The notes under the pieces are model-generated. The model ran no database searches, was not told the DNA's origin, and saw only the letters and a list, made by a program, of their open reading frames with translations. From an uncultured Acidimicrobiia bacterium (GTDB taxonomy: Bacteria; Actinomycetota; Acidimicrobiia; UBA2766): a DNA stretch of 64,000 nt. A program made the translations under genes and the position numbers. The number at the start of each line of letters is the position of its first letter. Position 1 is the first letter of the stretch. Shown here piece after piece: positions 1 to 64,000 of the stretch. The DNA is taken from contig CAYJLW010000001.1 in NCBI GenBank assembly GCA_964370965.1, positions 23,509-87,508 on the forward strand. The letters are read 5' to 3'.

Positions 1-1871
1 AGCTCTGCCCGGCGCAGGGCCGCCTCGATGCGTTCCATCTGCGCGGCCGTGGCGTCGAGGGCGTAGACCTCGCGCACGAAGCGGGCGAGGTCGGCCCGGT
101 AGTCGTGGCCCTTCGCCTCGAAGTCGCCGGGTACGACGTTGGCGGAGTTCTTCATGTCCGCCAACGTGATCAGGAACGTCTCCGGGCTGGAGTAGCCCTC
201 GCTCCGGGGCACGGTGGCGGGGCGGAGGGTGGGGTCGCCCAGCCACTCGGGTGCCTGCACGAGGAGGTCGAGGCCGAACTTGGCGACAGCGTCGTTGTCG
301 TGCGTGATCATCACGTAGCGGAGGCGGGAGCGGGCCTCCGGGTCGAGGGCCTCGACCTGGCCGAAGTCGTTGAACACGCCTACGAGCGAGGGGTCGACGT
401 CGGCCCGGGCGGGGCCCAGCACCTCACGCTTCCAGCCGCTGGCATAGGGGGTGCCGATCCAGAGGGCGCGGTCCACGCCCGCCTCCTGCAGGCCCCGCGT
501 GCCCTCGTGCAGGAAGGCGTCCTGGCTCGTGTGGGCCCCCAGGCTCTCCCCGAAGAGGACGACGCGGGGCCGGCGTCCGGGGGCCGTCCTCTGCAGCCGG
601 TCGCCGATGGCGTCGAGGAGTGCGCGGTTCTGCCTGCGGCCCTCCCAGACCCGGTCCAGGGACATGACCGAGGGCCGTTCGGAGTACTGCAGCGTGACAG
701 AGGCGACGTCCCCGCGCGCCAGGTACTCGGCGGCCTCGACGGCGACGTAGTTCACGTAGCCCGTGCCGGTGGGGGAGACCACCATGAGCAGGGACCGCTC
801 GAAGGCGCCCGTGCGCTCGAGCTCCGCCACCGCCAGAGCTACGCGGGCGTCCTCGGTGGGGGCGCTGTCGAGGCTCACGAACACCCGGATCGGTTCGGAG
901 GCGGCCGGCTCACCGAGGACATGTTCGATCCAGTGCCTGCGTAACGCCGTGCAGACGTTGCGGCGCCCCTGCTTGCTCAGCGTCTCGAAGGCCACGACGC
1001 TGCCCGGCCCCCCGCTCACCAACGTGCTCGCGGGCGCCCTGTGGAAGGCGGGTTCCAGGCGGCGCTCCCCCGTCTCGACCCGTGTTGCCGCCCTGTGCAT
1101 TCCCACCTTGACGACGCCCCCGAGGGCGCCGAAGGCGACGAGGTGACCGATCCCCCGCCAGAGGTGCTCACCCCCGGGCAGACGGCGGGCGAGGAGGCGC
1201 CCCACCGTTCGGGCCAGGGTGCGTTCGGCGGCGGCGATCCCGCTCAGGGCGGCGCTCACGCCCACACCGAAGGCGAGGGAGCGTGCGGCCGACATGTGCC
1301 ATTCCTCGCCGTCGCCGTCGGCCTCCTCGCGACGGCGCCGGGTGTACTCCCCGATGCCGGCGAGGACCGCGCCCGCGGGCAGGGCGGCCGGGAACGAGCG
1401 GAGGTCGCGGTCTCCGTCGCTGCGGTCGAGGTCGTGCATGGCATCCTGCAGGCCACCCACGAGGCCGCCGGCGAACGCCCCCGTCGAGAGCCAGAAGCCC
1501 GCCGTGCGCACCGCGGCCCGCGCCAAGGGCTCTCCCTCGTGTTGGCGGAACGCCTCCTGGATGCCGAAGCCGGCGCACATGGCGGCGACGTCGAGGACGA
1601 GCGTCGCCCGCCGCCACTCCGTGTCGTCCACCTCCGCGAGGTGCGACGCCCCCAGGACCTCGCGGGTGAGGGCCTCCACGCCGTCCTGCACCAGGGCGGC
1701 GAGGACGTAGTCCAGCGCCATGGAGAGGCCGGTGACGATGCCCTGGTCGAGGCTGCTGCGGGGCATCAGGCTGCGCTGGTAGGTCTTCGGGACGTTCGCG
1801 GCGGCCACGAGGATGCCCGCCTGTTCGGCCCGACCCAGCATGCGGCGGAGTCGGGATCTCCGTACGGCCAT
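1..1871 (-). CDS. alpha/beta hydrolase (Abhydrolase_9-like, TM N-terminal region), C-terminus runs off the window
   Basis: Hand translation of the minus frame (codon first base at coordinates congruent to 2 mod 3) gives a continuous protein 'MAVRRSRLRRMLG...GFWLSTGAFAGGLVGG...VVLFGESLGAHTSQDAF...'. It has a GxSxG (GESLG) nucleophile elbow and an N-terminal hydrophobic region, with no stop to position 1. It is not in the ORF track because it has no in-window stop. The plus ORF 105..944 is its antisense. Confidence 0.5.
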   Translation of the reverse strand, partial: MAVRRSRLRRMLGRAEQAGILVAAANVPKTYQRSLMPRSSLDQGIVTGLSMALDYVLAALVQDGVEALTREVLGASHLAEVDDTEWRRATLVLDVAAMCAGFGIQEAFRQHEGEPLARAAVRTAGFWLSTGAFAGGLVGGLQDAMHDLDRSDGDRDLRSFPAALPAGAVLAGIGEYTRRRREEADGDGEEWHMSAARSLAFGVGVSAALSGIAAAERTLARTVGRLLARRLPGGEHLWRGIGHLVAFGALGGVVKVGMHRAATRVETGERRLEPAFHRAPASTLVSGGPGSVVAFETLSKQGRRNVCTALRRHWIEHVLGEPAASEPIRVFVSLDSAPTEDARVALAVAELERTGAFERSLLMVVSPTGTGYVNYVAVEAAEYLARGDVASVTLQYSERPSVMSLDRVWEGRRQNRALLDAIGDRLQRTAPGRRPRVVLFGESLGAHTSQDAFLHEGTRGLQEAGVDRALWIGTPYASGWKREVLGPARADVDPSLVGVFNDFGQVEALDPEARSRLRYVMITHDNDAVAKFGLDLLVQAPEWLGDPTLRPATVPRSEGYSSPETFLITLADMKNSANVVPGDFEAKGHDYRADLARFVREVYALDATAAQMERIEAALRRAE

Positions 1872-2033
1872 ACGTTCCCCCTGGGTTCGGCGGCCCCCGG
1901 GAGTTTGGCACGCCTCAGAGGGGTGTCTGTCCGGGGCGGCCAGGAAGGCGAACTGGGCGCGCTGGACCCCGTATCTGACGCGGGGCGCGCCCAGTTGCGT
2001 GGGGAGAGGCCCGGTCGTCTTGCGGTCCTGGTG

Positions 2034-4640
2034 TCAGCTACCCCCCGGGCGCACCAGAACCCCCCGGACCGCCTCGCCGGCAGTGAGGTGACGGGGCGGG
2101 GAGAGGTCCACGGCGCCGGCCCCGGTCAACGTGAGGCGGCGCAGGACGAGGTGTCCGTGACGCGCCGTGAGGGCCACGCGGATGCCGTCGGCTGTGGGCC
2201 TCTGTGTGACCGTGCCCCATGCGCTGCCGTTGCTCCAGAACCACCTCGTCGGCACCCGGGCGGCCCGGAAGGTCATCTCCCCTTCGACGCCGGACCAGCG
2301 GAAGCCCGTGAGGGCGAGGACGGCCGCCCACGCCGCCATTGCCCGCACATAGTGGTGGCCGCACTCCGCCTCGTCGAAGGGGTTGCGTCTCCGGCCGTCG
2401 TAGCGGGCCCGCACCGCTTCCATGCACCGGAGACCGGCCTGCGTCTGGCCCTCGTAGATCATCCCCGCCGCCGCCGTGTACTCGAAGCCGGTCATGACCT
2501 CGTCGGCGTAGGTGAACGGGCGGGCGGGGCGTCCCCGGGGGTAGCTCGCCATGAGGAGGCCGGCGTCCTCGGGCGCCACGTACGCCCGCTTGTCGTTCAC
2601 GTGGCCGCGGAAGTCGCGCCGGAAGTTGTGGCGGACGACGGATCGGAGGGCGGCGCGTACGTGGACCGGGTCGGCGAGATGGCCGAGGCCGCAGACATGG
2701 GCCATGTACTGGCCGGCGAGCTGGTCCACCAGACACCCGGGGCCGAGCTGGCTGCGGGGGTCGGCGTAGTCGACGGCCTCGCCGAACACCGGGATCGCCA
2801 GCCCCGGGGCGACGGCGGCGGCGGAACCGGGCGGGCGGACCTCGTGCTCGTAGTACTCCCCGTTGAACAGGTGTGCGTCCGTCCACGCGCTCCCCTGCTC
2901 GAACAGGGCCCGGCACTCACCGGCGAAGGCGTAGTCGCCCACGTGGCCGGCCATCTCCTCCGCGGCGCGCAGGGCCCCGAGGTACCAGAATCCCATGAGG
3001 GGGTTGGGGCCGAAGTACTCGCAGTCCATCGTGTTGTGCTGGCAGCCCTCCATGACGCCGTCGCGGTCCGCGTCCCAGCCGCCGGGAACCCAGGAGAACT
3101 CCAGGGCGGCGCGGGCCCGGGGCCAGAGGCGGTGCAGCCAGTCGTCGTCGCCCGAGAGCTGCCAGTCCCGGTAGAGGCGCATCAGGCAGCCCATCTGGCC
3201 GTCGGCGGCGGCCACGCCCCACTCGGTCGCTCTCTCGAGGGGGAGGCCGACCCGGAAGCTCATGTGGCCGTCGTCGCGGGTGGCGTGGAGGAACTCGACT
3301 TCCCGCTGGGAGCGGGCGAGGTCGGCGAAGAGGAAGGCGCTCGCCTGCTCGTAGTTCCAGACATGGGTGCAGGAGCCGGGGCAGCAGCCGAAGTCGTCAC
3401 CCGTGCCCTCCCAACCGTAGAGGCGGCCGTCCCCGGTGCGGAACGAGGTCTGGGACCGCAGGGCGGGCAGTGTGAAGAGCGCCGCCTCCTTCACGACCTC
3501 CGGGAGGTCCGAGCCGCAGAGGTCCCGGACGAACGCCACGGTGTCGTCCTCCAACGCTCCCAGGTCTCGGGCCGTGCGGCGGGCGACGTCCCAGGCGTCG
3601 GCGTAGACGGTGGCGTAGTGGTTGCCCACGCAGTCGGGATTGGTCTCGCCCGGGGGCCGGTCGTTGTCGCCCACCGGCGGAGCCGCCACCCACGGGGCCC
3701 CCTGAGCCGGTGTCCACGTCATGCGGTTGGGGAAGTGCCAGGCGAGCAGGAACGTGACCTCGCGTTCCTCTCCCGGGGCGAGTCGGCCGGACACGGCCAC
3801 GGACGCCAGGGGCTTGGGGACGTGGCCCTGCTCCCGATCCTCCAGGCGGCCGTCGGCGGCGAAGTCGTCCCAGAAGTCGGCCAGCGTGTCACCCCAGGCG
3901 ACGTCCGCCCAGGCGGTGCGGACTGTGACCCGCCGGGCCGGGGAGGTCGTGGCGAGGGCGAGGGTCCCGTAAGCCTCGGCGTCAGGGGAAACCCCCTCGG
4001 AGCGGCAGAACACCCCCGTCACCGGGGGTCTGCCGGGCGAGGACCGCTCGTCGTTCACGTTGGCGGTGGGGGGGGCGAGGTCGATCCCGACGAGCTCCAG
4101 CATCCCGGCTCGGGGCCGGGCCAGAGCCCCCACGAAGTTCTGCACGGAGCCGCACACGGCGACCTCGGCGGGAACCGGGGAGCTGTTGTGCAGCACCCAG
4201 CGCAGGACCGCCACCGGGATCCCGCTGCGGTCGGCGTCACCGGGGACGAGCGGGTTGAACGCCTCCAGGCGCACGCCGAGGGGCACGCCCGGGTCCGAGA
4301 GGCGGATCTGCGCGAGCGGGTAGGCGGAGGCGAAGGACGCCCGGGCGAAGCGGGGGAGGCCCGGGTTGGGCGCCCGGCTCCCGATCCAGCCGTCCTGCGG
4401 CGAAAGGACGGGCCCCTCGAGCACGCGCGTCACAGGGGAGGCGCCCCGAGGGCGTACCCGGAGGGCGAAGAAGCTGTGGCGGGGAGTGAAGCCCTTGGCG
4501 GGGCGGCTTCCGACCTCCCAGTCGCGCAGGTCGCCGCGGCCCCCCAGGGAGACGGTGCCCGTGCCGATCCCGCCCAGGGGCAAGGCCACGCAGCGGAGGT
4601 CCTCGCCCGAGTACCGCTTCAGGACCGGCCAGCGCGTCAC
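2034..4640 (-). CDS. GH116 family glycoside hydrolase (GBA2-type beta-glucosidase/glucosylceramidase-like)
   Basis: The motif 'LPLGGIGTGTVSLGGRGDLRDWEV' is typical of the GH116 N-terminal domain, within an ~870 aa protein. The first ~220 aa of the 1096-aa ORF are an Arg/Pro-rich read-through. The likely start is GTG at 4638-4640, overlapping the TetR stop as GTGA. Confidence 0.7.
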   Translation of the reverse strand: MTRWPVLKRYSGEDLRCVALPLGGIGTGTVSLGGRGDLRDWEVGSRPAKGFTPRHSFFALRVRPRGASPVTRVLEGPVLSPQDGWIGSRAPNPGLPRFARASFASAYPLAQIRLSDPGVPLGVRLEAFNPLVPGDADRSGIPVAVLRWVLHNSSPVPAEVAVCGSVQNFVGALARPRAGMLELVGIDLAPPTANVNDERSSPGRPPVTGVFCRSEGVSPDAEAYGTLALATTSPARRVTVRTAWADVAWGDTLADFWDDFAADGRLEDREQGHVPKPLASVAVSGRLAPGEEREVTFLLAWHFPNRMTWTPAQGAPWVAAPPVGDNDRPPGETNPDCVGNHYATVYADAWDVARRTARDLGALEDDTVAFVRDLCGSDLPEVVKEAALFTLPALRSQTSFRTGDGRLYGWEGTGDDFGCCPGSCTHVWNYEQASAFLFADLARSQREVEFLHATRDDGHMSFRVGLPLERATEWGVAAADGQMGCLMRLYRDWQLSGDDDWLHRLWPRARAALEFSWVPGGWDADRDGVMEGCQHNTMDCEYFGPNPLMGFWYLGALRAAEEMAGHVGDYAFAGECRALFEQGSAWTDAHLFNGEYYEHEVRPPGSAAAVAPGLAIPVFGEAVDYADPRSQLGPGCLVDQLAGQYMAHVCGLGHLADPVHVRAALRSVVRHNFRRDFRGHVNDKRAYVAPEDAGLLMASYPRGRPARPFTYADEVMTGFEYTAAAGMIYEGQTQAGLRCMEAVRARYDGRRRNPFDEAECGHHYVRAMAAWAAVLALTGFRWSGVEGEMTFRAARVPTRWFWSNGSAWGTVTQRPTADGIRVALTARHGHLVLRRLTLTGAGAVDLSPPRHLTAGEAVRGVLVRPGGS

Positions 4641-5293
4641 CGGCGCTCCCCCATGCCCTCGGGAGGGCGCAGGGCGTCCACGAGGATCCCCCCCAGCCTG
4701 TTCGCGAGGGTCCGCACCGACCGCCCCCCCGAGCGGCGGGTGAGCGCCCCCTGGGAGCTCAGCGTGGCGATTCCGTGTACGAGCGCCCATGCCAGGGGAG
4801 CGAGGTCCTCCGTGGACCAGGGCCCGCCCCAGCCCGCGGCCCGCGCCTCGTCCACGACGCTGACGAGCTCGGCGAAGGCGTCGCCGGCGGCGGCGAGGTA
4901 GTCGGTGTCGGCCGTGTCGAGCAGCTCCGGGCGGAACATGACCTCGAAGTGCGCACGATGGTCCAGGGCGAAGGCGATGTAGGCGTTCCCCAGGGCGTGG
5001 AGTCGCTCCGGCGCGGGAGCGCCGGCCTGGCGTCGCGCCGTCGCGCGGAGGGCTTCGCGCAGGAGGTGGAACCCCTCCGTCGCCACGGCCGTGAAGAGTC
5101 CGGCCTTGTCCCCGAAGTGGTGGGCAGGGGCGGCATGGGAGACCCCGGCGCGCCGGGCGACGCCCCGCATGGTGACGGCCCCGAGCCCGTCGTCGGCGAC
5201 CGCCCGAACCGTGGTGTCGACGAGGGTCTGGCGGAGGCCGCCGTTCCCCTCTGCGCTCGTTCCGGCCAACGACTTCACCTCCGGGCTGTCCAC
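4637..5293 (-). CDS. TetR/AcrR family transcriptional regulator
   Basis: N-terminal HTH 'TMRGVARRAGVSHAAPAHHFGDKAGLF' and a 218 aa size. Its stop overlaps the GTG start of the GH116 gene. It is divergent from the oxidoreductase at 5406. Confidence 0.75.
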   Translation of the reverse strand: MDSPEVKSLAGTSAEGNGGLRQTLVDTTVRAVADDGLGAVTMRGVARRAGVSHAAPAHHFGDKAGLFTAVATEGFHLLREALRATARRQAGAPAPERLHALGNAYIAFALDHRAHFEVMFRPELLDTADTDYLAAAGDAFAELVSVVDEARAAGWGGPWSTEDLAPLAWALVHGIATLSSQGALTRRSGGRSVRTLANRLGGILVDALRPPEGMGERR

Positions 5294-5329
5294 CCCGCTC
5301 TGTGGCTGCCGCGGGGCCGTCCACGGCCC

Positions 5330-5369
5330 TTGACGGTGTCTAGCACGCCTTCTAGGTTGACACTGTCAA
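5330..5369. promoter_or_regulatory. Candidate TetR operator: inverted repeat TTGACGGTGTC-N18-GACACTGTCAA
   Basis: 11-bp arms with one mismatch in the 112-bp divergent intergenic region between the TetR gene and the oxidoreductase. Confidence 0.35.
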
Positions 5370-5405
5370 GTAGCGAATCGTCGTGTGTGTTCGTAGGAGA
5401 CTGCC

Positions 5406-7118
5406 ATGGCGGCACCGGGGGCAACGGAGAAGTGGGACGCTGTGGTCGTGGGCTCGGGCCCTGGCGGTCTCTGCACGGCAGCGTATCTTGCCGCGGCCGC
5501 CGCCCGGCGCGTGCTGGTGCTCGAGCAACACGACCTCGCCGGGGGCAACTGCCAGGTCTTCCGTCGCCACCACGCCGGCAGCGACTTCGAGTTCGACGTG
5601 GGCATCCACTACCTGGGCGACTGCGAGCCGGGCGGGCTCATCCCCTCGATCCTGCGCGGTGTGGGCCTCGAGGGCCGCATCGAGTTCAACGAGCTCGACC
5701 CCGACGGCTTCGACACCCTCATCTTCCCCGACTTCACCTTCCGCGTGCCCCGTGGGTGGGCGGAGTACCGGGAGCGCCTCGCCGCCCGGTTCCCCGACGA
5801 GATCGAGGGCATCGACCGCTGCGTGGAGGTTCTCCGCCGTCTCGCCCACGAGGCCATGTCTGTGGGCCAAGAGGGCGTCGACCTCTCCACCCTCATGCAG
5901 TGGGGTCTCCGGCCCCTGGGGGACCTCTTCGAGGACTGCGGCCTCTCCCCGGAGGCGGTCGCCGTGCTCGACCACGTCAACGGCCTCTACGCCGGCCCGC
6001 CGTCGCAGTCGTCCACCATCATGCACGCCTTCATCCTCGACCACTACATGCGGGGCGCCTTCTACCCGAAAGGCGGCGGGCAGGTGATCTCGGCGGGTCT
6101 CGTCGACGTCGTCGAGTCCCACGGCGGGGAGGTGCGCACGAAGGCACGGGTCGGGGAGATCGTCGTCACCGAGGGCAGGACGGCCGGCGTCCGTCTCGTC
6201 GACGGCACCGTCATCGAGGCGCCCCTGGTGGTGTCCAACGCCGACTACAAGCGCACGATGCTGGAGATGCTCGGCCCGGAGCACGTGAGCGAGGAGACGC
6301 GCCGCCGCGCCGCCGACGCCGTCATGACGCTGCCGCTCGTGTGCGTGTACGTCGTGATCGACGAGGACCTCCGCGGCCGTCTCCCGAACTCGAACCTCTT
6401 CGTCTTCAACGGCTACGACGTGGAGGGGCACTACGCGGGACTCGAGCGGGGCGAGACCGACAACGTCGACTTCGCCTACCTCTCTCTGGCGTCCCTGAAG
6501 GACCCTGACCACCGGGAGCTCTGCCCTCCCGGGCACACCAACTTCCAGATCATGACCCTGGGGCCGCGTGGCTACGGCTCTTGGGGCGTAGACGGGGAGC
6601 CTGCCCAGGGCGGGCAGTACCGGCGGAACCCCGACTACCGGGCCAAGAAGGAGCACTACACCGAACGCCTCCTCGACCTCGCCGAGCAGGCGATCGGCCC
6701 GTTCCGCGACCACGTCGTCCACATCGAGACCGCCACGCCTCTCACGCAGGAGCGCTACACGCTGTCGAGCGGCGGGACGTCATACGGTCTGCTGCATTCG
6801 CCGGACCAGGTGGGCCCCATGCGGCCCAACTACCGCACCGAGATCCCGGGCCTCTTCCTCGTGGGCGCCAACACTGCGAGCGGCCACGGCGTCGCCGGGA
6901 CGCTGTCCGGAGGCGTCCAGTGCGCCGGGGAGATCCTCGGGCGCAACCTCTTCGCCGAGATCCGCGAAGGCGCCGTCCTCGGCGACCCCGGGGCGCTTCC
7001 CCCGCCGGACGCCGATCGCGACCCCGTCGAGGTGTGTCGCGGCCGGGCGCTGCGGGAGCGCCGGGCGGCCGGCCGGGCGGCTCGCGCCGCGGCGAAGGAA
7101 CACGCCGGGGTCTCCTGA
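5406..7118 (+). CDS. FAD/NAD(P)-dependent oxidoreductase, phytoene desaturase (CrtI)-like family
   Basis: N-terminal dinucleotide-binding 'AVVVGSGPGGLCTAAYLA' and CrtI/retinol-saturase-like architecture. The C-terminal end is uncertain. Confidence 0.7.
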   Translation: MAAPGATEKWDAVVVGSGPGGLCTAAYLAAAAARRVLVLEQHDLAGGNCQVFRRHHAGSDFEFDVGIHYLGDCEPGGLIPSILRGVGLEGRIEFNELDPDGFDTLIFPDFTFRVPRGWAEYRERLAARFPDEIEGIDRCVEVLRRLAHEAMSVGQEGVDLSTLMQWGLRPLGDLFEDCGLSPEAVAVLDHVNGLYAGPPSQSSTIMHAFILDHYMRGAFYPKGGGQVISAGLVDVVESHGGEVRTKARVGEIVVTEGRTAGVRLVDGTVIEAPLVVSNADYKRTMLEMLGPEHVSEETRRRAADAVMTLPLVCVYVVIDEDLRGRLPNSNLFVFNGYDVEGHYAGLERGETDNVDFAYLSLASLKDPDHRELCPPGHTNFQIMTLGPRGYGSWGVDGEPAQGGQYRRNPDYRAKKEHYTERLLDLAEQAIGPFRDHVVHIETATPLTQERYTLSSGGTSYGLLHSPDQVGPMRPNYRTEIPGLFLVGANTASGHGVAGTLSGGVQCAGEILGRNLFAEIREGAVLGDPGALPPPDADRDPVEVCRGRALRERRAAGRAARAAAKEHAGVS

Positions 7119-7257
7119 CCCCTGGCGAGGGGGCCACGCTCCTTCGGACCCGAAGCCCCCGACGGCGCCGATCGGCCCGGCAGTCCTCCGGAGGGGGCCT
7201 CGACACCCGGGACGGCGTCCCACGGCATCTGGTCGGGGCGGGTGTAGGCGGCCGTCG

Positions 7258-8513
7258 TCAGGGGGTCGGCGCCACGGCCTCGGTGAGGACGCGACCCTGG
7301 CTGTCCGCCGGGGGCGCCACTCTGAGGAGGGAGGCGATGGTGGGGGCGAGGTCGACCTGGCGGGCGACGTGGCGGACGTCGTCGCCGGCACGGAGTCGGG
7401 GGTGGCCGCCCGTGACCATCATCCAGTTCCGGCGGGCGGCGGGGTGGCCGTGCGTGCCGGGCGTGAGGTCGAAGAGCTCCGCGAAGGACCAACCCGGGGC
7501 GGCCACGACGACGACGTCGCCGACGCGGGGGTCGTCGAGATGCCAGCCGGGGCGTGCCCTGGCGAGTTGTCCGCCCGTGGCGTAGGCGGCGTCGACTCCC
7601 GGCGCGCAGGCCAGGAGGCGGCGGACGGATCTCGCCTCTCCCGGCGTGGCGCCGGGCTTCGCCGCCTGGGCGACGCTGCCGGCGGCGACCACCTGCCAGT
7701 CGAACACGCCGTGGAGCCAGAGCCAGACGGTGAGCGAGGTCTTCTGTGGCGTGAGCGCCATGCCGTGGTCGCTCACCACGAACAGGACGGTGTTCCCCCA
7801 CCGGCCCGCGGACCTGAGATGGGCGACGAGGCGGGCCACCTGGCGGTCGACCTCCGTCATGGCGACACGGGTGAGCTCGCCCGCGGGGCCGGAGAAATGA
7901 CCGAACGTGTCCACCATCTGTGTGTTCATGAACACGAAGTCGTCCCCGGCTTTGACGCGGGCGACGGCCTCGTTCACGACCTCGCCGTCGAGCGGGTAGT
8001 CGACGACCGGGAGCCGCAGCGGCGCCGTGAGTGGGTCCCACACCGTGTCGACGGGTTCGTGCGCCAGGATGGCGGCGACGTCGGGGTCTCCGGCCACGAG
8101 GCTCGTGCGCAACCCGGGGCGTTCGTCCTCGACGCGGTCGAAGAGGGTCTCGACGCGGACGTCGCCGGGTTCGGGGTCGACGAAGCGGCTGCCGTCCCAG
8201 ATCGTGTTGCCAGGGACGCCGCTCGTGTCGCCCCAGGCCCCCGTGGCCATCGTGACGTGGTTCGGGTAGGTCTCGGCGATCATGGCGGCCTGCGTGCGCC
8301 GCCAGACGTGCGTCGTGGCTGCCGGGTCGCTTGCGAGGCCAGTGAGCGCGGGCATCGTCGCAGCCGACACCACGGAGGGCTCGAGCCCGTCTATCACCCA
8401 GAGGACGACGAGCGGGTCGGGTGGATCCCCGAGGGCGGACGGCTGGGGTGCGCCGGCCACCCCGGTGAGAGCGACCACGGCGGCGACGATCCCGCGAGAC
8501 CCCAGCCTCTTCA
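7258..8513 (-). CDS. alkaline-phosphatase-superfamily type I phosphodiesterase / nucleotide pyrophosphatase, secreted
   Basis: Signal peptide 'MKRLGSRGIVAAVVALTGVAGA'; sequences 'ETYPNHVTMATGAWGDTSGV' and 'VVSDHGM' are typical of NPP/AP-superfamily enzymes. The ORF-track N-terminal 86 aa are spurious; the start is taken at the MKRL Met. Confidence 0.65.
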
Positions 8514-8570
8514 TGACGGCGAGGTTACCCGAGTCGCTCTCCGCCGAGGATGGGGCGGAGTCTCGAAGCC

Positions 8571-8810
8571 TCACTCCTTCCCGACGTCGGCCTCCTCGGG
8601 TGCCTCGGCGGTTTCCTTCCCGCGGAGTTCCTTGATGCGGGCGGCGACGTCGGCGACGCGCTGCTCGAAGTCCCTTTGGCGGGCCTCGAGGCGGGCGATC
8701 TCCTCGCCTGGGGTGAGCCTGTGGTGGCGGCGGTGGCGTCGGGCGCCGGGGAGGGGTCGTGCGTGGCCGCATGCGCCGCGGTGGCGGCGCCCGTTCTCAT
8801 CGTGTGTCAC
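8571..8810 (-). CDS. small hypothetical coiled-coil protein downstream of PadR
   Basis: The C-terminal 45 aa 'TPGEEIARLEARQRDFEQRVADVAARIKELRGKETAEAPEE' look protein-like. The start is uncertain and it overlaps the PadR 3' end by ~13 nt. Confidence 0.25.
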   Translation of the reverse strand: MTHDENGRRHRGACGHARPLPGARRHRRHHRLTPGEEIARLEARQRDFEQRVADVAARIKELRGKETAEAPEEADVGKE

Positions 8811-9140
8811 GGGGTGTTCCCTTCTCGTACTCGCGCAGGAAGCGCGTGATCGTCTCTTTCGTGGACTGCAGCGCTGTCGCCCAGGCGTCGAGGACGCTCT
8901 CGCCCGCCTCGGTCACCTCGTACGTGCGCTTCGCCTTGCCGGGAAGGTCGTCGCGCCAGCGGGAGACGACGAGGCCGTCGTGCTCCAGCGAACGCAGGAG
9001 GCGGTACAGGTTGCCCATGTCGACGCGCTCGCAGGGGGCGAGGGCGCCGAGGCCGTCCGCGAGGTCGTAGCCGTGGGCGGCGGTGTCCCGGAGGAGGAGC
9101 AGCAGCGCGGGCTCGACGAATCGTTCGACACGGGCATGCA
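8797..9140 (-). CDS. PadR family transcriptional regulator
   Basis: Winged-helix core 'FVEPALLLLLRDTAAHGYDLADGL...MGNLYRLLRSLEHDGLVVSRWRDDLPGKAKRTYEVTEAGE'. The ORF-track start at 9261 is an upstream extension; the true start is near a GTG around 9140. Confidence 0.7.
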
Positions 9141-9250
9141 CCTCCCACCCCCCGTCCTCCAAGGGCCGGCGGCAGCGTGCGCCCCTGGGGGCGTGGCGGC
9201 CGGCCGGGCCGAGACGACGTGGCGGAGGTCGGTGCTGACGGCGCTGAACC

Positions 9251-9263
9251 ATGTATAACACAT
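9251..9263. promoter_or_regulatory. PadR-like operator candidate ATGT-N5-ACAT in an AT-richer intergenic region
   Basis: 'ATGTATAACACAT' lies in the low-GC stretch between the divergent PadR and sulfatase genes. The canonical PadR site is ATGT-N8-ACAT, so this is only a partial match. Confidence 0.2.
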
Positions 9264-9384
9264 ACCTGCATCAGGCAGTGTTGTCAAGAGACAGTGTAAG
9301 ACACATTGTGGTCACGGGCGGGCCCGGTGGCCAGTGGGTCATCTCGCTCTGGCCAGGTCCGGGGGGAGCTGTTAGGCTTCTCGC

Positions 9385-10929
9385 ATGGCGCACGCAAATT
9401 CGTCTCGTACCACGCTCCGGGCCCTGGTGGCCGCCACCGTGGTCGCCGGCGCCCTCGTCCTCACCGGTGTCCCGGCGAGGGCGGTCGATCCCGCCCCCGC
9501 TCCCCGGCCCAACATCGTCCTCGTCCTCCTCGACGACCAGGACGCCACGACTTCGCCCTACTGGGACGCCCTGCCCCGCACCCGGGCGCTGCTGGCCGAC
9601 CGGGGCCTCACGTTCACCAACGCCTTCGCCCCCACGCCCATCTGTTGCCCGGCCCGGGGCACGCTCCTGACCGGCAAATACGGCCACAACACCGGAGTGC
9701 TCACCAACGGAGGTCCCCAGGGCGGCTTCGAGACGTTCCGCTCGAGGGGAAACGAGGAGCGGGCGCTCCCCGTGCGCCTCTCGGATGCGGGCTACCGGAC
9801 CATGCTCGTGGGCAAGTACATGAACGGCTACGAGTCCGACCCGACCCACGTCCCGCCGGGCTGGACGGAGTGGTACGGCGCCGCCGACAACCTCTTCTAC
9901 CTGGGGTACAACTACAAGCTGAACGAGAACGGCACGCTCGTGCAGTACGGCCAGGCCGAGGCCGACTACTCCACCGACGTCGTCGCCCGCAAGACCCTCG
10001 ACTTCATAGAGCGCAGCGAGACCGACGACGAGCGGCCCTTCTTCGCGTACGTCGCCTCGACCGCCCCCCACCTGCCGCTGGGCCCTGCACCCCGACACGC
10101 CTCCAACCCCTGGACGGCGGCGAGTGTGCCCCGGACACCGAACTTCTACGAGGCCGACCTCTCTGACAAGCCCTGCTGGCTCCGCCTCTCGGGTCCGGGC
10201 CGCAACGCCACGCAGGGCTGGAACGAGATGGACTACAGGAACCGGATGGGCTCGCTCCTCGCCGTCGACGACATGGTCGCCGGTATCGTCGACACGCTCG
10301 AGGCGAACGGGGAGCTCGACAACACCTACCTCGTGTTCACCTCCGACAACGGTTACAACCTCGGCTCCCACCGCCTCGTCCACAAGATGGTCCCGTACGA
10401 GGAGTCGCTGCGGGTGCCCCTCGTCGTGTCCGGTCCCGGCGTCCCCCACGGCGCCGAGACCCGGATGGCGCTCCACACCGACTTCTTCCCGACCGCGCTC
10501 GACCTCGCCGGCGTCGCGATTCCCGACGACGTCGACGGCCGCTCCCTGGCCCCCGTCCTGCGGGGTGAGGATCCCGGTCCGTGGCGGAGCGACTTCCTCG
10601 CCCAGTACGCCGGTGGCGGGGGAGGGAACGGGATCGGCTCCGAGCTCCCGTCGCCCGTCTACTACTGGATCTTCGTGATCATCCTCGGCCAGGACGTCCC
10701 GAGCTACCGTGCCGTGCGCACCGACCACTACACGTTCGTGGAGTGGTACGACAAGGAACGCTACGGCTTCCACGAGCTCGAGCTCTACGACCTCTCCACC
10801 GACCCGTACGAACTCCAGAACCTCCTCTCCACCGCGGCCGGTCGCCGGGCGAACAGGGCACTCGTCCAGCAGCTGCGCCGGCGCATGAACGCCCTCGGGT
10901 CCTGTAGCGGCCCCTCCTGCCGGGGCTGA
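9385..10929 (+). CDS. secreted sulfatase (formylglycine-dependent arylsulfatase/N-sulfoglucosamine sulfatase family)
   Basis: Signal peptide, 'CCPARGTLLTGKYGHNTG' (the C-x-P-x-R formylglycine motif), 'LVFTSDNGY' and 'DLSTDPYELQNL'. Confidence 0.85.
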   Translation: MAHANSSRTTLRALVAATVVAGALVLTGVPARAVDPAPAPRPNIVLVLLDDQDATTSPYWDALPRTRALLADRGLTFTNAFAPTPICCPARGTLLTGKYGHNTGVLTNGGPQGGFETFRSRGNEERALPVRLSDAGYRTMLVGKYMNGYESDPTHVPPGWTEWYGAADNLFYLGYNYKLNENGTLVQYGQAEADYSTDVVARKTLDFIERSETDDERPFFAYVASTAPHLPLGPAPRHASNPWTAASVPRTPNFYEADLSDKPCWLRLSGPGRNATQGWNEMDYRNRMGSLLAVDDMVAGIVDTLEANGELDNTYLVFTSDNGYNLGSHRLVHKMVPYEESLRVPLVVSGPGVPHGAETRMALHTDFFPTALDLAGVAIPDDVDGRSLAPVLRGEDPGPWRSDFLAQYAGGGGGNGIGSELPSPVYYWIFVIILGQDVPSYRAVRTDHYTFVEWYDKERYGFHELELYDLSTDPYELQNLLSTAAGRRANRALVQQLRRRMNALGSCSGPSCRG

Positions 10930-10953
10930 GCCCGACCCGCTTCCGGATCCCCC

Positions 10954-11748
10954 CTATGCGGGCGTCCAGTCCCTGCGCATGGCGCGGCGCGCCACGGCGT
11001 CGCGGACCCTGACGGGAAGCAGGGCGCCCAGGCGGATCTGGAGGTACGTCGAGCGGGGGAACACGAGCCGGGACCGGCGGGCGAGGGCGGCGGCGTGTAT
11101 GCGTGCGGCGGCGTCCGCCGGTGTGGCCTTCGCCCCGATCTTGTAGGCGTTTCCCCGCATCATCGTCGTGTCGATGAAACCGGGGAAGACCGTAGTGAAC
11201 GTGAGGCCGCGGGGCGCGAGCTCGGAGCGGACGCTGTCGACGAGAGTGGCGAGGGCCGCCTTGCTCGCGCAGTAGGCCGCCTCGTACGGGGTGCCGGCGA
11301 GGGCGGCGAGGCTGGCCACGGCCACGACGTGGCCCCCGCCCCGCTCCAGGAGTCGGGGGGCCATGACAGCGAGGAGCACGAGGTTCGCTTCGACGTTGAC
11401 GGAGAAATGCTCCCTTGCCCGCCGCCAGTCGAGGGCGTCTGCGCGCATGGGGTGGTCGATGCCGGCGTTCGCGACCAAGATGTCGAGGGGCTGCCCGCCG
11501 GCGATCTCGTGGAGGCGGGCCTCGAGCGCGTCGTGGTCCGCGAGGTCCACGGCGTGGGTCTCGACGTCGGGGCTGGTTGCGGCGAGCTCCGCAGCGAGGT
11601 CGTCCAGGCCGGCGCCATCGCGGTCGAGCAGGACGAGTCCGGTACCGTCGGCGGCGAACAGCCGGCAGAGCTCGCGCCCCAGGCCGCCTGCGGCACCGGT
11701 GACGAGCGCCCTCTTGAAGGGGCCGCGGGGTCTTCGGTCCATGCGCAC
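10954..11748 (-). CDS. SDR family oxidoreductase
   Basis: 'ALVTGAAGGLGREL' Rossmann motif, 'NAGI', and the YxxxK catalytic pair in 'AAYCASKAA'. Confidence 0.75.
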   Translation of the reverse strand: MRMDRRPRGPFKRALVTGAAGGLGRELCRLFAADGTGLVLLDRDGAGLDDLAAELAATSPDVETHAVDLADHDALEARLHEIAGGQPLDILVANAGIDHPMRADALDWRRAREHFSVNVEANLVLLAVMAPRLLERGGGHVVAVASLAALAGTPYEAAYCASKAALATLVDSVRSELAPRGLTFTTVFPGFIDTTMMRGNAYKIGAKATPADAAARIHAAALARRSRLVFPRSTYLQIRLGALLPVRVRDAVARRAMRRDWTPA

Positions 11749-11851
11749 CTCCTGAGACCGCCAAGGCTACGGGCAAGAACGGCTCCGGTGGGTGCATGTG
11801 CGCCCGGACGTCCGGCCGCACGCGCACCCCACCGCAGGCAGGAAAGGACAC

Positions 11852-11950
11852 GAGATGAGCGAGGGAGAGCGCCCGATCGGTGATGCCGTGCCGGAGCGCG
11901 TGTTCGTGACGGGGGCGAGCGGGTTCATCGGGGGAGCGCTCGTCGCACGC
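11852..11950 (+). pseudogene. 5' fragment (33 codons) of an NAD-dependent epimerase/dehydratase gene
   Basis: RBS GGAAAGGA, then ATG and 'MSEGERPIGDAVPERVFVTGASGFIGGALVAR' (GxxGxxG Rossmann start). The frame then degenerates into the antisense of the next gene. Confidence 0.4.
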
Positions 11951-11960
11951 GACCCCACGA

Positions 11961-12000
11961 CTGGTACTGAAAAGTCGAAATACCGTCATTTCAGTACCAG
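11961..12000. repeat. Perfect 12-bp inverted repeat CTGGTACTGAAA-N16-TTTCAGTACCAG, AT-rich
   Basis: Read directly from the sequence: 40 bp at ~40% GC in a ~70% GC background, immediately after the truncated epimerase fragment. Confidence 0.55.
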
Positions 12001-12060
12001 TCGCCTCGCCCGGCCACCCGGTGGGCCGGGGTCCGCCGACCGGGGCCGCCGCCCGCGGGC

Positions 12061-13119
12061 CTACGGAGTGACGGACCAGCGCAGGGGTCGCCGGCGACGT
12101 CTCGGACGGAATCCCATGCGGCCCTCGTACCACTTGCGCACGAAGAGCAGTTCCACGCTGAAGCCCTGCTCGTCGTTCACGTAGACCACGGCCCAGGCGC
12201 CCAGGTTGAGGGGCCGCCAGTTGCCCGTCGCCCCCGCCGCGAGGCAGCGCCGGTGGGCGGCGTCGAAGGCGTCCTTGTCGTGGAAGCCGAACGCCACGTT
12301 GAGGAGCCCCTGGTCGCTGATCCGGTGTCCGTGCGGCCACGGCTGTCCGGGTGGGTCGTCGTAGTGCACGAGTTCCACGAGGACGTCGTCGGCCCAGAGC
12401 AGGACGCTGCGCCGCCGGGCGCCCTCGAGACCCCACAGCGCCTCGTGCTCGGGGCCGTGCAGCGTGACGCCTACGGCTTCACTGAGGCCGAGCGCCTCGA
12501 CGAAGAAGCGCCGGGAGGCCTCGACGTCGGGCACCGAGAGCGTCACGGAGCGGGCGGCGACGGCGACGCCGGCTCGCGGCCGGGCCCGGGGCCGGGGGGC
12601 CCGGGGATCGTCCTCCATGACCTCGACGAGGACGCCCTCGGGGTCACGCACGCAGACCCGCCGGGCGCCGACCGGCCCCACGGGATCCGACAGAGGCGGT
12701 GTTCCGGCGGCGGTGAGACCGGCTGTGGCGGCGTCGAAGTCGGCGACGTGGAAGCCCACGGTTGTGTAGCCGACGTCGCACCGGCGGCGCTCCCGGGCGA
12801 ACGGTCGTGCCAGGGGGCGCCGGAACTGAAACATCTCGAGCTGGAAGAAGTCCTGCGCGTCGACCAGCCACCAGCAGGTGGAGGCGGCCCCGGGGAGGCC
12901 CTGCACGCGAGAGGCGAGGGGTCCCCGGAACGTCCGGGTGCCACCGGAAGGCAGGTAGCCGAGGACGTCCCGGTACCAGGCGTGCGTGCGCCGCAGGTCC
13001 GTCACGCTCCACGCGACTTGGCACAGCGGCGGGGGAGAGGGGGTTGTCTCACGGGGCGCGGGGGTCGGTTCTGAGCCTCCGACCTCGCTGTCGGGGTCAG
13101 GAGAGGCGGCGGGCGGCAT
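12061..13119 (-). CDS. VOC (glyoxalase/bleomycin-resistance/dioxygenase) family protein, tandem two-domain
   Basis: Two VOC-like modules ('VAWSVTDLRRTHAWYRDVLGY...' and 'VTLSVPDVEASRRFFVEALGL...'). The start is taken at the Met at 13119; the first 33 aa of the ORF-track call look spurious. Confidence 0.55.
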   Translation of the reverse strand: MPPAASPDPDSEVGGSEPTPAPRETTPSPPPLCQVAWSVTDLRRTHAWYRDVLGYLPSGGTRTFRGPLASRVQGLPGAASTCWWLVDAQDFFQLEMFQFRRPLARPFARERRRCDVGYTTVGFHVADFDAATAGLTAAGTPPLSDPVGPVGARRVCVRDPEGVLVEVMEDDPRAPRPRARPRAGVAVAARSVTLSVPDVEASRRFFVEALGLSEAVGVTLHGPEHEALWGLEGARRRSVLLWADDVLVELVHYDDPPGQPWPHGHRISDQGLLNVAFGFHDKDAFDAAHRRCLAAGATGNWRPLNLGAWAVVYVNDEQGFSVELLFVRKWYEGRMGFRPRRRRRPLRWSVTP

Positions 13120-14103
13120 CGACGATCCTCTCCACGTTCGGCAAGGCGGCATCCTCGAGGTGGCGGGCGTAGGGAATGGTGGCCTCCGTCGCCACGCGGG
13201 CGAAGCCGCAGGCGACACCGGCCTCGGCGAGGACGGCGGCGATCTCGCCGCTGAGGCCGCCGCGGATGTAGTCCTCGTCCACGACGACCACCCGTCCGGT
13301 CGCGCGGGCGGCGCCGACGACGGCGTCGCTGTCGAGGGGGGCGACGCTGCGGAGGTCCACGACAGTAGCGTCCATGCCGTCCGCGGCGAGCTGCGTGGCA
13401 GCGCTGAGACAGCGGTGCACCCCGACGCCGAGGCTCACGAGGGCGACGTCTCCGCCGTCGCGGAGGGTTGTGGAGCGTCCCAGCGGCACCGGCTCCGGCG
13501 GTTCGGCGACCTCGCCGACGGCCCCGGATCTCGGGACGTCGAAGGCGACCGTGTCCCGGCTGGCGCCGCCGAGGTAGTCCAGCCAGTAGTCCGAGAGGAG
13601 CTTGTGTTCCAGGTACACGACAGGGCCCTCGGCGGCGAGGGCGGAGAGCATGAGGCCGGCGGCGTCGGCGGGGTTGGACGGCACCACGACGCTGAGCCCT
13701 GGGATGCCGGCGAGCATCCCCCAGAGGCTCTGGCCGTGCTGGCCGCCGTCTCCGTAGCCCGCCCCGCAGGCCGAGCGCACCACGAGGGGAGCCTGCCACG
13801 TCCCGCCCGAGAACGCCGGGAGCGGCCCGGCGTGGTTGAGGAGGGCGTCGAGGGCGACACCCAGGAAGTCCACGAGCATGATCTCCACGACGGGACGCAG
13901 GCCCGCCATCGCCGCCCCTACGGCGGCGCCGAGGAACGCCGCCTCGCTGATCGGCGTGTCGAGAACGCGCTCGGTGCCGTAGCGGACGAGGAGGTTGCGC
14001 CGGAGGAGGCGGACGTCCTCGCCGAAGACGACGATGCGGTCGTCCGCGGACATGGCGGTGTCGAGGGCGCTCTCGATGGCGGCGGCGAAGGTCGTGGTCA
14101 CGA
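13097..14103 (-). CDS. 2-oxoacid dehydrogenase E1 component beta subunit (transketolase-like)
   Basis: 'TTTFAAAIESAL...RIVVFGEDV...VLDTPISEAAFLGAAVGAAMAGLRPVVEIM'. The GTG start overlaps the alpha-subunit stop as GTGA. The 851-aa ORF in the track is a read-through fusion. Confidence 0.8.
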
Positions 14104-15139
14104 GGGGACTCCAGCGCCGGCCCGGGCGGCGGCCGCTGCCCGGGAGACCTCGGCCCCGATCCGTTCGTCGATCCGGGCAGCGACGTCGGCACCGACGAGG
14201 CGCCGGGCCCGTTCCAGGGGGTCGCGGCGCGGCAGCGAGATCTCTGCTGCCACGGCCCCGAGACGCCGGGTGAGCTCGGCGACCCCTCCCGCGCGTGCGC
14301 GGGCGGGAGCGCCCCGTGGCCGGCGGAGGGCACCGAGCAGAGGGCCGCCGACCTCCTTCGCCTGACCGGCGGGCTGCTCCAACATGCGGTGGAGCGGGTC
14401 GCCCAGGAAGTGCCCCTGCGGCCTGTGGCAGCGGGCGAGGAGGAATCCGGGGCGGCCCTTCCGGGCGCGCCGGAGGAGGTGACGGGCGGCGTGCCACACG
14501 GAGTCCACGGCGGTGCCGCTCGCTGCCTGCGTCTCGAGGCCGAACGCCCGTGCGCGCCGCACGAGGTCGCCGCCGGTGACAGCCGCCGACTTCGTCGTGA
14601 TCGCCCAGCGGCTGTCCTTGCAGACGAAGACCACGGGCAGCTCCCAGACGACGGCGAGGTTGAACGCCTCGAGCAGCATGCCCTGGTTGGCGGCACCTTC
14701 GCCGAAGAAGGCGACGGCCACCGCTCCGGGGCGGAGCCGCCGGGCGGCGAGGGCGAAGCCGCACGCCAGCGGGCCGGCAGCGCCCACGATCCCAGAGGAC
14801 GCCGCCAGGTGGTCGGGTGAGAAGAGGTGCATGTGCCCGCCCCGGCCGCGGCAGATGCCCTCGACGGAGCCGAGCATCTCCAGGAACAGGCTCACGAGGT
14901 CGACGCCGCGGGCTACGAGGGGCGGTGTGGAGCGGTGGTCGAGTGCCATGGCGTCGTTGCCGCCGAGGTGGTCGACGACACCGGCGACGACGGCCTCTTC
15001 GCCGATCCCCTGGTGGAGTTCCCCGGAGACGAGCCCCTCGCGCCACATCGCTGCCTGCTCCTCTTCGAAGCGGCGGATGCGCACCATCGTCTCGTAGAGC
15101 CGGCCCGCGTCGAACGCCGTCTTGTCTCCCATGGGCACC
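14098..15139 (-). CDS. 2-oxoacid dehydrogenase E1 component alpha subunit (ThDP-dependent)
   Basis: 'LYETMVRIRRFEEEQAAMWREGLVSGELHQGIGEEAVVAGV' and the ThDP-binding 'GEGAANQGMLLEAFNLAVVWELPVVFVCKD'. The start is taken at MVPMGDK. Confidence 0.8.
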
Positions 15140-15202
15140 ATTCTTCCCCATCTCGCGCACGGTTGGAGGCCGGAGTCCCGACCCCCGCGGTACCTTGACG
15201 TC

Positions 15203-15844
15203 ATGCTCGCCCTCACCGACTTCTCCCGTGACGCCCTCTCGATCCTGCGCCACGCCGACCAGTTCAAGTGGTACACGGTGACGCTGTTGGCCTTTGTGAT
15301 CTACGTGTACGCCAACGAGGTGGAGCGCGAGAACTGGGACGCCGTCCTCGCCGGTGTCGCCCTCTGGCTCATGGACTGGGTCAACGAGATCGTGAACGCT
15401 CTCGTTCTCCACTTCACCGATCGGGCCGCGATCTGGACCACGACGGGGCAGACGAGCTACCTCGTCCTCGTCGGCCTCACGATCGAGATCTCCTTCATGT
15501 TCTCCGTAGCCGGCGTCGTCTTCGTGAAGACCTTGCCGAAGGATCCCACGAAGAGGATCCTGGGCGTGCCCAATCGGTGGCTCTGGGTGCTCACGTGGTC
15601 CTGCTTCTGCGTGTTCGTGGAGGTCCTCCTCCACGAGACGGGCTACTTCCACTGGGAGTACCCGTGGTGGAACGTCCCGAACGTCTTGCTCATCGTGATC
15701 TTCGGGTACGGGACGTTCTTCGCCGTGGCGGCCTGGGTCTACGACATGAAGGAGCGCCGCCGCCAGGCGGAGGTGGTGGGCACCCTGGGCGGGGTCGTCG
15801 TCGCCGGCCTCGTCGTCTTCGGCCCCGTGCTCGGCTGGATCTGA
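15203..15844 (+). CDS. polytopic membrane protein of unknown function
   Basis: Multiple hydrophobic helices ('VTLLAFVIYVYA', 'LVLVGLTIEISFMFSVAGVVFV', 'WLWVLTWSCFCVFVEVLL', 'LLIVIFGYGTFFAVAAWV'). The start is taken at MLALTDF; the alternative upstream Met is at 15122. Confidence 0.5.
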   Translation: MLALTDFSRDALSILRHADQFKWYTVTLLAFVIYVYANEVERENWDAVLAGVALWLMDWVNEIVNALVLHFTDRAAIWTTTGQTSYLVLVGLTIEISFMFSVAGVVFVKTLPKDPTKRILGVPNRWLWVLTWSCFCVFVEVLLHETGYFHWEYPWWNVPNVLLIVIFGYGTFFAVAAWVYDMKERRRQAEVVGTLGGVVVAGLVVFGPVLGWI

Positions 15845-16166
15845 TGCATGGGGCCGCCCCGCTATCCCGTCGACCGGGGATCACCGGCGCGGCGCCGAAC
15901 GAGCGGGGGAGTGACGTCCTCGACTGCGCACGATGCCGACGTGATCGTCGCCGGGCGGGTCGTACCTCGACCTCGTGGGCCCGGATCACCTGCCGGCCCG
16001 GCTGCTGCGCCGCATGCCCCGTTTCCGCATGGCGGCGCCCATCTTCGTGGAGTACCTCGTCCTCGACCGCGACCTCAGGGCCGAGGGGTACGCGAACTCC
16101 AACCTGAACGCGATCGTCCCACCTCGGGACGATCGGCCGTGGCGGCGCGGCGTCCGGTGGGTGAAC

Positions 16167-16451
16167 ATGGGGGGCGCGGACAGGAGGGCATCTGTGAAGC
16201 AGAAGGGCGCGAACAAGGTCTGGAGTGTCGAGATCCTCATAGGGGAGGGCAGCGAGGAGACCGAGGCGGAGGCTGTCGTCCACCTGGGGGAGCGGCGTTT
16301 CGCGGGCTGGGGCCGGGCCCGGCGCAACCCCGTCGATCCGCAGGTGCCCCGTGTGGGCGAGGAGCTCGCGTCGGCGCGGGCGCTCGCGGATCTCGCCCAC
16401 AAGCTCTTCGAAGCCGCCGTGGAGGAGATCGACAGCTTCGAGAGAAGCTAG
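16167..16451 (+). CDS. DUF1876 (Rv2632c/Rv1738-like) small protein
   Basis: 'KVWSVEILIGEGSEETEAEAVVHLGERRFAGWGRARRNPVDPQVPRVGEELASARALADLAHKL' matches the dormancy-associated Rv2632c-like family. The start is at the internal Met of the 158-aa ORF. Confidence 0.5.
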   Translation: MGGADRRASVKQKGANKVWSVEILIGEGSEETEAEAVVHLGERRFAGWGRARRNPVDPQVPRVGEELASARALADLAHKLFEAAVEEIDSFERS

Positions 16452-16519
16452 CGCCGGCGCGGCCCCAGGGGTCGGGGCCCTGGGCGGGCGGGGCGGCGGC
16501 AGTCTCCGGAGCGAAAAAC

Positions 16520-16565
16520 ATCGACAACTGTCGATAGGTCTGCTAACGTATCGAACGGCATCGAT
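16520..16565. promoter_or_regulatory. Two 16-bp palindromes ATCGA-N6-TCGAT (16520-16535, 16550-16565) directly upstream of the arsM RBS
   Basis: 'ATCGACAACTGTCGAT' and 'ATCGAACGGCATCGAT' lie 14 bp apart in an AT-richer stretch. The RBS AAGGAGGA is at 16569-16576 and the GTG start at 16580. Confidence 0.4.
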
Positions 16566-16579
16566 ACCAAGGAGGAACT

Positions 16580-17311
16580 GTGACGGAGACCAACGAGCTC
16601 AAGGAAGCGGTTCGCGAGCGCTACGCCGTCGCGGCCCAGGCCGTCACCTCGGGCTGCTGCGGGACGACGACGTCCACCGAGAGCAACCCCTTCGGCGCCG
16701 AGCGCTACGGGGACCTCGCCGGTGAGGGCGTCCCCGAGGAGGCTCGCCTCGCCTCGCTCGGTTGCGGGAACCCCATCGCCGTGGCGGAGTTGAACCCGGG
16801 CGAGGTCGTGCTCGATCTCGGATCCGGCGGCGGCCTCGACGTCATCCTGTCCGCCCGCCGTGTGGGGCCGACAGGCAAGGCCTACGGCCTCGACATGACC
16901 GACGAGATGCTCGACCTCGCCCGCGAGAACCAGCGCAAGGCCGGCGTCGAGAACGTCGAATTCCTCAGGGGCGACATAGAGGACGTCCCCCTGCCGGACG
17001 ACTCCGTCGACGTCATCATCTCGAACTGCGTGATCAACCTCTCGACGGACAAGCCGTCCGTGCTCAAGGAGGCCCACCGGGTGCTGCGTCCCGGCGGCCG
17101 CTTCGCAGTCAGCGACGTCGTCACACGGCGGCCCTTCGACGAGGAGGAGAAGGCCGACCTGGCGTCCTGGACGGGGTGCATCGCCGGTGCCCTGACCGAG
17201 GGCGAGTACCGCGACGGCCTCCTGGCGGCGGGCTTCAGGGACGTAGAGGTCGTCTCGACGGCCGACTTCGGCCCCGACGTCTTCACGGCCGTCATCCGGG
17301 CCACGGCTTGA
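16580..17311 (+). CDS. arsM: arsenite S-adenosylmethionine methyltransferase
   Basis: '[14 protein letters not shown]', 'SGCCG', 'ESNPF', 'ASLGCGNP', SAM motif '[13 protein letters not shown]', '[13 protein letters not shown]' and 'WTGCIAGAL': the conserved As(III)-binding cysteines on a class I methyltransferase fold. Confidence 0.85.
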
Positions 17312-17313
17312 AC

Positions 17314-17340
17314 CCGGAGGGGGGAGCGACCTCCCTCCGG
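17314..17340. terminator. GC-rich hairpin between convergent arsM and nosL (candidate bidirectional terminator)
   Basis: 'CCGGAGGGGGGAGCGACCTCCCTCCGG' forms an imperfect stem-loop; there is no U-tract. Confidence 0.25.
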
Positions 17341-17389
17341 AGCCCCCCCTCTCGGAGCGTGCGCCCCGATCCGGGGTTCCGGGGCGGAC

Positions 17390-17902
17390 CTAGCCGTGGT
17401 TGTGGCCCCCGTCGGGGACCGGGGTGGCGCCGGACTGCTCCGGGCGTTCGGGGCGGGCGAGGAGCCCGTTCCAGTCCAGGACAGTGCCTCGACGCTCCCG
17501 CGCGAAGTCCGCGGCGGCGGACCTCTTCGCGAAGGCGACGACGCCCCGGCCCATCGGCGTGTCGACGGCGTCGCCGGCGACGTACCAGGCCTTCCTGGCG
17601 TCGAGCCACCTCCGGGTGCGGTAGTCGTGGACCCACGCCTTCGCCTTGTCGAGGTCGCCGGTCTTTCTGCCGTAGACGACCATGTCGCCCACGTCGTCGA
17701 AGCGTCGCTCCTTGCCGCCCGCGAGACGGTAGGCGGCGGCGAAGCGGGCTTCGGAGATGATCATGCCGCACTCGACGCACACGTCCCGGCCGTAGTTGAG
17801 CTTCGGGGGAGCGTTCGGGTCGGTGCCCCCGCACGCGGTCGCGGAGAGGCCTGCCATGAGGACCGAGGCGAGGGCGGCGACTGCGGCCCGACGCCCTCTC
17901 AC
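17390..17902 (-). CDS. nosL: NosL copper chaperone lipoprotein
   Basis: Lipobox 'LMAGLSATAC' and 'CVECGMIISEARFAAAY' (CxxCGM copper site). The GTG start overlaps the nosY stop (GTGA). Confidence 0.7.
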   Translation of the reverse strand: MRGRRAAVAALASVLMAGLSATACGGTDPNAPPKLNYGRDVCVECGMIISEARFAAAYRLAGGKERRFDDVGDMVVYGRKTGDLDKAKAWVHDYRTRRWLDARKAWYVAGDAVDTPMGRGVVAFAKRSAAADFARERRGTVLDWNGLLARPERPEQSGATPVPDGGHNHG

Positions 17903-18813
17903 ACGTCGACCCTGCGCCGGAAGAGCTGCCAGGCGGCGACGGTGGGCAGGGCCGCCCACACCACGAGGGCGCCGGCCACGAGCCAGCCCAGGGAGTCGCC
18001 GAAGCGGTCGACCGCGTAGCTGCCGGCGGGACCGAGGACGTCGAGGGAGCCGTGCAGCACGATCATGGCGAGGAGGCGGAAGGCCTCCACGGGGTTGGCG
18101 AGTACGGAGAAGAACAGGACGTTGACCGGGAGTTGCGTGGCGACCGCTGTGCCCATGATCCCGAGGTCGCCCAGGAACGTGAAGATCAGCCACACGAACA
18201 GGGCGACACCCAGCGCCGTACCGACCCGCCGGGCGAGGACGCTCACGAGCATCCCGACGCCGAGCATGGAGACGGCGAGCACCCAGGAGAAGAAGGCGAT
18301 CTCGGCGAGGACGGCCGGGTTCCAGCTCGAGGAGCGGATCGCCCCCAGGACGCCGGCGATCCCGAAACCGGCCGCCACGGCGGCGGCGAGGGCCGCCGCG
18401 GAGCCGAGGTACATGCCGAGGAAGGCCTCGGTACGGCTGATCGGGTGGCTGAGGAGGAGGCGCAGCGTCCCCCGTTCGCGCTGGCCCGCCACGCCGCGGG
18501 CCCCCAGAGTGAGGCCCATGAGGGGGATGACGAGTTGGGCGAGGGCCACCAGGGACGCCGCCGCCCGGCCGAATCCCCCAAAGGCGGCGACCTCGTCGTC
18601 GGAGAGGGCGATGAGTGCCAGCGTGCTGGCGAGCAGGGCGAAGGCGCCGGCGTAGAGCCAGAACCAGCGGTCGCGCATGGCGTCGCGGAGCTCCTTGCGG
18701 GCGATCGTGAGGATCGTCCCCCACTCGGGTCGTTCGCTCCGTATCTGCGCCGGGGACCCGCCTTCGGCCGGTACGACCGTGGTCGCGCGTTCGGTCGTGA
18801 TCTCTGTCGTCAT
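17899..18813 (-). CDS. nosY: NosY ABC-2 type permease
   Basis: Six-TM permease with 'LTIARKELRDAMRDRWFWLYA'. The start at MTTEITTE overlaps the nosF stop (ATGA). Confidence 0.75.
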   Translation of the reverse strand: MTTEITTERATTVVPAEGGSPAQIRSERPEWGTILTIARKELRDAMRDRWFWLYAGAFALLASTLALIALSDDEVAAFGGFGRAAASLVALAQLVIPLMGLTLGARGVAGQRERGTLRLLLSHPISRTEAFLGMYLGSAAALAAAVAAGFGIAGVLGAIRSSSWNPAVLAEIAFFSWVLAVSMLGVGMLVSVLARRVGTALGVALFVWLIFTFLGDLGIMGTAVATQLPVNVLFFSVLANPVEAFRLLAMIVLHGSLDVLGPAGSYAVDRFGDSLGWLVAGALVVWAALPTVAAWQLFRRRVDV

Positions 18814-19664
18814 CTCCACACCTCGAAGTCCCGGAGCTCCACTCCGTGGTCGTGCAGCGCCGCGATCGCCTCGCCCTTGCCCTGGGCGGACACCTCCACC
18901 AGGACCCCGTGGCCGTTGTCGCGGGCGGCGAAACCGGCATCGACGAGAATGCGCAGGGCGTCGGGGACGCGGGACTCGTCCACCACGAGGTGGAGCCAGG
19001 ACTGCAGGCCCAGGCGTTCGGCGAGCTCGGAGGGCGGGCACTCGACCGTGACGCGACCCTCCTCCATGCCGAGCACACGGTCCACGAGCATGCCGACCTC
19101 CTCGAGGTGGTGGGACGTGAGGAGCAAGGAGCGGCCCTCGTCGCGGAGGCGGCCGAAGAGGTCCACGGCCTTCTCGCGGGCGGACACGTCGAGGTTCGAC
19201 GTGGGCTCGTCCAGCAGGAGGACGGGGGGGTCGGGGAGGAGGGCGACGGCGATGCCGAGGCGCTGACGCATCCCGCCGGAGAGAGCGCCCACCTCCTTGT
19301 CGAGCTCGTCGCCGAGGTCCACGGTGTCGATCACGTCGAGGGCGCGCCGGGGGGAGACGCGCCGGAGCTGGGCGGAGAACTCGACCATCTCGCCCACGGT
19401 GAGGTCCTCGTAGAAGGCGAGCTCCTGGGGTACGTGGCCGAGCAGGCTACGCACGGCCTTGCCCGCCCGAGCGGCGTCGAGGCCGGCGACCTCGACACGG
19501 CCCTCGTAGGCGGCGAGGCCGAGGATGCAGCGGACGACCGTCGTCTTTCCCGCTCCGTTCGGGCCCCACAGGGCGAGAGCTTCGCCGTCGGCGAGCTCGA
19601 AGGACACGTCGCGGACGACCTCCACCTCCCCGTAGCTCTTCACGAGGTTCTCGACACGGATCAT
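18810..19664 (-). CDS. nosF: NosF ABC transporter ATP-binding protein
   Basis: Walker A 'GPNGAGKTT', signature 'LSGGMRQRL' and Walker B 'LLLDEPTSNLD'. The start at MIRVENLVKSYG overlaps the nosD stop (ATGA). Confidence 0.8.
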   Translation of the reverse strand: MIRVENLVKSYGEVEVVRDVSFELADGEALALWGPNGAGKTTVVRCILGLAAYEGRVEVAGLDAARAGKAVRSLLGHVPQELAFYEDLTVGEMVEFSAQLRRVSPRRALDVIDTVDLGDELDKEVGALSGGMRQRLGIAVALLPDPPVLLLDEPTSNLDVSAREKAVDLFGRLRDEGRSLLLTSHHLEEVGMLVDRVLGMEEGRVTVECPPSELAERLGLQSWLHLVVDESRVPDALRILVDAGFAARDNGHGVLVEVSAQGKGEAIAALHDHGVELRDFEVWR

Positions 19665-21085
19665 GTGTTCGCCTTCCGGGTCGCGGTCGCGGTCGCGGCC
19701 TTGGGGCCGGGGCCTCGCCGGCGACCCCTGTGGACGCCGGATGCGGCGACGACGGCGGCGGCGACCGCGAGGAGGAGGACCGGCCACAGCAGGTTCGCCG
19801 CCCCGGAGCCGGGGACGGGGATCTTGCGCATCGGGGGCAGCGTGGGTGCCGACGTGAGCGGTCTGCGGTCGACGGCCTTGGGTTCCGGTTCCAGGACGGG
19901 GAAGGCTCGGGCGGCGAAGTCGATCGCCCGGGCAGCGGGTGTGTCGGCGTAGATGTTGAGCCCGGGGTTGTCGCCCGTGAGGACGGCGAAGGGTTCCTCG
20001 ACGCGTTCGGGGATGTCGCCGATGCCGTCGCCGTCGGCGTCGAAGCCGGCGTAGTCGCTCCAGAAGTTGCCTACGCCACCTGCGGACCAGCGGTTCTTGT
20101 CGAGCGTGCCGCCGCCGTCGACCTCGATCTGGGTGCCGTTGTCGACGAAGGCGTTGCGTGTGAACACGTTGTGGGCCACGGAGGCGAAGGCCTGCACGCC
20201 CACCTCGTTGTAGGCGACGAGGTTGCCCGCGAAGCGGTTCCGGGCGCTGAGCGTGCTGGGGGAGTTGTCGATGTAGATCCCCACGCGGTTCCCCACGATC
20301 CTGTTCCGGTTCGCCGTGAAGTCGTCGACGTCCTTGAGGCCGAGGCCGAGGCCGCTGGGGCCGTCGCCCTCGGCGAGGATGTTGCCCGTCATCGTGAGCC
20401 GGCGGCTGTACATGGCGTAGACGCCCACGGAGTTGTGGACGAAGCGGTTGTCGTCGATGGTGCTGTCCTCCACGTACATGAGGTGGAGGCCGTAGCGGCT
20501 GTCGCTGACTTCGTTGTCGCGGGTCGTGACGTCGCGCGAATACCAGATGACGGCGTCGCGGCCGTGACGGACGGTGTTGCGCTCGACGAGCGCCCCGTCA
20601 CTGCCCCAGATGCGGAGGCCGTCGCCGCGGCGGGCGACAGGCAGGCGCTTGGCGCCGATGACGTTGCCGGTCACCCGGGAGTCCGGCGAGTCGAGGAGGT
20701 GGATCCCGAAGAGGACGTCCTCGAAACGGTTGTCGACGACGCGAGCTCGGGGGGCGCCTGTGAGGACGATGCCGGCGTCGGTGTCCACGAGCGTGGTGCC
20801 ACTGTTGCGGGCGACCAGCCCGCGTACGGTGACGTCGGGGGCCTTCACCGTGATCACGGTGCCCCTGCCCGCGGCGTCGATCACCGGGCGGCCGTGCCCG
20901 ATCAGACGCAGGGGCTTGTCGATCACGACGGGGCCGCGGTAGGTGCCGGGCGAAACCGTGACTGTCTCCCCCGGTGCGGCCGCGTCGATGCGGGCCTGCA
21001 GGTCCGGGCGCGCCGCCCCCCCCGCCGGCCACAGCGCGAGAGCGCCCGAGCACGCGCCCAGGACGAGGGCGGTGAGGCGTCTCAT
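19661..21085 (-). CDS. nosD: NosD periplasmic copper-processing beta-helix protein
   Basis: Right-handed beta-helix repeats ('NVIGAKRLPVARRGDGLRIWGS', 'NRIVGNRVGIYIDNS', 'NLVAYNEVGVQAF'). The start overlaps the stop of the upstream membrane gene (ATGA). Confidence 0.85.
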   Translation of the reverse strand: MRRLTALVLGACSGALALWPAGGAARPDLQARIDAAAPGETVTVSPGTYRGPVVIDKPLRLIGHGRPVIDAAGRGTVITVKAPDVTVRGLVARNSGTTLVDTDAGIVLTGAPRARVVDNRFEDVLFGIHLLDSPDSRVTGNVIGAKRLPVARRGDGLRIWGSDGALVERNTVRHGRDAVIWYSRDVTTRDNEVSDSRYGLHLMYVEDSTIDDNRFVHNSVGVYAMYSRRLTMTGNILAEGDGPSGLGLGLKDVDDFTANRNRIVGNRVGIYIDNSPSTLSARNRFAGNLVAYNEVGVQAFASVAHNVFTRNAFVDNGTQIEVDGGGTLDKNRWSAGGVGNFWSDYAGFDADGDGIGDIPERVEEPFAVLTGDNPGLNIYADTPAARAIDFAARAFPVLEPEPKAVDRRPLTSAPTLPPMRKIPVPGSGAANLLWPVLLLAVAAAVVAASGVHRGRRRGPGPKAATATATRKANT

Positions 21086-21882
21086 GTCGTGTCGGCGGCC
21101 TCCGATGCGGCCGGCTCCCCGTCGACGGTGTCCGTGACGGCGTCGACCACGTCCTCGCCAGGTTTCGCGGCGTCCTTACCGCCGCTGGCCTCGACCAGGG
21201 GCTTGTAGGCCTTGCGGTGGTACCAGAGGCCGAACCCGATCACGACGGAGGCGGCGAGGGCGAGGAGGAGGCCCGGCCCCGGGAGGGCAAGGGTGTCGAA
21301 GTTGGCGATGGTGGCGGGCCCGAGCACAGGGGGGGTGAAGTCGCCCACGGCGCCGGCGAGGGGCGCTGTGGGGTCGAGGCTGTGGCCGTAGCGCCAGAGC
21401 CAGAACTGCAGGTCCCCCAGGAATATGAGCGGAAAGAACAGCGCCGGGAACGTGAGGAGCACGACGAAGCGGCTCCGCAGGGCCAGGGCGGCGAGCAGCA
21501 GGCAGGCGAAGGCGACGATGGCGATGACCGAGAGCGAGCGCTCCAGGACGGCCCCGGACTTGAACGAGGGCATGCCGATGTAGTGGTTGAGCTCCTCGAT
21601 CTCGTTGAGGGCGTTCACCTGCTCGCCCGCCTTGCGGACCCCCTCGAGGCGGTTCACGTAGGCCTTCACCTCGAGGCCGTCCGGGTACTGCGGGGCGGTG
21701 AGGCGCAGGATCCAGTACGGGAAGAGGATGGACACGACGAGGAGGACGCCGGCCGTCACGAAGAGCGTCTTGGGTGTGGCGTAGAGGCGCCAGTTCTTCT
21801 GGATCTCCTCGGGGGGGACCTTTGGTCCGATGATGGTCTCGCCGAGCCCCATGCTGCGTCCGTTTCTGCGCTGTGAGTTCAT
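21082..21882 (-). CDS. nos-cluster integral membrane protein (NosB-like, clade II clusters)
   Basis: Hydrophobic helices ('LFVTAGVLLVVSILFPYWIL', 'VIAIVAFACLLLAALAL', 'LLTFPALFFPLIFLG', 'LLLALAASVVIGFGLWY'). Its position immediately after nosZ matches clade II nos loci. The assignment is by position and topology only. Confidence 0.45.
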   Translation of the reverse strand: MNSQRRNGRSMGLGETIIGPKVPPEEIQKNWRLYATPKTLFVTAGVLLVVSILFPYWILRLTAPQYPDGLEVKAYVNRLEGVRKAGEQVNALNEIEELNHYIGMPSFKSGAVLERSLSVIAIVAFACLLLAALALRSRFVVLLTFPALFFPLIFLGDLQFWLWRYGHSLDPTAPLAGAVGDFTPPVLGPATIANFDTLALPGPGLLLALAASVVIGFGLWYHRKAYKPLVEASGGKDAAKPGEDVVDAVTDTVDGEPAASEAADTT

Positions 21883-21964
21883 GAAAGCACAGGTTTCCCC
21901 GGGATCACCCGGGGAAACCTGTGCTCTTGAGGTATCTGGTTATCGTACGGGTCCGGCCCGCTTC

Positions 21965-24016
21965 CTACTGAACCGTCATGTAGCCGGCCATCTCCAGGTG
22001 GAGTGCCGAGCAGAACTCGAGGCAGTAGAAGGGGAAGACCCCGGACCTGTCGGCCACGAACTGCACGGTGGCGGTTTCGCCCGGCTCCAGGCTCACGTTG
22101 ATGTTGTACCCGGGGATGTTGAACCCGTGGGTGGCGTCCTGGGCCTGCTCGAGGTTCGTGATCCTCCAGGTGACGTTGTCACCCGCCTTCAACTCCACAC
22201 GGTCGGGCGTGAAGTGGCTGCGGATGGCCGTCATGTCGATCGTGACGTTGTTGCCGTTGCGGGTGATCTTCTCCTGGCCCTGCTTGGGGGCGGTGGGGTC
22301 GATCGCCATGGTGCCCGGGTCGAAGCCCACGCCGGGGTAGACCTTGAACGGCTTCAACTTGTCCGCCTTGATGATCTGGGCGTAGTGGGGCTCACCGATG
22401 CCCATGGGCATGTCGTAGAGCACGGGCATGTCCTTGCCGCCTTTGGAGATGTCCAGGAGCTGGAAGTTCTGGGGCAGGAGGGGCCCGGTGGGGAAGAAGC
22501 GGTCGAGCGACCACTTGTTCAGCGCCACCAGCCAGTTGCCGTCAGGACTCACCGTGTCGCCTTCGGCGGTGGCGAGGTGGCCGATGTTGTACTGCACCTT
22601 GGTCTTCTGGATGAGCGCCCAGGGCTTGTCGTCCTTGGGGGCGTACTTGCCGCCGAAGCTCCAGCGGGCCACGGCGGAGTCCAGGAAGAGGCTGGTGTAG
22701 GCGTAGCCCTTGTTGTCGAACTGGGTGTGCAGCGGGCCGAGGCCGATCTCGACCTGGGCCTCCTTGGCGGAGTCGAAGTCGATGACCGGGACGCCGTACG
22801 GGCCGTACGGGTCCTCCTTGAACTTCTTGTCCTCGATCGCCTTCATGATCTTCTTGAAGGAGTAGATCGTGACGTGCGGGTCGAGTTTGCCCGCCACGAC
22901 GATGAACTCGCCGCTGGGGTGGACGTCGGAGCCGTGAGGGCTCTTGGGCTCGGGCACGAAGTAGAGGAGGCCCTCCTGGTTCGTGGTCTCGAGCGGGATG
23001 ACCGGGAAGCCGCCGATGTTGACGGTCTTGCCCGCGGCTGCCACCTCGGCGGCCTTCTTCAGGTTGATGACGTGGAGGTAGTCCATCTCGTGGACGGTCG
23101 TGCTCTTCTCGAAGGGTTCGCCGCCGGGGCCGCCCTGGGCCTTGGGGAGGTCGCCGCCGTTGGCGGTCTCGGTGTTGAAGGAGTTGCAGAAGATCCAGCC
23201 GTCGCTCACCTTCTTGCCGGAGTCACAGAGGTCCTGCCAGTAGGGCGGGAGCTCCATGGCGAAGGACTTGGAGGGGTCGATCCTGCCCGCCTGGCGGTCG
23301 AACTTCCACATCGTGATCATGCCCCGGTAGAGCTCGCGGTACTGCTCGACGGGGCCGTACTTGAAGCCCAGCGGGGTGGCGTACTGGCCGCCCTCGACGA
23401 CCCACTCGGTGTCGGGGGTCACGAAGCTGCCGCCGTGGTCGCTGAGTGTGAGGGGGTTCTTGATGATCTGCTTGGTCTCGAAGTCCTTCAGGTTGACGAC
23501 GGCCTCACGGGCGTTCGCCTTGTCGTTGATGAAGATGAACTCGCCGTCGTACTCGCCGTTCGTCTCCGATATCGAGGGGTGGTGGGTGTCGCCCCAGCGG
23601 ATCGGCTTGCCCTGCCAGTCGCCCTCGGCGAGGACTTCGTCGGTGACCTTGTTGCCGAAGCCCCAGCCCGCCCAGGCCTCGGGGGTGAACACGCCGATGG
23701 AGCGCAGGATCCGCATCGACGGGATGCCGACGACGAAGAGCTGGCCGGAGTGCCCCCCGGAGGCGAGCATGATGTAGGGGTCGTGCCTCCCGCTGGGGGT
23801 GTAGGTCATGAGCGCGGCGTCCTGGTCTGCCTGGCTGAGCTTGCGCTCCTTGGCGATGTCGGAGCCGGCGCCGCTGCCGCCGCCGCACGACACGGCGACG
23901 AGGGCGATCACCGCCGCCACGGCGACGAGGGGCAGCCAGAGGCGCTGGGCACCCCTCTTCGCGCTCCCGGTCGCCACCTGTTCTGCCTTCTGGCGCAACT
24001 CGGTCAGCTTTGACAT
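21965..24016 (-). CDS. nosZ: nitrous-oxide reductase, clade II (Sec/lipoprotein type)
   Basis: N-terminal TM plus lipobox 'LVAVSCGGGSG' with no Tat motif. Seven-bladed propeller region and C-terminal CuA cupredoxin 'HGFNIPGYNINVSLEPGE...FYCLEFCSALHLEMAGYMTV'. Confidence 0.9.
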   Translation of the reverse strand: MSKLTELRQKAEQVATGSAKRGAQRLWLPLVAVAAVIALVAVSCGGGSGAGSDIAKERKLSQADQDAALMTYTPSGRHDPYIMLASGGHSGQLFVVGIPSMRILRSIGVFTPEAWAGWGFGNKVTDEVLAEGDWQGKPIRWGDTHHPSISETNGEYDGEFIFINDKANAREAVVNLKDFETKQIIKNPLTLSDHGGSFVTPDTEWVVEGGQYATPLGFKYGPVEQYRELYRGMITMWKFDRQAGRIDPSKSFAMELPPYWQDLCDSGKKVSDGWIFCNSFNTETANGGDLPKAQGGPGGEPFEKSTTVHEMDYLHVINLKKAAEVAAAGKTVNIGGFPVIPLETTNQEGLLYFVPEPKSPHGSDVHPSGEFIVVAGKLDPHVTIYSFKKIMKAIEDKKFKEDPYGPYGVPVIDFDSAKEAQVEIGLGPLHTQFDNKGYAYTSLFLDSAVARWSFGGKYAPKDDKPWALIQKTKVQYNIGHLATAEGDTVSPDGNWLVALNKWSLDRFFPTGPLLPQNFQLLDISKGGKDMPVLYDMPMGIGEPHYAQIIKADKLKPFKVYPGVGFDPGTMAIDPTAPKQGQEKITRNGNNVTIDMTAIRSHFTPDRVELKAGDNVTWRITNLEQAQDATHGFNIPGYNINVSLEPGETATVQFVADRSGVFPFYCLEFCSALHLEMAGYMTVQ

Positions 24017-24133
24017 GTCGCTCCTCCCTTGGTGGGTGTCGGGTCCGCGCCCGGGTCGTCTGGTGTGTCGAGGGGGGGACGGAAGCGCGCCGGGCCCTCC
24101 ATGGCGCTGTCCGCGGGGTCGTCGAGAGGGATT

Positions 24134-24148
24134 GTGAAACTGTGGACA
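24134..24148. promoter_or_regulatory. weak CRP/FNR-type half-palindrome TGTGA-N5-GGACA in the nosZ / cytochrome c divergent region
   Basis: This is 3/5 of the second half-site only. A 5-bp IR TGGACaaaGTCCA lies adjacent (24143-24155). Confidence 0.15.
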
Positions 24149-24459
24149 AAGTCCATGCCGCCAGCCAACACCTGAACAGGATGTGCCGAAAGGGACCTAC
24201 GTCCCGGATCGGCGGGCCATCCGCCCTTGGCTGGGAACCAACTGGAACAACGCGCATGTCGTGTCGCGTCCACGGAGACGGCGGGGAAGGTGTCTCCGGG
24301 GTCTTCCGGCGGGCAAGCCGACGGTCGGCGCCGCGACGGTGTGGGCGCGTGAGTGGGATTCGCCGGGCGTGATCTCCTAGGCTCTCGCGCCGTCGGTTCG
24401 AGTTCACAGCCGGCACACAGGTTCTCGGACGGAGGCCCTGGATCGAGAAAGGTGACTCC

Positions 24460-24930
24460 ATGCAGAAGGTGCGCAGCACCCGGCGGATTTCCGGCCTGCT
24501 GAAGGCCCTCTGGGTCGTCACGCTGGCTTCCCTGCTCGTTCTCGGTGCCGCCTGCGGCGGCGGTGACAAGAAGTCCGACGACGACGACGGCGGCAGCGAC
24601 ACGACGGAGACGACCGAGTCGAAGCCCAAGGCCGACGGCGCCAAGGTGTACGTGGACGCGGGCTGCAACGGCTGCCACGGTGCCAACGGCGAGGGCGGCA
24701 CGGGCCCGGCGTTCAAGAACACCGCCACGGTCTTCCCCGACGAGGCGGACCAGATCGACTGGGTGAGCGAGAAGGCCGCGGCCACCTCCGGCCCGTATGG
24801 AGCCAACAACTCCGGCAACAACGGCCAAGGCTCCACGGTCGGTGCCATGCCGGCGTTCAAGGACACGCTGAGCAAGGACGAGATCGCCGCCGTCGTGCAG
24901 TACGAGCGCGACGTGCTGGCCAAGAAGTAG
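24460..24930 (+). CDS. lipoprotein c-type cytochrome (mono-haem)
   Basis: Lipobox 'LGAAC', haem-binding 'CNGCHG', and a Met ligand region 'GAMPAF'. It is divergent from nosZ. Confidence 0.8.
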   Translation: MQKVRSTRRISGLLKALWVVTLASLLVLGAACGGGDKKSDDDDGGSDTTETTESKPKADGAKVYVDAGCNGCHGANGEGGTGPAFKNTATVFPDEADQIDWVSEKAAATSGPYGANNSGNNGQGSTVGAMPAFKDTLSKDEIAAVVQYERDVLAKK

Positions 24931-24952
24931 GGGCCCCGGCCCCGAGCTCGCG

Positions 24953-24984
24953 AAAACGCCGCCCCCTCGGGGGCGGCGTTTTCG
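24953..24984. terminator. intrinsic bidirectional terminator after the cytochrome c gene
   Basis: 'AAAACGCCGCCCCCTCGGGGGCGGCGTTTTCG': a perfect 10-bp GC stem flanked by an A-tract and a T-tract. A second hairpin GGGGGACtggcGTCCCCC lies at ~24993-25011. Confidence 0.6.
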
Positions 24985-25264
24985 CGTTTCGAAGGGGGAC
25001 TGGCGTCCCCCCTCGGTCTCCCCCCTCCGGAGCGGGCCCCCGTCCGCGTCCCGACGGGCTAGTTCGCGAGTTGACACGGTTTGGATGCGGGCGCTATCAA
25101 TCTCGCAGTGACTTTGTGAAGGGCTTCACAAAGTCACTGCGCCTTCTGGGTCGTCGGACGTGGCACCGGATGGGAGGTTTGCGGACCACAACCCGTTCTG
25201 AAGTGGCTCTCCCTCCCTCGACGCCCCACGCCCGAGGGAACCCCGATGCCAGGAGGCGAACAGC

Positions 25265-28200
25265 ATGCGGCAGTCCCCGGACGCCAACCCCTTGAACGAC
25301 CGCCAGGACACCCACGAGCGCCGCCGCCGCGGCGGGCTCTCCAGAAGGGAGTTGCTCGCCGCCGCTCCCGCGGCCCTGGCCGGTGTCGTCGCCGGGACCC
25401 GCCCCGCCGCCGCCCTCGTGGGGGACCTCGCGCACCTCCAGGCCCTCCCGCCGGGTACGAACCCCTTCGTGAACTACCCGAACCGCGACTGGGAGAAGGT
25501 CTACCGCGACCTCTACCGGCCGGACTCCCAGTTCCACTACCTCTGCGCCCCGAACGACACCCACGGCTGCCTCCTGAAGGCGAACGTCAAGAACGGCATC
25601 GTCGTCTACGCCGACCCCAGCTACGGATACGGCAAGGCGGGCGACGTCTACGGGAACAAGGCCTCCTCGCGGTGGGACCCTCGGGCCTGCATCAGCGGTC
25701 TCTCCTACGTGCGGCGCATGTACTCCGACCGGCGCGTCAAGGGAACGTTCGTCCGCAAGGGTTTCAAGGCATGGGCGGACGCCGGCTTCCCCCGCGACCC
25801 CAAGTCGGGCAGGGTCCCGGTCCAGTACACCGAGGGCCGGGGCAAGGAGGAGTTCGTCAAGGTCGATTTCGACGACGCCTGCGAGATCTACGCCCGCGGC
25901 CTCATGGACGTCGCCGAGACCTACAGCGGCGAGGAGGGCGCCCGGCGCCTCCACCACCAGGGTTACGACGAGGCGATGATCGAGTCGATGCACGGGGCGG
26001 GCACCCGGACCCTCAAGAACCGCGGCGGCATGCCTTATGACGCCATGTACCGCGTCGGGGGCCTGTACCGATTCGCCAACATGCTCGCCCTTCTCGACGA
26101 CCACGTCCGCAAGGTCGGCCCAGAGGAGGCCCTGGGCGGGAAGCACTGGGACAACTACTGCTGGCACACCGACCTGCCGCCCGGGCACCCGATGGTGAGC
26201 GGTCAGCAGACCATCGACTTCGACCTCTACACAGCCGAGAACGCGAACCTCATCACGCTGTGGGGCATGAACTGGATCGCCACGAAGATGCCCGACGGCC
26301 ACTGGCTCACGGAGGCGAAGCTCAAAGGCACCAAGATCGTCACGATCGCCCCCGAGTACCAGTCCTCCACGTCCAAGGCCGACCGCGCCGTCGTGATCCG
26401 CCCGGGCTCCGACGGCGCCCTCGCCCTGGGCCTCGCCCACGTGATCGTGAAGGAGAAGCTCTACGACGAGGCCGCGGTCAAGACCCGCACCGACCTGCCG
26501 GTGCTCGTGCGCACCGACAACCTCAAGTACCTGCGGCCCTCCGACGTGATCCCGGGCTACCAGCTCGCGAACCTCACGAACAGCATGACGCTCGTGGACG
26601 ACGCCGCCTCTCTGAAGAAGAAGCCGCCCATGCCCCCGGCGCTCCAGTCGACGCAGTTCCTCTCCAAGGAGCTCCGTGCGGAATGGGGCGACTTCATGGT
26701 CTGGGACACGGCGTCGAACGCCGCCAAGCCCATCAGCCGGGACAACGTCGGCCAGTACTTCACCGACATGGGCATCGACCCGGCCCTCGAGGGCGAGTTC
26801 GAGGTCGCCCTCGCCGACGGCAAGAAGGTGAAGGTCCGCCCCGTCTTCGACGCCATCAAGCAGCACCTCATGGACTCCGCGAGCCCGAAGCAGATCTCCG
26901 CGGTCACATGGGCGCCTGAGAAGGCGATCGTGGAGCTCGCCCGCCAGATCGCCGCCAACAAGCGGAAGACCCTCTTCACGACGGGCATGGGCCCGAACCA
27001 CTTCTTCAACAACGACTGCAAGGACCGCACGATCATCCTTGTGGCGGCCCTCACCGACAACGTAGGCCACTTCGGCGGCACCGTCGGGAGCTACGCGGGC
27101 AACTACCGCCTCGCCATGGTCCCCGGCATCGCCCAGTACGCCTTCGAGGATCCCTTCAACCAGAACCTCGACCCGAACACGCTCGCGAAGATCCGCTGGT
27201 ACTACAAGGGCGAGTCCGCCCACTACTACAACTACGGCGACCGGCCCCTGCGCGAGGGCAACCACCTCTTCACCGGCGAGACGCACATGCCCGCCCCCAC
27301 GAAGACGGTCACCGTGGCGAACTCGAACTCGATCCTGGGCAACGCAAAGGGTGCCTACAAGGTGATCATGGAGACCCTGCCGAAGATCGAGATGTACACG
27401 GTCGCCGACTGGTTCTGGACGGCGACCTGCGAGTACGCAGACATCGTCTTCGGCGTGGACTCCTGGGTGGAGCGTAAGCGCCCCGACCTCTTCGGGTCCG
27501 TGACGAACCCGTTCATCCAGGCCTGGCCCCGATCGCCCCTGCCCCGGATCTTCGACACCCACGACGACGTCGAGGTGTGGGCGAACATCGCGAAGAAGCT
27601 CGGCGAGCTCACAGGCGACGTCCGCTTCGAGAACCACTGGCACTTCGTGCACACGAACCAGGACGAGGTGTACCTGCAGCGGGCATTCGACGCCGGCAAC
27701 ACGACCAAGGGCTACAAGTTCACCGACCTCGACAAGTCCTGCGAGGCGGGGACGCCCTTCTACATGATGATGCGCACGAGCCCCCGCATAGTGGGCTACG
27801 AGCAGACCTACGAGTCCAAGCCCTGGTACACCAAGACGGGCCGCCTCGAGTTCTACCGGGAGGAGGACGAGTTCGTCGCCAGCGGCGAGAACCTCCCCGT
27901 ACACCGCGAGCCCGTCGACGGCACCGTGTACGAGCCCAACGTCATCCTCGCCGCCGACCACCCCCTCATAAGACCCAAGACACCGGCGGACTACGACCTC
28001 GACCCGAAGGACATGAGCACAGACGTCCGCCAGGTGCGCAACGTCGTGCTCACCCCGGAGGAGATCGCGAAGTCCAAGCACCCCCTGCGCAAGGACGGCT
28101 TCACCCACATCCTGATCACGCCCAAGTACCGCCACGCCTGCCACTCCATGGGCGCCAGCGTGGACACGGACACGATCATCTGGGGTCCCTTCGGAGACTT

Positions 28201-28822
28201 CTACCGCCACGACAAGCGCAAGCCCTGGTCCGCCGAGGGCTACGTCGACATGAACCCGGCCGACGCCGAGGAGCTCGGCTTCCACGACGGCGACTACGTC
28301 TACGTCGACGCCGACCCCGAGGACCGGCCGTTCAAGGGCTGGCAGGAGAAACCGGACGACTACAAGGTGATGCGCTGGCTCGTGCGGGTGCGCTACAACC
28401 CGAGCCTCGCCCGCCAGGTGGGCCGGGCCTGGTTCCACTTCTACATCTCCACGCACGGATCCGTGGAGGGCCACGAGACGCGAGAGGACGGCCTCGCCAA
28501 GAACCCACGGACGAACTACCAGGCCGCCTACCGCTTCGGCAGCCACCAGTCTGTCACCCGGGCCTGGCTGCGGCCCACGCTCCAGACCGACTCGATGGCC
28601 CGCAAGGACACCATCGGCCAGGTCCTGAACAAGGGTTTCGCCCTCGACACGCACCAGGTCACGGGCGCGCCCAAGGAGTCCTTCGTGAAGTTCACCCCCG
28701 GCGAGCCCGGCGGCGAGGACGGCGAGGGCCTCTGGTACCCGGCGAAGGAAGGCTTCCGGCCCGGCCGGGAGAACGACGCCATGAAGCAGTACCTCCAGGG
28801 CAAGTTCATCACGGAGAGGTAG
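25265..28822 (+). CDS. Tat-exported molybdopterin oxidoreductase alpha subunit, type II DMSO-reductase family (Nxr/periplasmic-Nar-like)
   Basis: Twin-arginine signal 'RRGGLSRRELLAAAPAALAGVVAG', an N-terminal His/Cys FS0-type cluster 'FHYLCAPNDTHGC', and a 1185 aa size in the NarG/NxrA range. It is followed by the Fe-S beta, haem gamma and TorD genes. The AGGAGG RBS lies 8 nt upstream. Confidence 0.85.
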   Translation: MRQSPDANPLNDRQDTHERRRRGGLSRRELLAAAPAALAGVVAGTRPAAALVGDLAHLQALPPGTNPFVNYPNRDWEKVYRDLYRPDSQFHYLCAPNDTHGCLLKANVKNGIVVYADPSYGYGKAGDVYGNKASSRWDPRACISGLSYVRRMYSDRRVKGTFVRKGFKAWADAGFPRDPKSGRVPVQYTEGRGKEEFVKVDFDDACEIYARGLMDVAETYSGEEGARRLHHQGYDEAMIESMHGAGTRTLKNRGGMPYDAMYRVGGLYRFANMLALLDDHVRKVGPEEALGGKHWDNYCWHTDLPPGHPMVSGQQTIDFDLYTAENANLITLWGMNWIATKMPDGHWLTEAKLKGTKIVTIAPEYQSSTSKADRAVVIRPGSDGALALGLAHVIVKEKLYDEAAVKTRTDLPVLVRTDNLKYLRPSDVIPGYQLANLTNSMTLVDDAASLKKKPPMPPALQSTQFLSKELRAEWGDFMVWDTASNAAKPISRDNVGQYFTDMGIDPALEGEFEVALADGKKVKVRPVFDAIKQHLMDSASPKQISAVTWAPEKAIVELARQIAANKRKTLFTTGMGPNHFFNNDCKDRTIILVAALTDNVGHFGGTVGSYAGNYRLAMVPGIAQYAFEDPFNQNLDPNTLAKIRWYYKGESAHYYNYGDRPLREGNHLFTGETHMPAPTKTVTVANSNSILGNAKGAYKVIMETLPKIEMYTVADWFWTATCEYADIVFGVDSWVERKRPDLFGSVTNPFIQAWPRSPLPRIFDTHDDVEVWANIAKKLGELTGDVRFENHWHFVHTNQDEVYLQRAFDAGNTTKGYKFTDLDKSCEAGTPFYMMMRTSPRIVGYEQTYESKPWYTKTGRLEFYREEDEFVASGENLPVHREPVDGTVYEPNVILAADHPLIRPKTPADYDLDPKDMSTDVRQVRNVVLTPEEIAKSKHPLRKDGFTHILITPKYRHACHSMGASVDTDTIIWGPFGDFYRHDKRKPWSAEGYVDMNPADAEELGFHDGDYVYVDADPEDRPFKGWQEKPDDYKVMRWLVRVRYNPSLARQVGRAWFHFYISTHGSVEGHETREDGLAKNPRTNYQAAYRFGSHQSVTRAWLRPTLQTDSMARKDTIGQVLNKGFALDTHQVTGAPKESFVKFTPGEPGGEDGEGLWYPAKEGFRPGRENDAMKQYLQGKFITER

Positions 28823-28831
28823 GTCACCCAA

Positions 28832-29971
<1,140 letters not shown>

Positions 29972-29981
29972 GGAGGCCGAG

Positions 29982-31046
29982 ATGACACCCGACGGGACCC
30001 CCACAGAAACGGCCGGGACCGAGGAGAACGGCGCCGAGGCGAGCGAAGCCGGCACCGAGGCTGTCCGGACCGAGTTGGAGCCCACGGACGAGAAGCCCAC
30101 GGCCGTCGTCGCCGAGGCGGTGGCGAAGCCCGTGGACAGGCGCAAGTTCATCGCCGGCGGCGTCGCGGGAGCCGCCGTCGTCGGGGGTGCCGCCTACGGC
30201 CTCACCCGCCTGGCGGCGGAGGCCCCCCTCACGACCCACGTCACGTCCGCGCGCATCACGAAGTCCGTGCCGGTGCACGACCCGAGCTCGCCCCTGTGGG
30301 ACGCCGGCGAGCAGGCCCGCATCGAGATGGACGGCCAGGTGTTCTCGATGCCGATGCGCCAGAAGCCGTTCGTGGACTCCGTCAAGGTCCGCTCCGTCAA
30401 CGACGGCGACGTCATCGGGTTTCTCCTCGAGTGGGCGGTGCCGGTGTCGCGCAACTCCACGGTGCTCTGCGACCGTTTCCGCGACGGCTGCGCCGTCCTC
30501 CTCGCCCCGCCCGACGCCCCCGAAGGCGTGCGGATGATGGGTGCCCCCAACATGGCCGTCACGATCATGCAATGGAAGTCGGACTGGCAGCGCGACGTCG
30601 ACAAGGGGTATCAGGGCGTGGAGTCAGCGTTCCCGAACCTCGCCTTCGACTACTACCCGCCGCTCACCCCGGGGGAGTCCAACGTGAAGGGCGCCGACGG
30701 CTACTTCGCCAAGGGCGTCACGCAGTGGCTGCCCGGCTTCGCCGCCGGCAACCCGCTTGTGAAGATGGAGCGCCTCAGCCCCGTGGAGAAGCTCCACGCC
30801 AAAGGCTTCGGCACCGCCCAGACTCTCCCCACCCAGGACGGCGACGGTCGTGGGGTGTGGGCCGACGGCGTGTGGAAGGTCGTGATCGCCCGGCCCCTCG
30901 ACTCCGTGAACGAGGACGAGGTGAAGGTCGAACCGGGCGAGACGCACGGCATGGCCGTCGCCGTCTGGGCGGGCATGGCCAAGGACCGGGGCGGACAGAA
31001 GTCGCCCTCCAAGAAGCTCCTCCGCCTCCACGTCGAGAAGGGCTGA
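29982..31046 (+). CDS. gamma subunit with EB_dh-type haem-b domain (NxrC/ClrC/EbdC-like)
   Basis: N-terminal signal/anchor 'RRKFIAGGVAGAAVVGGAAYGL', then an ethylbenzene-dehydrogenase-gamma-like fold ('VHDPSSPLWDAGEQARIEM', 'WKVVIARPLD', 'MAVAVWAG'). Confidence 0.7.
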   Translation: MTPDGTPTETAGTEENGAEASEAGTEAVRTELEPTDEKPTAVVAEAVAKPVDRRKFIAGGVAGAAVVGGAAYGLTRLAAEAPLTTHVTSARITKSVPVHDPSSPLWDAGEQARIEMDGQVFSMPMRQKPFVDSVKVRSVNDGDVIGFLLEWAVPVSRNSTVLCDRFRDGCAVLLAPPDAPEGVRMMGAPNMAVTIMQWKSDWQRDVDKGYQGVESAFPNLAFDYYPPLTPGESNVKGADGYFAKGVTQWLPGFAAGNPLVKMERLSPVEKLHAKGFGTAQTLPTQDGDGRGVWADGVWKVVIARPLDSVNEDEVKVEPGETHGMAVAVWAGMAKDRGGQKSPSKKLLRLHVEKG

Positions 31047-31049
31047 GCC

Positions 31050-31808
31050 GTGGCCGCCTCCGCCCCCACAACGCAAGAGCCGAACACCACCGTGGTGCGG
31101 GCGGCGGCCTACAGCCGCCTCGCCCGCCTCCTCGGCGAGGACGTCACCCCGCTCACCGACGGATCGGGGATCGAGGAGCTGCAGTGGTGCCTCGACGTCC
31201 TCGAAGTCGACCCCGGCGGCGCCCTCGACGAGGTCGCCGGGCACGCCTGGGACCCTGACACGCTCTCTCTCGACCGCACGACCCTCTTCGAGCAGGGCAG
31301 GGTGGCCCCCTACGAGATGTCGTACCTGCCCGCGGGCCCCGCCGGGCACGTGGGCCAGCTCGCCGACGTCTCGGGCTTCTACCGCGCCTTCGGCTTCCGG
31401 GTCGAGGGTGAGCGCCCCGACCATGTGGCCGCCGAGCTCGAGTTCGCCGCCGTCCTCGCCCTGGCGACGGCCCACGCGACGGAGGACGGCAACGACGACG
31501 CCGCCGCCGTGTGCGAGGACGCCTACCGCAAGTTCCTCCGCGACCACCTCGGCTGTTGGCTCGACCGCTACGCCCGCAGGCTCCACGCGGAGGCCGCCGG
31601 CACGCCCTATCCCGCCCTCGTCGAGACGGCGGCGCTCTTCGTGGCCGGGGAGGCCCGCCGCCTCGGCGTCGAGCCCTACCAGCCCGTGGGCCTCCTCGCC
31701 GGTGACACGGAGACGGAGGAGGATTTCGCGCTCGAATGCGGCTCCTGCCCGGAGGCCGCACGCCTCGCCGGGGAGGCGCCCGGCGCCCCGAACGTCCGCG
31801 AGGGCTGA
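31050..31808 (+). CDS. TorD/NarJ/DmsD-family redox-enzyme maturation chaperone
   Basis: 'AAAYSRLARLLGEDVTPLTD', 'GFYRAFGF' and 'DHVAAELEFAAVLA' are TorD-family motifs. It is the last gene of the molybdoenzyme operon. Confidence 0.75.
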   Translation: MAASAPTTQEPNTTVVRAAAYSRLARLLGEDVTPLTDGSGIEELQWCLDVLEVDPGGALDEVAGHAWDPDTLSLDRTTLFEQGRVAPYEMSYLPAGPAGHVGQLADVSGFYRAFGFRVEGERPDHVAAELEFAAVLALATAHATEDGNDDAAAVCEDAYRKFLRDHLGCWLDRYARRLHAEAAGTPYPALVETAALFVAGEARRLGVEPYQPVGLLAGDTETEEDFALECGSCPEAARLAGEAPGAPNVREG

Positions 31809-31981
31809 GCAGGCCCCGAGGTCCGTCGCCCTCGTCTTGGGTCGCCGCGGCTTCCTGCACCTCCCCTGGCGCGGACCGAGGGGGGGACTCCGGTCCTCCC
31901 CGCGGCTCCCGCGGGCGAGGTGACCGGGGGCGGGGGGGCACGTAAACCCGGGCCCGCGCCCCCCGGAACGGGGCTTCGTCC

Positions 31982-34216
31982 TCAGCTTCCCACCGGGACG
32001 GCGGGTTCCGCCTCGCGGGTGGGGGCCGACTGCGAGGGGGAGGCGGGCGATCCCGGCGGCGGGGGTTGCGCGCCCTCGACGTTCAGGTGGGGCAGGACAC
32101 GGTCCAGCCAGCGGGGGAGCCACCAGTTCGCCTCCCCCAGCAGGGCCATGGTGGCGGGGACGAGCACGAGGCGCACGATCGTGGCGTCCACGATCACGGC
32201 GACGGCGAGGCCGACCCCCATCATCTTCACGAACACGTTGTCCACGAGGACGAAGCCGGCGAACACCGAGACCATGATGAGGGCGGCGGAGCTGATCACC
32301 TTCGCCGTGGCCGTGAGGCCGGACGCGACGGCGCTGCGGTTGTTCTCGCCCGCGAGGTGGTGTTCCCGTATGCGGCTGAGTAGGAACACCTCGTAGTCCA
32401 TCGAGAGGCCGAAGAGGATCGCGAACATCATCATCGGGGCGAAGGACACGATGGGGACCGCCCGTTCGAGGTCCAGCAGGGTGCCTCCCCACCCCCATTG
32501 GAAGAGCGCCACGACGACGCCGTACGCCGCCCCGATCGAGAGAAGGTTCATCACCGCCGCCTTCAGGGGCACGAGCAGGGACCGGAACACCGCCATGAGG
32601 AGGAGGAAGGAGAGGCCCACGACGCCGAGGATGAACCAGGGGAGGCTGCCGCTCACCCGGTCCGTGAGGTCGATGAGCGCCGGTGTCAGTCCGGTCACGT
32701 ACACCCTGGTGCGACCCGCGCCCAGGGCGCCGGGCAGGACTTCGTCTCGGAGGCGGCGCACGAGTCGCGCCGTCGCCGGGGCATGCGGTGCCGTCGACGG
32801 GATCACCGTGACCACGGTCACGTCGGAGCGCGAGGACGCCAGCGGCGGCGTGACGGATGCCACACCGTACGCGTCTCGCAGCGAGTCCGCGATGCGGACG
32901 AGTTGCGCCTGGCCGGTGGGTCGGTCGACGACGACCAGGAACGGTCCGTTGAAGCCGGGGCCGAAGCCGGCGGCGAGGAGGTCGTAGGCGCGCCTAGTGG
33001 AGCTCCGCGGCGGGTCGCTGCTGGAGTCGAGGAGGCCGAAGCGCATCGACAGGACCGGCAGGGCGAGCAGAGTGAGCAGGGCCAACGACAAGATGACGAA
33101 GGGCCACGGATGGTCGCTCACGCGGTGGGACCACCGCGCCCAGCCGTGGAGGTGACCGTCGGCCTCCGCCACCGCCTCCGCGCTTGTCCCGATGCCGGGG
33201 ATCCGCCACCGGTCGACGGAGTGTCCGAGGGCACCCAGGAGCGCGGGGAGAAGGGTCGTGGCGCCCAGGACGGCGGCGACCACGGCGAGGGCGGCGCACC
33301 AGCCCAGTGTCGTGACGAACGGGACGCCGGCGAAGGCGAGGCCCAGGGTCGCGATGGCCACGGTGCCTCCGGCGACGACGACGGCGCTTCCGGCCGTCGA
33401 CAGCGCCGCCGCCACCGATTCCAGGACGTCGCTACCGGCGGCAAGCTCCCGCCGGTAGCGGGTGACGACGAAGAGGGAGTAGTCGATCCCGACGCCGAGT
33501 CCGATCATGACGGCGAGGATGGACGCCTCGGACCCCACGTCCGTCACCGCTGCCAGGAAGGTGATCACCGAGGTACCCAGCGCCACCCCGAGGAGGGCGG
33601 TCAGAAGCGGGAGACCGGCGGCGAGGACGGAGCCGAAGGCGAGGAGGAGGATGACCACGGCGGCGAGGAGGCCCACACGCTCGGAGAACTCCGTGTCCGG
33701 GGTCTCGGCCTGGGTTGCCGGGCTCCCGGCGAAGGCCGTGACGATCCCGTAGCGCCGCAGCGGCGCCGTGGCCCGTTCCAGAGCGCGGAGGTCGCGCTCG
33801 CCGAGTTCGACCGCACCCACGCCGTACGTCACGGTGCTCACGGCGGTGCGTTCGTTCCGGGAGACCTCCGGGGACAGCGGCGCAAACGGGTCGGTGGCCG
33901 AGCTGACGTGGGGAAGCCGCCGGATGCGGGCCAGGGCATCGTGGATCTGCTCCACGGCCTCCGGGCCCGCGAACGAACCCCGCCGGGCGTGGAAGACGGC
34001 TTGGCCGGAGGCGTTCTGCGTCCCCGGGAACGCCCGCGCGTACACGTCCGCACCCGTCTGCGACTCCGTGCCCGGAACCGTGTAGTCCGCGCTCGGTGCC
34101 CCACCGGCGAGGCGGCCGGCCGTGCCCACCCCGGCGAGGACGACCACCCAGACCGCGATCACGATCCACTTGTGCCTCGCGCAGGTGCGCCCCAGCCGTC
34201 CCAGGAACGCTGACAT
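31982..34216 (-). CDS. MMPL family (RND superfamily) transporter
   Basis: 12 TM helices and two periplasmic loops, with an MMPL-type 'GIDYSLFVVTRYREEL'-like motif ('GVGIDYSLFVVTRYRRELA'). The start is at MSAFLGRL. Confidence 0.8.
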   Translation of the reverse strand: MSAFLGRLGRTCARHKWIVIAVWVVVLAGVGTAGRLAGGAPSADYTVPGTESQTGADVYARAFPGTQNASGQAVFHARRGSFAGPEAVEQIHDALARIRRLPHVSSATDPFAPLSPEVSRNERTAVSTVTYGVGAVELGERDLRALERATAPLRRYGIVTAFAGSPATQAETPDTEFSERVGLLAAVVILLLAFGSVLAAGLPLLTALLGVALGTSVITFLAAVTDVGSEASILAVMIGLGVGIDYSLFVVTRYRRELAAGSDVLESVAAALSTAGSAVVVAGGTVAIATLGLAFAGVPFVTTLGWCAALAVVAAVLGATTLLPALLGALGHSVDRWRIPGIGTSAEAVAEADGHLHGWARWSHRVSDHPWPFVILSLALLTLLALPVLSMRFGLLDSSSDPPRSSTRRAYDLLAAGFGPGFNGPFLVVVDRPTGQAQLVRIADSLRDAYGVASVTPPLASSRSDVTVVTVIPSTAPHAPATARLVRRLRDEVLPGALGAGRTRVYVTGLTPALIDLTDRVSGSLPWFILGVVGLSFLLLMAVFRSLLVPLKAAVMNLLSIGAAYGVVVALFQWGWGGTLLDLERAVPIVSFAPMMMFAILFGLSMDYEVFLLSRIREHHLAGENNRSAVASGLTATAKVISSAALIMVSVFAGFVLVDNVFVKMMGVGLAVAVIVDATIVRLVLVPATMALLGEANWWLPRWLDRVLPHLNVEGAQPPPPGSPASPSQSAPTREAEPAVPVGS

Positions 34217-34399
34217 GTTCTCTCCGCAGTCGCCGACGCGTCTCGGTGAGAGTCTCGGCACGGCCGGTTCGGGACCGAAGCCCGAAAGGCGCCGGCGGTT
34301 CGGCCGGGCGTGGGTCCTGTCACGCCGTCTCCCCCCAATGTGATGCCGAATCCACGGAATTCCGGGACAACAGCTTCACTTCAGCCTCCTGGCATCACT

Positions 34400-34572
34400 T
34401 CGGCGCCCGGGTCCGAGGGGGGACGAAGTCCCCCTTCGAGGGCGTGCGGTGAGGGTGGTCTGTTCGCTAGGCCGGGCTTTGCCCGGCCGGAACGGCGTGT
34501 GGCCCGGGTGGCGGGCGCGTCGGGGGGGGTGTTCGAGGGGGGACGAAGTCCCCCTTCGAGGGCGTGCGGTGG
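34400..34572. repeat. REP-like composite hairpin repeats: a partial copy plus a full ~115-bp unit (hairpin A GGCCGGGCtttGCCCGGCC + spacer + hairpin B GAAGGGGGACgaaGTCCCCCTTC)
   Basis: The core 'GTTCGAGGGGGGACGAAGTCCCCCTTCGAGGGCGTGCGGTG' occurs at 34411-34447 and 34533-34569, the second time within the full unit. A ~90%-identical unit recurs at 37540-37662 and a reverse-oriented copy at 54947-55030. Confidence 0.6.
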
Positions 34573-34622
34573 GGATGTGTGCGCTGACAGACCCATGCCA
34601 GGGCAACGCCCCTGGCAGCGCT

Positions 34623-34937
34623 TCAGTCGGCGGGCTTGCGCGGGCGACCGGCGTGCTGCATGGACTTCGTGGTGTCGGCACCGCGGGTCATCTCCTGCAA
34701 CCGGCCGACCGACAGGCCGGTGAGCTTCGCGAGCGAGCGCAGACCGAGGCCGGCTTCGCGTAGTTGCGTGAGCGCGGCGGCGCGGATGTCGCCGAGTTCG
34801 ACTACGAGCGCCTGGGCGGCTTCGACGGCCGTGGTGGCGACGGTGTAGCGCTCGAAGGGGTCTTCGACCTTGCGGATCTGTTCGGGCTTCACGACCGCCT
34901 CCAGGTGCCGTAGGCTGGTGGCCTCTTGCGAAGCCAA
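34623..34937 (-). CDS. hypothetical HTH-containing small protein (islet-borne)
   Basis: 'LTQLREAGLGLRSLAKLTGLSVGRLQEMTRG' is a plausible helix-turn-helix. The gene starts 66 bp from the tRNA and its function is unknown. Confidence 0.35.
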   Translation of the reverse strand: MASQEATSLRHLEAVVKPEQIRKVEDPFERYTVATTAVEAAQALVVELGDIRAAALTQLREAGLGLRSLAKLTGLSVGRLQEMTRGADTTKSMQHAGRPRKPAD

Positions 34938-35003
34938 CCGGATCCGTCCGGTGTTGGAGGCGGGGCGTTCCGACGCTCCGCCTCCTCCGCGTCCCGGCGG
35001 GGT

Positions 35004-35095
35004 GGACGGAGGGTGAGGGATTCGAACCCTCGTGGCTCTTGCGAAGCCAACCTCGGAGTATCAATCCGGTGCCTTACCACTCGGCCAACCCTCCG
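35004..35095 (-). tRNA. class II (long variable arm) tRNA, Ser-like by its G73 discriminator; anticodon unresolved
   Basis: The reverse complement is GGAGGGTtgGCCgagtggtaaGGCa CCGGA TTGATAC TCCGA ggTTGGCTTcgcaaGAGCCAc GAGGGTTCGAATCCCTC ACCCTCC G. It has a 7-bp acceptor, T-loop TTCGAAT, a 6-bp variable-arm stem and no encoded CCA. A hand fold gives the anticodon loop UUGAUAC. Confidence 0.65.
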
Positions 35096-35129
35096 CACAC
35101 CAAGAGAATAGCACACCCACCCTATAACG

Positions 35130-35276
35130 TCAAGGGGTAGGGATAACGTTCTCGGTGGCAGGAGGGTTTTCTTCGTCCTCGTCGGCCGCTGGGGCGTCGG
35201 GGTCCACGGCGAGTAGCGCTCGCAGGGCCTCCTCGGGGTCGAGGGGGATCAACGTGCGCTCCTCCGGGTCCTTCAT
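35130..35276 (-). CDS. small acidic hypothetical protein (48 aa)
   Basis: 'MKDPEERTLIPLDPEEALRALLAVDPDAPAADEDEENPPATENVIPTP'. It is translationally coupled to the upstream 70-aa gene. Confidence 0.25.
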   Translation of the reverse strand: MKDPEERTLIPLDPEEALRALLAVDPDAPAADEDEENPPATENVIPTP

Positions 35277-35485
35277 GCTGGCGTGGGCACGCTGACAGCA
35301 TCGAGCGGCCACGGGATCCCGTCGGGCTCGTCACCCTTAGCTTGCGAACGGGCGTACTCCTCCTCGGTGCAAACCCACACGACGGGGAAATCGCGACCTC
35401 GCTTCGGTGCGCCGATGGCGCGCATTCGGATGGTGTCGCCGGATGCTGTGGTGACGTCAAGAACGCTGCCCGGTTCGATGTTCAT
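35273..35485 (-). CDS. small hypothetical protein (70 aa)
   Basis: 'MNIEPGSVLDVTTASGDTIRMRAIGAPKRGRDFPVVWVCTEEEYARSQAKGDEPDGIPWPLDAV' is non-repetitive and protein-like. Its stop overlaps the next small gene's ATG (ATGA). Confidence 0.3.
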   Translation of the reverse strand: MNIEPGSVLDVTTASGDTIRMRAIGAPKRGRDFPVVWVCTEEEYARSQAKGDEPDGIPWPLDAVSVPTPA

Positions 35486-35615
35486 GGTCCGATTATGAGG
35501 ACTGCCAAACCGGCCGCCAAGGGTTATCTGCGCCTCCTTGCGTATGGCAGGACCCTGTGGCAGACTTCTGGCAGCCATCCGGCAGTTGCCGGATGCCGTG
35601 CCACAAGGAGACGAT

Positions 35616-36338
35616 GCCATGGAGACCAAAGACGAGTCGGGATTTCGCCCTCCCTACATGTCCTTCCAGACGTTCTGGTCATTCGTGGGTGAACTGGCGA
35701 GCAAGCCGCTTCCGCCGCAGATCGACCGCTCGATGATGGACACGAAGTCCGGTGGTGACCAGGCGAACATCTTGGGGGCGCTCAAGGGATTCCGCCTCAT
35801 CGCTGACAACAACGCCGTGACGGCCGGGTTGGAACGACTCGTCGTGTTGGACGCCGGAGCCCGCAAGGACGCCCTGGCGTCGACGTTGCGCGAGTACTAC
35901 CCGAACCAGATTGCAGTATCCGAGCAGAACGGCACCGAGAAGTTGTTGCTCGACTCGTTCGAGACCGATTTCGGATACGCGGGCGACACGCGGCGCAAAG
36001 CGATGACGTTCTTCTTGCACGCGGCGCGACACGCTGGCATCCAACTCAGTCCCCATTTCCCCCAGACGCGCAGCGGTTCCGGATCCGGACCGCGACCGAA
36101 GCGGACCACTTCCAAGCGTAAGAACGGCGGCGGCGGCGAGGACATGAAGAAGGTCGTTCCGCACGAAGGCGACACCTACACCGTGACGCTCCCGGAATCG
36201 GGCACGGTCCTGACGCTCACCGTGAAGTCCAACGCCTTCGCCTTGAGCAAGTCCAAGAGCGACCGCGACTTCGTGTTCGGGATCGTCGACACGCTCACCG
36301 GCTGGGCGCTGAGCGGTGACGAGGAGGACGAGCCGTGA
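35616..36338 (+). CDS. hypothetical two-domain protein of unknown function (islet cargo)
   Basis: A helical N-terminal domain ('FQTFWSFVGELASKPLPPQIDRSMMDTKSGGDQANILGALKGFRLIADNNAVTAGLERLVVLDAG...RRKAMTFFLHAARHAGIQL'), a Gly/Ser/Lys-rich linker ('RSGSGSGPRPKRTTSKRKNGGGGED'), and a ~60-aa beta-rich C-terminal domain. No family is recognised. It lies in a lower-GC (~58%) region. Confidence 0.45.
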   Translation, partial: AMETKDESGFRPPYMSFQTFWSFVGELASKPLPPQIDRSMMDTKSGGDQANILGALKGFRLIADNNAVTAGLERLVVLDAGARKDALASTLREYYPNQIAVSEQNGTEKLLLDSFETDFGYAGDTRRKAMTFFLHAARHAGIQLSPHFPQTRSGSGSGPRPKRTTSKRKNGGGGEDMKKVVPHEGDTYTVTLPESGTVLTLTVKSNAFALSKSKSDRDFVFGIVDTLTGWALSGDEEDEP

Positions 36339-36521
36339 GGAGGGACCGGCCTCCGTCGTCTCTAGAAGCTTGCTAGCCCAAGTGACGACGGGGCCGAACC
36401 TCATCCGTTCGGTGTCCGCTGGTTAGAGCGGCACCAGCCCAACCGGGCCGGGGCGACGGTCGCCAGGAGTCCCCTTGGAAGTTCTCCCTAGCGGGTTCGA
36501 TGCCCGTCCGGTCCACAAATC

Positions 36522-37487
36522 CTATCGCCCCCGCAATGGCCGATACGACAGACGCCGCCCGCCGACCTGGCCTACAAGACGTTCCATCCGCTCGGAGTCA
36601 GATTGCTTGCGGGTCGAGTGCCGGAAGTCGAACTCGGTCAGGTAGCGGTCCAGGTGCTCGACGGAGACATGGTGATGCGTGCCATCGAGCGAGCGCTTCA
36701 ACTGCGAGAAGTACGACTCCAGGTCGTTCGTGCTCACGTCACCGCGGACGTACTCGCCGGCCCCGTGATCGACGGTGTGATGTTCGTCGAACTGGCGACC
36801 GATTGGCTTGTACGCCGCCCACTTGTCGGTGTGCAGGACCGACCCGAAGGGCGCAACGTGTTCCTCGATGGCCTTGCCGAGCGTCGCCCCGGTGACGCTA
36901 AAGACCACGCGTGAGCGGACTTCGCCGGTCTCCTTGGACGTGAGCGAGAACACCGGGGTCTTGCTTGTCCCGCGGCCGCTGGTGCTGCAGCGCTTCGACG
37001 CGTGGCGGTTCTTCTCGTTCCCGCCGACGTAGGTCTCGTCCGCGACGATCGTGCCCTTCAGCATCCCGGCGAGTGGGTCGCGGCGCATGGCTTCGCGGAT
37101 GCGGTGGGTCATGAACCACGCGCTCTTCGGGGTCAGGCCGTACTTGCGCTCGATCTCTCGGGCCGACACGCCGTTCTTGCTGGCGCACATCTCGAACACG
37201 ACGAGCACCCAGGTTCGCACCGGGATCTTGCTGCCGTGGAAGATCGTCCCGGTGAGAACCGAGAACTGCTTGCGGCACGTGCCGCACTTCCACACTCGGC
37301 GCTGGCTCATGCTGCCGGTGCGGGTAGCGCGCGACGAGCCGTTGCGGGGCTTCAGGAAGTAGCAGCGCTCGGTGTTGCCGCAATGGGGGCAGATCGGCGT
37401 GCCGCCCCAGCGCAGTTCCTCAAGGAACTCGTAGGCGCTGGCCTCGTCGGGGATCCGCTCGATGATCATGAGCATGGAGATGTCCAT
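36522..37487 (-). mobile_element. IS1595-family (ISXO2-like) transposase gene, apparently intact
   Basis: N-terminal zinc ribbon 'CPHCGNTERCYF...WKCGTCRKQFSVLTGTIF', then the DDE domain ('IVADETYVGGNEKN', 'VLHTDKWAAYKP', 'STNDLESYFSQLKRSL'). IS boundaries were not determined. Confidence 0.75.
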
Positions 37488-37539
37488 GCGGCAATGCTGA
37501 CAGCTAGCGTTGGGTTTGTCAAGTCACACATCGCCCGTG

Positions 37540-37662
37540 CGGTAACGGTGGCCGTTTCGCAAGGCCGGGCTCTGCCCGGCCGGAACGGTGTGTGACTCGG
37601 GTGGCGGCCGCGTCGGGGGGGGTGTTCGAAGGGGGACGAAGTCCCCCTTCGAGGGCTCAACA
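37540..37662. repeat. second full copy of the ~115-bp REP-like composite unit (direct orientation relative to 34458-34572)
   Basis: 'GGTGGCCGTTTCGCAAGGCCGGGCTCTGCCCGGCCGGAACGGTGTGTGACTCGGGTGGCGGCCGCGTCGGGGGGGGTGTTCGAAGGGGGACGAAGTCCCCCTTCGAGGGC' is ~90% identical to the 34458-34572 unit. Confidence 0.6.
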
Positions 37663-38964
37663 GGCGAGAGCCGCCTGGAGGGAGCCGGGGAGGCTCTGGC
37701 CCGTGGGGGGCCGGGGGATTCCCGTGAGGACCTGACCGGCGGCCCGGAGGGGCTCGCCCGCGTACTTTGTGTAGCCGGAGTTCACCCTCGACGTGAGCGA
37801 CGCGTACTTGCCCACGTGGAGCTTGTCGTTCGCGCTCCAGTTCTTGTTCCCCGGGTAGGCCTCGGGGCTGGCGAGGGCGCCGAAGAAGTCCGCCGCCGTC
37901 GAGGACGGGTTCACGAGCACGGAGCCGAGACGGGACTGGGTCTTCGCCGTGATGGCGCGGGCGCTCGCTTCCACACCGGCGTCGAAGGTGGGCCAGTCGT
38001 CCGTGCCCATGCCAGAGGCGCGGCCGCCGAGCTCGGGGAAGAGGCGCCACCAGCCGTTGGTGTTCAACGGGTTGTACTGGCCGCGGTGGCCCTGTATGGC
38101 GCCTCCCTCGCCCCACGCGAAGGCTACGAGGGCCACGATGTGCTCGCGGGTCACCGTGTCCTGGGGTTGGCGGCCGGTCCTCATGGCGAGGCTCTTCAGG
38201 GTCCACACGGCCCAGTCCTCGAGGTTCTGGGGGTCGGGGACGCCGGTGCGGGGCGCCTCGGCGCAGTTGGCGATCGTTCCCCATGGCAGCGTGTTCGTGG
38301 CCTTCGCCTGGGCGAGCCTGCGTTCGAGGTCGGCGACAAGGAGCTGCTGCTGCTGCACGGATCCGTCGAGGATGCGCTGCCACTTGTCGCGGCGGCGCTT
38401 CACGTCTTCGAGGGCGCGGCGCTTGTCGACGAGCTCGCCCTGGAGGCGGTTCTGTTCGGCGCGGGCGGCCTCGTAGTCGTCGAGGGCACCGGCGTCGCGG
38501 CGCACCGCGCGCTCGAGGTACTGCTGGGCGACGACGTACTCGTTCAGGGACTTCGCCGAGAGCACGGTCAGGAGCCCGGTGAGGGGCCGGGCGTAAAGCT
38601 CCTTCACGAGGCCGGTGATGCGTTCGCGCCGGACGCGCACGGCGGACTCGGCCTCGGCGACCGCGACCCGCGTGCGGGTGATGTCGGCATTGGCGTCCTG
38701 GATCTGGGCGGCGATGCGGTCGAGGTCCGAGCGGGCCTGGGACTGGCGGGCCTCGGCGGCGTCGAGGTTGGACTTCAGGTCGAGGAGATCCTGCTCCTGG
38801 GAGGCTCGGGGACCCGCTGCGGGGAGGCCGGCTGCCGCGGCGTGGTTGGTGAAGAGGCTGAGGGCGGCCAGGAACGCACACACGTGTCGGGCCCGGGAGA
38901 CGGGCCCTCTCGGCCTCGGGTGTGGACGTCTCGGGGTCCGGACGTGACGGGCGGTGTCGGGCAC
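37657..38964 (-). CDS. secreted coiled-coil protein with an uncharacterised C-terminal domain
   Basis: A signal-like segment 'VCAFLAALSLFTNHAAAAG', a long heptad region ('DLLDLKSNLDAAEARQSQARSDLDRIAAQIQDAN...'), then a Trp-rich globular C-terminal domain. The start is probably internal (a GTG near 38890). Confidence 0.45.
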   Translation of the reverse strand: MPDTARHVRTPRRPHPRPRGPVSRARHVCAFLAALSLFTNHAAAAGLPAAGPRASQEQDLLDLKSNLDAAEARQSQARSDLDRIAAQIQDANADITRTRVAVAEAESAVRVRRERITGLVKELYARPLTGLLTVLSAKSLNEYVVAQQYLERAVRRDAGALDDYEAARAEQNRLQGELVDKRRALEDVKRRRDKWQRILDGSVQQQQLLVADLERRLAQAKATNTLPWGTIANCAEAPRTGVPDPQNLEDWAVWTLKSLAMRTGRQPQDTVTREHIVALVAFAWGEGGAIQGHRGQYNPLNTNGWWRLFPELGGRASGMGTDDWPTFDAGVEASARAITAKTQSRLGSVLVNPSSTAADFFGALASPEAYPGNKNWSANDKLHVGKYASLTSRVNSGYTKYAGEPLRAAGQVLTGIPRPPTGQSLPGSLQAALAC

Positions 38965-39022
38965 GCTGCAATCGTAGATGCCCCCCGAACGGGCATTCCG
39001 AGCCGGAGGTTCCCCCGGACGG

Positions 39023-40558
39023 CTACGCAGGCTTTCCGTTGGCGCCGGGGCATGTCATGGGGACGGGCGCCGGGGCCGCCGTGGTCGCCGGCGCCGGCGT
39101 TGCCGGGACCGCGGCGGTGGCCGCGGGGGCGGGTGCCGGGGCGGGTGCGGGGGGAGGCGCGGTGGGGTTGTACAGGATGATGCGGTTCTCCGGCTTGTAC
39201 ACGGTCACGAATTCCTGGCGGGTCTCCTTGGCGTCGGGCTCCTTGATCGTCCGGGTGACCTTGATCGTGAAGCCCACGGCGGCTCCCTGCTTCGTCTTCT
39301 CCTTGCCGGGCGGGAGAGAGGAGTCCACCTGGCACTTCACGACGGGCTCGGTGACGGACTCGCGCGACCCGGTGACGCTGGTCACCTCGCGGCCGTCCTT
39401 GGTGCCGAAGAGGGTCACGGTCACGGATGACGACCCCACGGACGCCTTGAGGAGCACGGAGGACTTCAGGTTGTTGGTGAAGACCAGGTCGGGGTGGGGG
39501 TACGACAGGGTGGCCTCGCGCCCCACCGGGTAGCGCGAGATGTAGAACGTGTGGGCCTTGTGTTCCTTGATCGGGAAGCCGGCGAAGTAGGCGGCGTTGA
39601 ACAGCGTGGTGGCGAACTGGCTGACGCCGCCGCCGACGTCCTCGTCGAACTCGCTCCCGTAGATCACCGGAGCCTTCACGAACCCCTTCGCCTCCGTGCG
39701 GGGGCCGACCGCCTTGTTCGCCGAGAACGTCTCGCCGGGACCGATGACGGTGCCGTCGAGCATCTTCGCTATGAGGGCGATGTTCTTCACCCGGGGCTGG
39801 CCGGACGGGAACTTGGTGGTGAAGCTCGACACGGGCTCCTTGACACCCATCGCCTCGGCCTTCTCCGTGGTGACCTTGGGGTGGATCGTCGTGAGGCCGA
39901 CGCGCACGCTCCGCCGGCGGCCCGAGGCGAGAACGGCCCGCCGCAGGGCCGCCGTGGCGCTGCCCACGTCGAGGCCCCGGCCGTCCTTCGACGGGACGAC
40001 CTCCACCTTGTTCCCGGTCACCTTGAAGGACGCATCGACAGGCGGTGTCTCGGAGCCCTGGAGCAGGGGGCGCAGCACGGCCTCTGCCTTCGCCGCGGGC
40101 ACGTCGACGCCGCGGAAGGGGGCCTCTTGCGTCACGAACCAGGACAGCGTCCACGTGACCGGGTTCCACGTGTTGCGGGCCGCGGCGGCGCCACGGGCGG
40201 CGGCGGCCGTGTCCACGCGAACACCGAGTTGCGCCGGCTCCAGCTTCACCTGCTCCCCCTCGGCCTGCACCGTGATCGGGGCTCGCAGCAGATCCCGGGC
40301 ACGGCGCTGCAGGCGGCCGGCGGCTTCGTCGCGGCCGAGGCCCCCGACGGCGACACCGGAGACCTCCACGTTGCGGGCGATCTCCCCGCCCCCGAACAGG
40401 TTGTCGACGAACCAGGCCAAGAGGAACAGCACGCCGAAGACACCGGCGCCCACCAGGGCGCGACGACGGCCGTAGTGCGGCCGGGGCCGGTCGGACGCGG
40501 ACGGCGACGACCCGCGAGGCCGGTTGGTGGTGCGGCGCGTGCGCGTGGTGGTGGTCAC
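39023..40558 (-). CDS. VanW family protein, membrane-anchored
   Basis: N-terminal TM 'ALVGAGVFGVLFLLAWFV' and a VanW core ('FTTKFPSGQPRVKNIALIAKMLDGTVIGPGETFSANKAVGPRTEAKGF...GGGVSQFATTLFNAAYFAG'). The C-terminus is Pro/Ala-rich. Confidence 0.7.
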   Translation of the reverse strand: MTTTTRTRRTTNRPRGSSPSASDRPRPHYGRRRALVGAGVFGVLFLLAWFVDNLFGGGEIARNVEVSGVAVGGLGRDEAAGRLQRRARDLLRAPITVQAEGEQVKLEPAQLGVRVDTAAAARGAAAARNTWNPVTWTLSWFVTQEAPFRGVDVPAAKAEAVLRPLLQGSETPPVDASFKVTGNKVEVVPSKDGRGLDVGSATAALRRAVLASGRRRSVRVGLTTIHPKVTTEKAEAMGVKEPVSSFTTKFPSGQPRVKNIALIAKMLDGTVIGPGETFSANKAVGPRTEAKGFVKAPVIYGSEFDEDVGGGVSQFATTLFNAAYFAGFPIKEHKAHTFYISRYPVGREATLSYPHPDLVFTNNLKSSVLLKASVGSSSVTVTLFGTKDGREVTSVTGSRESVTEPVVKCQVDSSLPPGKEKTKQGAAVGFTIKVTRTIKEPDAKETRQEFVTVYKPENRIILYNPTAPPPAPAPAPAPAATAAVPATPAPATTAAPAPVPMTCPGANGKPA

Positions 40559-40665
40559 AGGAATCGAGCGTAGAACTGCGCGGGAGCCGGGAGGCGGCGC
40601 GGGATGGGAAGATTCTACTCCTGGCGACGGGGCCGGAGCCGAGCGCCCGGCACCGGGTCAGAGCT

Positions 40666-41520
40666 TCACTTGATCCCGAGCATGCGGGCCTGGACGGCGT
40701 CCACGAGCTTCGCCGGCAGGACCTTCGTGACCTGGGGTCCGACCTTCGCCGGCAGGGTCACGGTGTAGCGGGCCCGGGGGGAGGGTGACTCGATCGCCTT
40801 GCAGATCGCCTCGGCGACGGCGTCGGGGGGGCGCTCGAAGCGCGTGGCCGTGCGTCCCCCGGCGAGGGCCGTGCCCATGAAGGCGGCGTAGGGGTTCGAA
40901 TCGTCGTGCAGCCACCGGTCCTCGACCGGGCCGAGAGCCTTCCCCCCGAACTCCGTCCGGATGGGTCCGGGCTCCACGATCGCGACCTGGACGCCGAAGG
41001 GCCGGAGCTCCATGCGCAGGGAGTCCGAGAGCGCCTCGATGGCGAACTTCGACGCGCAGTAGGCCCCCATGAACGGGGTGGAGATGCGTCCGCCGATCGA
41101 GGACACGTTCACGATTGTTCCCCGTCGGGCAGCCCGCATCGCCGGCAGCACCGCCCTGATCACCCGCAGCGGCCCGTACACGTTGGCGTCGAACTGGGCC
41201 CTGACGTCTTCGTCGGGAAGGAGCTCGATCGGCCCCACGACGCCGTAGCCGGCGTTGTTCACCAGCGCCGTCACCTCGCCGAACTCCTTGCGGGCGGCAT
41301 CGACCGCGACCCGGATCGAGTCGGCATCGGTGACGTCGAGGCGCGCCCTGAAGACCCCGGCGGGCAGGTCCTCCAGTGTTTCGGGTCTCCGGGCGGTGGC
41401 GACCACCCTGTGGCCGTGCTCGGCGGCGAGGGCCACCGTGGCCCGGCCGATACCCGACGAGCACCCGGTGATGAGGACGACCTCGCTGCGACGGGCCACA
41501 CCCGCTCCTTCCGACGACAT
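40666..41520 (-). CDS. SDR family oxidoreductase
   Basis: 'VVLITGCSSGIGRATV', 'NNAG', and YxxxK in 'GAYCASKFAIEAL'. The start is at MSSEGAG; the upstream 61 aa of the ORF look spurious. Confidence 0.75.
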   Translation of the reverse strand: MSSEGAGVARRSEVVLITGCSSGIGRATVALAAEHGHRVVATARRPETLEDLPAGVFRARLDVTDADSIRVAVDAARKEFGEVTALVNNAGYGVVGPIELLPDEDVRAQFDANVYGPLRVIRAVLPAMRAARRGTIVNVSSIGGRISTPFMGAYCASKFAIEALSDSLRMELRPFGVQVAIVEPGPIRTEFGGKALGPVEDRWLHDDSNPYAAFMGTALAGGRTATRFERPPDAVAEAICKAIESPSPRARYTVTLPAKVGPQVTKVLPAKLVDAVQARMLGIK

Positions 41521-41644
41521 GCGCTCAACGTAGTCTCTAGGACGTCGGCGACCGCATGGAACTGCGGAGCGGGAGCGTCCGTCCAAGTCGTCGGACGAGT
41601 AGGAGAGCCCGGCACGGCCCGGGACCGACAACGATCGGAGTGTC

Positions 41645-42307
41645 ATGGGGAAGGCGTCGAAGGCGAAGGCGGAACGCAGAGCGCAGAGCGTGGCCGACGC
41701 CAAGAAGAAGGCGACGGGCCGGTCATGGCTCTACCCCGCCGTCATCGTGGGCATCGTCGTTGTCGCCGTCGTCGTCGTTCTCGTGACCAGCGGCGACGAC
41801 ACCAAGGGCAAGGCGTCGTCCAAGGACAAGGAGACGAGCTCGGCGGCGGAGAACCCGGGCAAGCCCCAGGAGCTCGTGGGCAAGGATGCGCCGCCGCTCA
41901 GCGGCAAGGACGTGACCGGATCCGGCGACGTGAACCTGGCAGACATGGCAGGTAAGCCCACCCTCGTCGTCTTCTGGGCGCACTGGTGCCCCCACTGCCA
42001 GAAGGAGCTCCCCATCATCCAGAAGCTCTCCAAGGACATGAAGGGACAGGTGAACTTCCTCACCGTGTCCACCAGCGCGCAGCCCGGCCAGGGCGGCGAG
42101 CAGTACTCGACGCCGGAGAAGTTCATCAAGACCGTGGGGATCACGATGCCCACGATCATGGACACGAGCGGGAAGGATGCCCGCGCCTACGCCCTGGAGG
42201 GCTTCCCGCAGCTCTACTTCCTCGACTCCTCGCTGACGGTGAAGAACCAGATGTCGGGTGAGAAGCCCGAGGAGCTCCTGAAGGCCGAGCTCAACAAGCT
42301 CACCTGA
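41645..42307 (+). CDS. membrane-anchored thioredoxin-like thiol:disulfide oxidoreductase (TlpA/ResA family)
   Basis: TM 'WLYPAVIVGIVVVAVVVVLV' and active site 'FWAHWCPHCQKELP'. Confidence 0.75.
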   Translation: MGKASKAKAERRAQSVADAKKKATGRSWLYPAVIVGIVVVAVVVVLVTSGDDTKGKASSKDKETSSAAENPGKPQELVGKDAPPLSGKDVTGSGDVNLADMAGKPTLVVFWAHWCPHCQKELPIIQKLSKDMKGQVNFLTVSTSAQPGQGGEQYSTPEKFIKTVGITMPTIMDTSGKDARAYALEGFPQLYFLDSSLTVKNQMSGEKPEELLKAELNKLT

Positions 42308-42310
42308 GCC

Positions 42311-43045
42311 GTGCCCGGACCCGTGCCCGGCCTCGAGGACGTCCGGCGGGTGCTGGCCGTCGCCGCGCATCCCGACGACCTCGACTTCGGCTGCGCCGGC
42401 ACGCTCGCCCGGCTCGCAGACGCCGGTGCCGAGGTCACCGAGCTCATCGCCACGCGGGGGGACTCGGGGTCCTCCGACCCCGACATGACGCGGGAGCGCC
42501 TCGCCCGGCTCCGCACCGCGGAGGCCGAGGCCGCCGCCGCCGTGCTCGGCGTCGACCTCGTCATGCTCGACTACGAGGACGGCTACGTCGGATCGACGAT
42601 CGAGCTCCGGCGCGACATCAGCCGCCATGTGCGGAGCACGCGCCCGGACCTCGTCATGATCATGGACCCGGCGCCGCTCATCACCGGGCCCGACGCATCG
42701 TTCACCTTCGTGAACCATCCCGACCATCGGGCCGTCGCCCAGGCGGCGCTCGACTCACTCCTCACCGGCGGTCCCACGCGTCTCGTCTTCCCCGAGCTCG
42801 CCGCCGACGGCCTGGAGCCCCACAAGCCGGGGCGCGTGGCACTCTACGGCCCCGGCGGCGCCAAGGACTTCTCCGTCGACGTGACCGCCACGATCGAGCG
42901 CAAGGTCGCCGCTCTCCGGTGCCACGCCAGCCAGGTGAGCGGGAGCGACGTGGAGGCCCTCGTGCGCGAGTGGGCCCGGCGGGCGGGGGCGGCGGCGGGC
43001 TGCGAGTACGCCGAGGTCTTCCACCTCTTCGACGTCGTCCCCTAG
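42311..43045 (+). CDS. PIG-L/LmbE family N-acetylglucosaminyl deacetylase (MshB/Mca-like)
   Basis: 'VLAVAAHPDDLDFGCAGTLARL' (the AHPDDE zinc-binding motif) and a ~244 aa size. Confidence 0.75.
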   Translation: MPGPVPGLEDVRRVLAVAAHPDDLDFGCAGTLARLADAGAEVTELIATRGDSGSSDPDMTRERLARLRTAEAEAAAAVLGVDLVMLDYEDGYVGSTIELRRDISRHVRSTRPDLVMIMDPAPLITGPDASFTFVNHPDHRAVAQAALDSLLTGGPTRLVFPELAADGLEPHKPGRVALYGPGGAKDFSVDVTATIERKVAALRCHASQVSGSDVEALVREWARRAGAAAGCEYAEVFHLFDVVP

Positions 43046-43059
43046 GGAGGGAGGGGTTC

Positions 43060-46000
43060 TTGTCCGCCGTTTCCGGGCGAAGGGGGCCGGGTTCTCCGGG
43101 GGACCCCGGCGACCCGCTGTCGCAGTTCCTCCCCGCGGTGTCGGGGTGGTTCCGGGACACCCTGGGGGTGCCCACAGCGGCTCAGGAGCGGGCCTGGCCG
43201 CTGATCGCCGCCGGCCGCCACCTCCTCGTGTCCGCCCCGACCGGCTCCGGCAAGACGCTGGCGGCCTTCCTCTGGGCTCTCGACCGTCTGTTCCGCGACG
43301 GAGGCTCCGGCGACGACCGGGCCGGTGTGGACGTCCTCTACGTGTCGCCCCTCAAGGCCCTGAACTACGACATCGAGCGCAACCTCGCCCTGCCTCTGGA
43401 GGGGATCCGGGAGCGGGAGCCCGGGCTGGACGACGTCGACGTGGGCGTCCGTACGGGCGACACGCCCCAGGCGGAGCGCCGCCGCCTCGTGCGCAGACCG
43501 CCCCGGATCCTGATCACCACGCCGGAGTCGCTGTACCTCCTGCTCACGTCGCGGTCGTCGCGACCCACGCTCGCCGGCGTGCGCACGGTGATCGTGGACG
43601 AGATCCACGCTGTCTGCGCCACGAAACGCGGGACGCATCTCGCACTCAGCCTGGAACGCCTCGCGGACCTGTGCGGTGGCGCCGACCCCCAACGCATCGG
43701 GCTCTCGGCGACGGTACGGCCCCTGGGACGCGTGGCGGCGTTCCTCGGAGGTGTGGGCCGGGACGTCGAGGTCGTGGACGAGGGCTCGCGACGTCCGATG
43801 CAGATCACCGTGGCGGGGACGGCCGCCGCGGAGGACGGGTCGGTCTGGCCCCGGCTCACGGAGTCCCTGCTCGCGGACGTCGCCGGGCACCGCACGACCC
43901 TCATGTTCGTGAACAGCCGCCGGGCGGCGGAGCGTCTCGTCGGCAGGCTGAACGACGCTGCCGCGGGCACGGAGCCAACGGAGCGCCTCGCTGCGGACGT
44001 CTCCACCGACGTGGCCGAGGGCGAGGGGGGCAGGGTCCTCCCGGCGGCCGGAGCGGCCCCGCAGAGCGGGGAGCCGGCGGCCCGAGCGGCCCCGCAGAGC
44101 GGGGAGTACCGTGCCCATCACGGGAGCGTGGCCCACCCCGTGCGCACCGAGCTCGAGGAAGCCCTCGCTGGGGGACGCCTGCGCACGCTCGTGGCCACCG
44201 GCACCCTCGAGCTGGGGATCGACATCGGGAGCGTCGACCTCGTCTGCCAGGTGGAGTCACCCAAGACCGTGGCCCGCGGGATCCAGCGTGTGGGCCGCAG
44301 CGGGCACCGGGTGGAGGCCACGAGCGTGGGCCGTCTCTATCCCGTACACCGGGGTGACCTCGTCGAGTCGGCGGCGCTCGCCCGCGGCATGGTCGACGGG
44401 GATATCGAGGAGGTACGGATCCCCTCCAACTGCCTCGACGTCCTCGCCCAGCAGATCGTGGCCGAGGTGGCGGCCCGGGACGTGACCGGCGACGCCCTCT
44501 TCGACCTCTGCCGCCGGGCGGACCCGTTCCGGGGCCTGCAGCGGGCGGCGTTCGACGCCGTCGTCGGCCTCCTCGCCGGGGAGACCGTTGATCCGGATCT
44601 GCCTGGGGTGACCCCCCGAGTGGTGGCCGACCGAGCCACCGGCATGCTGCGTGCACGGCCCGGGGCGGCCCGCGTGGCGGTGACGTCCGGGGGCACGATC
44701 CCGGACCGGGGCCTCTACCCGGTGCGTCTGGCGGGCAGCGGCGTCCGCCTCGGGGAGCTCGACGAGGAGTTCGTGTTCGAGTCCAAGCCTGGCGACGTGT
44801 TCGTGCTCGGCTCCTCGGCCTGGCGCATCACCGACATCGGCCGGGACCGCGTCGAGGTCGTGGAGGCGCCGGGGACGTTGGCGCGGATGCCGTTCTGGCA
44901 CGGGGAGGGCCTGGGTCGGCCCGCCTCGGTGGGACGGCGCGTGGGCGCCCTCCTCCGGGAGGCGGAGGCCGCGCTCGACGACGACGCCGGCCTTGCGTCC
45001 CTGGCTTCGGCCTGCCGCCTCGACGCGGTCGCCGGGGACGAGCTCACGGACCACCTCCGCCGCCAGCGCGGCGCCGCCGCGGTGCCCACCGACCGCCGGA
45101 TCGTGGTCGAGAGCTATGCCGACGAGGTGGGGGACTGGCGGGTGGTCCTGCACTCCGTCGCCGGGGGGCGGGTGAACTTCGCCTGGGGCCTCGTTCTCGC
45201 CGCCCGTCTCCGAGACGAGCTCGGCTTCGGGGTGGAGTGGGTCCACGGGGACGACGGTGTCATGATCCGCCTCCCGGGGGACGTGACGCCGCCCGCCGAC
45301 GTGGCCTCCCTGGTCGCCGCCGGGGACGTCGAGGAGGCCGTCTTGGACGAGCTCGCGGGTTCGACCCTGTTCGCCGCGCACTTCCGGGAGAACGCCGCCC
45401 GGGCGCTCCTTCTGCCCCGGAACCGGCCGGGGCGGCGGACGCCGCTGTGGCTGCAGCGCCTCCGGGCGGCAGACCTCCTCGCATGGGCGGGGCGGGACCC
45501 GGACTTCCCCATCGTGGTCGAGACGTTCCGGGAGTGCCTCGACGACGTCCTGGAGGTTCCCGCGCTCCGCCGGCTCCTGGAGGGCATCGAGGCCGGCGAG
45601 GTCGAGGTCGTCCCGGTGGCGACGGCGGGGCCTTCCCCCTTCGCGCAGTCCTTCCTCTACTCCTTCACCGAAGCTTTCCTGTACTCCGGCGACGTCGCCC
45701 GGGCCGAGGCCCGGGCCACGGCGCTGGGTGTGAACCGGGAGCTGCTCGCGGGTCTCGTGGGCGACGGCACGCTGCGGGACCTCCTGGAGCGCAGCGCCGT
45801 GGAGGAGGTGGTGGGCCAGGTGACGCGCACCGCCCGGGGCTGGCGGGCCCGCGACGAGGAGGAGGTGCTCGACCTCCTGCACCGGTTCGGTGACCTCGCC
45901 CTGGTCGAGGTCGATGCCCGTTCGGACGTGGACGCGGCCGAGGCTCTCGCCAGGCTCGGCGAGCGCGTGAGGGAGGTCGGGGACCGCTGGGTGGCGGCAG

Positions 46001-47436
46001 AGGAGGCGGCGGACTTCGAGGCGGTGCTGGCGGGGGCCGCGGACCCGGGGCCGTGGCTGCGGCGTGCCGCGCTGGGTCGGGGACCCTTCACGGCCGCGGA
46101 CCTCGCCGCTCGCTACGGCCGCGACGTCGGTGACGTCACCCGGGCTCTCGAGGATCTCGCCGGCGGCGGGCTCCTGGAAAGGGGCGGGTTCCTGCCCGGA
46201 GGCGAGGGCGAGGAGTGGGTGGCGAGCGCCGTCCTCACGCGCATGCACCGCCGGTCCCTCGCCCTTCTCCGCCGGCAGGCCTCCGCGGTCGACGGCGCCG
46301 CCTATGCCCGGTTCCTCGTGGGCCGGCACACGGGCCGGGTGTCCTCGGGCCGGGCCGGGCTCGAGCGCGCCCTCGCCCTCTTGGAGGGCTGTCCCCTGCA
46401 CGCGGGTCTCGTCGAGAGCGACGTCCTTCCGCGCCGCGTCGACGGATACGACCCGTTCCTCCTCGACGGTGTCCTGGCGGCGGGCGAGTGGTCATGGCTC
46501 GGACTGGGGGGCGCCCGGGTGGCATTCGTGCGTCCGGAGCGCGCCGGCCTCGTGTCCACAGCCGCCGACTCGGCGCTCTCGGAGACGGCCGCGGGCGTGA
46601 ACGCGTTCCTCGCCCGCGGGGGCGGCTGGCGCAGTGACGATCTCGCCGTCGCGCTCGACATGGACCTCGCCGGTGTCGAGGCCGCCCTCGCAGAACTGCT
46701 GTGGGCGGGGCTCGCCACCAACGACTCCTTCGGTCCGGCGCGGCACCGACCCCGGGGGCAGGCGGCGTCCGCCACGCCGAAGCGGCGACGGGGTCGCCCG
46801 GAGCCGCCGTCTGCGCCCGGGCCGCCGGCGCGCTGGAGCGCCGTCCGGCGTGTGGACGTGGTGGGGACACCGGGGGCCGGGCACGTCGTCGCCGGGATCC
46901 TCCTGGAGCGCCACGGCGTCGTCGCCTACGAGTCCTGGGCGGCGGAATCCTGGGCACCGTCCTGGGCGGACGTCCGTGGCGCCCTTGGCGCCATGGAGGC
47001 GCGGGGCGACGTGCGCCGGGGCTATTTCGTCGAGGGCCTCTCCGGTGTGCAGTACGCCCGGGCGACCACGGTCGAGACGCTCCGCCGGGCGGGCGAGCGC
47101 GCCGGGGACCCCACGCCGGAGGTCCTCGCGGCGGCCGATCCGGCAAACCCGTGGGGGCTCGTGTTCCCTGGCGCGGGGGTGCGGCGCAGCGCCGGAGCAC
47201 TCGTCGTCCTGGAGGCGGGGGTGGCGGTGCTCACCTGTGAGGGCTCCCGGGTGACGCCGCTGTCGGAGCGGCCCTTGGAGGCTTTCGCTCCCGCCCTCGC
47301 CGCCCTCGGCGCCGCGAGGGGCCGCCGACGCCTCATCATGGAGAGGTGGGCGAGGCGGCCCGCCGTCCTCGCCGCGGCGGCGTTCACGGCCGCGGGCTGG
47401 CGGCGCACCCCGAAGGGATTCCGGCCCCCGGCCTGA
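43060..47436 (+). CDS. lhr: Lhr-family ATP-dependent DEAD/DEAH-box helicase (large helicase-related protein)
   Basis: 'WFRDTLGVPTAAQERAWPLIAAGRHLLVSAPTGSGKTLAAFL' (Q-motif plus Walker A), 'VIVDEIHAV' (DExH), and a C-terminal Lhr-specific extension, 1459 aa in total. The TTG start at 43060 lies 8 nt after the RBS GGAGGGAGGGG. Confidence 0.8.
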   Translation: MSAVSGRRGPGSPGDPGDPLSQFLPAVSGWFRDTLGVPTAAQERAWPLIAAGRHLLVSAPTGSGKTLAAFLWALDRLFRDGGSGDDRAGVDVLYVSPLKALNYDIERNLALPLEGIREREPGLDDVDVGVRTGDTPQAERRRLVRRPPRILITTPESLYLLLTSRSSRPTLAGVRTVIVDEIHAVCATKRGTHLALSLERLADLCGGADPQRIGLSATVRPLGRVAAFLGGVGRDVEVVDEGSRRPMQITVAGTAAAEDGSVWPRLTESLLADVAGHRTTLMFVNSRRAAERLVGRLNDAAAGTEPTERLAADVSTDVAEGEGGRVLPAAGAAPQSGEPAARAAPQSGEYRAHHGSVAHPVRTELEEALAGGRLRTLVATGTLELGIDIGSVDLVCQVESPKTVARGIQRVGRSGHRVEATSVGRLYPVHRGDLVESAALARGMVDGDIEEVRIPSNCLDVLAQQIVAEVAARDVTGDALFDLCRRADPFRGLQRAAFDAVVGLLAGETVDPDLPGVTPRVVADRATGMLRARPGAARVAVTSGGTIPDRGLYPVRLAGSGVRLGELDEEFVFESKPGDVFVLGSSAWRITDIGRDRVEVVEAPGTLARMPFWHGEGLGRPASVGRRVGALLREAEAALDDDAGLASLASACRLDAVAGDELTDHLRRQRGAAAVPTDRRIVVESYADEVGDWRVVLHSVAGGRVNFAWGLVLAARLRDELGFGVEWVHGDDGVMIRLPGDVTPPADVASLVAAGDVEEAVLDELAGSTLFAAHFRENAARALLLPRNRPGRRTPLWLQRLRAADLLAWAGRDPDFPIVVETFRECLDDVLEVPALRRLLEGIEAGEVEVVPVATAGPSPFAQSFLYSFTEAFLYSGDVARAEARATALGVNRELLAGLVGDGTLRDLLERSAVEEVVGQVTRTARGWRARDEEEVLDLLHRFGDLALVEVDARSDVDAAEALARLGERVREVGDRWVAAEEAADFEAVLAGAADPGPWLRRAALGRGPFTAADLAARYGRDVGDVTRALEDLAGGGLLERGGFLPGGEGEEWVASAVLTRMHRRSLALLRRQASAVDGAAYARFLVGRHTGRVSSGRAGLERALALLEGCPLHAGLVESDVLPRRVDGYDPFLLDGVLAAGEWSWLGLGGARVAFVRPERAGLVSTAADSALSETAAGVNAFLARGGGWRSDDLAVALDMDLAGVEAALAELLWAGLATNDSFGPARHRPRGQAASATPKRRRGRPEPPSAPGPPARWSAVRRVDVVGTPGAGHVVAGILLERHGVVAYESWAAESWAPSWADVRGALGAMEARGDVRRGYFVEGLSGVQYARATTVETLRRAGERAGDPTPEVLAAADPANPWGLVFPGAGVRRSAGALVVLEAGVAVLTCEGSRVTPLSERPLEAFAPALAALGAARGRRRLIMERWARRPAVLAAAAFTAAGWRRTPKGFRPPA

Positions 47437-47505
47437 CGGTGCCGGACACAGGCGGGGCGACGTTGTAGCCTCCGCGCTGGCTCGATCCGCGGGTCCCCCA
47501 GGAGG

Positions 47506-49446
47506 TTGGTGCGCGTGAGACGTAAGACCCTGCTCGTCCGATGCCTGGCCGCTCTGGCCGCGGTCTCTCTCCTGGGGGCGGGCTGCACGTCCAAGGGGGG
47601 CGGCGAGAAGAAGACCAAGACCGGGGCCGGCGGCGGGGTCGCCACCGAGGTCAAGAAGCGCTCCGTGACGCTGGCCGCCCTGTACTACGCCCAGGGGCCC
47701 GACGGTCCCAGGGGCGGGTTCAGCGAGATCACGATCGCAGTCGAGCCCACCGACCAGCCCAAGATCAAGGTCGGCTTCCTTGAGGACGAGGTCGGGGGTT
47801 CGGGCCCGCAGTGGCGGGCGTCGGGCTGGGAGGCCACCGCCGTGGCTCTCATGCTCACGGGCATCGACCCGTCCAAGAAGGAGATCACCTTCGAGATCAC
47901 CGGCCAGGCAGACGGCCCCAGCGCGGGCTGCCTCACCACGGTCGGGGTGCTGGCGGCGCTGCGCGGTGACACCGTGAAGAAGAACGTCACGATGACGGGC
48001 ACCATCAACCCTGACGGCACGGTGGGGCCGGTGGGCGGCATCCCCTACAAGGTGCAGGGTGCCAAGGAGGCCAAGAAGACCCTCATGCTCATCCCAGCCG
48101 GCCAGATGCAGTCCGCCGACGAGACCGGAGCGATGGTCGACGTCGCCGACATCGGAGACAAAGAAGGCATCAGGGTCAGAGAGGTCAAGGACGTCTACCA
48201 GGCCTACAAGGAGTTCACGGGCAAGACCCTCCCCCGGCCCGAAGGAGGCGAGGGCGTCGAGGTCCCCAAGAAGGTCGCGGACCGCCTCGAGAAGATCGTG
48301 GGCAAGTGGCTGGGCACCTACGAGAAGTCCAAGAACGAGTTCGGGACGCTCAGCCCCCAGATCCAGGAGCTGCTCGCCGGCCAGATGCAGGAGGCCGACG
48401 CCAGCGCCGAGGCGGCCGGGGCGCTCCTCGAGCAGGGCCTCCCCGCCGGGGCCTACAGGGAGGCTGCCCAGGCGGCCGTCTTCGTCACCGGTGCGTTCCA
48501 GGCGGGTCGGGCCCTGGAGGTCTACTTCACCCAGGGCGCCGAGGCTCTGAAGGCCCAGCTCGAGGCCAACGCCGGAGCCGAGAAGACCGTGGACGCCCTC
48601 ATCGACAAGCTCAAGGACACGAAACCGAAGAACCTCACCGACGTCTCGGCCCTCATGGACGCCTATGGCGTGGCCACCGACGCCGTGAGCGCCCTCCTCT
48701 ATGCCGAGGAGGCGCTCAACAAGGACGTCACGAGCCAGGAGGACGTGATCGCGGCGCTCGTGCTGTCGTCGTTCTTCTACTCCTTCGCCGAGCTCGCCAC
48801 CGAGGCGTCCCAGGACTCACTCGACGTCCTCGACGGCCTCGGGGGGCGCAAGCCCGCCAAAGGCGTCGACCTCTCCGTGATCGCAGACTTCTTCCGCAAG
48901 GCGGCCGAGGCGAACATGAACCTCTTCACGACCGTGGTCGTCGAGGAGATCGCCAAGTCCGAGGGTGTCGCCACGGAGGGGGTGCAGGCCGTCCTCGCTG
49001 ACAAGGACTTCGACTACGGCCTCGCCCTCAAGTCCCAGCAGGTGCAGCAGGGCCTCAAGGAGTACTTCGGGGAGGGCGACGCCCTCGACTACGCGACTCT
49101 CGGGAGCGCCGTGAGCCTGTTCAGCCGCTCCAGCACCCTGCTGGCGAAGTACTACTCTCTCGACGCCCAACTCGACGACAACTTCGACGTCACCGACGTG
49201 GGCAGGCCCAAGGCGTTCACGGTCATGCTCGACTTCGCCGACGACCAGTTGCAGCGCGCGATCGGCGTGCTGGAGGCCGGCGGCGTGGAGGCGTCCCTGC
49301 CCGTCTTCTACTACGAGACCGCCAAGATCGACCGCGAGGGCACTCCCGACGACAAGTTCAGCGCTCTCGGGGACTTCTGGCTCGGCTTCGTGCAGGCCCG
49401 CGTGCTCACCTTCCTGGGTGGGTTCTCCGGCGCCGGCCTGGGCTGA
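47506..49446 (+). CDS. lipoprotein with Lon-type S16 peptidase domain and a long alpha-helical C-terminal domain
   Basis: Lipobox 'LLGAGCTS', the S16 catalytic serine motif 'DGPSAGCLTTVGVLAALRGD', and the lysine region 'GGIPYKVQGAKEAKKTLMLIP'. It is followed by ~400 aa that are predicted helical. Confidence 0.6.
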   Translation: MVRVRRKTLLVRCLAALAAVSLLGAGCTSKGGGEKKTKTGAGGGVATEVKKRSVTLAALYYAQGPDGPRGGFSEITIAVEPTDQPKIKVGFLEDEVGGSGPQWRASGWEATAVALMLTGIDPSKKEITFEITGQADGPSAGCLTTVGVLAALRGDTVKKNVTMTGTINPDGTVGPVGGIPYKVQGAKEAKKTLMLIPAGQMQSADETGAMVDVADIGDKEGIRVREVKDVYQAYKEFTGKTLPRPEGGEGVEVPKKVADRLEKIVGKWLGTYEKSKNEFGTLSPQIQELLAGQMQEADASAEAAGALLEQGLPAGAYREAAQAAVFVTGAFQAGRALEVYFTQGAEALKAQLEANAGAEKTVDALIDKLKDTKPKNLTDVSALMDAYGVATDAVSALLYAEEALNKDVTSQEDVIAALVLSSFFYSFAELATEASQDSLDVLDGLGGRKPAKGVDLSVIADFFRKAAEANMNLFTTVVVEEIAKSEGVATEGVQAVLADKDFDYGLALKSQQVQQGLKEYFGEGDALDYATLGSAVSLFSRSSTLLAKYYSLDAQLDDNFDVTDVGRPKAFTVMLDFADDQLQRAIGVLEAGGVEASLPVFYYETAKIDREGTPDDKFSALGDFWLGFVQARVLTFLGGFSGAGLG

Positions 49447-49476
49447 GGCCTGGAGGGGAGCTTGCTCCCCGCTCTC

Positions 49477-50598
49477 TCAGTACACGATCAGGCTGCGGGC
49501 AACCTCGCCGGTCTTGATCGCGTCGAAGGCGTCGTTGACCTCGGCGAGGTCGATCGTGCGCGACACGAGCTCGTCCAGCATGAGGATGCCGTTCTGGTAC
49601 ATCTCGACGAGCATCGGGACGTCACGGAAGACGTCGGCGCCGCCGTACATGCAGCCTTTGAGCGTGCGTTCGAAGGCGAAAAGGTGGATCGAGATCGGCA
49701 GGGTGACGACGACGTCCATCCGGGGCACGCCCACGAGGATCGCCTCGCCGCCCCGGCGGGTCATGTCGACGGCCTGCATGAACGTCTCGCCGTGGCCGAT
49801 CACCTCGAAGGCGTAGTCGACCCCCCGCATGTCGCCGTAGAGGGTCGTGGCCGTGAGGGCACGGACCTGCGCCACGGCGTCGCCTCCGGACGCGTTCACG
49901 GTGTGGGTGGCCCCGAAGGTCCGGGCGAGCTCGAGTTTGGAGTCCAGCATGTCCACGGCGACGATCTGGGCGGCGCCGGCGATGCGGGCGCCCTGGATCA
50001 CGTTGAGGCCGACGCCGCCGCAGCCGATCACGGCCACGTGCGAGCCCGGCTTCACCTTCGCCGTGTTCAGGGCGGCGCCCACACCCGTGAGGACGCCGCA
50101 GCCGATCAGGGCCGCCTTGTCGAGAGGCATGGCGGGGTCGATCTTCACTGCGCTCGTCGCCGGGACGACCGTGGCTTCGGCGAACGTGCCTGCCGCCGAC
50201 ATGTGGAACACGGGGGCACCCCCGCGGCTGAAGCGGGGTGTGCCGTCCAGGAGTCCACCCGACGCCATCGACGGGAAGGCCTGCTCGCAGATCTCGGGCT
50301 GGCCGTGCAGGCACGGATAGCACTGGCCGCACTGGGAGACCCAGGAGATCACCACGTGGTCGCCCACCTGCAGCGAGGTCACCCCGGGGCCCACCTCTTC
50401 GACGACGCCGGCGCCTTCGTGGCCGAGTACGACGGGCATCGGGAACGGCAGGGTGCCGTTCTGGATCGAGAGGTCGGAGTGGCAGACCCCGGAGGCCGCC
50501 ATCTTCACCCTGACCTCGCCCGCCTTCGGTGCCGCGAGCTCGACCTCTTCGGTGATCTCGACCGGCTCGTTCAGGGAGTTCTGGACGGCCGTTCTCAT
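49477..50598 (-). CDS. Zn-dependent alcohol dehydrogenase, class III (mycothiol/glutathione-independent formaldehyde dehydrogenase-like)
   Basis: 'GVCHSDL', 'GHEGAGVVEEVG', structural zinc 'CGQCYPCLHGQPEIC', and Rossmann 'VAVIGCGGVGLNVIQGA'. The start is taken at MRTAVQ. Confidence 0.8.
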   Translation of the reverse strand: MRTAVQNSLNEPVEITEEVELAAPKAGEVRVKMAASGVCHSDLSIQNGTLPFPMPVVLGHEGAGVVEEVGPGVTSLQVGDHVVISWVSQCGQCYPCLHGQPEICEQAFPSMASGGLLDGTPRFSRGGAPVFHMSAAGTFAEATVVPATSAVKIDPAMPLDKAALIGCGVLTGVGAALNTAKVKPGSHVAVIGCGGVGLNVIQGARIAGAAQIVAVDMLDSKLELARTFGATHTVNASGGDAVAQVRALTATTLYGDMRGVDYAFEVIGHGETFMQAVDMTRRGGEAILVGVPRMDVVVTLPISIHLFAFERTLKGCMYGGADVFRDVPMLVEMYQNGILMLDELVSRTIDLAEVNDAFDAIKTGEVARSLIVY

Positions 50599-50665
50599 GG
50601 TTCCCCCTCTGGTCCCCGCGGTGATGTGGTTGCCTACCGCCGCCATGGCGCCGGGCGGGGCGAGG

Positions 50666-51783
50666 CTAGCCCGTCCGCCCCTCAGAGGACAGGTCCGCGA
50701 GGAGGCCGGCGAGGGCCCTGCGCAGTCCGGACGGCGAGAACCGCTCCGCCAGGAGGGCGTGGTTGGCGTCCAGGACGGCGCCCCATCGGGTCTCGAGGAG
50801 CGAGCGGGCGCAGGTTCCCGGGTCGGCGGGGTCCAAGAGGGCGAAGCGGAACCCCAAGTCCAGGAACTCGCCGAGAACCGGGTACGCCGACACGGCCAGC
50901 GGCCGCCGGTGCGCCACGGATTCCATGACCGGGTTGCCGAAGCCCTCCCACTCGCTGGGCAGGGTCACGGCGAAGCAGGCAGCGTAGCCGTCGGCGATCG
51001 TGAAGCCGCCCCCGGGACCGAGGAGGTCGGGGCGCTGCATGACCTCGATCCCGGCGGCCTCCACGGCGGCGGCGAGGTCGGCCTCGTAGCCGTCCTCGGT
51101 GGCACCGGCGACGAGCAGGACGCTGCGCCGGCCCGTCTCCGCGGCCAGGGCCTCGCCGAGGGCGAGAGCGACAGGGATGCGCTTGCGCCGAATGGCGCGC
51201 GTGGGCTGGAAGAGGAGGACGTCGTCGCAGGCGACGCCGAGCTCCCTCCGCAGGGTGTCGGGACGCGTCCCCGGTGGCGGGTCCGGGTCGAAGCTGTTGG
51301 GGACCACGGTGGCCGCGATCCCGCGGCGGGCGAGGGTGTCCGCCGAGAGCCGGTTGACGGTGACGTGGTGCAGGTAGGGGAGGCGGGGGGGGAACGGGCC
51401 CTGTGTCCCCGTGCCGAGTCCGGCGAACTGCGCTCGCTGGTCGGGGAGGTCGTGGTGGTGGCCGATGGCGGGCCGGTCAACGAGGAGACGGACCAGAACC
51501 GCTGCCAGGTCCGGGTGGAGGGGGAGGCCGAAGACGTTCTCGACGACGACCACGTCGGCGGGAGCCAGGGCGTCGCGGAGACGGGCGGCGGGAACGGGGC
51601 GGGGCTCGGGCCGGTAGTGCAACTCCGGGATGACGACGTCGCCGACCTCCCGGCGGGCGCCGGGGATGAGACCCGCCACCCGGTAGGTGGTGTGCCCCAG
51701 ATCGGCGCACGCCGCCCGCCACTTCTCGGCTTCGACGGAGACTCCGTCGCCGTCCCCGAGCCGGAAGCTCACGAAGGCGACAC
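50666..51783 (-). CDS. GT4 family glycosyltransferase
   Basis: 'VAFVSFRLGDGDGVSVEAEKW' N-terminal GT-B start and C-terminal 'SEWEGFGNPVMESVAHRRPLAVS' (E-x7-E motif). The GTG start is internal to the 561-aa ORF. Confidence 0.7.
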
Positions 51784-51974
51784 GCAGGGACACCCGCGCA
51801 GCGTAGCCCCGAGCGGCTCCAGGGCCGCGCTCCTGGCGGGGCGCGGCGTTCCGGGCGGTCGCCGGAATGAGCCGATCGACCCATTCTCCCGAGGTCGACG
51901 AGTGCCGTTCTCTTCTCCATGTGCCGAATTCCGACGCGCCGGTCGATTCGGACACGAGTATCCGGAGGAACGAC

Positions 51975-52175
51975 ATGGCAACCATCCAGGACGAAGATGT
52001 CGAGTACCTGAGAGCGGCGGAGGCGGCGGCCCTGCTGCACGTCTCCCCGAAGACGGTGAGCCGGTGGGCGAAGGAGGGCAAGATCCCCTGCTTCGTCACC
52101 CTGGGTGGGCATCGTCGCTTCCCGCGGGGCGCCATCGAGAAGCTCGCGGGAGAGCGCCGCCACACCGGCGGCTGA
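51975..52175 (+). CDS. bldC: BldC-like MerR/excisionase-type small DNA-binding protein
   Basis: 'AAEAAALLHVSPKTVSRWAKEGKIPCFVTLGGHRRFPRGAIEKL' closely matches the actinobacterial BldC HTH. The start is at MATIQDED (66 aa). Confidence 0.6.
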   Translation: MATIQDEDVEYLRAAEAAALLHVSPKTVSRWAKEGKIPCFVTLGGHRRFPRGAIEKLAGERRHTGG

Positions 52176-52319
52176 ACACGACCGGGGCGTGCCATCCGGC
52201 CCTCGGGCGGCCCCCGGCACTCGCGTCTTCCGGAGGCGCCCCGCCCGCACGCCTCCCCCCCGAATGGGGGCGCGTCCGCCCCGCGTGGCAGCATCGGGGC
52301 CGGCTGACGGAGGATCGCG

Positions 52320-52526
52320 GTGAGCGAGACGGAAATCAAGGTTGCGCGCAACGGGCCCTACCGCGTGGGAGGCACGTTCCGGCTACTGGACGCCGCCGGC
52401 CAAGAGATCCCTTGCGACGAGGAGATCTCGCTCTGCCGCTGCGGGCACTCGTCCGACAAGCCGTTCTGTGACGGCTCCCACCGGGAGTTCCACTTCGAGA
52501 GCGTCGTCCTCATGGAGGAGGAGTGA
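52320..52526 (+). CDS. CDGSH iron-sulfur domain protein
   Basis: 'CRCGHSSDKPFCDGSH' (C-x-C-x2-S-x3-P-x-CDGSH). Confidence 0.7.
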   Translation: MSETEIKVARNGPYRVGGTFRLLDAAGQEIPCDEEISLCRCGHSSDKPFCDGSHREFHFESVVLMEEE

Positions 52527-53320
52527 TGGGCGGCTACGAGAGCCTCCTGTACCGCGTCGACGGCCGCGTCGCCACGATCACCATCAACCGGGAGGAGCGG
52601 CGCAACGCCCTTTCCCCCCAGGTCATGTTCGAGCTCCGTGAGGCGTTCGCCGCAGCGAAGGCCGACCGGGACGTGCGGGTGGTCGTGCTCACGGGGGCGG
52701 GCGAGAGGGCTTTCTGCGCCGGCGCCGATCTCGGGGGCACCTTCCAGGGCGACGACCTCCCCGGCCCCCTCGACATGCACCACGACCGCGGACACCTTGC
52801 CGATCTGTTCCGGGACATGTGGCGCCTCGGCAAGCCGATCATCGCCCGGGTGCGGGGCTATGCCCTCGCCGGTGGCTGCGGTCTCGCCCTCGCCTGCGAC
52901 TTCGTGATCGCCGCCGAGGACGCCGTCTTCGGCACGCCTGAGATCGACCGCGGTCTCTGGCCGATGATGATCTCCGCCGTGCTCATGCGATCCATGCCGC
53001 CGAAGGTGGCCCTCGATCTCATGATGACCGGCCGGCGCGTCCCCGCCGCCGAAGCCCGGGAGATCGGTTTCGTGCGCAGCGTCGTGCCCGTCGCCGACCT
53101 CGACGCCGAGGTGGCCGACTTCGCCGGCGCGCTGGCGGCGAAGTCCCCGGCGATTCTCCGACTGGGGAGGGACGCGTTCTACGCCACGCTCGACATGAGT
53201 CGCGAGGAGGCCCTCTCCTACCTGCAGGCGATGCTCACCGTGAACACGCTCGCCGAGGACGTCGCCGAGGGCTTGGCGGCGTTCTTCGAGAAGCGCGACC
53301 CCGTCTGGAAAGGTCGGTAG
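52523..53320 (+). CDS. enoyl-CoA hydratase/isomerase (crotonase) family protein
   Basis: 'ATITINREERRNALS', 'VVVLTGAGERAFCAGADLGG', and 'ARVRGYALAGGCGLALACDFVIAAEDAVFGTPEIDRGLWP'. The start overlaps the CDGSH stop. Confidence 0.8.
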   Translation: MMGGYESLLYRVDGRVATITINREERRNALSPQVMFELREAFAAAKADRDVRVVVLTGAGERAFCAGADLGGTFQGDDLPGPLDMHHDRGHLADLFRDMWRLGKPIIARVRGYALAGGCGLALACDFVIAAEDAVFGTPEIDRGLWPMMISAVLMRSMPPKVALDLMMTGRRVPAAEAREIGFVRSVVPVADLDAEVADFAGALAAKSPAILRLGRDAFYATLDMSREEALSYLQAMLTVNTLAEDVAEGLAAFFEKRDPVWKGR

Positions 53321-53351
53321 GCGCCGAGCGCTGCCGTGGAGGGAGACAACC

Positions 53352-54947
53352 GTGAGTGACGACACGAAGGCGACGCCCGCCGCCCCGCATCTGGAGGCGG
53401 GCTGGGACGACCAGATCGCCGACCTGCACGCCCGCCGGGAACGGAACCTGGGCGGCGGCGGTCCGGAGAAGGTCGCCCGCCAGCACGAGCTCAACAAGGA
53501 GACCGTGCGCTGGCGCCTGGAGCGCCTTCTCGACCCGGGCAGCTTCGTCGAGTACGGCCTCCTCGGCGACCACATGGATCCGAGCCTCGGGGATCGCCAT
53601 GCTCCCGCCGACGGCGCTGTCTGCGGCATCGGCGAGATCGACGGCCGACGCGTGGCGATCGTCGCCTACGACTTCACCGTTATGGCGGGCTCGATGGGCG
53701 CCGTCGGGGAACGCAAGGTCGCCCGCATGCGCGACATGGCCCTCACGCAGCGGATCCCGATCGTCTGGCTGCTCGATTCCGCCGGGGCCCGCATCCAGCA
53801 GGCCACGGGCTCCACCTTCGCCATGGCGGGGGACCTCTTCCGGGAGCAGGTCGCCATGAGCGGGGTTGTCCCGCAGGTGGCGGCCATGCTCGGGCACTGC
53901 GCCGCCGGCACGGCGTACATCCCTGGCCTGGCGGACTTCGTGCCCATGGTCAAGGGCACGTCCTCGATGGCTCTCGGCGGCCGCCACCTCGTGAAGGCAG
54001 CGGTGGGCGAGGACGTCACCGAGGAGGAGATGGGCGGTTCCGCCGTGCACAACAAGATCTCCGGTTGTGCTGACCTCGAGGTCGCCGACGACGGGGAGTG
54101 CCTCGACGTCGTGCGCCGCTACCTGGGCTACTTCCCGTCGAACAACACCGAGGAACCACCTGTGGGAGCGGGCGACGACCCCGCCGACCGGCTCTGCCCG
54201 GAGCTGCGCGACATCGTCCCCACGGCGCCTCGGCGCGCCTACGACATGCGCAAGGTCATCGGGGTGATCGCCGACCGGGACTCGTGGTTCCCCATGAAGC
54301 CGGATTGGGCGAAGAACATCCTCACGGGCTTCGCCCGCTTCGGCGGCCGGCCCGTGGGCATCGTGGCCAACCAGCCGATGATGCTCGGCGGAGCCCTCGA
54401 CGTGAACTCCGCCGACAAGGCGGCCCGTTTCGTCTGGCTCTGCGACGCCTTCAACATCCCTCTCGTGTTCCTCATGGACGTCCCCGGCTTCATCGTGGGT
54501 TCCGGCGTGGAGAAGCAGGGCATCATCCGCCACGGCGCCAAGATGCTCTTCGCCGTCTCGGAGGCCACCGTGCCCAAGGTGACCGTCATCATGCGCAAGG
54601 CCTACGGTGCCGGCTACTTCGTGATGAACGGCCGGGCGTACGAGGCGGACTACATCGTGGCCTGGCCCACCGCCGAGATCTCGGTCATGGGCCCGGACGG
54701 GGCCGTGAACATAATCTTCCGCAAGCAGATCGAGGCGGCGCCCGAGGAGGAGCGCGACGCAGTCCGCCTCCAACTCGCCGAGGAGATCCGCAAGACGATC
54801 GACCCCTACATCGCCGCCGGCCACGGTCACATCGACGACGTCATCGATCCCGCCGAGACCCGCCAGGCGATCGTCAAGGGTCTCCGCCTCAGCCGCACGA
54901 AGCACGTCGACCGCCCCTGGCGCAAGCACGGCGTCCTCCCCGTGTGA
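53352..54947 (+). CDS. acyl-CoA carboxylase carboxyltransferase (beta) subunit
   Basis: Carboxyl-transferase N and C domains ('GSMGAVGERKVARMRDMALTQRIPIVWLLDSAGARIQQ' and 'GRAYEADYIVAWPTAEISVMGPDGAVNIIFRKQI'). Confidence 0.85.
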   Translation: MSDDTKATPAAPHLEAGWDDQIADLHARRERNLGGGGPEKVARQHELNKETVRWRLERLLDPGSFVEYGLLGDHMDPSLGDRHAPADGAVCGIGEIDGRRVAIVAYDFTVMAGSMGAVGERKVARMRDMALTQRIPIVWLLDSAGARIQQATGSTFAMAGDLFREQVAMSGVVPQVAAMLGHCAAGTAYIPGLADFVPMVKGTSSMALGGRHLVKAAVGEDVTEEEMGGSAVHNKISGCADLEVADDGECLDVVRRYLGYFPSNNTEEPPVGAGDDPADRLCPELRDIVPTAPRRAYDMRKVIGVIADRDSWFPMKPDWAKNILTGFARFGGRPVGIVANQPMMLGGALDVNSADKAARFVWLCDAFNIPLVFLMDVPGFIVGSGVEKQGIIRHGAKMLFAVSEATVPKVTVIMRKAYGAGYFVMNGRAYEADYIVAWPTAEISVMGPDGAVNIIFRKQIEAAPEEERDAVRLQLAEEIRKTIDPYIAAGHGHIDDVIDPAETRQAIVKGLRLSRTKHVDRPWRKHGVLPV

Positions 54948-55030
54948 CTCGAAGGGGGACTTCGTCCCCCCTCGAACTCCCCCCTGGAGAGCCGGGCCGT
55001 TTGCCGCCGGGGCGCCGTTCCGGGCCGGCG
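54947..55030. repeat. reverse-oriented copy of the REP-like hairpin unit at the accD / phage-remnant junction
   Basis: 'CTCGAAGGGGGACTTCGTCCCCCCTCGAAC' is the reverse complement of the 34.4/37.6 kb core. It is followed by a degenerate match to hairpin A ('CGCCGTTCCGGGCCGG'). Confidence 0.5.
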
Positions 55031-55493
55031 GAGCCGTCCCTCCGGCCCCGCTCTGGGAAGGACCACGGCGAGAGGACTGGGCGCTGGCGGGGTGGGGGGT
55101 CCCCGCCGGCACGCGGAGCGCGGCGACGGTGTCGGCGTCGGCGGCTCCGGCCCGGACGGCGGCCTCGGCGAGGGCGGCCCGTATCAGCCGTTGGTTGGCG
55201 GCGGTGAGGGCCTGGTCGCGGGCCGTCTCGGCGGCCCGGCGGGCCTCCTGTTCCTTCTCGAGCTCGGTCTTGGTGGCCGCCTCGTACTCGTCGGCCTTGG
55301 CCGCTTTCGCTTTGAGCTGGTCGTAGTCGGCGTAGCGGTCCCGTTCCCGGCGGAGGCGGTCCTGGACGACACGGTCCACGTCGGCCTGGGTGAAAGCGCG
55401 CCCCCCGTCGTCGGGGGTGGGTGCCGGCGGGCCGCCCGGCCCCTCAGGGTCGGGGGCGGGTGGGGCCGTGGGGGTGGGTGTCGGGTCGGCCAT
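54980..55493 (-). CDS. phage scaffolding-protein-like gene (DUF4355-like), prophage remnant
   Basis: 'AFTQADVDRVVQDRLRRERDRYADYDQLKAKAAKADEYEAATKTELEKEQEARRAAETARDQALTAANQRLIRAALAEA' is a typical actinophage head-scaffold sequence. The 3' end is undefined: the ORF continues as the antisense of accD. Confidence 0.45.
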
Positions 55494-55589
55494 GGGCTGT
55501 TCCTCCGGTGTGGAGTGGCCACCCCTTGTTCGGGCGGGGGTGTGGCGCCTCTTCCCGCCCAGGGGCGGGAGACCTTACGATGGGGGGCG

Positions 55590-55835
55590 ATGGAGGACTT
55601 CGAGCGGGGCGACCTCTTCGAGCAGCTCGTCTGCGCCGTGTGCGGCAAGAAGGCGACGTGGTCGCTCGCTGTGGGCTGGGTGCGCCTCTACCAGGTCGGC
55701 CCCGAGGTCGTGGCGGCCCTACGGCCGGTCGACACGATGGACGTGTGTTCTGAGGAGTGCGGCCAGGTGTGGTTCGGGGTGTCGCCGGTCAGGCGTTGGG
55801 ACGAGTACCACTGGGCGGCGCGACGGGGCCGATGA
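55590..55835 (+). CDS. small Cys-rich (zinc-ribbon-like) hypothetical protein
   Basis: 'MEDFERGDLFEQLVCAVCGKKATW...DVCSEECGQVWF' carries C-x2-C ... C-x3-C. It overlaps the 3' end of the opposite-strand small ORF by 47 bp, so one of the two may be spurious. Confidence 0.3.
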   Translation: MEDFERGDLFEQLVCAVCGKKATWSLAVGWVRLYQVGPEVVAALRPVDTMDVCSEECGQVWFGVSPVRRWDEYHWAARRGR

Positions 55836-56058
55836 GACGCCCATCGAAAGGTCGCCTGAGTGCAATGGCGATTCGTAACGCCTCGGCCTCGTCCACTTCG
55901 TCGACGCCAGGCTCGCCCTGAAAGAGGTATCCGGCAAGACCGGGAGCCGGTGTCCAGCCGCCTGGAGTGAGCGTTTCTAGATTCGCTCCGTCCCTCGTCC
56001 GATAGAGCGCCTCGGCAGGATCGGTCTTCTTGAGTCGACGTGCCAGATACGTGATCAT
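55789..56058 (-). CDS. small hypothetical protein immediately downstream of the MuF-RelA/SpoT gene (candidate immunity/antitoxin)
   Basis: Its ATG lies 19 nt after the toxin stop. The product is 89 aa: 'MITYLARRLKKTDPAEALYRTRDGANLETLTPGGWTPAPGLAGYLFQGEPGVDEVDEAEALRIAIAL...'. The role is assigned by position only. Confidence 0.3.
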   Translation of the reverse strand: MITYLARRLKKTDPAEALYRTRDGANLETLTPGGWTPAPGLAGYLFQGEPGVDEVDEAEALRIAIALRRPFDGRLIGPVAPPSGTRPNA

Positions 56059-56076
56059 CCCTTGTCACACTACTCC

Positions 56077-57618
56077 TCAGGGAAGATCTACGGCTCCGAG
56101 AGGAGTCGGGACGCTTCGATCAGCCATGCCCGTCATCTCCTGAGCGATCTGCCGCTTCCGTTCCGGCAGGGTTTCGATGGGGCGGGCTTCCTCGTAGAGG
56201 TCGTGGGTGCTCTGCTTGTGCTGGTAGCTGCGCTCGGTGTGGAACTGCACCTCGAACCTCTGACCGTCCTTCGATTCGAAGACGACGTTCAAGCCCCGGT
56301 ACGGCCCACCACCCCACGTGTTGCGTGCAGTGAGGATCTTGTGGCCTTGGCGATCGAGGTCTGCCAAGAGAGCCCGCACACTGCCCACGTAGGCGTGCTC
56401 GTCGAACACCGCCGTGAAACGAACGGAGTCTCCGATGGCGGCGACAGCGTCGTCGAGAGACGCGCCGTCCGCCATCTGGCGCTCGATCTTCTCGGCGATC
56501 GAAGTGGGCGTCTTGAGACGGTGGCCAAGACCGACTATCCGGCCGCCAGCCGTGGCCGCTGCAGCACTGACACCCGCTGTGACGCGAGGCTCGGCAGCCT
56601 TCGCTATGCGGGCGACGACCTCAGCGGCATCACGGACTTCGTTGGGTCCGGTGGTGGCGGCGGCCTCCCGGAGGGCCTTTTGGCGGGCCGCAGCGGCCTT
56701 CCGGAACCCCTTGGCGTCCTCGGCCCCCACAATGTCCCGGAGGGGCCGGGCGGAGCGTGTCGAACCCCACTCGGCGGACAGCTTCCGGCCGACGACCCCG
56801 GTGCCCGGGTGCTCGTCGAGGGTCAGGCGGCCCGCCTTGTAGGCCTCGTAGCGGGACGGCCCCAGGATCTCGCGCTGCTGGCTCTCGGGGAGGCGGGCGA
56901 AACGGGCGGCGCCCGACTCGACGTCGGCACGGGTCTCGGGGACGCCGGTGAGGTCGACGCCGAACCGGTCGCCGATCTCCGCCCAGGGTTTCGTGACCGG
57001 CACCATGGCACACCGGCAGGCGGGGTGGCCGTCGAGGCGTTCGTCGAGGCGGTGGCGGGTGCCGTGCATCGCCCAGCACGCCGGGCAGGTCCGCCGGTCC
57101 GTCGCCGAGTGCCACACCCAGCCGTCCACCACATCCGAGTTCGCCGTGTACGAGCGGCGGCTGGCCTCCCGGTAGGCCCGCAGTGTTTCGGTACGGGCGA
57201 TGGTCAACGCCCGGGTGAGGCTCGTGCCGAGCGTGTCCCTGAGCGCCCGGGCCGTCACCCGGGGGGACTGGCCGAGGATCAGGCCGGTGACGAGGGTGTC
57301 GGCGGCGGACCGGGCGGCCTGCGCCCCGAACGGTGCGAAGAGCCGGGCGAGGGGTGAGCCGGGGGAGGTGAACCCGGCGAGGTCGTCCAGAGCGCCGGTC
57401 GGCAGCGTCGCCCAGGTGTTGGTGACCGCCGGGCGGACCTTGCGGGGCACCTGGGCGGTGACGGTCTCGCGGGCGTGGGTTTCGGCGGCGGCGACGACGT
57501 CGGCGTGCGCCCGGCGGGTCTGTTCGTCGGCTGCGGCGGCGGCCTTCGCTGTCTCCGTCTCGACTTGGGCGAGGAGCGTCCGGTAGCGGTCCTGTTGGAA
57601 CAGCCACGCGGGCGACAC
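56077..57618 (-). CDS. MuF (Phage_Mu_F/SPP1 gp7-like) head-morphogenesis protein fused to a C-terminal RelA/SpoT-like small alarmone synthetase (toxSAS) domain
   Basis: The MuF domain carries 'LTIARTETLRAYREASRRSYTANSDVVDGWVWHSATDRRTCPACWAMHGTRHRLDERLDGHPACRCAMVPV'. The C-terminal ~130 aa match the RelA/SpoT nucleotidyltransferase signature blocks: 'RLKTPTSIAEKIERQ' (RxKxxxSxxEKxxR), 'IGDSVRFTAVFD' (D-x-x-G-x-R), 'GPYRGLNVVF' (GYRSxH-like) and 'RFEVQFHTERSYQHKQSTHDLYEE' (the EVQIRT block). Confidence 0.7.
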   Translation of the reverse strand: MSPAWLFQQDRYRTLLAQVETETAKAAAAADEQTRRAHADVVAAAETHARETVTAQVPRKVRPAVTNTWATLPTGALDDLAGFTSPGSPLARLFAPFGAQAARSAADTLVTGLILGQSPRVTARALRDTLGTSLTRALTIARTETLRAYREASRRSYTANSDVVDGWVWHSATDRRTCPACWAMHGTRHRLDERLDGHPACRCAMVPVTKPWAEIGDRFGVDLTGVPETRADVESGAARFARLPESQQREILGPSRYEAYKAGRLTLDEHPGTGVVGRKLSAEWGSTRSARPLRDIVGAEDAKGFRKAAAARQKALREAAATTGPNEVRDAAEVVARIAKAAEPRVTAGVSAAAATAGGRIVGLGHRLKTPTSIAEKIERQMADGASLDDAVAAIGDSVRFTAVFDEHAYVGSVRALLADLDRQGHKILTARNTWGGGPYRGLNVVFESKDGQRFEVQFHTERSYQHKQSTHDLYEEARPIETLPERKRQIAQEMTGMADRSVPTPLGAVDLP

Positions 57619-57842
57619 GGTCTCCCCGGCGGCCTGGGCTGTGGCGATACGGTCGGCGAGCCGGTCAGACCTTTTGCGGATCTCCCGCCACGCGCGCCCG
57701 TAGGCCTCGACGACGCGGTTGGCGGTCGGAGCCCGGCCTTGCGAGTGGCCCCCTGGGCTTCACTACCTCCGTCGGCGGGGGCGCGTCTAGCTTTCCCCCG
57801 ACCTTGACGTCTCCGACGACAAAGAGTGAGAAGGGGGCCGGC

Positions 57843-58055
57843 GTGGCCGAGGTGTGTTCCGAGATGGTGGCGAACGTGTGGCAGGTCGTCGTGTCCGTAG
57901 GCGACACGGTGGCAGAGGACGACACCCTCGTCATCCTGGAGTCCATGAAGATGGAGATCCCCGTCGTCTCCCCGGTCGACGGCGAGGTGAAGGAGATCCG
58001 CGTCAAGCCCGAGGACGTCGTCCAGGAGGGCGACGTGATCGTGGTCGTCGAGTGA
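57843..58055 (+). CDS. biotin/lipoyl-attachment domain protein (biotin carboxyl carrier-like)
   Basis: 'VVVSVGDTVAEDDTLVILESMKMEIPVVSPVDGEVKEIRVKPEDVVQEGDVIVVVE' has the biotinyl-lysine in the E(A/S)MKM motif. The start is ambiguous (GTG 57843 or ATG 57864). Confidence 0.7.
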   Translation: MAEVCSEMVANVWQVVVSVGDTVAEDDTLVILESMKMEIPVVSPVDGEVKEIRVKPEDVVQEGDVIVVVE

Positions 58056-58849
58056 GCGAGGCCCCTCCCGAAGGCGACGCACCCCTCGAGATCGACGGCG
58101 GCGTCGCCACCGTCACGCTGCGGCGACCGGCACGGCGCAACGCCCTGTCCACGCCCATGGCCGATCGCATTGTCGCCGCGCTCGAGGCCGCCGACGCCGA
58201 TCCGGAGGTGCGCGTCGTCCTGCTGACCGGTGAGCCCCCGGCTTTCTGCGCGGGCGCGGACCTCACTGACTTCGACGAGAGCCCGGGCCGGGGCGGGTTC
58301 CTCCATGCCTACCACCGTCTCGTGGACACCATCTCGGCGGTCCGGGCGCCCGTCGTGGCCTTCGCGAACGGCCCCGCTCTGGGCGCCGGCTGCCAACTCG
58401 TCTGCCAGTGCGACCTCCGGGTCGCCGCCGCTTCCGCGCCCCTCGGGATCCCGGCCGCCCGCATCGGCCTCATGCTCGACCCCGTGAACCTCAACCGCCT
58501 CGTCACCGAGATCGGCCCGTCCGCGGCCCGGCTCCTCCTCCTCACGGGCAAGCCGGTGAGCGGTGAGGACGCCGTCCGCCTCGGTGTCGTCCACCGCGTC
58601 GTGGCCGACGCCGACGCGGCGTCAGCGGCCCGGGCCTGGGCCGAGGAGATCGCCGCCCAGGCCCCGCTGTCGGTGCAGGGTCACAAGGCCGCTGTACGCG
58701 CTGTCGTGGAGTCGTGGTGGCTCCCTGAGTCCGCGCCCGCCTATGCCCGCGTGATCGAGCATTGGCAGTCGGCGCTGGGCTCCGAGGACATCCAGGAGGG
58801 TGTGCGGGCTTTCGCGGAACGCCGCGACCCGCGGTTCTCCGGCCGTTGA
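58052..58849 (+). CDS. enoyl-CoA hydratase/isomerase family protein
   Basis: 'VATVTLRRPARRNALS', 'VVLLTGEPPAFCAGADL' and 'ANGPALGAGCQLVCQCDLRVAA'. The GTG start overlaps the biotin-domain gene's stop (GTGA). Confidence 0.8.
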   Translation: MSEAPPEGDAPLEIDGGVATVTLRRPARRNALSTPMADRIVAALEAADADPEVRVVLLTGEPPAFCAGADLTDFDESPGRGGFLHAYHRLVDTISAVRAPVVAFANGPALGAGCQLVCQCDLRVAAASAPLGIPAARIGLMLDPVNLNRLVTEIGPSAARLLLLTGKPVSGEDAVRLGVVHRVVADADAASAARAWAEEIAAQAPLSVQGHKAAVRAVVESWWLPESAPAYARVIEHWQSALGSEDIQEGVRAFAERRDPRFSGR

Positions 58850-58898
58850 GGGCGACGGCGCCGGCAGTAGGTTTCCGGGATGGCGGTAGGTTTCCGGG

Positions 58899-59348
58899 AT
58901 GAGCGACGTCGCGCCGCCACACGGGGAGTTGGCGCTCCCCCACCACTCCGGTCCCGTCGAGGACCCCATGGCGTGGGAGCTCCCGTTCTCCTGGACGGGC
59001 CTCGCCTCCCGGCTCTTCCGGGCCCTCGACACCCGTGACGAGGCCGCCCTGCGCTGGCTGCTCCGCACGGACGTCTCGGGGGAGTGGGTGGGCCGCTATC
59101 CCTACCAGCGGGGGGAGGCGGGGGTCGTCGAGATGCTCACCAAGGTGCTCTGGGACGCCGTTCCCGCCGCCTTCCGCCACGACTGGCGTTTCGCCGCCCT
59201 TGCGGGCGACGAGGCTGTGGTCGCCTGGGTGCGCAGCGACCTCGGCGGGGACTCCCCGGGGCGCCGTGTCGAGGGCGTGTCCTTCCTCCGGGTACGCACG
59301 AGCATGCTCGAGCTGATGCGGGTGTACGAGCTGCCCGCGCCGGACTGA
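58899..59348 (+). CDS. SnoaL/NTF2-like fold hypothetical protein
   Basis: ~150 aa with an NTF2-like pattern ('LFRALDTRDEAALRWLLRTDVSGEWVG...VEGVSFLRVRTSMLELMRVYE'). Confidence 0.45.
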   Translation: MSDVAPPHGELALPHHSGPVEDPMAWELPFSWTGLASRLFRALDTRDEAALRWLLRTDVSGEWVGRYPYQRGEAGVVEMLTKVLWDAVPAAFRHDWRFAALAGDEAVVAWVRSDLGGDSPGRRVEGVSFLRVRTSMLELMRVYELPAPD

Positions 59349-59355
59349 CGCCGTC

Positions 59356-60084
59356 GTGGCCGGCCGGTTCCTGAGCGCGTTCGCCGGGGGCATGCTGTCG
59401 TTCCTGTCCCCGTGCGTGCTGCCACTCGTCCCGGCCTACCTCTCGATAGTGGCGGGCGTTTCCGTGGAGGAGGTGCAGTCGGGCACGAAGCGGCTCGCGG
59501 TCGTGCGCGGGACCGCCCTCTTCATGTCCGGTTTCACGATCGTCTTCGTGGCCCTCGGTGCTACGGCCTCGGCGGTCGGGGCGTTCCTGCTTTCGCACCG
59601 GCGGCCCTTCGAGGTGGCCTCGGGCGTTCTCGTGATCGTCTTCGGCGTGTTCCTCGCCGGCGCCGTGCGGCCCTCGTGGTTGGAGCAGGAGCGCCGTTTC
59701 CACCTCGACCGCTCCCTCGGGACCTGGGGGGCGCCGCTCCTCGGCGGGGCCTTCGCCTTCGGCTGGACCCCGTGCATCGGCCCCATCCTCGGCACCGTCC
59801 TCACGCTCGCCGCCAGGGAGGCGAGCGTCGCCCAGGGCGTCCTCCTCCTGTTCGGCTACTCCCTCGGCCTCGGGATCCCGTTCCTCCTCTCGGGCCTCGC
59901 CCTCTCCGAGCTGTCCGGTCTCTTCGGCTGGGTGAAGCGCCACTTCCGTGCCCTCAACCTCGCCGCGGGCGCCATCCTCGTCGTCTTCGGTGTCCTCCTC
60001 CTCACCAACCAGGTCACGAGGATCTCCGGCTGGATCCAGACCTTCTTCGAATGGATCGGCCTCGACCGCCTCACCAACATCTGA
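59356..60084 (+). CDS. ccdA: cytochrome c biogenesis thiol:disulfide transporter CcdA (DsbD-beta-like)
   Basis: 'FLSPCVLPLVPAYLS' and a second Cys in 'FGWTPCIGPILG', with six TM helices. Confidence 0.8.
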   Translation: MAGRFLSAFAGGMLSFLSPCVLPLVPAYLSIVAGVSVEEVQSGTKRLAVVRGTALFMSGFTIVFVALGATASAVGAFLLSHRRPFEVASGVLVIVFGVFLAGAVRPSWLEQERRFHLDRSLGTWGAPLLGGAFAFGWTPCIGPILGTVLTLAAREASVAQGVLLLFGYSLGLGIPFLLSGLALSELSGLFGWVKRHFRALNLAAGAILVVFGVLLLTNQVTRISGWIQTFFEWIGLDRLTNI

Positions 60085-60136
60085 GCCTGATCGAGGGGGG
60101 ACTCGTCCTCCGTCGAGAACCCCCGTTCGGCCCCTG

Positions 60137-60817
60137 TTACCTCTCCCGGGTGGCCTTCGGGAAGAGCTCGCGGAGCTTCCGGTTGAGTTCCGCCTCGCTC
60201 ATCTCGCCCGCCCGGGAGTCGACGACGACCCCGTCGGCGTCCACGAAGTAGGTCGAGGGAAGGCCGAAGAGCGAATAGGAGGCGGAGACGGAGTCGTCCC
60301 GGTCGAGGGCGAGGGGATACGTGATGTCCCGTTCGGTGGCGAACGCCCGGGCCGCCGCCTCAGTGTCCCCGGAGGCGATCCCGAGGAATTGCACCCGGCC
60401 CCCGTACGTCCTGTAGAGCCGCTCGAAGGCAGGCATCTCCGCCTTGCAGGGCACGCACCACGACGCCCAGAAGTTGAGGACGAGGGGCCGGCCGCGGAAG
60501 GACTCCAGGGTGCGCTGCTTCCCCTTGAAGTCCACGACGCTGAAGGGCGGTGCCGGCTGGGGGTCGTCCCGCCCGGGGAGGATGATCGTGGGGTCGGGCC
60601 GTCCGGACGGCGTGGTTCTCGGGTCGGCGGCGCGGTCGCTCCCGGATTCCGCGGGGCCGAAGAGGACGAGGCCCACGACGACGCAGGCGACGAGCACCAC
60701 CACGGCGGCGAGGAGGCCCGGGGAGCGTCGTGGCCGGCGGGGAGGCGCCAGCGCGCCGGGGTCGTCGGGCACGACGGGCGGTTCGGTGCCCGGGTCGGGA
60801 GGTGGCGTGTCGGTCAT
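60137..60817 (-). CDS. membrane-anchored TlpA/ResA-like thioredoxin (cytochrome c maturation)
   Basis: TM 'LLAAVVVLVACVVVGLVLF' and 'LNFWASWCVPCKAEMP'. Confidence 0.75.
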   Translation of the reverse strand: MTDTPPPDPGTEPPVVPDDPGALAPPRRPRRSPGLLAAVVVLVACVVVGLVLFGPAESGSDRAADPRTTPSGRPDPTIILPGRDDPQPAPPFSVVDFKGKQRTLESFRGRPLVLNFWASWCVPCKAEMPAFERLYRTYGGRVQFLGIASGDTEAAARAFATERDITYPLALDRDDSVSASYSLFGLPSTYFVDADGVVVDSRAGEMSEAELNRKLRELFPKATRER

Positions 60818-60832
60818 GGTGTCTCCCTCACG

Positions 60833-62413
60833 CTACGACACGAACTCGCGCAGGAAGTACCCCGGGTCGAGCGGTTCCCCCGTGGCCCGTTGGATCATCG
60901 TGTTCCAGTGCCAGCGGGCGCCCACCGAGAACACGCGTTCGCGGAGCCAGGGTCCGGCGGCGGCGTTGGCGGCGAGACCGGCGCCGGTGCCCGCCCGGAG
61001 GCCGGCGGCCACCTGGGAAGCCATGAGCTCCCCGAGCAGGTAGTTCTGGTAGTACACGGGGGTGGTTCCGACGTGGATCTTCGCGGCCCAGTCAGGCGCG
61101 GAGCGTCCCTCCGGGCGGGTGACGCCCTGGTAGCGCTCCACGAGGTCCCACCAGACCGAGTCGAGGTCCCCCCGGTCCGGGTCGGCGTACAGGGCCTGCT
61201 CGAAGCGGACGACCACGTTCGCCCATCGGGTGAGCAGCAGCATCCCGCCCCTCTGTGACGCGACGGCGGCCCTGTGGATGCGTGCGGCCTCGGCCGTGTC
61301 CATGCCGGCGACGTCCCGCAGCCACGAGGCGTCCCGGGTGAGGCGACCGAAGAGCATCGCCACGGCCTCGGTGGTGAACATGTGGGCGGGCCGCCGCAGC
61401 AGGAACGGGAGGGTGGGCTCGGCGTGCAGGTCGTAGGCGGCGTGGCCGAACTCGTGCAGGAGCGTCTCCATCTCCCGCTCGTTCGCCTCGATGTTGGCCA
61501 GCACGCGGACGTCGCGCGAGCGGTCCATGTCGATGCAGAAGGCGTGCTGGTTCTTGCCGTCACGGCTGTACAGGTCGCTGCGCTCCAGCACGGGGCGGAT
61601 GTCGAGGCCGTTGTAGTCGTAGCTGCGGGTGGTGAGGGCGACGACGTCCTTGCCGGCGAAGAAGGTGTCGAGGTCGAGGGCGGCTGTCGCCGGGAGCTCC
61701 TGGAAGAAGGGGTCGGCATAGTGCCAAGGTCGGATCTCGCCCGTGCCGATCCCGAAGCGGGCGGCGACCTCGGTGTCGAGGCCCGCCTTCCATGCGGCGA
61801 AGGGGACGTCGGTGGCGGCGAGGAGGCGGTCGAAGGTGGCGAGCAGCCAGTCAGGGTCGAGTTCGGAGAGGCGCAGGGCCATCTCGAAGTGGCCCCGGTA
61901 GCCAAGGGCGACGGCAGCCCGGTTGCGGAGGCGGGCGGCCCGGCGGATCCGCTCCGCCACGGCGGCGCCGACCTGCTTGGAGGCCTCCCAGGCGGCGCGG
62001 CGTTCGGCGGTGTCGTCGGAGGCGATGAGGACCTGGGTGATCTCGTTGTCGCTCACGCGTCGGCCGGCGAGCTCGCCCCGGAAAGCGGCGTAGGCGGCGT
62101 CGATCGACGCTTCGAGCTCGACGAGCTCGCGCCGCAGGTCCGGGTCGATCTGCTCGGAGGACATCTCGAGCTCGAGGAGGTCCAGTATGCGCCTCTCGGG
62201 CGAGCCTTCCGCTGTCTCGGCGCGGGCTGCTCTCACGGCGTCGAAGCGGTCGCGGTCGGCGAGGATCCCGCGGAGGTCGAGCTCTGCCGCCACCCGTTCC
62301 TGTTCGTGCTCGGGCGTGGCCGCGGTGTTCACGTCCCACCAGGCCCGGCACACGCGCGCCTCGGCGGGGGCGATCTTGGCGGTGAGGTCGCCTATGAGCT
62401 CGTCGGCGGTCAT
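60833..62413 (-). CDS. M3-like zinc metallopeptidase (HEFGH)
   Basis: 'LLHEFGHAAYDLHAE' zinc-binding HExxH in an oligopeptidase-sized (~527 aa) protein. The start at MTADELIG overlaps the upstream stop (ATGA). Confidence 0.6.
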   Translation of the reverse strand: MTADELIGDLTAKIAPAEARVCRAWWDVNTAATPEHEQERVAAELDLRGILADRDRFDAVRAARAETAEGSPERRILDLLELEMSSEQIDPDLRRELVELEASIDAAYAAFRGELAGRRVSDNEITQVLIASDDTAERRAAWEASKQVGAAVAERIRRAARLRNRAAVALGYRGHFEMALRLSELDPDWLLATFDRLLAATDVPFAAWKAGLDTEVAARFGIGTGEIRPWHYADPFFQELPATAALDLDTFFAGKDVVALTTRSYDYNGLDIRPVLERSDLYSRDGKNQHAFCIDMDRSRDVRVLANIEANEREMETLLHEFGHAAYDLHAEPTLPFLLRRPAHMFTTEAVAMLFGRLTRDASWLRDVAGMDTAEAARIHRAAVASQRGGMLLLTRWANVVVRFEQALYADPDRGDLDSVWWDLVERYQGVTRPEGRSAPDWAAKIHVGTTPVYYQNYLLGELMASQVAAGLRAGTGAGLAANAAAGPWLRERVFSVGARWHWNTMIQRATGEPLDPGYFLREFVS

Positions 62414-63510
62414 CGGGGCGAAACTAATCGCCGGAGGCCGCCGACTATCCCGGGGAGGGCGTCGAGGACGGCGTGGACGTCGTCGCTTGTGGACGGCCAG
62501 CCGAGCGAGAAGCGCAAGGTGGCGTCGGCCTCGGCGCCCATGGCCCGGATGACGTGGCTGGGTTCGAGGCGCTCGGCGGAACACGACGACCCGGAGTTGG
62601 CGGCGATGCCCGCCGAGTCGAGGCCGAGGAGCATCGCCTCGCCGCTGAGCCCGGGGACGGCCACGGCGACGATGTGGGGGGATCGTTCCGCTCCGGCGCC
62701 CAGGACGTCGACCCCGGTGATGGCAGTGAGGCCGGCGACGAGGTCGTCGGCCAGCCCCCCGAGGTGCGGCGCGGGAGCGGCGCAGGCCGCCCCGAAGCCG
62801 ACGGCGCCGGCGACGTTCTCACCACCGGCCCGGCGGGCGAGCTCCTGCTCGCCACCCACGAACAGCGGAGGGATGCGCACCCGGCGCCCGAGTGCCAGAG
62901 CGGCGATGCCTGCCGGGCCGCCGAGCTTGTGGGAGGACACCACGAGGAAGTCGGCTGTGGGCGGGTCGAGCCACATGCCCTGGCAGCCGTCGACGAGGAG
63001 GCGGACCCCGGCGGCGGCGGCGCGTTCGGAAACCTCGGCCACCGGTTGTACGACACCGGTCTCGTGGTTCACGTGTTGGACGGCGACAAGAGCGGTGTCA
63101 GGGGGGACGTTGAAGTGCGCGATCCGTCCGGTCGTGTCGACCGGGACTTCGACGAGGTCGAGGCCGGCACGGGCGGCGGCGTCGCGGGCGGCGTCGAGAA
63201 CGGCGGTGTGCTCGACCGCGGACACCACGAGGCGGCGCCCCCATGGGCCTTGGGAACGGGGGAGGAGGCCGGCGGCGGCGTACACGACCCAGTTCAGCGC
63301 TTCCGTGCCCGAACCGGTGAAGACGACTTCGCGGGGGCGGACGCCGACCCGCTGGGCGACCTGCTCGCGGGCGTCCTCGACGGCGACCCGGGCCGCGAGC
63401 CCGGGGGCGTGCACGCGGGCGGGGTCGGCGGTCCGTTCCAGCCAGGGGGCCATGGCCGCCCGGGCGTCCGGGCGCAGGGGTGTCGTGGAGGCGTGGTCGA
63501 GGTAGGTCAC
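62410..63510 (-). CDS. cysteine desulfurase (class V aminotransferase, NifS/IscS/SufS-like)
   Basis: PLP lysine in 'LVVSSHKLGGPAG' and the catalytic Cys loop 'ANSGSSCSAE'. Confidence 0.8.
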   Translation of the reverse strand: MTYLDHASTTPLRPDARAAMAPWLERTADPARVHAPGLAARVAVEDAREQVAQRVGVRPREVVFTGSGTEALNWVVYAAAGLLPRSQGPWGRRLVVSAVEHTAVLDAARDAAARAGLDLVEVPVDTTGRIAHFNVPPDTALVAVQHVNHETGVVQPVAEVSERAAAAGVRLLVDGCQGMWLDPPTADFLVVSSHKLGGPAGIAALALGRRVRIPPLFVGGEQELARRAGGENVAGAVGFGAACAAPAPHLGGLADDLVAGLTAITGVDVLGAGAERSPHIVAVAVPGLSGEAMLLGLDSAGIAANSGSSCSAERLEPSHVIRAMGAEADATLRFSLGWPSTSDDVHAVLDALPGIVGGLRRLVSPR

Positions 63511-63535
63511 GTGGCCAAGGTAGCGAGACGTCCCG

Positions 63536-63604
63536 TTGACAGGTCACGGGCCCGGCGCTAGAAGTGTAGTCAGGCGACTACATCAGGCGACCGCCTCAGG
63601 CGAC
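63536..63604 (+). promoter_or_regulatory. candidate promoter (TTGACA-N17-TAGAAG) followed by three direct repeats TCAGGCGAC at 13-bp spacing, plus palindrome GTAGTCaggcGACTAC
   Basis: Read from the sequence in the divergent region between the cysteine desulfurase and the MBL-fold gene. The repeats begin at 63570, 63583 and 63596. Confidence 0.3.
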
Positions 63605-63628
63605 CGAACCAGGGACGAGGGACGAACG

Positions 63629-64000
63629 ATGGTGGACAACCCGAGCGCACGGATCTTCCAGTACCGGGACGCCGACCCGGACGAAGCCTCCTTCTTCTGG
63701 ACGGGAGGCCCCGTGGAGGTGGGCGAGCGCACGTGGTTCCAGTCCGTGATGAGCGGCGTCACCGGCTTCGAGACCGACGACGGCCTCGTCCTCGTCGACA
63801 CCGGGACGCAGGCCTTCTCTCCGTCGATCGCCGGTCTCCTCCGCCAGGAGACCGCCGCCCCGGTGCACACGGCGGTCTACACCCACGGCCATCTCGACCA
63901 CGCCTTCGGCCTCACGTCCTTCCTCGCCCCCGGCCAGGCGGCACCCCGGGTCGTGGCCCACCGGGCGCTCCCGGGGCGTCTGGAGCGCTACCAGGCCACG
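63629..64000 (+). CDS. MBL-fold metallo-hydrolase (alkyl/aryl-sulfatase-like), N-terminal part; runs off the window
   Basis: 'LVLVDTGTQAFSPSIAGLL...VYTHGHLDHAFG' (HxHxDH zinc motif). It has no in-window stop, so it is absent from the ORF track. Confidence 0.65.
   Translation, partial: MVDNPSARIFQYRDADPDEASFFWTGGPVEVGERTWFQSVMSGVTGFETDDGLVLVDTGTQAFSPSIAGLLRQETAAPVHTAVYTHGHLDHAFGLTSFLAPGQAAPRVVAHRALPGRLERYQAT

What the first reader, a model, noticed from the sequence alone, without database searches (positions are those of the whole stretch)
25265..31808. Nxr/periplasmic-Nar-type molybdoenzyme (Tat alpha 1185 aa + Fe-S beta + EB_dh haem gamma + TorD chaperone) adjacent to the nos cluster
- The subunit set and order (alpha-beta-gamma-chaperone) and the Tat signal place this in the type II DMSO-reductase clade. 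That clade contains periplasmic nitrate reductases, nitrite oxidoreductases of the Nitrospira/anammox type, and (per)chlorate, selenate and ethylbenzene enzymes.
- The alpha subunit is longer than Clr/Ser/Ebd-type enzymes (~900-980 aa) and closer to NarG/NxrA size.
- Its N-terminal cluster motif is atypical: FHYLCAPNDTHGC instead of H-x3-C-x3-C.
- Physical linkage to nosZ suggests a denitrification role as a nitrate reductase. Substrate and direction cannot be decided from sequence.
Basis: partly seen in the sequence, partly recalled or inferred. Interest (0 to 1): 0.55.

Follow-up and report, generated by a model that had tools for sequence, protein, structure and literature searches.

The report
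Outward-facing nitrate/nitrite oxidoreductase in an Acidimicrobiia bacterium
An uncultured actinobacterium (class Acidimicrobiia) carries a complete four-gene operon for an exported, membrane-anchored molybdenum enzyme of the family that interconverts nitrite and nitrate; it sits beside the N2O-reductase genes and shares a regulator-binding box with them, so it is a new member of a known enzyme clade whose working direction is still unknown.

Summary
Four tightly spaced genes encode a 1185-aa Tat alpha, a four-cluster Fe-S beta, an EB_dh haem-b gamma and a TorD/NarJ chaperone, next to a clade II nos cluster.

The enzyme is neither a classical NarG nor an Ebd/Pcr/Ser-type enzyme. Alpha matches Kuenenia NxrA (PDB 7B04) at E 2e-266, against 222 bits for PcrA and 127 for NarG.

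The "atypical" motif is misread. CAPNDTHGC is the C-x3-D-x3-C (3Cys/1Asp) FS0 site of periplasmic NXR-type enzymes. The substrate Asn, the Mo-ligand Asp303 and the Met/Lys haem ligands are all conserved.

In trees alpha falls in an Acidimicrobiia subclade, sister to the NxrA of the Chloroflexota nitrite oxidiser Ca. Nitrotheca patiens (67-69% identity). Both lie in the mixed NXR/NAR clade that is sister to the canonical Nitrospira/anammox NXRs (41% identity).

The nos adjacency is unique to this genome (0 of 80 related species). However, nosZ and the operon share a CRP/FNR-type box.

Nitrate reduction in a heterotrophic partial denitrifier is the most likely role. Nitrite oxidation is not excluded. 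This is a new member of a known kind, of moderate interest.

The parts
25265..28822 (+). Alpha (NxrA/NarG-like) catalytic subunit, 1185 aa. Tat signal LSRRELL. FS0 ligands C94/D98/C102/C142, substrate Asn97, Mo-ligand Asp303 within Y298-x4-D303-x11-QT.
   Evidence: PDB 7B04_B E 2e-266 over the full length; residue mapping using the numbering of PMC8387239; AGGAGG ribosome-binding site 8 nt upstream.
28832..29971 (+). Beta (NxrB/NarH-like) Fe-S subunit, 379 aa, no signal peptide (inferred Tat hitch-hiker). Cys groups: C35/38/41/45, C154/157/162/166, C187/193/197 (3-Cys, 3Fe-4S type), C214/217/229/233.
   Evidence: PF13247 and TIGR03478; 7B04_A E 3.5e-109; Cys positions.
29982..31046 (+). Gamma (NxrC-like) EB_dh haem-b subunit, 354 aa. 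Acidic N-terminal tail, then DRRKF plus one hydrophobic helix (residues 56-74), read as a Tat signal-anchor. Haem ligands Met186 and Lys340.
   Evidence: PF09459; 7B04_C E 1.9e-22, with KsNxrC M155 and K305 aligned to M and K; N-termini of relatives.
31050..31808 (+). Delta (NxrD): TorD/NarJ-family assembly chaperone, 252 aa.
   Evidence: PF02613 E 2e-16; TIGR03482 at 70 bits.
25104..25141 (.). Perfect 18+18-nt palindrome containing TTGTGA-N6-TCACAA, a CRP/FNR-family operator type. Its centre lies about 142 nt upstream of the alpha start codon.
   Evidence: (I2). The same box type is enriched upstream of alpha genes in related loci: 17 sites against 1.0 expected.
24949..24986 (+). Perfect 18-bp GC-rich hairpin (GAAAACGCCGCCCCC..GGGGGCGGCGTTTTC) 19 nt after the cytochrome c stop codon. 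It looks like a terminator and would separate the cytochrome c gene from the operon.
   Evidence: I3.
24460..24930 (+). Monohaem cytochrome c, 156 aa, CNGCH, with a lipoprotein-type signal (…LVLGAAC-GGG). Candidate extracytoplasmic electron carrier for NosZ and/or the Mo enzyme.
   Evidence: PF00034, PF13442; NCBIfam Bacillus-type c551/c550 below cut-off; sequence features.
24132..24153 (.). Second CRP/FNR-type box, TTGTGAAACTGTGGACAAAGTC, about 124 nt upstream of the nosZ start. It shares TTGTGAA-N7-ACAAAGTC with the nxrA box.
   Evidence: (D2/I1). These are the only two sites with <=2 mismatches in the 64 kb window.
21965..24016 (-). NosZ, clade II (Sec-dependent) N2O reductase, 683 aa, with a lipoprotein-like signal (…LVAVSC-GGG).
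   Evidence: TIGR04246 at 808 bits, above its cut-off.
17390..21852 (-). nos accessory genes: 4-TM protein (NosB-like, 21082-21852), nosD (19661-21085), nosF (18810-19664), nosY (17899-18813), nosL (17390-17902).
   Evidence: Precomputed Pfam hits on the same contig; TIGR04247 NosD at 406 bits; TM helices.

Best explanation
The operon encodes an outward-facing, membrane-anchored nitrate/nitrite oxidoreductase of the periplasmic NXR/NAR type, with gene order nxrABCD.

Assembly (inferred from the signals). Alpha receives Mo-bisPGD and the FS0 cluster with help from the delta chaperone. It is exported folded through Tat and carries beta with it. Gamma, a Met/Lys-ligated haem b protein, follows through its own twin-arginine signal-anchor. 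That anchor tethers the complex to the outer face of the membrane of this monoderm Acidimicrobiia bacterium.

Electron path (shown by conserved ligands). Mo (Asp303, Asn97) - FS0 (3Cys/1Asp) - FS1 to FS4 in beta - haem b in gamma. There is no quinol-oxidising subunit, so haem b must exchange electrons with an extracytoplasmic carrier. The lipoprotein cytochrome c encoded upstream is a candidate.

Most likely physiological use (inferred). Respiratory nitrate reduction under oxygen limitation in a heterotrophic partial denitrifier: menaquinol to a bc-type complex, to cytochrome c, to NxrC, to nitrate. Energy would be conserved at the bc step and no nitrate transporter would be needed. Expression would be co-controlled with nosZ by a CRP/FNR-family regulator acting on the shared TTGTGA-N6-TCACAA boxes.

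The confidence given (0.55) is for the whole statement including the direction; the identity of the enzyme as an exported NXR/NAR-type complex on its own I hold at about 0.9.
For: Identity of the enzyme:
- KsNxrA, KsNxrB and KsNxrC are the best solved matches for all three subunits.
- All cofactor ligands are conserved (with PMC8387239).
- In trees alpha sits in an Acidimicrobiia subclade (bootstrap 96 and 93). That subclade is sister to the Nitrotheca/Chloroflexota group, inside a clade (98) that is sister to the canonical Kuenenia-type NXRs.
- The ABCD gene order is as reported for the Nitrotoga/Chloroflexota type (PMC11009272).
- The literature describes this clade as mixed NXR/NAR, with Hydrogenobacter thermophilus carrying a characterised periplasmic NAR (PMC6050957).

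Topology:
- Tat motif on alpha, with R27/R28 invariant.
- RRKF plus a helix on gamma. Relatives carry Tat signals followed by a lipobox Cys.

Direction:
- The operon lies beside a complete nos cluster.
- The only two CRP-type boxes in 64 kb lie upstream of nosZ and of nxrA.
- The box type is conserved upstream of related alpha genes: 17 against 1.0 expected, and 7 against 0.075 at <=1 mismatch. This argues for regulated rather than constitutive expression.
- The rest of the window is heterotroph-type catabolism: GH116, sulfatases, BCKDH E1, enoyl-CoA hydratase, alcohol dehydrogenase.
- No nitrate transporter is present in the window, and none would be needed.
Against: - Direction is not encoded in any residue I could test. 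The nearest enzyme with an attached phenotype is the NxrA of a nitrite oxidiser, Ca. Nitrotheca patiens (67-69% identity).
- A Met/Lys haem b is high-potential in Kuenenia and EBDH. Together with a nearby cytochrome c, this is exactly what nitrite oxidation also requires.
- The nos adjacency is not conserved in any relative, so it could be fortuitous.
- No nir or nor gene, and no bc-complex gene, is present in the window.
- TGTGA-N6-TCACA is also the general cAMP-CRP/GlxR box of Actinobacteria, so it is not specific to denitrification.
- Nitrotoga and Hydrogenobacter sequences could not be obtained. Membership of their clade rests on proxies (Caldarchaeum and Nitrotheca sequences) and on the matching 40-41% identity to KsNxrA.
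Confidence: 0.55

Rival explanations
1. The complex works physiologically as a nitrite oxidoreductase. Nitrite is oxidised outside the cell. Electrons pass from haem b to the lipoprotein cytochrome c and on to a terminal oxidase. The Acidimicrobiia host would then be a facultative nitrite oxidiser, or would use the enzyme for nitrite detoxification or supplementary energy.
For: - The sister group contains the NxrA of the nitrite-oxidising Ca. Nitrotheca patiens at 67-69% identity.
- The gene order is the same nxrABCD as in Nitrotoga, Chloroflexota and Nitrosediminicolota nitrite oxidisers.
- The 3Cys/1Asp FS0 and the Met/Lys haem b match the Kuenenia NXR, which does oxidise nitrite.
- A monohaem cytochrome c gene lies directly upstream. 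Kitzinger et al. state explicitly that members of this clade could be nitrite oxidisers if high-potential carriers are present.
Against: - The window's other genes point to organotrophy.
- A conserved CRP/FNR-type operator suggests conditional expression.
- The operon is co-located with an anaerobic respiration enzyme, NosZ, and shares a box with it.
- The relatives span some 20 phyla and are mostly not known as nitrifiers.
- No Actinomycetota nitrite oxidiser turned up in the literature searches.
Confidence: 0.25
2. NXR, the cytochrome c and NosZ form one extracytoplasmic electron-transfer module that couples nitrite oxidation (E0' +0.42 V) to N2O reduction (E0' +1.36 V). This would be an anaerobic nitrite oxidation.
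For: - The arrangement is divergent nosZ, then cytochrome c, then nxrABCD within 10 kb.
- All three proteins are predicted to be anchored on the outer face of the membrane.
- A regulator box is shared.
- The reaction is thermodynamically favourable (established redox potentials).
Against: - No precedent was found.
- The adjacency is unique to this genome.
- Neither enzyme is a coupling site, so energy conservation would be limited to scalar protons.
- The cytochrome c is its own transcription unit. Accessory cytochrome c genes are common in clade II nos clusters (my own knowledge, not tested here).
Confidence: 0.05
3. The enzyme acts on a non-nitrogen substrate such as (per)chlorate, selenate, dimethyl sulfide or an alkyl-aromatic, as other type II DMSO-reductase members do.
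For: - Family-level HMMs hit only below their cut-offs: TIGR03479 at 312 against 985, EbdA at 147 against 2000.
- The gamma subunit belongs to the EB_dh family.
Against: - Bit scores are 890 to KsNxrA, against 222 to PcrA and 134 to EbdA.
- The substrate-coordinating Asn (Ile in EbdA) is invariant in 85/86 sequences.
- Alpha nests robustly (bootstrap 98-100) inside the NXR/NAR clades, away from the pNar/Pcr/Ebd-like representatives.
Confidence: 0.04

Closest known systems
NxrABCD of Candidatus Nitrotheca patiens (thermophilic nitrite-oxidising Chloroflexota; protein WCF43305.1)
   Same: - Alpha is 67-69% identical over the full length.
- The alpha-beta-gamma-delta gene order is the same.
- It has the same CAPNDTHGC FS0 motif and the same Mo-site string WHTDLPPGHPMVSGQQT.
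- It is the sister group in both trees.
   Different: - The host phylum differs.
- The Nitrotheca-type locus is flanked by NirK-like and multicopper oxidase genes, a cupredoxin and a CRP-family regulator, not by nos genes.
- A nitrite-oxidising phenotype is documented for that organism (as cited in PMC11009272 and PMC11697166). There is none for any Acidimicrobiia carrier.
Nitrotoga-type NXR/NAR clade (Ca. Nitrotoga fabula NXR; Hydrogenobacter thermophilus periplasmic NAR; Ca. Caldiarchaeum enzyme), as defined by Kitzinger et al. 2018
   Same: - It is a sister lineage to the canonical NXRs.
- It has a Tat alpha and the order alpha-beta-gamma-chaperone.
- Identity to KsNxrA is about 40%: 41% here, about 40% reported for Nitrotoga and Hydrogenobaculum.
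- Caldarchaeum sequences lie in the same well-supported clade.
   Different: - Nitrotoga NxrC has a Sec signal and no TM helix. Here gamma has a Tat-type signal-anchor.
- Nitrotoga has QM after the Mo motif; here it is QT.
- Nitrotoga and Hydrogenobacter sequences themselves were not available for direct comparison.
Kuenenia stuttgartiensis NXR-ABC (PDB 7B04)
   Same: - It is the best solved match for alpha (E 2e-266), beta (3.5e-109) and gamma (1.9e-22).
- These residues are all conserved: FS0 C/D/C/C, Asn70, Asp275, haem Met155/Lys305.
   Different: - Alpha identity is only 41%, and it lies in the other (canonical) clade.
- The anammox enzyme is soluble, forms tubules with NXR-T inside the anammoxosome, and is encoded in a 15-gene cluster. 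None of that is present here.
Haloarchaeal periplasmic nitrate reductase (pNarGH with Rieske/cytochrome b partners), e.g. Halomicrobium salinisoli plasmid locus
   Same: It has a Tat-exported alpha, an Fe-S beta, an EB_dh-related gamma and a TorD chaperone in the same order.
   Different: - Identity is 27%.
- FS0 is H-x3-C-x3-C.
- Rieske and cytochrome b genes lie directly upstream; none are here.
- Alpha is about 1000 aa.
E. coli NarGHJI
   Same: The Mo-Asp, the Asn, the overall Fe-S chain and the NarJ-type chaperone are shared.
   Different: - Identity is 26%.
- It has no Tat signal and faces the cytoplasm.
- Its anchor is the dihaem quinol-oxidising NarI rather than an EB_dh haem protein.
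- FS0 is His-ligated.
- It needs NarK transport.

Membership tests
Type II DMSO-reductase family (NarG/NxrA/Pcr/Ebd group) | Mo-coordinating Asp in the Y-x4-D context, plus an N-terminal FS0 cluster | tested here: met
   Y298-x4-D303 is present and D303 is invariant in 86/86 aligned sequences. FS0 ligands are C94/D98/C102/C142.
Type II DMSO-reductase family (NarG/NxrA/Pcr/Ebd group) | Score above the curated cut-offs of TIGR03479/03478/03477/03482 | tested here: not met
   Scores are 312/985, 258/481, 95/170 and 70/152 bits. These models were built on Pcr/Ser/Ebd-like members, so the enzyme is a divergent relative of that subgroup.
Periplasmic NXR lineages (canonical plus Nitrotoga-type) | 3Cys/1Asp FS0 motif C-x3-D-x3-C with the preceding substrate Asn | tested here: met
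   CAPNDTHGC aligns with KsNxrA C67..N70-D71..C75. 82 of 86 sequences have Asp. NarG and pNarG have H...C...C.
Periplasmic NXR lineages (canonical plus Nitrotoga-type) | Tat signal on alpha, no signal on beta, exported haem-b EB_dh gamma with Met/Lys ligands | tested here: met
   LSRRELL with R27/R28 invariant. Beta has no signal. Gamma has RRKF plus a helix, and M186/K340 align with KsNxrC M155/K305.
Canonical Nitrospira/Nitrospina/anammox NXR clade | Phylogenetic placement inside the clade (about 60% or more identity to KsNxrA) | tested here: not met
   Identity to KsNxrA is 41%. Alpha falls in the sister clade (bootstrap 98), while the representatives that are 56-60% identical to KsNxrA group with Kuenenia.
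Nitrotoga/Chloroflexota-type NXR/NAR clade | Placement with clade members and the nxrABCD gene order | tested here: met
   Alpha groups with Ca. Nitrotheca patiens NxrA and with Caldarchaeum sequences at bootstrap 90-100. The ABCD order is conserved in all close relatives. Nitrotoga and Hydrogenobacter sequences themselves were not available; their link comes from the literature.
Nitrite oxidoreductase in the functional sense | Catalyses net nitrite oxidation in vivo, in a host that grows on or oxidises nitrite | not testable with these tools
   No culture, transcript or activity data are available, and only 64 kb of the genome is seen.
Respiratory nitrate reductase in the functional sense | Expressed under anoxia with nitrate and linked to a quinol-oxidising electron input | tested here: inconclusive
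   A CRP/FNR-type box is shared with nosZ, and nos genes are adjacent. No bc-complex, Rieske or NarI-type gene is present in the window or next to relatives.
Haloarchaeal pNar | His-ligated FS0 and adjacent Rieske/cytochrome b (NarBC) | tested here: not met
   Position 94 is Cys, not His. No Rieske or cytochrome b gene is nearby. Identity is 27%.
NarGHI | Cytoplasmic alpha-beta and a NarI dihaem membrane subunit | tested here: not met
   A Tat signal is present, gamma is of the EB_dh type, and there is no NarI.

The most novel reading that the evidence does not exclude
Acidimicrobiia of this lineage use the enzyme to oxidise nitrite. They would then be the first nitrite oxidisers in Actinomycetota. 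In the boldest form, they pass the electrons through the anchored cytochrome c to NosZ, coupling nitrite oxidation to N2O reduction without oxygen.
Probability: 0.1. Interest if true: 0.85.

Novelty: new member of a known kind. Interest (0 to 1): 0.42.

Why it matters
Enzymes of this clade decide whether nitrite is turned into nitrate (nitrification) or nitrate into nitrite (the first step of denitrification). For most carriers nobody knows which.

The scan found relatives in 454 species-level genomes. The 80 best matches are all from uncultured organisms across many phyla. They include a coherent Acidimicrobiia subclade, a group common in soils, sediments and wastewater.

This locus gives three handles for testing direction:
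- a genome where the enzyme sits beside nosZ;
- a shared and evolutionarily recurrent regulator box;
- a candidate cytochrome c partner.

It also shows that automated labels for these proteins, such as 'nitrate reductase alpha subunit', 'perchlorate reductase' or 'molybdopterin-dependent oxidoreductase', cannot be taken as functional calls in nitrogen-cycle gene inventories.

Tried and rejected
- **Recent horizontal transfer of the nos-nxr island.** Total GC dips to 0.65-0.69. But GC3 of these genes (0.94-0.97) is the highest in the window, and alpha groups with other Acidimicrobiia. I found no evidence for recent import. The tRNA at 35.0 kb has no long repeat to the left that would bracket the island.
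- **Conserved nos linkage.** Rejected: 0 of 80 species representatives, and none in the relatives.
- **Conserved linkage to nirK, Rieske/cytochrome b, cbb3 oxidase or a CRP regulator.** tblastn with proteins taken from other loci found nothing in the Acidimicrobiia clade.
- **Cytochrome c as part of the operon.** Rejected because of the strong hairpin at 24949-24986 and the 334-nt gap. The simple terminator scan did not score it, since its T-run lies inside the stem.
- **Literature on an Acidimicrobiia NXR.** Three searches found no paper that treats it.
- **Obtaining named Nitrotoga, Hydrogenobacter or Nitrospira sequences.** The 50%-identity representatives are unnamed or MAG-derived. The canonical clade was therefore represented by a partial KsNxrA transcribed from the alignment and by two representatives that are 56-60% identical to it.
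- **Plasmid and phage collections.** The only hit of interest was a 48%-identical, unannotated (possibly disrupted) copy on a Natronococcus occultus plasmid.
- **Tree method.** The trees are neighbour-joining on Kimura-corrected distances, because no maximum-likelihood program was available. Deep nodes with support below 70 should not be trusted.

Full report
**1. What is in the sequence**

- alpha, 25265-28822, 1185 aa
- beta, 28832-29971, 379 aa
- gamma, 29982-31046, 354 aa
- delta, 31050-31808, 252 aa

They are on one strand and separated by 9, 10 and 3 nt. An AGGAGG ribosome-binding site lies 8 nt before the alpha ATG. Third-position GC is 0.94-0.97, so they are real genes and very probably one operon.

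Pfam and NCBIfam give these calls:
- Alpha: a molybdopterin oxidoreductase.
- Beta: a 4Fe-4S dicluster protein. Sixteen Cys fall into the four NarH/NxrB-type groups, and the third group is a three-Cys group.
- Gamma: an EB_dh haem protein.
- Delta: a NarJ/TorD chaperone.

All four score well below the curated cut-offs of the 'type II DMSO reductase' models. The enzyme is therefore a relative of the Pcr/Ser/Ebd subgroup, not a member of it.

To the left, on the opposite strand, is a complete clade II nos cluster. It comprises nosZ (808 bits against a cut-off of 625), a four-helix membrane protein with no family match, nosD, nosF, nosY and nosL. Between nosZ and alpha lies a 156-aa monohaem cytochrome c.

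**2. Host and setting**

The exact alpha protein occurs on at least 23 contigs of one ENA metagenome series and in an NCBI record. It therefore comes from a repeatedly assembled, uncultured population.

A housekeeping acyl-CoA carboxylase subunit from the window has its best named matches (75-80% identity) in Acidimicrobiia and Acidimicrobiales MAGs. The alpha tree agrees.

The rest of the 64 kb encodes ordinary organotrophic functions:
- a GH116 glycosidase, sulfatases and short-chain dehydrogenases;
- the branched-chain keto-acid dehydrogenase E1 component;
- enoyl-CoA hydratase, an alcohol dehydrogenase and an Lhr helicase.

There is no nir, nor, nitrate-transporter, bc-complex or oxidase gene. 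To the right of the operon are an MMPL transporter, a tRNA, repeats and an IS1595 transposase.

**3. Which enzyme it is**

The best solved matches are the three subunits of the Kuenenia stuttgartiensis nitrite oxidoreductase (PDB 7B04):
- alpha, E 2e-266, 890 bits, end to end;
- beta, E 3.5e-109;
- gamma, E 1.9e-22.

By comparison, perchlorate reductase scores 222 bits, ethylbenzene dehydrogenase 134 and E. coli NarG 127.

Using the residue numbers of the structure paper (PMC8387239), every cofactor ligand is present:

| Role | Kuenenia residue | Residue here |
|---|---|---|
| FS0 ligands | C67/D71/C75/C115 | C94/D98/C102/C142 |
| Substrate-coordinating Asn | N70 | N97 |
| Mo ligand | D275 | D303 |
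| Haem b ligands (gamma) | M155/K305 | M186/K340 |

The NarG His corresponds to C94, not to H91. In my alignment 82 of 86 sequences have this Asp. NarG and haloarchaeal pNarG have H-x3-C-x3-C, and more distant representatives have four Cys.

**4. Where it sits in the family**

A scan of one genome per species found 454 genomes with a relative. The best 80 (55-71% identity) are all MAGs. They come from Acidimicrobiia, Chloroflexota, Nitrososphaerota/Caldarchaeum, Thermoplasmata, Acidobacteria, Bipolaricaulota, Omnitrophota, Planctomycetota, NC10 and others.

I built two neighbour-joining trees: 1114 columns with 100 bootstraps, and 1017 columns with 200 bootstraps and wider sampling. Working outwards from the window's alpha:
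1. It sits in an Acidimicrobiia/Actinomycetota subclade (support 96 and 93).
2. That subclade is sister to a Chloroflexota/Armatimonadota-like group containing the NxrA of the nitrite oxidiser Ca. Nitrotheca patiens (95 and 97).
3. Next come Nitrososphaerota/Caldarchaeum, then other archaea (100).
4. All of these lie inside a large clade (98) that is sister to the canonical clade, represented by Kuenenia NxrA and two representatives 56-60% identical to it.

Identity to KsNxrA is 41%. The structure paper reports about 40% for Nitrotoga and Hydrogenobaculum.

Together with the Caldarchaeum and Nitrotheca anchors, this places the enzyme in the 'sister clade' of Kitzinger et al. (PMC6050957). That clade contains the Nitrotoga NXR and also the biochemically characterised periplasmic nitrate reductase of Hydrogenobacter thermophilus. 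Its members are regarded as possibly bidirectional. The alpha-beta-gamma-chaperone order is the one reported for Nitrotoga, Chloroflexota and Nitrosediminicolota enzymes. It is conserved in all close relatives, whereas more distant members use alpha-beta-delta-gamma.

**5. Topology and electron path**

Alpha has a twin-arginine signal, with R27 and R28 invariant. Beta has none and presumably travels with alpha.

Gamma starts with an acidic tail of about 50 residues, then DRRKF and a single hydrophobic helix. The nearest relatives share this layout. Many other Acidimicrobiia versions have a Tat motif followed by a lipobox cysteine.

In a monoderm cell the complex is therefore predicted to be tethered to the outer face of the membrane by gamma. 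No quinol-oxidising subunit is encoded, so electrons must enter or leave through the Met/Lys haem b by way of another carrier. The upstream cytochrome c has a lipoprotein-type signal and is an obvious candidate. NosZ has a lipoprotein-type signal as well.

The ligands and signals are shown by the sequence. The assembly route and the redox partners are inferred.

**6. Is the link to nos meaningful?**

Against a link:
- None of the 80 related species, nor three further close relatives, has nos genes within 10 kb.
- The flanks of the operon differ in every genome examined.
- The cytochrome c gene is followed by a perfect 18-bp GC-rich hairpin and a 334-nt gap. It is therefore its own transcription unit, and it could equally serve NosZ.

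For a link:
- About 142 nt upstream of alpha lies a perfect 38-nt palindrome whose core is TTGTGA-N6-TCACAA, the CRP/FNR-family operator type.
- About 124 nt upstream of nosZ lies TTGTGAAACTGTGGACAAAGTC, which shares 15 specified positions with the first box.
- These are the only two sites with two or fewer mismatches in the 64 kb window. I estimate about 0.3 such sites by chance from base composition.
- The box type recurs upstream of alpha genes in Actinomycetota, Chloroflexota, Acidobacteria and others. There are 17 sites in 79 upstream regions against 1.0 expected by shuffling, and 7 against 0.075 at one mismatch or fewer.

The operon is therefore probably under a CRP/FNR-family regulator, in this genome together with nosZ. 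This fits a conditionally expressed respiratory enzyme better than the constitutive core enzyme of an obligate nitrifier. However, the same box is used by general cAMP-CRP regulators in Actinobacteria, so it is suggestive only.

**7. Verdict on function**

With high confidence, this is an exported NXR/NAR-type nitrate/nitrite oxidoreductase.

Its physiological direction cannot be read from the sequence. I judge nitrate reduction in a heterotrophic partial denitrifier the most likely use, at about 0.55-0.6. That weight rests on the nos neighbourhood, the shared operator, the organotrophic context and the Hydrogenobacter precedent.

Nitrite oxidation, at about 0.25, stays open. The closest enzyme with a known phenotype is from a nitrite oxidiser, and the high-potential haem b plus cytochrome c are what oxidation needs. 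A non-nitrogen substrate is unlikely.

**8. Novelty**

The enzyme kind, its motif and its gene order are known. Acidimicrobiia copies already sit in public MAGs under uninformative names. I found no paper that treats them.

What is new here:
- the coherent Acidimicrobiia subclade;
- the signal-anchor or lipoprotein forms of gamma;
- the recurrent operator;
- the single-genome juxtaposition with nosZ.

This makes it a new member of a known kind. It is of moderate interest, mainly as a good test case for the open question of direction in this clade.

Noticed in passing
window 35007-35094 (- strand); partial copy at 34925-34941: This tRNA gene (Rfam 60 bits) has a class II, tRNA-Ser-like body: a ~20-nt variable arm, the D-arm GGCCGAGUGGUAAGGC and a G discriminator. 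Its anticodon loop, however, is UUGAUAC, and ARAGORN calls it tRNA-Ile(GAU) at 93 nt. It could be a decayed tRNA-Ser(GCU) copy, or a serine-accepting tRNA that reads Ile codons. A 17-nt piece of it is duplicated 112 nt away.
   Followed up: partly
window 34400-34577 and 37536-37670: REP/MITE-like palindromic repeats are present. A 121-nt direct repeat (90% identity) and three copies of a 58-nt unit bracket a ~3-kb segment. That segment holds the odd tRNA, hypothetical ORFs and an IS1595-family transposase (36522-37487).
   Followed up: partly
related loci L004, L010, L013, L021, L029, L031, L033, L041, L072 and others, upstream of the alpha gene: A TTGTGA-N6-TCACAA (CRP/FNR-type) box recurs upstream of NXR/NAR-clade alpha genes in several phyla. 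There are 17 sites against 1.0 expected at <=2 mismatches, and 7 against 0.075 at <=1. No regulator has been assigned.
   Followed up: yes
loci L014-L018, L020, L022, L024, L025, L027, L030, L032, L035 (gamma genes): In many Acidimicrobiia relatives the haem-b gamma subunit starts with a twin-arginine motif followed by a lipobox cysteine (for example SRRNLLKSAAAGTGAMALASC). This suggests a Tat-exported lipoprotein anchor for the complex.
   Followed up: partly
loci L053-L056, L058, L061, L062, L064, L065, L070, L071, L073: In Omnitrophota, Planctomycetota and similar relatives the order is alpha-beta-delta-gamma. In most of them an ORF resembling the NosZ C-terminal cupredoxin (CuA-type) domain follows immediately after gamma (28-38% identity over about 90 aa); in L055 and L062 it lies about 2.6-2.7 kb further on. 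It may be a dedicated copper electron carrier.
   Followed up: no
L090 16538-23474 (relative with 71% identical alpha): In this close relative the nxrABCD operon lies next to a full system I cytochrome c maturation cluster (ccmABCEFH). This fits a c-type cytochrome partner for the enzyme.
   Followed up: no
L085 (Natronococcus occultus SP4 plasmid 2, NC_019976.1, 114978-118351): A 48%-identical NXR/NAR-clade alpha gene sits on a haloarchaeal plasmid, followed by beta and a TorD chaperone. It matches in two pieces and carries no CDS in the plasmid gene table, so it may be a pseudogene. The cluster has no gamma gene.
   Followed up: partly
window 21082-21852 (- strand): A 256-aa protein with four predicted TM helices lies between nosZ and nosD and has no Pfam or NCBIfam match. 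By position it is probably the clade II accessory protein NosB.
   Followed up: partly
L088 (ENA ERZ13692951, same metagenome series): A second organism in the same samples carries its own nxrABCD (alpha 67% identical). A further 928-aa molybdopterin oxidoreductase lies 2.3 kb downstream. At least two populations with this enzyme type therefore co-occur.
   Followed up: no

What the first reader, a model, noticed from the sequence alone, without database searches (positions are those of the whole stretch)
34573..37540. ~3 kb low-GC islet bracketed by ~120-bp direct repeats: tRNA, IS1595 transposase and uncharacterised cargo
- Two ~90%-identical direct repeats (34458-34572 and 37540-37662) flank a segment with visibly lower GC (~58-62% against ~70%).
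- The segment contains an HTH protein, a class-II tRNA, a translationally coupled pair of tiny genes, a 240-aa two-domain protein with no recognisable family, and an intact-looking IS1595 transposase.
- No integrase is present.
- The architecture looks like a small acquired islet whose boundaries are the repeat units. It could have inserted next to the tRNA, or been brought by the IS. Such sites often carry defence or addiction modules.
Basis: partly seen in the sequence, partly recalled or inferred. Interest (0 to 1): 0.6.

Follow-up and report, generated by a model that had tools for sequence, protein, structure and literature searches.

The report
IS1595 transposon carrying tRNA-like cargo
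The 3-kb "islet" is one cargo-carrying transposon of the IS1595 family that jumped into a pre-existing tandem repeat, and its cargo includes an undescribed tRNA-shaped RNA and a serine-type tRNA with an isoleucine anticodon.

Summary
The segment 34571-37535 (2,965 bp) is a single IS1595-family transposon. It has 24-bp terminal inverted repeats (19/24 identical) and a perfect 8-bp target-site duplication, CGTGCGGT. The same ends and 8-bp duplications bound 3.3-6.4-kb relatives in unrelated contigs. Deleting the element and one duplication copy restores a clean 120-nt tandem repeat of 2.2 units, so the flanking repeats are two neighbouring units split by the insertion.

The family shares a core:
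- the transposase;
- a 70-aa/49-aa coupled gene pair;
- a 239-aa DUF5343-like protein;
- directly after its stop codon, a ~177-nt structured RNA ending in a cloverleaf with a near-invariant G3·U70 pair. Covariation support is strong and Rfam has no match.

A variable slot in this copy holds an orphan HTH-like ORF and a class-II tRNA. The tRNA has a tRNA-Ser(GCU)-type body with discriminator G73, but anticodon GAU (Ile).

No integrase or known defence system was found. The functions of the RNA, the cargo proteins and the odd tRNA are inferred, not shown. The mobile element itself is of a known kind; its cargo is new.

The parts
34400..34562 (.). Left part of the pre-existing 120-nt tandem intergenic repeat: a partial unit with hairpin (34400-34442) plus one full unit (34443-34562)
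   Evidence: After in-silico excision, TRF finds period 120, 2.2 copies, 92% matches and no indels.
34563..34570 (.). Left copy of the 8-bp target-site duplication, CGTGCGGT
   Evidence: Repeat spacing of 3093 = 120 (unit) + 2965 (element) + 8 (duplication).
34571..34594 (+). Left terminal inverted repeat, GGGGATGTGTGCGCTGACAGACCC
   Evidence: 19/24 identical to the right inverted repeat, and the only other match in the window. The family consensus GGCGATGTGTGACTTGACAAACCC is seen in L046, L071, L078 and L023.
34623..34892 (-). Orphan ORF of 89 aa (104 aa if started at the TTG at 34937), weakly HTH-like; part of the variable cargo slot
   Evidence: Only a self-hit among 5.8e9 proteins. GC3 is 0.86-0.87, consistent with coding. 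PHROG HTH E = 0.03.
34915..34953 (-). Partial duplicate of the tRNA's anticodon stem and variable arm, with the anticodon loop deleted
   Evidence: Local alignment score 40, against a maximum of 23 in 500 shuffles. Contains a 17-nt exact repeat (D10).
35007..35094 (-). Class-II tRNA with a tRNA-Ser(GCU)-type body (7/5 acceptor/T stems, 21-nt variable arm, discriminator G73) and anticodon GAU (Ile). It has a C27·A43 mismatch and a D-loop 2 nt shorter than its Ser relatives.
   Evidence: The acceptor stem and T arm are identical to a viral tRNA-Ser(GCU), L119. Anticodon loop is UUGAUAC here against UUGCUAA there. The same sequence is found in independent assemblies L001 and L002.
35105..35133 (-). 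Promoter-like site TTGACG-17-TATTCT ending 10 nt upstream of the tRNA 5' end
   Evidence: 2 sites found in the region against 0.3 expected. This is a consensus match only.
35130..35279 (-). 49-aa acidic protein (p49), translationally coupled to p70 by an ATGA overlap
   Evidence: Relatives found by tblastn in L021, L040, L046, L075, L105, L107 and L115.
35273..35485 (-). 70-aa protein (p70), divergent from the 239-aa gene; a conserved partner of that gene
   Evidence: Present next to p240 relatives in most loci. 191 clusters among 1.84e9 representatives. A promoter-like site lies at 35492-35520.
35619..36338 (+). 239-aa two-domain protein (p240), a distant DUF5343 relative of unknown function
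   Evidence: 208 homologues, mostly in Actinobacteria. DUF5343 hits 4 of 28 family members at best E = 5e-4. AlphaFold2 mean pLDDT 83, above 95 for residues 10-150. No Foldseek match in PDB or BFVD.
36339..36515 (+). Conserved structured RNA directly after the p240 stop codon: P1 hairpin about 36347-36395, P2 hairpin about 36407-36438, and a tRNA-like cloverleaf at 36445-36514 (G3·U70) with discriminator A at 36515
   Evidence: 36 distinct homologues. On a MAFFT-only alignment, 95.6% of cells are paired against 40-51% when partners are slid, and P2 has 11/11 compensatory pairs. The covariance model gives one window hit, 76.2 bits, E = 5e-12. On the model-fitted alignment, 94.3% are paired and 12 pairs change on both sides. 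MFE is -89.2 kcal/mol, z = -3.3. No Rfam family matches.
36522..37487 (-). IS1595-family transposase (321 aa), convergent with the RNA
   Evidence: PF12762 E = 4e-37, PF12760 E = 5e-13, NF033547 187 bits; all full-length.
37512..37535 (-). Right terminal inverted repeat, GGCGATGTGTGACTTGACAAACCC; contains TTGACA, a possible -35 element for the transposase gene
   Evidence: Homology to L046, L071 and L078 ends exactly at 37535..
37536..37543 (.). Right copy of the 8-bp target-site duplication, CGTGCGGT
37536..37656 (.). Right unit of the 120-nt tandem repeat. It forms the 3' flank of the coiled-coil gene, whose stop codon is at 37657.

Best explanation
**What it is.** The islet is one transposon of the IS1595 family of the passenger-carrying kind ('transporter IS'), spanning 34571-37535.

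**How it got there.**
- Shown: the two ends, the 8-bp duplication, family members elsewhere with the same ends, and restoration of the tandem array after in-silico excision.
- Inferred: its DDE transposase, which carries an N-terminal zinc ribbon, bound the 24-bp inverted repeats. It inserted the whole 2,965-bp unit at the junction of two units of a 120-nt intergenic tandem repeat, duplicating CGTGCGGT.

**What it carries.**
- A family-wide core: the transposase, the p70/p49 operon, p240, and a ~177-nt RNA fused to the 3' end of the p240 message.
- A variable slot next to the left end. In this copy the slot holds an orphan HTH-like ORF and a tRNA-Ser(GCU)-derived tRNA whose anticodon reads GAU.

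**How the cargo most likely works (all inferred).**
- The RNA is transcribed with p240.
- Its cloverleaf has a 7-bp acceptor stem, a T arm, G3·U70 and mostly A73. This makes it a likely substrate for tRNA-processing enzymes such as RNase P, which would define a stable 3' end for the passenger transcript and release a small tRNA-like RNA.
- It may also act as a barrier between the convergent passenger and transposase transcripts.
- The tRNA is most likely a decaying or weakly active gene. If it is expressed and serylated, it would insert Ser at AUC/AUU codons.
For: **This copy**
- Full-length transposase domains.
- Homology of the right end to four unrelated contigs stops exactly at 37535.
- The left inverted repeat at 34571 is the only other match in 64 kb.
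- The 8-bp duplication is perfect.
- Excision in silico restores a gap-free 120-nt tandem repeat.

**The family**
- L071 is 6,385 bp with duplication GAGCACAC, L023 is 3,478 bp with GAGTAGCC, and L046 is 3,296 bp with a 7/8 match.
- The gene order transposase-RNA-p240-p70-p49-[variable]-inverted repeat recurs in the window, L046 and L071.
- IS1595-family elements are usually flanked by 8-bp duplications and their transposases carry an N-terminal zinc finger (PMC8101967). Passenger-carrying IS of this family are known (PMC11891212, citing Siguier 2009).

**The RNA**
- G·U pairs (G3·U70 in 37 of 39 distinct sequences) mean that only the + strand can form the fold.

**The tRNA**
Against: - No empty site could be found. 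The nearest relatives of the flanking coiled-coil gene are only 57% identical and not syntenic.
- Only one copy of the element is seen, and the left inverted repeat has 5 mismatches. Present-day mobility is therefore unproven.
- The RNA is followed by a convergent transposase in only 7 of 40 loci with enough downstream sequence. The p70-p240(-RNA) module also occurs in prophage-like contexts without inverted repeats, such as L003 and viral contigs. The module is thus not exclusive to the transposon.
- Nothing here shows transcription, processing or aminoacylation.
- The conservation of P1 is inflated because P1 was used as the search pattern.
Confidence: 0.9

Rival explanations
1. An integrative islet that entered by site-specific or homologous (Campbell-type) recombination between ~120-nt repeats acting as attL/attR.
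For: 121-nt repeats at 90% identity sit on both sides of the segment. The repeat family is dispersed, with a further copy at 54954.
Against: - There is no integrase or recombinase.
- The element ends are 24-bp inverted repeats shared with unrelated loci that have different flanks.
- There is an exact 8-bp duplication.
- Removing the element and one duplication copy leaves a perfectly periodic tandem array. Recombination between two repeat copies would instead have left a single unit on excision.
Confidence: 0.03
2. A simple ~1-kb IS1595 element landed beside an older, unrelated cargo cluster (tRNA, small genes, p240). The inverted-repeat-like sequence at 34571 would then be a chance match or a relic.
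For: - The left inverted repeat is degenerate (19/24).
- The p70-p240 module exists elsewhere without a transposase.
- The slot (34571-35099) has host-like GC of 0.69, against 0.64 for the core.
Against: - No inverted-repeat match lies near the transposase stop codon or anywhere else in the window.
- The 8-bp duplication pairs 34563-34570 with 37536-37543, not with a site near 36520.
- Complete relatives enclose the same genes within perfect inverted repeats (L046, L071).
Confidence: 0.04
3. The tRNA is the point of the element: an expressed tRNA charged by SerRS that reads Ile codons. It would act as a toxic or stress-inducing mistranslator, or as a decoy, carried by the transposon.
For: - Serine identity features are present: a long variable arm and G73, which are what SerRS recognises while ignoring the anticodon (PMC7609411).
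- Rfam tRNA score is 60 bits.
- A promoter-like site lies 10 nt upstream.
- The sequence is identical in independent assemblies.
- A second Ser-type tRNA with a Phe anticodon (GAA) was seen in a viral contig.
Against: - The anticodon differs from GCU by a single base.
- The tRNA has a C27·A43 mismatch, a D-loop 2 nt shorter than Ser relatives, and a truncated duplicate beside it. These all look like decay.
- It was found in no other family member.
- AUC is expected to be the main Ile codon in a genome this GC-rich (general knowledge, not measured here), so strong expression should be harmful.
Confidence: 0.3
4. The 'RNA' after p240 is only a pair of terminator hairpins plus a decayed tRNA gene or attachment-site remnant, with no function of its own.
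For: - It lies at a 3' gene end between convergent genes.
- P1 is a GC-rich hairpin.
- No tRNA finder and no Rfam model accepts the cloverleaf.
Against: - All four cloverleaf helices and P2 are kept by compensatory changes across sequences from many genera. G3·U70 is near-invariant. A decaying remnant would not keep this.
- There is no U-tract (no terminator-like sites).
- The distance from the p240 stop codon is fixed.
Confidence: 0.15

Closest known systems
Passenger-carrying insertion sequences ('transporter IS', tIS) of the IS1595 family, e.g. ISNha5 (Siguier, Gagnevin & Chandler 2009, as cited in PMC11891212; family features in PMC8101967)
   Same: A single DDE transposase with an N-terminal zinc ribbon, short terminal inverted repeats, an 8-bp target duplication, and extra genes enclosed between the inverted repeats.
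   Different: The cargo here is a conserved operon of unknown function plus a structured tRNA-like RNA and, in this copy, a tRNA gene. I know of no IS1595 member described with RNA cargo, though ISfinder could not be queried. The ends GGCGATG resemble the ISPna2-group consensus GGCnnTG only as I recall it.
allo-tRNAs (Mukai et al. 2017, PMC5389517; review PMC7609411)
   Same: Serine-identity, long-variable-arm tRNAs carrying non-serine anticodons. They are found near transposon-related and toxin-antitoxin genes. Some are active missense suppressors and others are inactive.
   Different: allo-tRNAs are defined by 8/4 or 9/3 acceptor/T-stem geometry. This tRNA is a canonical 7/5 tRNA-Ser(GCU) type, one base away from a serine anticodon.
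tRNA-like domain of tmRNA and tRNA-Ala minihelices (G3·U70 as the AlaRS identity element; Hou & Schimmel 1988, as cited in PMC7609411)
   Same: A 7-bp acceptor stem with G1-C, G2-C and G3·U70, mostly A73, and a T arm with a 7-nt T-loop stacked on it.
   Different: - There is no messenger-like domain or tag reading frame, and ARAGORN finds no tmRNA.
- The 5' strand of the acceptor stem lies ~106 nt inside a longer transcript.
- The D arm is a 4-bp/4-nt hairpin with no 8-9 linker.
- The central arm has a 12-14-nt loop with a conserved CCUUGGAAG motif.
- CCA is rarely encoded.
- Rfam tRNA-Sec scores 16 bits and permuted tmRNA 8 bits, both far below threshold.
tRNA-like processing elements at mRNA 3' ends, such as mascRNA of MALAT1 (my own knowledge)
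   Same: A cloverleaf at the 3' end of a longer transcript that could recruit RNase P.
   Different: The known examples are eukaryotic or viral. No processing has been shown here.

Membership tests
IS1595-family insertion sequence / transporter IS | Transposase with a DDE_Tnp_IS1595 catalytic domain | tested here: met
   PF12762 E = 4.4e-37 covering 1-151 of 153 positions; NF033547 186.7 bits against a cut-off of 75.
IS1595-family insertion sequence / transporter IS | N-terminal zinc-ribbon domain | tested here: met
   PF12760 E = 5.4e-13 covering 1-46 of 46 positions. The feature is described in PMC8101967.
IS1595-family insertion sequence / transporter IS | Terminal inverted repeats bounding the element | tested here: met
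   34571-34594 and 37512-37535, 19/24 identical. The same sequence ends relatives L046, L071, L023 and L078.
IS1595-family insertion sequence / transporter IS | 8-bp target-site duplication | tested here: met
   CGTGCGGT on both sides. L071 and L023 also have perfect 8-bp duplications and L046 has 7/8.
IS1595-family insertion sequence / transporter IS | Passenger genes enclosed by the inverted repeats (defines a tIS) | tested here: met
   Four ORFs, one tRNA and one structured RNA lie inside the inverted repeats.
IS1595-family insertion sequence / transporter IS | Subgroup assignment by end consensus (ISPna2 group, GGCnnTG) | tested here: inconclusive
   The right inverted repeat starts GGCGATG and the left starts GGGGATG. 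The consensus is recalled from memory and ISfinder was not available.
IS1595-family insertion sequence / transporter IS | Demonstrated transposition | not testable with these tools
   Only one copy is visible. All 23 contigs that carry it have the same flanks.
tRNA-Ser (bacterial class II) | Long variable arm and discriminator G73 (SerRS identity elements) | tested here: met
   21-nt variable arm and G73. The acceptor stem and T arm are identical to tRNA-Ser(GCU) of L119. The identity rule is from PMC7609411.
tRNA-Ser (bacterial class II) | A serine anticodon (NGA or GCU) | tested here: not met
   The anticodon is GAU in a 7-nt loop, UUGAUAC.
tRNA-Ile | Class-I body (short variable region) | tested here: not met
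   The tRNA is 88 nt with a 21-nt variable arm and G73. Only the anticodon is Ile-like.
allo-tRNA | 8/4 or 9/3 acceptor/T-stem configuration | tested here: not met
   The acceptor stem is 7 bp (GGAGGGU/ACCCUCC) and the T stem is 5 bp (GAGGG/CCCUC) (alignment).
allo-tRNA | Serine identity combined with a non-serine anticodon | tested here: met
   By sequence only. Charging was not tested.
tRNA / tmRNA (for the RNA at 36445-36515) | Recognition by the curated models | tested here: not met
   ARAGORN finds nothing. The best Rfam matches are tRNA-Sec at 16.4 bits (gathering score 47) and tmRNA_permuted at 8.4 bits (gathering score 47).
tRNA / tmRNA (for the RNA at 36445-36515) | Cloverleaf with a 7-bp acceptor stem and a 5-bp T arm with a 7-nt loop | tested here: met
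   This is the MFE fold of most of 17 representative sequences. 94.3% of cells are paired and 12 pairs show two-sided changes.
tRNA / tmRNA (for the RNA at 36445-36515) | Alanine identity (G3·U70, A73) and aminoacylation | tested here: inconclusive
   G3·U70 is present in 37 of 39 distinct sequences, and the discriminator is A in most. Charging cannot be tested here.
Integrase-mediated genomic island | Tyrosine or serine recombinase and attachment-site repeats created by integration | tested here: not met
   No recombinase domain was found. The repeats are pre-existing tandem units.
Known anti-phage defence systems (PADLOC-DB 2.0) | A profile match to a system component | tested here: not met
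   No cargo protein has a hit at E <= 0.1.
DUF5343 (PF17278), for p240 | Score above the Pfam gathering threshold | tested here: not met
   The window protein has no hit. 4 of 28 relatives match weakly, at best E = 5e-4. A true DUF5343 protein (E = 3e-23) is separate cargo in L071.

The most novel reading that the evidence does not exclude
This IS1595 transposon lineage may use RNA cargo that plugs into the host's tRNA machinery.
- The conserved cloverleaf (G3·U70, A73) at the end of the passenger transcript would be cut out by RNase P, CCA-tailed and alanylated.
- It would then act in trans, for example as a decoy or antidote for tRNA-targeting nucleases (NYN and other nucleases take its place in related loci), or as a controller of transposase expression.
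- The copy in this window would additionally express a seryl-tRNA that reads isoleucine codons.

Taken together, this would be a transposon that manipulates translation.
Probability: 0.12. Interest if true: 0.8.

Novelty: new variant of a known kind. Interest (0 to 1): 0.5.

Why it matters
- **It settles the anatomy.** An apparent repeat-bounded 'island' is a single transposition event with exact ends. This is useful for annotation, and it shows how tandem repeats can mimic attachment sites.
- **It defines a transposon family.** These 3-6.4-kb IS1595 transposons, from Actinobacteria genomes and soil metagenomes, share a fixed core and a variable cargo slot.
- **The core includes a structured RNA absent from Rfam.** The RNA has strong covariation and a tRNA-like end bearing the alanine identity pair. 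If it is processed or charged, it would be a new way for a bacterial mobile element to use tRNA mimicry.
- **The Ser-type tRNA with an Ile anticodon** adds a natural candidate, in canonical 7/5 geometry, to the short list of possible mistranslating tRNAs on mobile DNA.

Tried and rejected
- **Similarity to annotated mobile DNA.** blastn of the islet against annotated phages and plasmids found no match.
- **Defence and family profiles.** PADLOC, PHROGs, NCBIfam and Pfam gave nothing useful for the cargo proteins.
- **Empty-site and synteny test.** Homologues of the flanking coiled-coil gene are at most 57% identical and sit in different neighbourhoods, so no presence/absence comparison was possible.
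- **Inverted repeats around the transposase gene alone.** None found.
- **An acceptor-like repeat upstream of the tRNA (35154-35167).** Not significant.
- **Viral scan for the tRNA's anticodon stem-loop.** It hit only an ordinary class-I tRNA in a jumbo phage.
- **p70.** Its matches to large proteins fall in proteins made of Ig-like repeats and are uninformative.
- **Ideas about the RNA.** I considered a kissing interaction between the P1 loop (CUUGACAG) and the P2 loop (CUGUCA). I also considered pairing of the 5' GGAGG with the central arm's CCUCC. Neither covaries, by inspection.
- **HTH ORF.** A homologue search found only the ORF itself.
- **Literature.** Nothing was found on DUF5343 or on transposon-borne tRNA-like RNAs.

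Full report
**1. The observation**

The repeats are real. The repeat finder reports a 121-nt direct repeat at 34443-34563 and 37536-37656, 90% identical, plus a 58-nt sub-repeat in three copies. The sub-repeat carries the hairpin GGGGGACGAAGTCCCCC, which occurs four times in the window, the fourth at 54954 on the minus strand, against 0.17 expected. The fourth copy is a diverged version of the same ~120-nt unit and, like the copy at 37631, starts a few bases after a gene's stop codon. The unit is strongly structured on the minus strand (-68.6 kcal/mol, z = -5.3).

GC content is lower inside the segment but less than stated: 0.650 for 34571-37535 against 0.709 for the window. One exception is the 'HTH protein'. 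It is an orphan whose only match in 5.8 billion proteins is itself, although its GC3 of 0.86 fits a coding frame.

**2. What the segment is**

I compared the region upstream of the transposase start in five loci that encode related transposases. They share the sequence ...GGGTTTGTCAAGTCACACATCGCC, and similarity stops abruptly after it. In the window that point is 37535.

Read from the outside, this end is GGCGATGTGTGACTTGACAAACCC. The only other match in the window is GGGGATGTGTGCGCTGACAGACCC at 34571-34594 on the plus strand, 19 of 24 identical. The 8 bases outside each end are both CGTGCGGT.

The same 24-bp ends in inverted orientation bound elements in unrelated contigs:
- L071: 6,385 bp, duplication GAGCACAC.
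- L023: 3,478 bp, duplication GAGTAGCC.
- L046: 3,296 bp, AGTTATCC/GGTTATCC.

The transposase matches the IS1595 DDE and zinc-ribbon models over their full length. The IS1595 family is described as usually making 8-bp duplications and as carrying this zinc finger (PMC8101967). It also includes 'transporter IS' with passenger genes (PMC11891212, citing Siguier et al. 2009). The islet is therefore one such element, 34571-37535.

**3. The flanking ~120-nt repeats**

Removing 34571-37535 and one copy of the duplication gives a sequence in which TRF finds a 120-nt period, 2.2 copies, 92% matches and no indels. The arithmetic agrees: the repeat spacing of 3093 equals 120 + 2965 + 8. The two 'bracketing' repeats are therefore neighbouring units of an intergenic tandem array. 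The array lay between the coiled-coil gene and the MMPL gene before the insertion. The transposon landed exactly at a unit junction.

An empty site in a relative could not be obtained. The nearest homologues of the coiled-coil gene are 57% identical and not syntenic. All 23 contigs that carry the 239-aa protein show the same locus.

**4. The family and its cargo**

The 239-aa protein (p240) has 208 homologues, mostly from Actinobacteria and soil metagenomes. In nearly all loci fetched from genomes, viral contigs and metagenomes, a p70 homologue lies divergently about 130 bp upstream. The full set of transposase, p240, p70 and p49 recurs in L046. Subsets that include the transposase recur in L071, L078, L100, L114, L115 and L040.

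In the window, L046 and L071 the gene order is the same: inverted repeat, transposase, RNA, p240, p70 (and p49 where detected), a variable segment, inverted repeat. The variable segment differs between copies:
- the window: an orphan ORF plus a tRNA;
- L046: a 198-aa ORF that looks membrane-like by sequence (not tested);
- L071: DUF4145, a true DUF5343 protein and a 447-aa ORF that looks like an XRE-type HTH regulator with TPR repeats (the last by inspection only).

p240 folds with high confidence into a helical N-domain and a small beta C-domain. It matches nothing in PDB or BFVD and relates only weakly to DUF5343. Where p240 relatives lack the RNA, the next gene is NYN, DUF3800, HNH-plus-helicase or DUF4417. 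That pattern hints at a modular system with exchangeable effectors, but PADLOC recognises none of the cargo.

**5. The structured RNA**

In three genera the sequence directly after the p240 stop codon begins TGAGGAGGG and ends ...CCCGTCCGGTCCA. A pattern built on its first hairpin retrieved 72 metagenome stretches. Most of these show the same architecture, giving 36 distinct sequences.

RNAalifold on a sequence-only MAFFT alignment of 33 sequences predicts four elements:
- P1;
- a variable P2;
- a 7-bp stem closing a short hairpin;
- a T-arm-like hairpin.

On that alignment 95.6% of cells pair, against 40-51% when partners are slid, and all 11 pairs of P2 show two-sided changes. Single-sequence folding gives a four-arm cloverleaf in most of 17 representatives.

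A covariance model of the cloverleaf finds exactly one site in the window (36445-36518, 76 bits, E = 5e-12) and 52 sites in the loci. On the model-fitted alignment 94.3% of cells pair and 12 of 20 pairs change on both sides.

The third acceptor pair is G·U in 37 of 39 distinct sequences and the following base is mostly A. Because of these G·U pairs, only the plus strand can form the fold.

No Rfam family matches. The best sub-threshold hit is tRNA-Sec at 16 bits.

Caveats:
- P1's conservation is partly an artefact of the search pattern.
- Transcription and processing are not shown.
- The RNA is followed by a convergent transposase in only 7 of 40 informative loci, so it belongs to the p240 module rather than to the transposase.

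**6. The tRNA**

The 88-nt gene has a 7/5 acceptor/T geometry, a 21-nt variable arm and G73. These are serine identity features (PMC7609411). Its anticodon loop is UUGAUAC, giving anticodon GAU.

Its acceptor stem and T arm are identical, and its D arm nearly so, to a viral tRNA-Ser(GCU) whose loop is UUGCUAA. The simplest origin is therefore a C35-to-A change in a tRNA-Ser(GCU).

Three features look like decay:
- a C27·A43 mismatch;
- a D-loop 2 nt shorter than its Ser relatives;
- a 39-nt truncated duplicate just downstream.

Two features speak for it being a real, possibly expressed gene. A promoter-like site ends 10 nt before its 5' end, and the sequence is the same in independent assemblies. 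The nearest concept in the literature is the allo-tRNAs, but those are defined by 8/4 or 9/3 geometry (PMC5389517), which this tRNA lacks. I put about 0.3 on it being an active mistranslating tRNA.

**7. Verdict**

The mobile element is a known kind: an IS1595-family passenger-carrying IS. Its identity, ends and insertion mechanism are well supported. What is new is the family itself, its conserved but uncharacterised operon, the tRNA-like RNA that is absent from Rfam, and the anticodon-altered Ser-type tRNA in this copy.

Noticed in passing
window 54930-55040 (-): A fourth, diverged copy of the ~120-nt hairpin-bearing repeat unit. It starts right after the stop codon of a plus-strand gene. 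The unit looks like a dispersed 3'-flank repeat family of this genome.
   Followed up: partly
L120 7283-7370 (-), viral contig IMGVR_UViG_3300020202_000139: A class-II, Ser-type tRNA whose acceptor stem, T arm and G73 are identical to the window's tRNA. Its anticodon loop is CUGAAAA, giving anticodon GAA (Phe), one base from Ser GGA. This is a second candidate Ser-body tRNA with a non-Ser anticodon, carried on a phage contig.
   Followed up: partly
window 36336-36350 and the same position in most RNA loci (e.g. L046, L071, L005): The p240 stop codon overlaps a conserved mini-ORF, AUG AGG AGG GNN UGA/UAA. It has two rare Arg codons and is also a strong Shine-Dalgarno-like GGAGG. In the window the stop of this mini-ORF is lost, giving 13 codons. 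Its meaning is unknown.
   Followed up: no
L013, L025, L024, L026, L012 (directly downstream of the p240 homologue): Where the RNA is absent, the position after p240 is taken by NYN-domain, DUF3800, HNH+ResIII helicase or DUF4417 genes. The effector position appears exchangeable, as in defence-island systems.
   Followed up: partly
L071 1400-7784: A 6.4-kb family member with perfect inverted repeats and duplication GAGCACAC. Besides the core it carries DUF4145, a bona fide DUF5343 protein and a 447-aa ORF that looks like an XRE-TPR regulator.
   Followed up: partly
right inverted repeat 37512-37535, and loops of the RNA (P1 loop and central-arm loop in several loci): The heptamer CTTGACA occurs in the terminal inverted repeat, in the P1 loop (CCTTGACAG) of many homologues, and in the central-arm loop of some (L057, L092). 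It could be a shared protein-binding motif or a coincidence with a -35 box.
   Followed up: no
L003 / L009 (Gordonia sp. ABSL11-1), about 5680-6874: The p70-p240-RNA module (short RNA form, CCA encoded) lies next to genes with phage-protein-like domains (Gp77, DUF7572). No transposase homologue or family inverted repeat was detected. The module therefore also appears to travel on prophage-like DNA.
   Followed up: partly
L116 10-97 (+), jumbo-phage contig IMGVR_UViG_3300036781_000418: ARAGORN calls an 88-nt 'tRNA-Met (CAT)', unusually long for tRNA-Met. It lies near two tRNA-Ser genes.
   Followed up: no
L097 28-67 (-): The P1 hairpin is followed by the reverse complement of its own upstream sequence. 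This is probably a fold-back assembly artefact at the strong hairpin.
   Followed up: no

Follow-up and report, generated by a model that had tools for sequence, protein, structure and literature searches.

What are phage genes doing inside a metabolic gene cluster whose order is conserved among Acidimicrobiia, and has any of them stayed useful to the host? We address this in a 64-kb stretch of DNA (the window) from an uncultured Acidimicrobiia bacterium, where genes for two crotonases (ECH), a carboxyltransferase (CT) and a small biotin-carrier protein (BCCP) stand in the order ECH-CT-BCCP-ECH. A sequence-only reading had described these as a coherent metabolic set with phage-like DNA on the opposite strand between CT and BCCP. 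Both points hold: every gene of the set was verified by a profile match and the order is kept in Acidimicrobiia relatives, and the phage-like DNA is present, well above chance, in the 2.9 kb from the CT stop (54947) to the BCCP start (57843). To judge by its genes and ends, the segment at about 55040-57723 is a non-mobile relic, ~2.7 kb long, left over from a tailed temperate phage's head-assembly module. The account that we favour, and consider reasonably probable, is of a head-module relic between CT and BCCP whose functional unit is most likely an immunity gene.

Phage genes between CT and BCCP

The locus contains the following features:

52523-53320, first ECH (crotonase), part of the ECH-CT-BCCP-ECH set
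53352-54947, plus strand, CT, host left flank (PF01039, 6.4e-161)
54948-55040, plus strand, host REP-like element made up of the hairpin (54948-54977) and another conserved block
55038-55493, minus strand, head-scaffolding gene, 5' ~152 codons (phrog_1793, 2.5e-16)
55590-55835, plus strand, 81-aa ORF with CxxC...CxxxC, opposite to the phage genes
55789-56058, minus strand, 89-aa ORF, candidate cognate immunity protein, starting 18 nt past the toxin stop
55867-56352, minus strand, toxin-C-terminus/immunity cassette (74% DNA identity with a second genome)
56077-57723, minus strand, 5'-truncated MuF-toxin gene (homology from 57723; frame open from 57759)
56089-56661, minus strand, RSH-type alarmone synthetase (Apk/EAS) toxin domain (PDB 8vx3, SaEAS, 1.1e-28)
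57004-57300, minus strand, core MuF / SPP1 gp7 domain (PF04233, 2.5e-15; TIGR01641, 7e-16)
57724-57842, right junction, 119 bp without phage homology, with the BCCP ribosome-binding site at its end
57843-58055, plus strand, small BCCP gene, host right flank (PF00364, 2.2e-17; NF004547, 3.4e-27)
58052-58849, second ECH

The host flanks are well defined. CT orthologues are 60-78% identical in 80 Acidimicrobiia/Actinomycetota loci. The BCCP start at 57843 is the one chosen by the gene caller in public contigs (70 aa), and the NCBIfam alignment, which covers residues 15-83 of the 83-aa BCCP translation, agrees with it.

The MuF-toxin gene adjoins the host BCCP gene and is without its first 22 codons, start codon and promoter. 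By tblastn, residues 23-343 of the MuF protein of viral contig L088, the closest viral homologue, align with 57723-56725 (50% identity, 3.5e-97), so that about 22 N-terminal residues are gone; residues upstream of 57723 in the same frame align with no homologue. The earliest possible start is a GTG at 57618, with a GGAG motif 3 nt upstream, which yields 513 aa, and the PF04233 match spans residues 107-205 of this ORF (57.6 bits vs a gathering score of 29.6). The MuF part is 40-54% identical to >100 MuF proteins, and no frameshift or stop occurs across the 560 codons of the gene. Inside the region of homology, six deviations were found in the MuF part at positions invariant in 11 homologues (0-5 for each homologue when left out), which may hint at relaxed constraint. 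A scan for sigma-70-like promoters and terminators, a weak one for this phylum, returned nothing.

The scaffold gene starts with an ATG at 55493 preceded by a GGAGGAA ribosome-binding site. Its residues 4-152 align with positions 14-164 of the 193-position phrog_1793 profile, six other scaffolding PHROGs match it as well, and its GC3 is 0.88. The sequence-only reading had called it a DUF4355-type scaffold; the scaffolding assignment stands, and DUF4355, the top Pfam match of the ORF, stays below threshold (E 0.019, 15.6 bits vs a cut-off of 25.4). About three-quarters of the gene, its 5' part, are left and the 3' end is missing: the ORF (53235-55493) remains open into CT antisense, with no stop near the end of homology.

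Two small ORFs lie between toxin and scaffold. They had been read as part of the opposite-strand phage DNA, which is right for the 89-aa ORF on the minus strand (55789-56058) and wrong for the 81-aa ORF on the plus strand (55590-55835). The latter shares its last 47 bp with the 3' end of its 89-aa neighbour, is called as a gene in public contigs, and has GC1/2/3 values (0.70/0.49/0.90) usual for coding sequence in the host genome. Among 5.8 billion proteins its only match was itself; it had no Pfam, PHROG, NCBIfam or PADLOC match, and its AF2 model has a pLDDT of 48.

A head-module order with portal and capsid lost, as first proposed, agrees with viral contig L088, whose genes run terminase-portal-MuF-three small ORFs-scaffold-capsid; the L088 portal, capsid and terminase found no match in the 64-kb window. 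In Pasteurella phage Pmp13 the order is portal, MuF-Apk2, small ORFs and later head genes. An intact or inducible prophage would have an integrase, att repeats and genes for terminase, portal, capsid, tail and lysis. The locus does not qualify as one: the fragment spans just ~2.7 kb, the 64-kb window has no integrase gene and no head genes elsewhere, and neither flanking att repeats nor an adjacent tRNA were found.

The toxin domain and the gene downstream

Besides SaEAS, the toxin domain matches the C-terminus of XopAD (2.9e-36) and phrog_7625 (2.2e-44); its RelA_SpoT match is sub-threshold (E 0.0021). It has 3581 representative homologues at E<=1e-3; in the ones that were scanned, the N-terminal partners include T7SS_signal, DUF6861 and VG15. 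The motifs RLKTPTSIAEK, GDSVRFT, YRGLN and EVQFHT are all present. The signatures of adenosine-pyrophosphokinases are RYT (syn2), GxN (syn3) and YH (syn4) (PMC12226406); the window protein has RFT, GLN and FH, with Y-to-F changes at two signature positions. SaEAS of Streptomyces albidoflavus (PDB 8vx3) is the closest solved structure by sequence (189 residues aligned) and is inactivated by D121A (PMC12691689); the catalytic motifs are shared, and the equivalent Asp is kept in GDSVRF. The products of SaEAS are (p)ppApp as well as (p)ppGpp (PMC12691689), so the domain in the window may act on A nucleotides, G nucleotides or both. Unlike SaEAS, which is stand-alone, Sec-secreted and without an immunity gene, the domain in the window is the tip of a MuF protein followed by an immunity-like ORF.

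These features, read from sequence, place the gene among the known MuF polymorphic toxins, as one of the Apk2 type in a prophage remnant. Apk2 MuF toxins occur in prophages of Streptococcus pneumoniae, Bacteroides caccae, Mannheimia and Pasteurella (PMC12226406, PMC10083569, PMC5576092). Like them, the window protein joins an N-terminal MuF/SPP1-gp7 domain to a C-terminal RSH-type adenosine 3'-pyrophosphokinase domain, carries the syn2/3/4 signatures, is followed directly by a small ORF, and sits in the head module upstream of a scaffold gene; it aligns end to end with MuF-Apk2 of phage Pmp13 (gp53; BLASTP, residues 134-557 vs 133-538, E 4e-45). Of the features that Jamet et al. (2017) use to define MuF polymorphic toxins, we found an N-terminal MuF-superfamily domain, a C-terminal toxin domain (~190 residues) shared with other polymorphic toxin families, and an ORF of <150 aa directly downstream on the same strand (89 aa, 18 nt away), and no portal gene upstream inside a (pro)phage. 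Unlike Apk2 genes in phages, this one is 22 codons short at its 5' end, with no upstream portal and no surrounding phage, and its toxin domain is just about 30-35% identical to those of characterised Apk2 proteins, from which its host, an uncultured Acidimicrobiia bacterium, also sets it apart. The cut at MuF residue 23 and the absence of portal, terminase and capsid mark the gene as a remnant rather than a resident of a functional phage.

Characterised Apk2 loci also differ on the immunity side. Pmp13 encodes a 72-aa protein and a "metal-dependent phosphohydrolase", and the window has a single candidate immunity gene and no HD-type (p)ppApp hydrolase. Neither Pmp13 protein gave a tblastn hit in the window, the 89-aa ORF shows no similarity to the 72-aa protein, and the stretch from this ORF to the scaffold yielded no degraded HD-hydrolase immunity gene.

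The 89-aa ORF has no family match in Pfam, PHROG, NCBIfam or PADLOC, its AF2 model has a pLDDT of 49, and its GC3 of 0.62, low like that of the toxin domain, is a poor coding signal. Its single homologue (P0122, 73% identity) belongs to a different genome of the same study, where 11 contigs encode it, and the two genes differ with a dN/dS of 0.19 over 72 codons. In that second genome the immunity homologue is intact beside a type I R-M / AbiE island, and the toxin remnant that precedes it has lost its 5' end, is frameshifted twice and is interrupted by a stop. An orphan immunity gene would be expected to look like this. We conclude from the sequence comparison that the 89-aa ORF is a genuine, selected gene tied to the MuF-Apk toxin, and its position and evolutionary pattern suggest a role in immunity. 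The sequence-only reading had proposed a retained toxin/immunity cassette of a degraded prophage, and the comparison bears this out: what has stayed intact at the centre is the toxin domain with the downstream ORF, which is immunity-like in the second genome. The second genome was also considered as a possible head-module remnant, which found no support, its 219-aa downstream gene having no PHROG or Pfam match.

As with other polymorphic-toxin tips, the homology unit between both genomes is the toxin C-terminus plus immunity gene; this shared cassette, found by blastn of the insert against the second genome's contigs (L100-L107), overlaps most of the GC minimum. The decaying toxin 3' fragment and intact immunity gene on those contigs recall the orphan immunity genes and displaced toxin tips of CDI, Rhs and MafB systems (PMC3482391), from which the window differs in having a complete toxin domain, still on most of its delivery domain. 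The window looks like an earlier stage of the erosion seen in the second genome.

Ends, composition and history of the insert

The left junction had been described as an exact copy of a REP-like hairpin repeat, and this is borne out by a 30-nt match: 54948-54977 is identical to 34531-34560 (minus strand), and copies at 34411 and 37624 have one mismatch each (0 matches in 100 shuffles). Copies are alignable over ~100 nt, and blastn also detects the similarity. The element begins at the first base past the CT stop and runs up to the point where scaffold homology ends; the remaining copies likewise lie just 3' of a gene end, in the same orientation as the gene, and the element is absent from all non-self loci. 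We also examined whether the IS1595 element (36522-37487) ends in this hairpin, an idea that gained no support.

Whether accD (CT) and the biotin-carrier gene adjoin elsewhere had been proposed as a check on the insertion. They do: CT-to-BCCP spacing is -5 to 166 bp in 25/58 related Acidimicrobiia loci, which establishes that an empty-site state exists, and a MuF or scaffold gene occurs in none of the 80 loci. In the other 33/58 the junction holds unrelated cargo, and we therefore regard it as a generally permissive site.

This is a clean yet fairly ordinary case of a degraded prophage. Its arrival can be told in two ways that the present data fit alike: decay of a whole prophage in place, or capture of a 2.7-kb fragment of phage DNA pasted into the permissive site without any prophage ever having integrated. 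Such capture might have come about through break repair, say, or through recombination at the REP-like element; we hold it to be possible but less likely than not. Both ends cut into phage genes (MuF at residue 23, scaffold near residue 152 of a ~190-residue profile), and no integrase was found, nor any meaningful att-like direct repeats or terminal inverted repeats around the insert; the only tRNA is ~20 kb away, and an Rfam scan of the region found nothing. Capture would also suit a junction that takes many unrelated cargos in relatives and carries a REP-like element exactly at one side. However, a two-sided deletion of an integrated prophage yields the identical end state, and progressive erosion down to an immunity gene does happen, as the second genome illustrates. 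Cryptic prophage remnants hold 3% of chromosomal muf genes, and MuF toxins are followed by small immunity ORFs, with muf genes known from prophage remnants too (PMC5576092). Like those remnants, the window has muf outside an intact prophage and beside other head genes; unlike them, the relic here is uncommonly short at 2.7 kb, has neither portal nor terminase, and sits wedged into a conserved metabolic cluster.

With blastn, the whole insert gave just short matches of 67-70%, in the MuF core, against 50,697 phage genomes, and a closer parent phage sought in viral-contig and metagenome scans was not obtained (best 55% identity, MuF part only). The GC drop noted earlier is real: GC is 0.60-0.61 at 55850-56299, which ranks with the most GC-poor 500-bp windows in the 64 kb. 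The cassette stands out in composition, with a GC of 0.60-0.62 and a GC3 of 0.62-0.75, vs 0.93 in the MuF part; polymorphic-toxin tips, being swappable, are expected to differ in this way. By tetranucleotide profile the insert as a whole does not deviate (rank 87/153), and low GC is confined to the toxin-tip/immunity part.

The insert is fixed in the sampled population: it was present in 23/23 contigs read with the toxin protein, all from assemblies of one ENA study, and three contigs compared as DNA were 99.8-99.98% identical to the window. SNPs across these three same-strain contigs were too few, and clustered like assembly errors. The ORFs may be open just because the deletions are recent.

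What may be retained, and why

In a virion, a protein of the MuF-Apk2 kind is thought to be packaged and then injected with the phage DNA; inside the cell it overproduces (p)ppApp and/or (p)ppGpp and drains ATP. With portal, capsid, the rest of the phage, and the toxin start and promoter lost, phage-mediated delivery is impossible here. The cassette in practice may be an immunity gene plus a possibly silent toxin whose own start codon is lost. The immunity gene would protect against the same toxin carried in by related phages, and its product would also neutralise any shortened toxin translated from the internal GTG (57618); such neutralisation of residual toxin would, in the manner of an addiction module, make loss of the pair difficult. 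The identities, the truncation points, the conservation of the immunity ORF and the fixation of the insert are observed, and we infer enzymatic activity, expression and reason for retention alike. In our view the immunity gene is the most likely reason why the relic has been kept, and some toxin may still be expressed.

The insert might instead be inert debris, the remnant of a recent deletion with neither toxin nor immunity gene expressed and no function, which we think somewhat unlikely. The toxin start codon and upstream region are lost, the scaffold is cut and no promoter-like site came up in the scan; near-identity of the sampled strains means that there is no population signal of selection, and the host-like tetranucleotide composition gives no sign of recent arrival. 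Against inertness, however, stand the 560 uninterrupted MuF-toxin codons with their catalytic motifs intact and the second genome, which kept its immunity gene under constraint (dN/dS 0.19) while the toxin decayed, so that the gene is worth keeping in this community.

We consider it very improbable that Acidimicrobiia have turned the truncated MuF-toxin and immunity gene into a chromosomal module for defence or addiction, working in toxin-antitoxin or abortive-infection fashion on the model of the toxSAS CapRel/FaRel (when a related phage invades, its portal might, for instance, be bound by the MuF part): the domain does fall within the RSH/toxSAS superfamily, the ORF is open from a GTG with GGAG 3 nt upstream, and the other genome's homologue adjoins a type I R-M / AbiE island, yet none of the four ORFs has a PADLOC match, the domain is fused to MuF and not stand-alone as in CapRel, FaRel and PhRel, the protein is built like a virion-delivered toxin and like no known defence system, and an arbitrary cut inside MuF retained along with a broken scaffold points to accident rather than design. 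Were co-option true, the toxin might be unleashed or mis-packaged when a related phage's portal binds the MuF part, and the immunity gene would pass through the community on its own as a gene for resistance, as in the second genome.

On the favoured account, a relic with the immunity gene as its most likely functional unit, the two genomes together illustrate polymorphic-toxin immunity genes outliving their phages: the second retains just the immunity gene and a decayed toxin stub, and the window has toxin, immunity gene and bits of neighbouring genes. These findings leave the current understanding of such systems unchanged. They extend the host range of Apk2/EAS-type MuF toxins to uncultured Acidimicrobiia and offer the 89-aa protein as a candidate immunity family of no recognisable fold or family. 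The CT-BCCP junction of the conserved cluster, for its part, takes cargo across the class.

A phage-like insert in a conserved metabolic cluster

The interval between an acyl-CoA carboxyltransferase gene (CT) and a biotin carboxyl-carrier gene (BCCP) measures 2,895 bp (54948-57842) and holds the remnant of a phage head module. GC of the window is about 70%, and the features of the region are as follows.

52523-53320 (+), enoyl-CoA hydratase (ECH), host flank
53352-54947 (+), CT, host flank
54948 to about 55040 (+), REP-like element directly after the CT stop
ATG at 55493 (-), head-scaffolding gene fragment, 152 codons matched by PHROGs (best 2.5e-16)
55590-55835 (+), 81-aa ORF, GC3 0.90, host-like coding statistics
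55789-56058 (-), 89-aa ORF beginning 18 nt past the toxin stop
56077-57759 (-), MuF-toxin ORF, open frame of 560 codons, homology starting at 57723
57843-58055 (+), BCCP, a 70-aa biotin carrier, host flank
58052-58849 (+), second ECH, host flank

The sequence-only reading took the four flanking genes as a coherent metabolic set, and the ECH-CT-BCCP-ECH order is indeed conserved widely among 80 related loci in other genomes; the best relatives of CT (60-78% amino-acid identity) come from metagenome-assembled genomes of Acidimicrobiia and other Actinomycetota, which makes the host an Acidimicrobiia-like, uncultured organism and excludes Streptomyces. Identical MuF-toxin and CT proteins occur on at least 23 contigs, in assemblies of one ENA study that spans ERZ13692934-ERZ13693048, with the gene order unchanged on all of them and 99.8-99.98% DNA identity to the window in the three contigs compared at that level. 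Because it recurs in this way, the arrangement is real and fixed in the sampled population, and an assembly chimera is ruled out. Mismatches to two same-strain contigs (L082 and L083) are tightly clustered at 51351-51384, 55457-55507, 59527-59559 and 60564-60648; many are T-to-G or C-to-G and look like contig-end or assembly errors, not true polymorphism. Directly upstream of the ECH-CT cluster lie genes for a MerR/HTH_17 regulator (51867-52175, +) and a CDGSH iron-sulfur zinc finger (52320-52526, +), both also called in same-strain public contigs.

Junction counts rest on the 58 of 80 loci that show both CT and BCCP. In 25 of these BCCP starts -5 to 166 bp after CT, and the other 33 carry unrelated cargo of 0.4-2.75 kb (GNAT acetyltransferases, SDRs, MFS transporters, a methyltransferase, BKACE-like enzymes and small membrane proteins); a MuF or scaffold match was found at 0 of the 80. 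An "empty" state therefore exists, and the junction is a permissive site in general. Across Acidimicrobiia it is a cargo hot spot, with certain cargos found again in several lineages.

A truncated head module and its toxin domain

On L088, a related viral contig, the head genes run terminase-portal-MuF-three small ORFs-scaffold-major capsid, and in Pasteurella phage Pmp13, whose MuF head protein is fused to an adenosine 3'-pyrophosphokinase (Apk2), terminase-portal-MuF/Apk2-72-aa ORF-HD phosphohydrolase-further head genes. The window retains the MuF-to-scaffold segment only, with both end genes cut internally, and portal, capsid and terminase gave no match anywhere in its 64 kb, in agreement with the initial proposal of a head-module remnant lacking portal and capsid. 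No att-like repeats were found around the insert, and no tRNA is adjacent to it. The segment could instead have been captured as a phage fragment; the present data are compatible with this history and with decay in situ, and do not tell the two apart.

At its 5' end the remnant begins within the MuF gene. Alignment with MuF proteins and tblastn with the L088 MuF (the closest viral one, 50% identity) agree in placing the homology start at 57723, equivalent to homologue residue 23; the gene has thus lost about 22 codons, its start codon and anything further upstream. The earliest possible start is GTG 57618, with a GGAG motif 3 nt upstream, giving 513 aa. At the other end, the scaffold ATG is preceded by a GGAGGAA ribosome-binding site, the match ends at profile position 164 of 193, and the frame contains no stop codon and continues into the antisense of CT, so that the 3' end of the gene is lost. 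Its earlier labelling as scaffold-like stands on the PHROG matches; DUF4355, the type first named, is the top Pfam hit at a sub-threshold E of 0.019. The plus-strand 81-aa ORF lies antisense to the phage genes, with a 47-bp overlap into the 3' end of the 89-aa ORF; it has a CxxC...CxxxC pattern, and a homologue search returned only itself.

The MuF core is recognized by PF04233 (2.5e-15) and TIGR01641 (7e-16), and over 100 MuF proteins are similar, with 40-54% identity. The C-terminal parts of these proteins differ (ATLF, ADP-ribosyltransferase, intein-containing, portal fusions), which fits a polymorphic toxin family. In the window protein the C-terminal ~190 residues match the exported alarmone synthetase of Streptomyces albidoflavus (SaEAS; PDB 8vx3, 1.1e-28), the XopAD effector C-terminus (2.9e-36) and phrog_7625 (2.2e-44), and Pfam RelA_SpoT below threshold (E 0.0021). 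Representative homologues of this domain number 3,581 (E<=1e-3), and among ten scanned the N-terminal domains include T7SS_signal, DUF6861 and VG15. Over its entire length the window protein can be aligned to the Pmp13 MuF-Apk2 (E 4e-45). Adenosine 3'-pyrophosphokinases are reported to be set apart by the signatures RYT (syn2), GxN (syn3) and YH (syn4) (PMC12226406), where the window toxin reads RFT, GLN and FH; the Asp equivalent to SaEAS D121 is present within GDSVRF, and D121A inactivates SaEAS (PMC12691689). The predicted catalytic apparatus looks intact. Since SaEAS makes both (p)ppApp and (p)ppGpp (PMC12691689), the toxin's sequence is compatible with either product or both.

A candidate immunity gene

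The 89-aa ORF has no family match in Pfam, PHROG, NCBIfam or PADLOC, and its GC3 of 0.62 is a weak coding signal. Its sole homologue (P0122, 73% identity, 83 aa) is found on 11 contigs of a second genome from the same ENA study, as at L100:207-749. The two genomes share 74% DNA identity over 487 bp, covering the toxin's last ~95 codons and the small ORF's first ~64. In the second genome the toxin part is cut at its 5' side, bears two frameshifts and an in-frame stop, and adjoins the 3' end of a gene weakly resembling Hydantoinase_B, and the small ORF is intact with a dN/dS of 0.19 (dS about 1.07). Orphan immunity genes are classically recognised by this combination, in which the small ORF is conserved and the toxin stub next to it decays (PMC3482391). 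Chiefly because of this pattern, we consider the 89-aa ORF a genuine gene and a candidate cognate immunity protein. The initial suggestion that a degraded prophage has kept its toxin/immunity cassette is supported. As the second genome shows, the immunity gene is worth keeping even on its own. No head module occurs in that neighbourhood, which contains RadC and a type I R-M system whose hsdM and hsdR genes are separated by AbiEi/AbiEii. An unknown 219-aa gene also lies near the orphan, and contigs L100-L107 of this genome all break within ~500 bp on the upstream side.

The GC drop noted from the sequence was confirmed: the toxin tip and immunity gene (GC about 0.62; GC3 0.75 and 0.62 respectively) are among the 500-bp windows with the lowest GC, whereas the MuF part is host-like (GC3 0.93). 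Taken whole, the insert does not stand out in tetranucleotide composition (rank 87 of 153). This pattern is consistent with a swappable toxin/immunity cassette having been joined to a host-adapted phage.

MuF toxins are proposed to travel inside the capsid and to enter the cell with the injected DNA (PMC5576092). Apk2 domains make (p)ppApp, leading to ATP depletion; a specific binder, a hydrolase or both counteract them (PMC12226406, PMC10083569). Delivery from the window locus is impossible, because portal, capsid and the MuF N-terminus are missing. The part that may still matter is the candidate immunity gene, which would guard against the same toxin brought by related phages and would neutralise a truncated toxin, should one be made from GTG 57618, a pair that could thereby be addictive. 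It is possible, if doubtful, that the insert is inert, recent debris. In favour of this are the missing toxin start codon and the number of changes at MuF positions that are otherwise invariant, which at 6 within the homologous region is slightly above the 0-5 of homologues. A domesticated defence module is highly improbable, and PADLOC gave no match.

Judged by sequence, the locus belongs with the MuF polymorphic toxins, in their Apk2 subtype. The gene is not downstream of a portal inside a prophage, as expected of the family, because the locus is a remnant; unlike characterised Apk2 loci, it has no hydrolase-type immunity protein. Muf genes within prophage remnants (PMC5576092) and Apk2 homologues from Actinomycetota (PMC12226406) have been reported, and the locus thus belongs to an already known kind, to which it adds a candidate new immunity family, a snapshot of two-stage erosion, and a conserved metabolic cluster with a junction permissive for insertions.

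The repeat at the carboxyltransferase junction

As the sequence-only reading had noted, the CT-side junction is a REP-like hairpin copy: its first 30 nt, starting at 54948, exactly repeat 34531-34560(-), and further copies at 34411-34440(-) and 37624-37653(-) have one mismatch each (0 matches to the 30-mer in 100 shuffles). The copies are similar over about 100 nt, headed by the 30-nt GC-rich hairpin, and all lie just 3' of a gene end in the orientation of that gene. The element has the behaviour of a terminator-like repeat between host genes, and not that of phage DNA; it was seen at none of the fetched non-self loci and may be lineage-specific. Copies also lie on both sides of the window's most deviant composition (34.4-38 kb), which holds an IS1595-family transposase (36522-37487, -; DDE_Tnp_IS1595 4e-37 plus zinc ribbon). 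The sole tRNA in the window (35003-35095, -) is unusually long: ARAGORN, which calls it Ile(GAT), gives 93 nt, and Rfam gives 88 nt.
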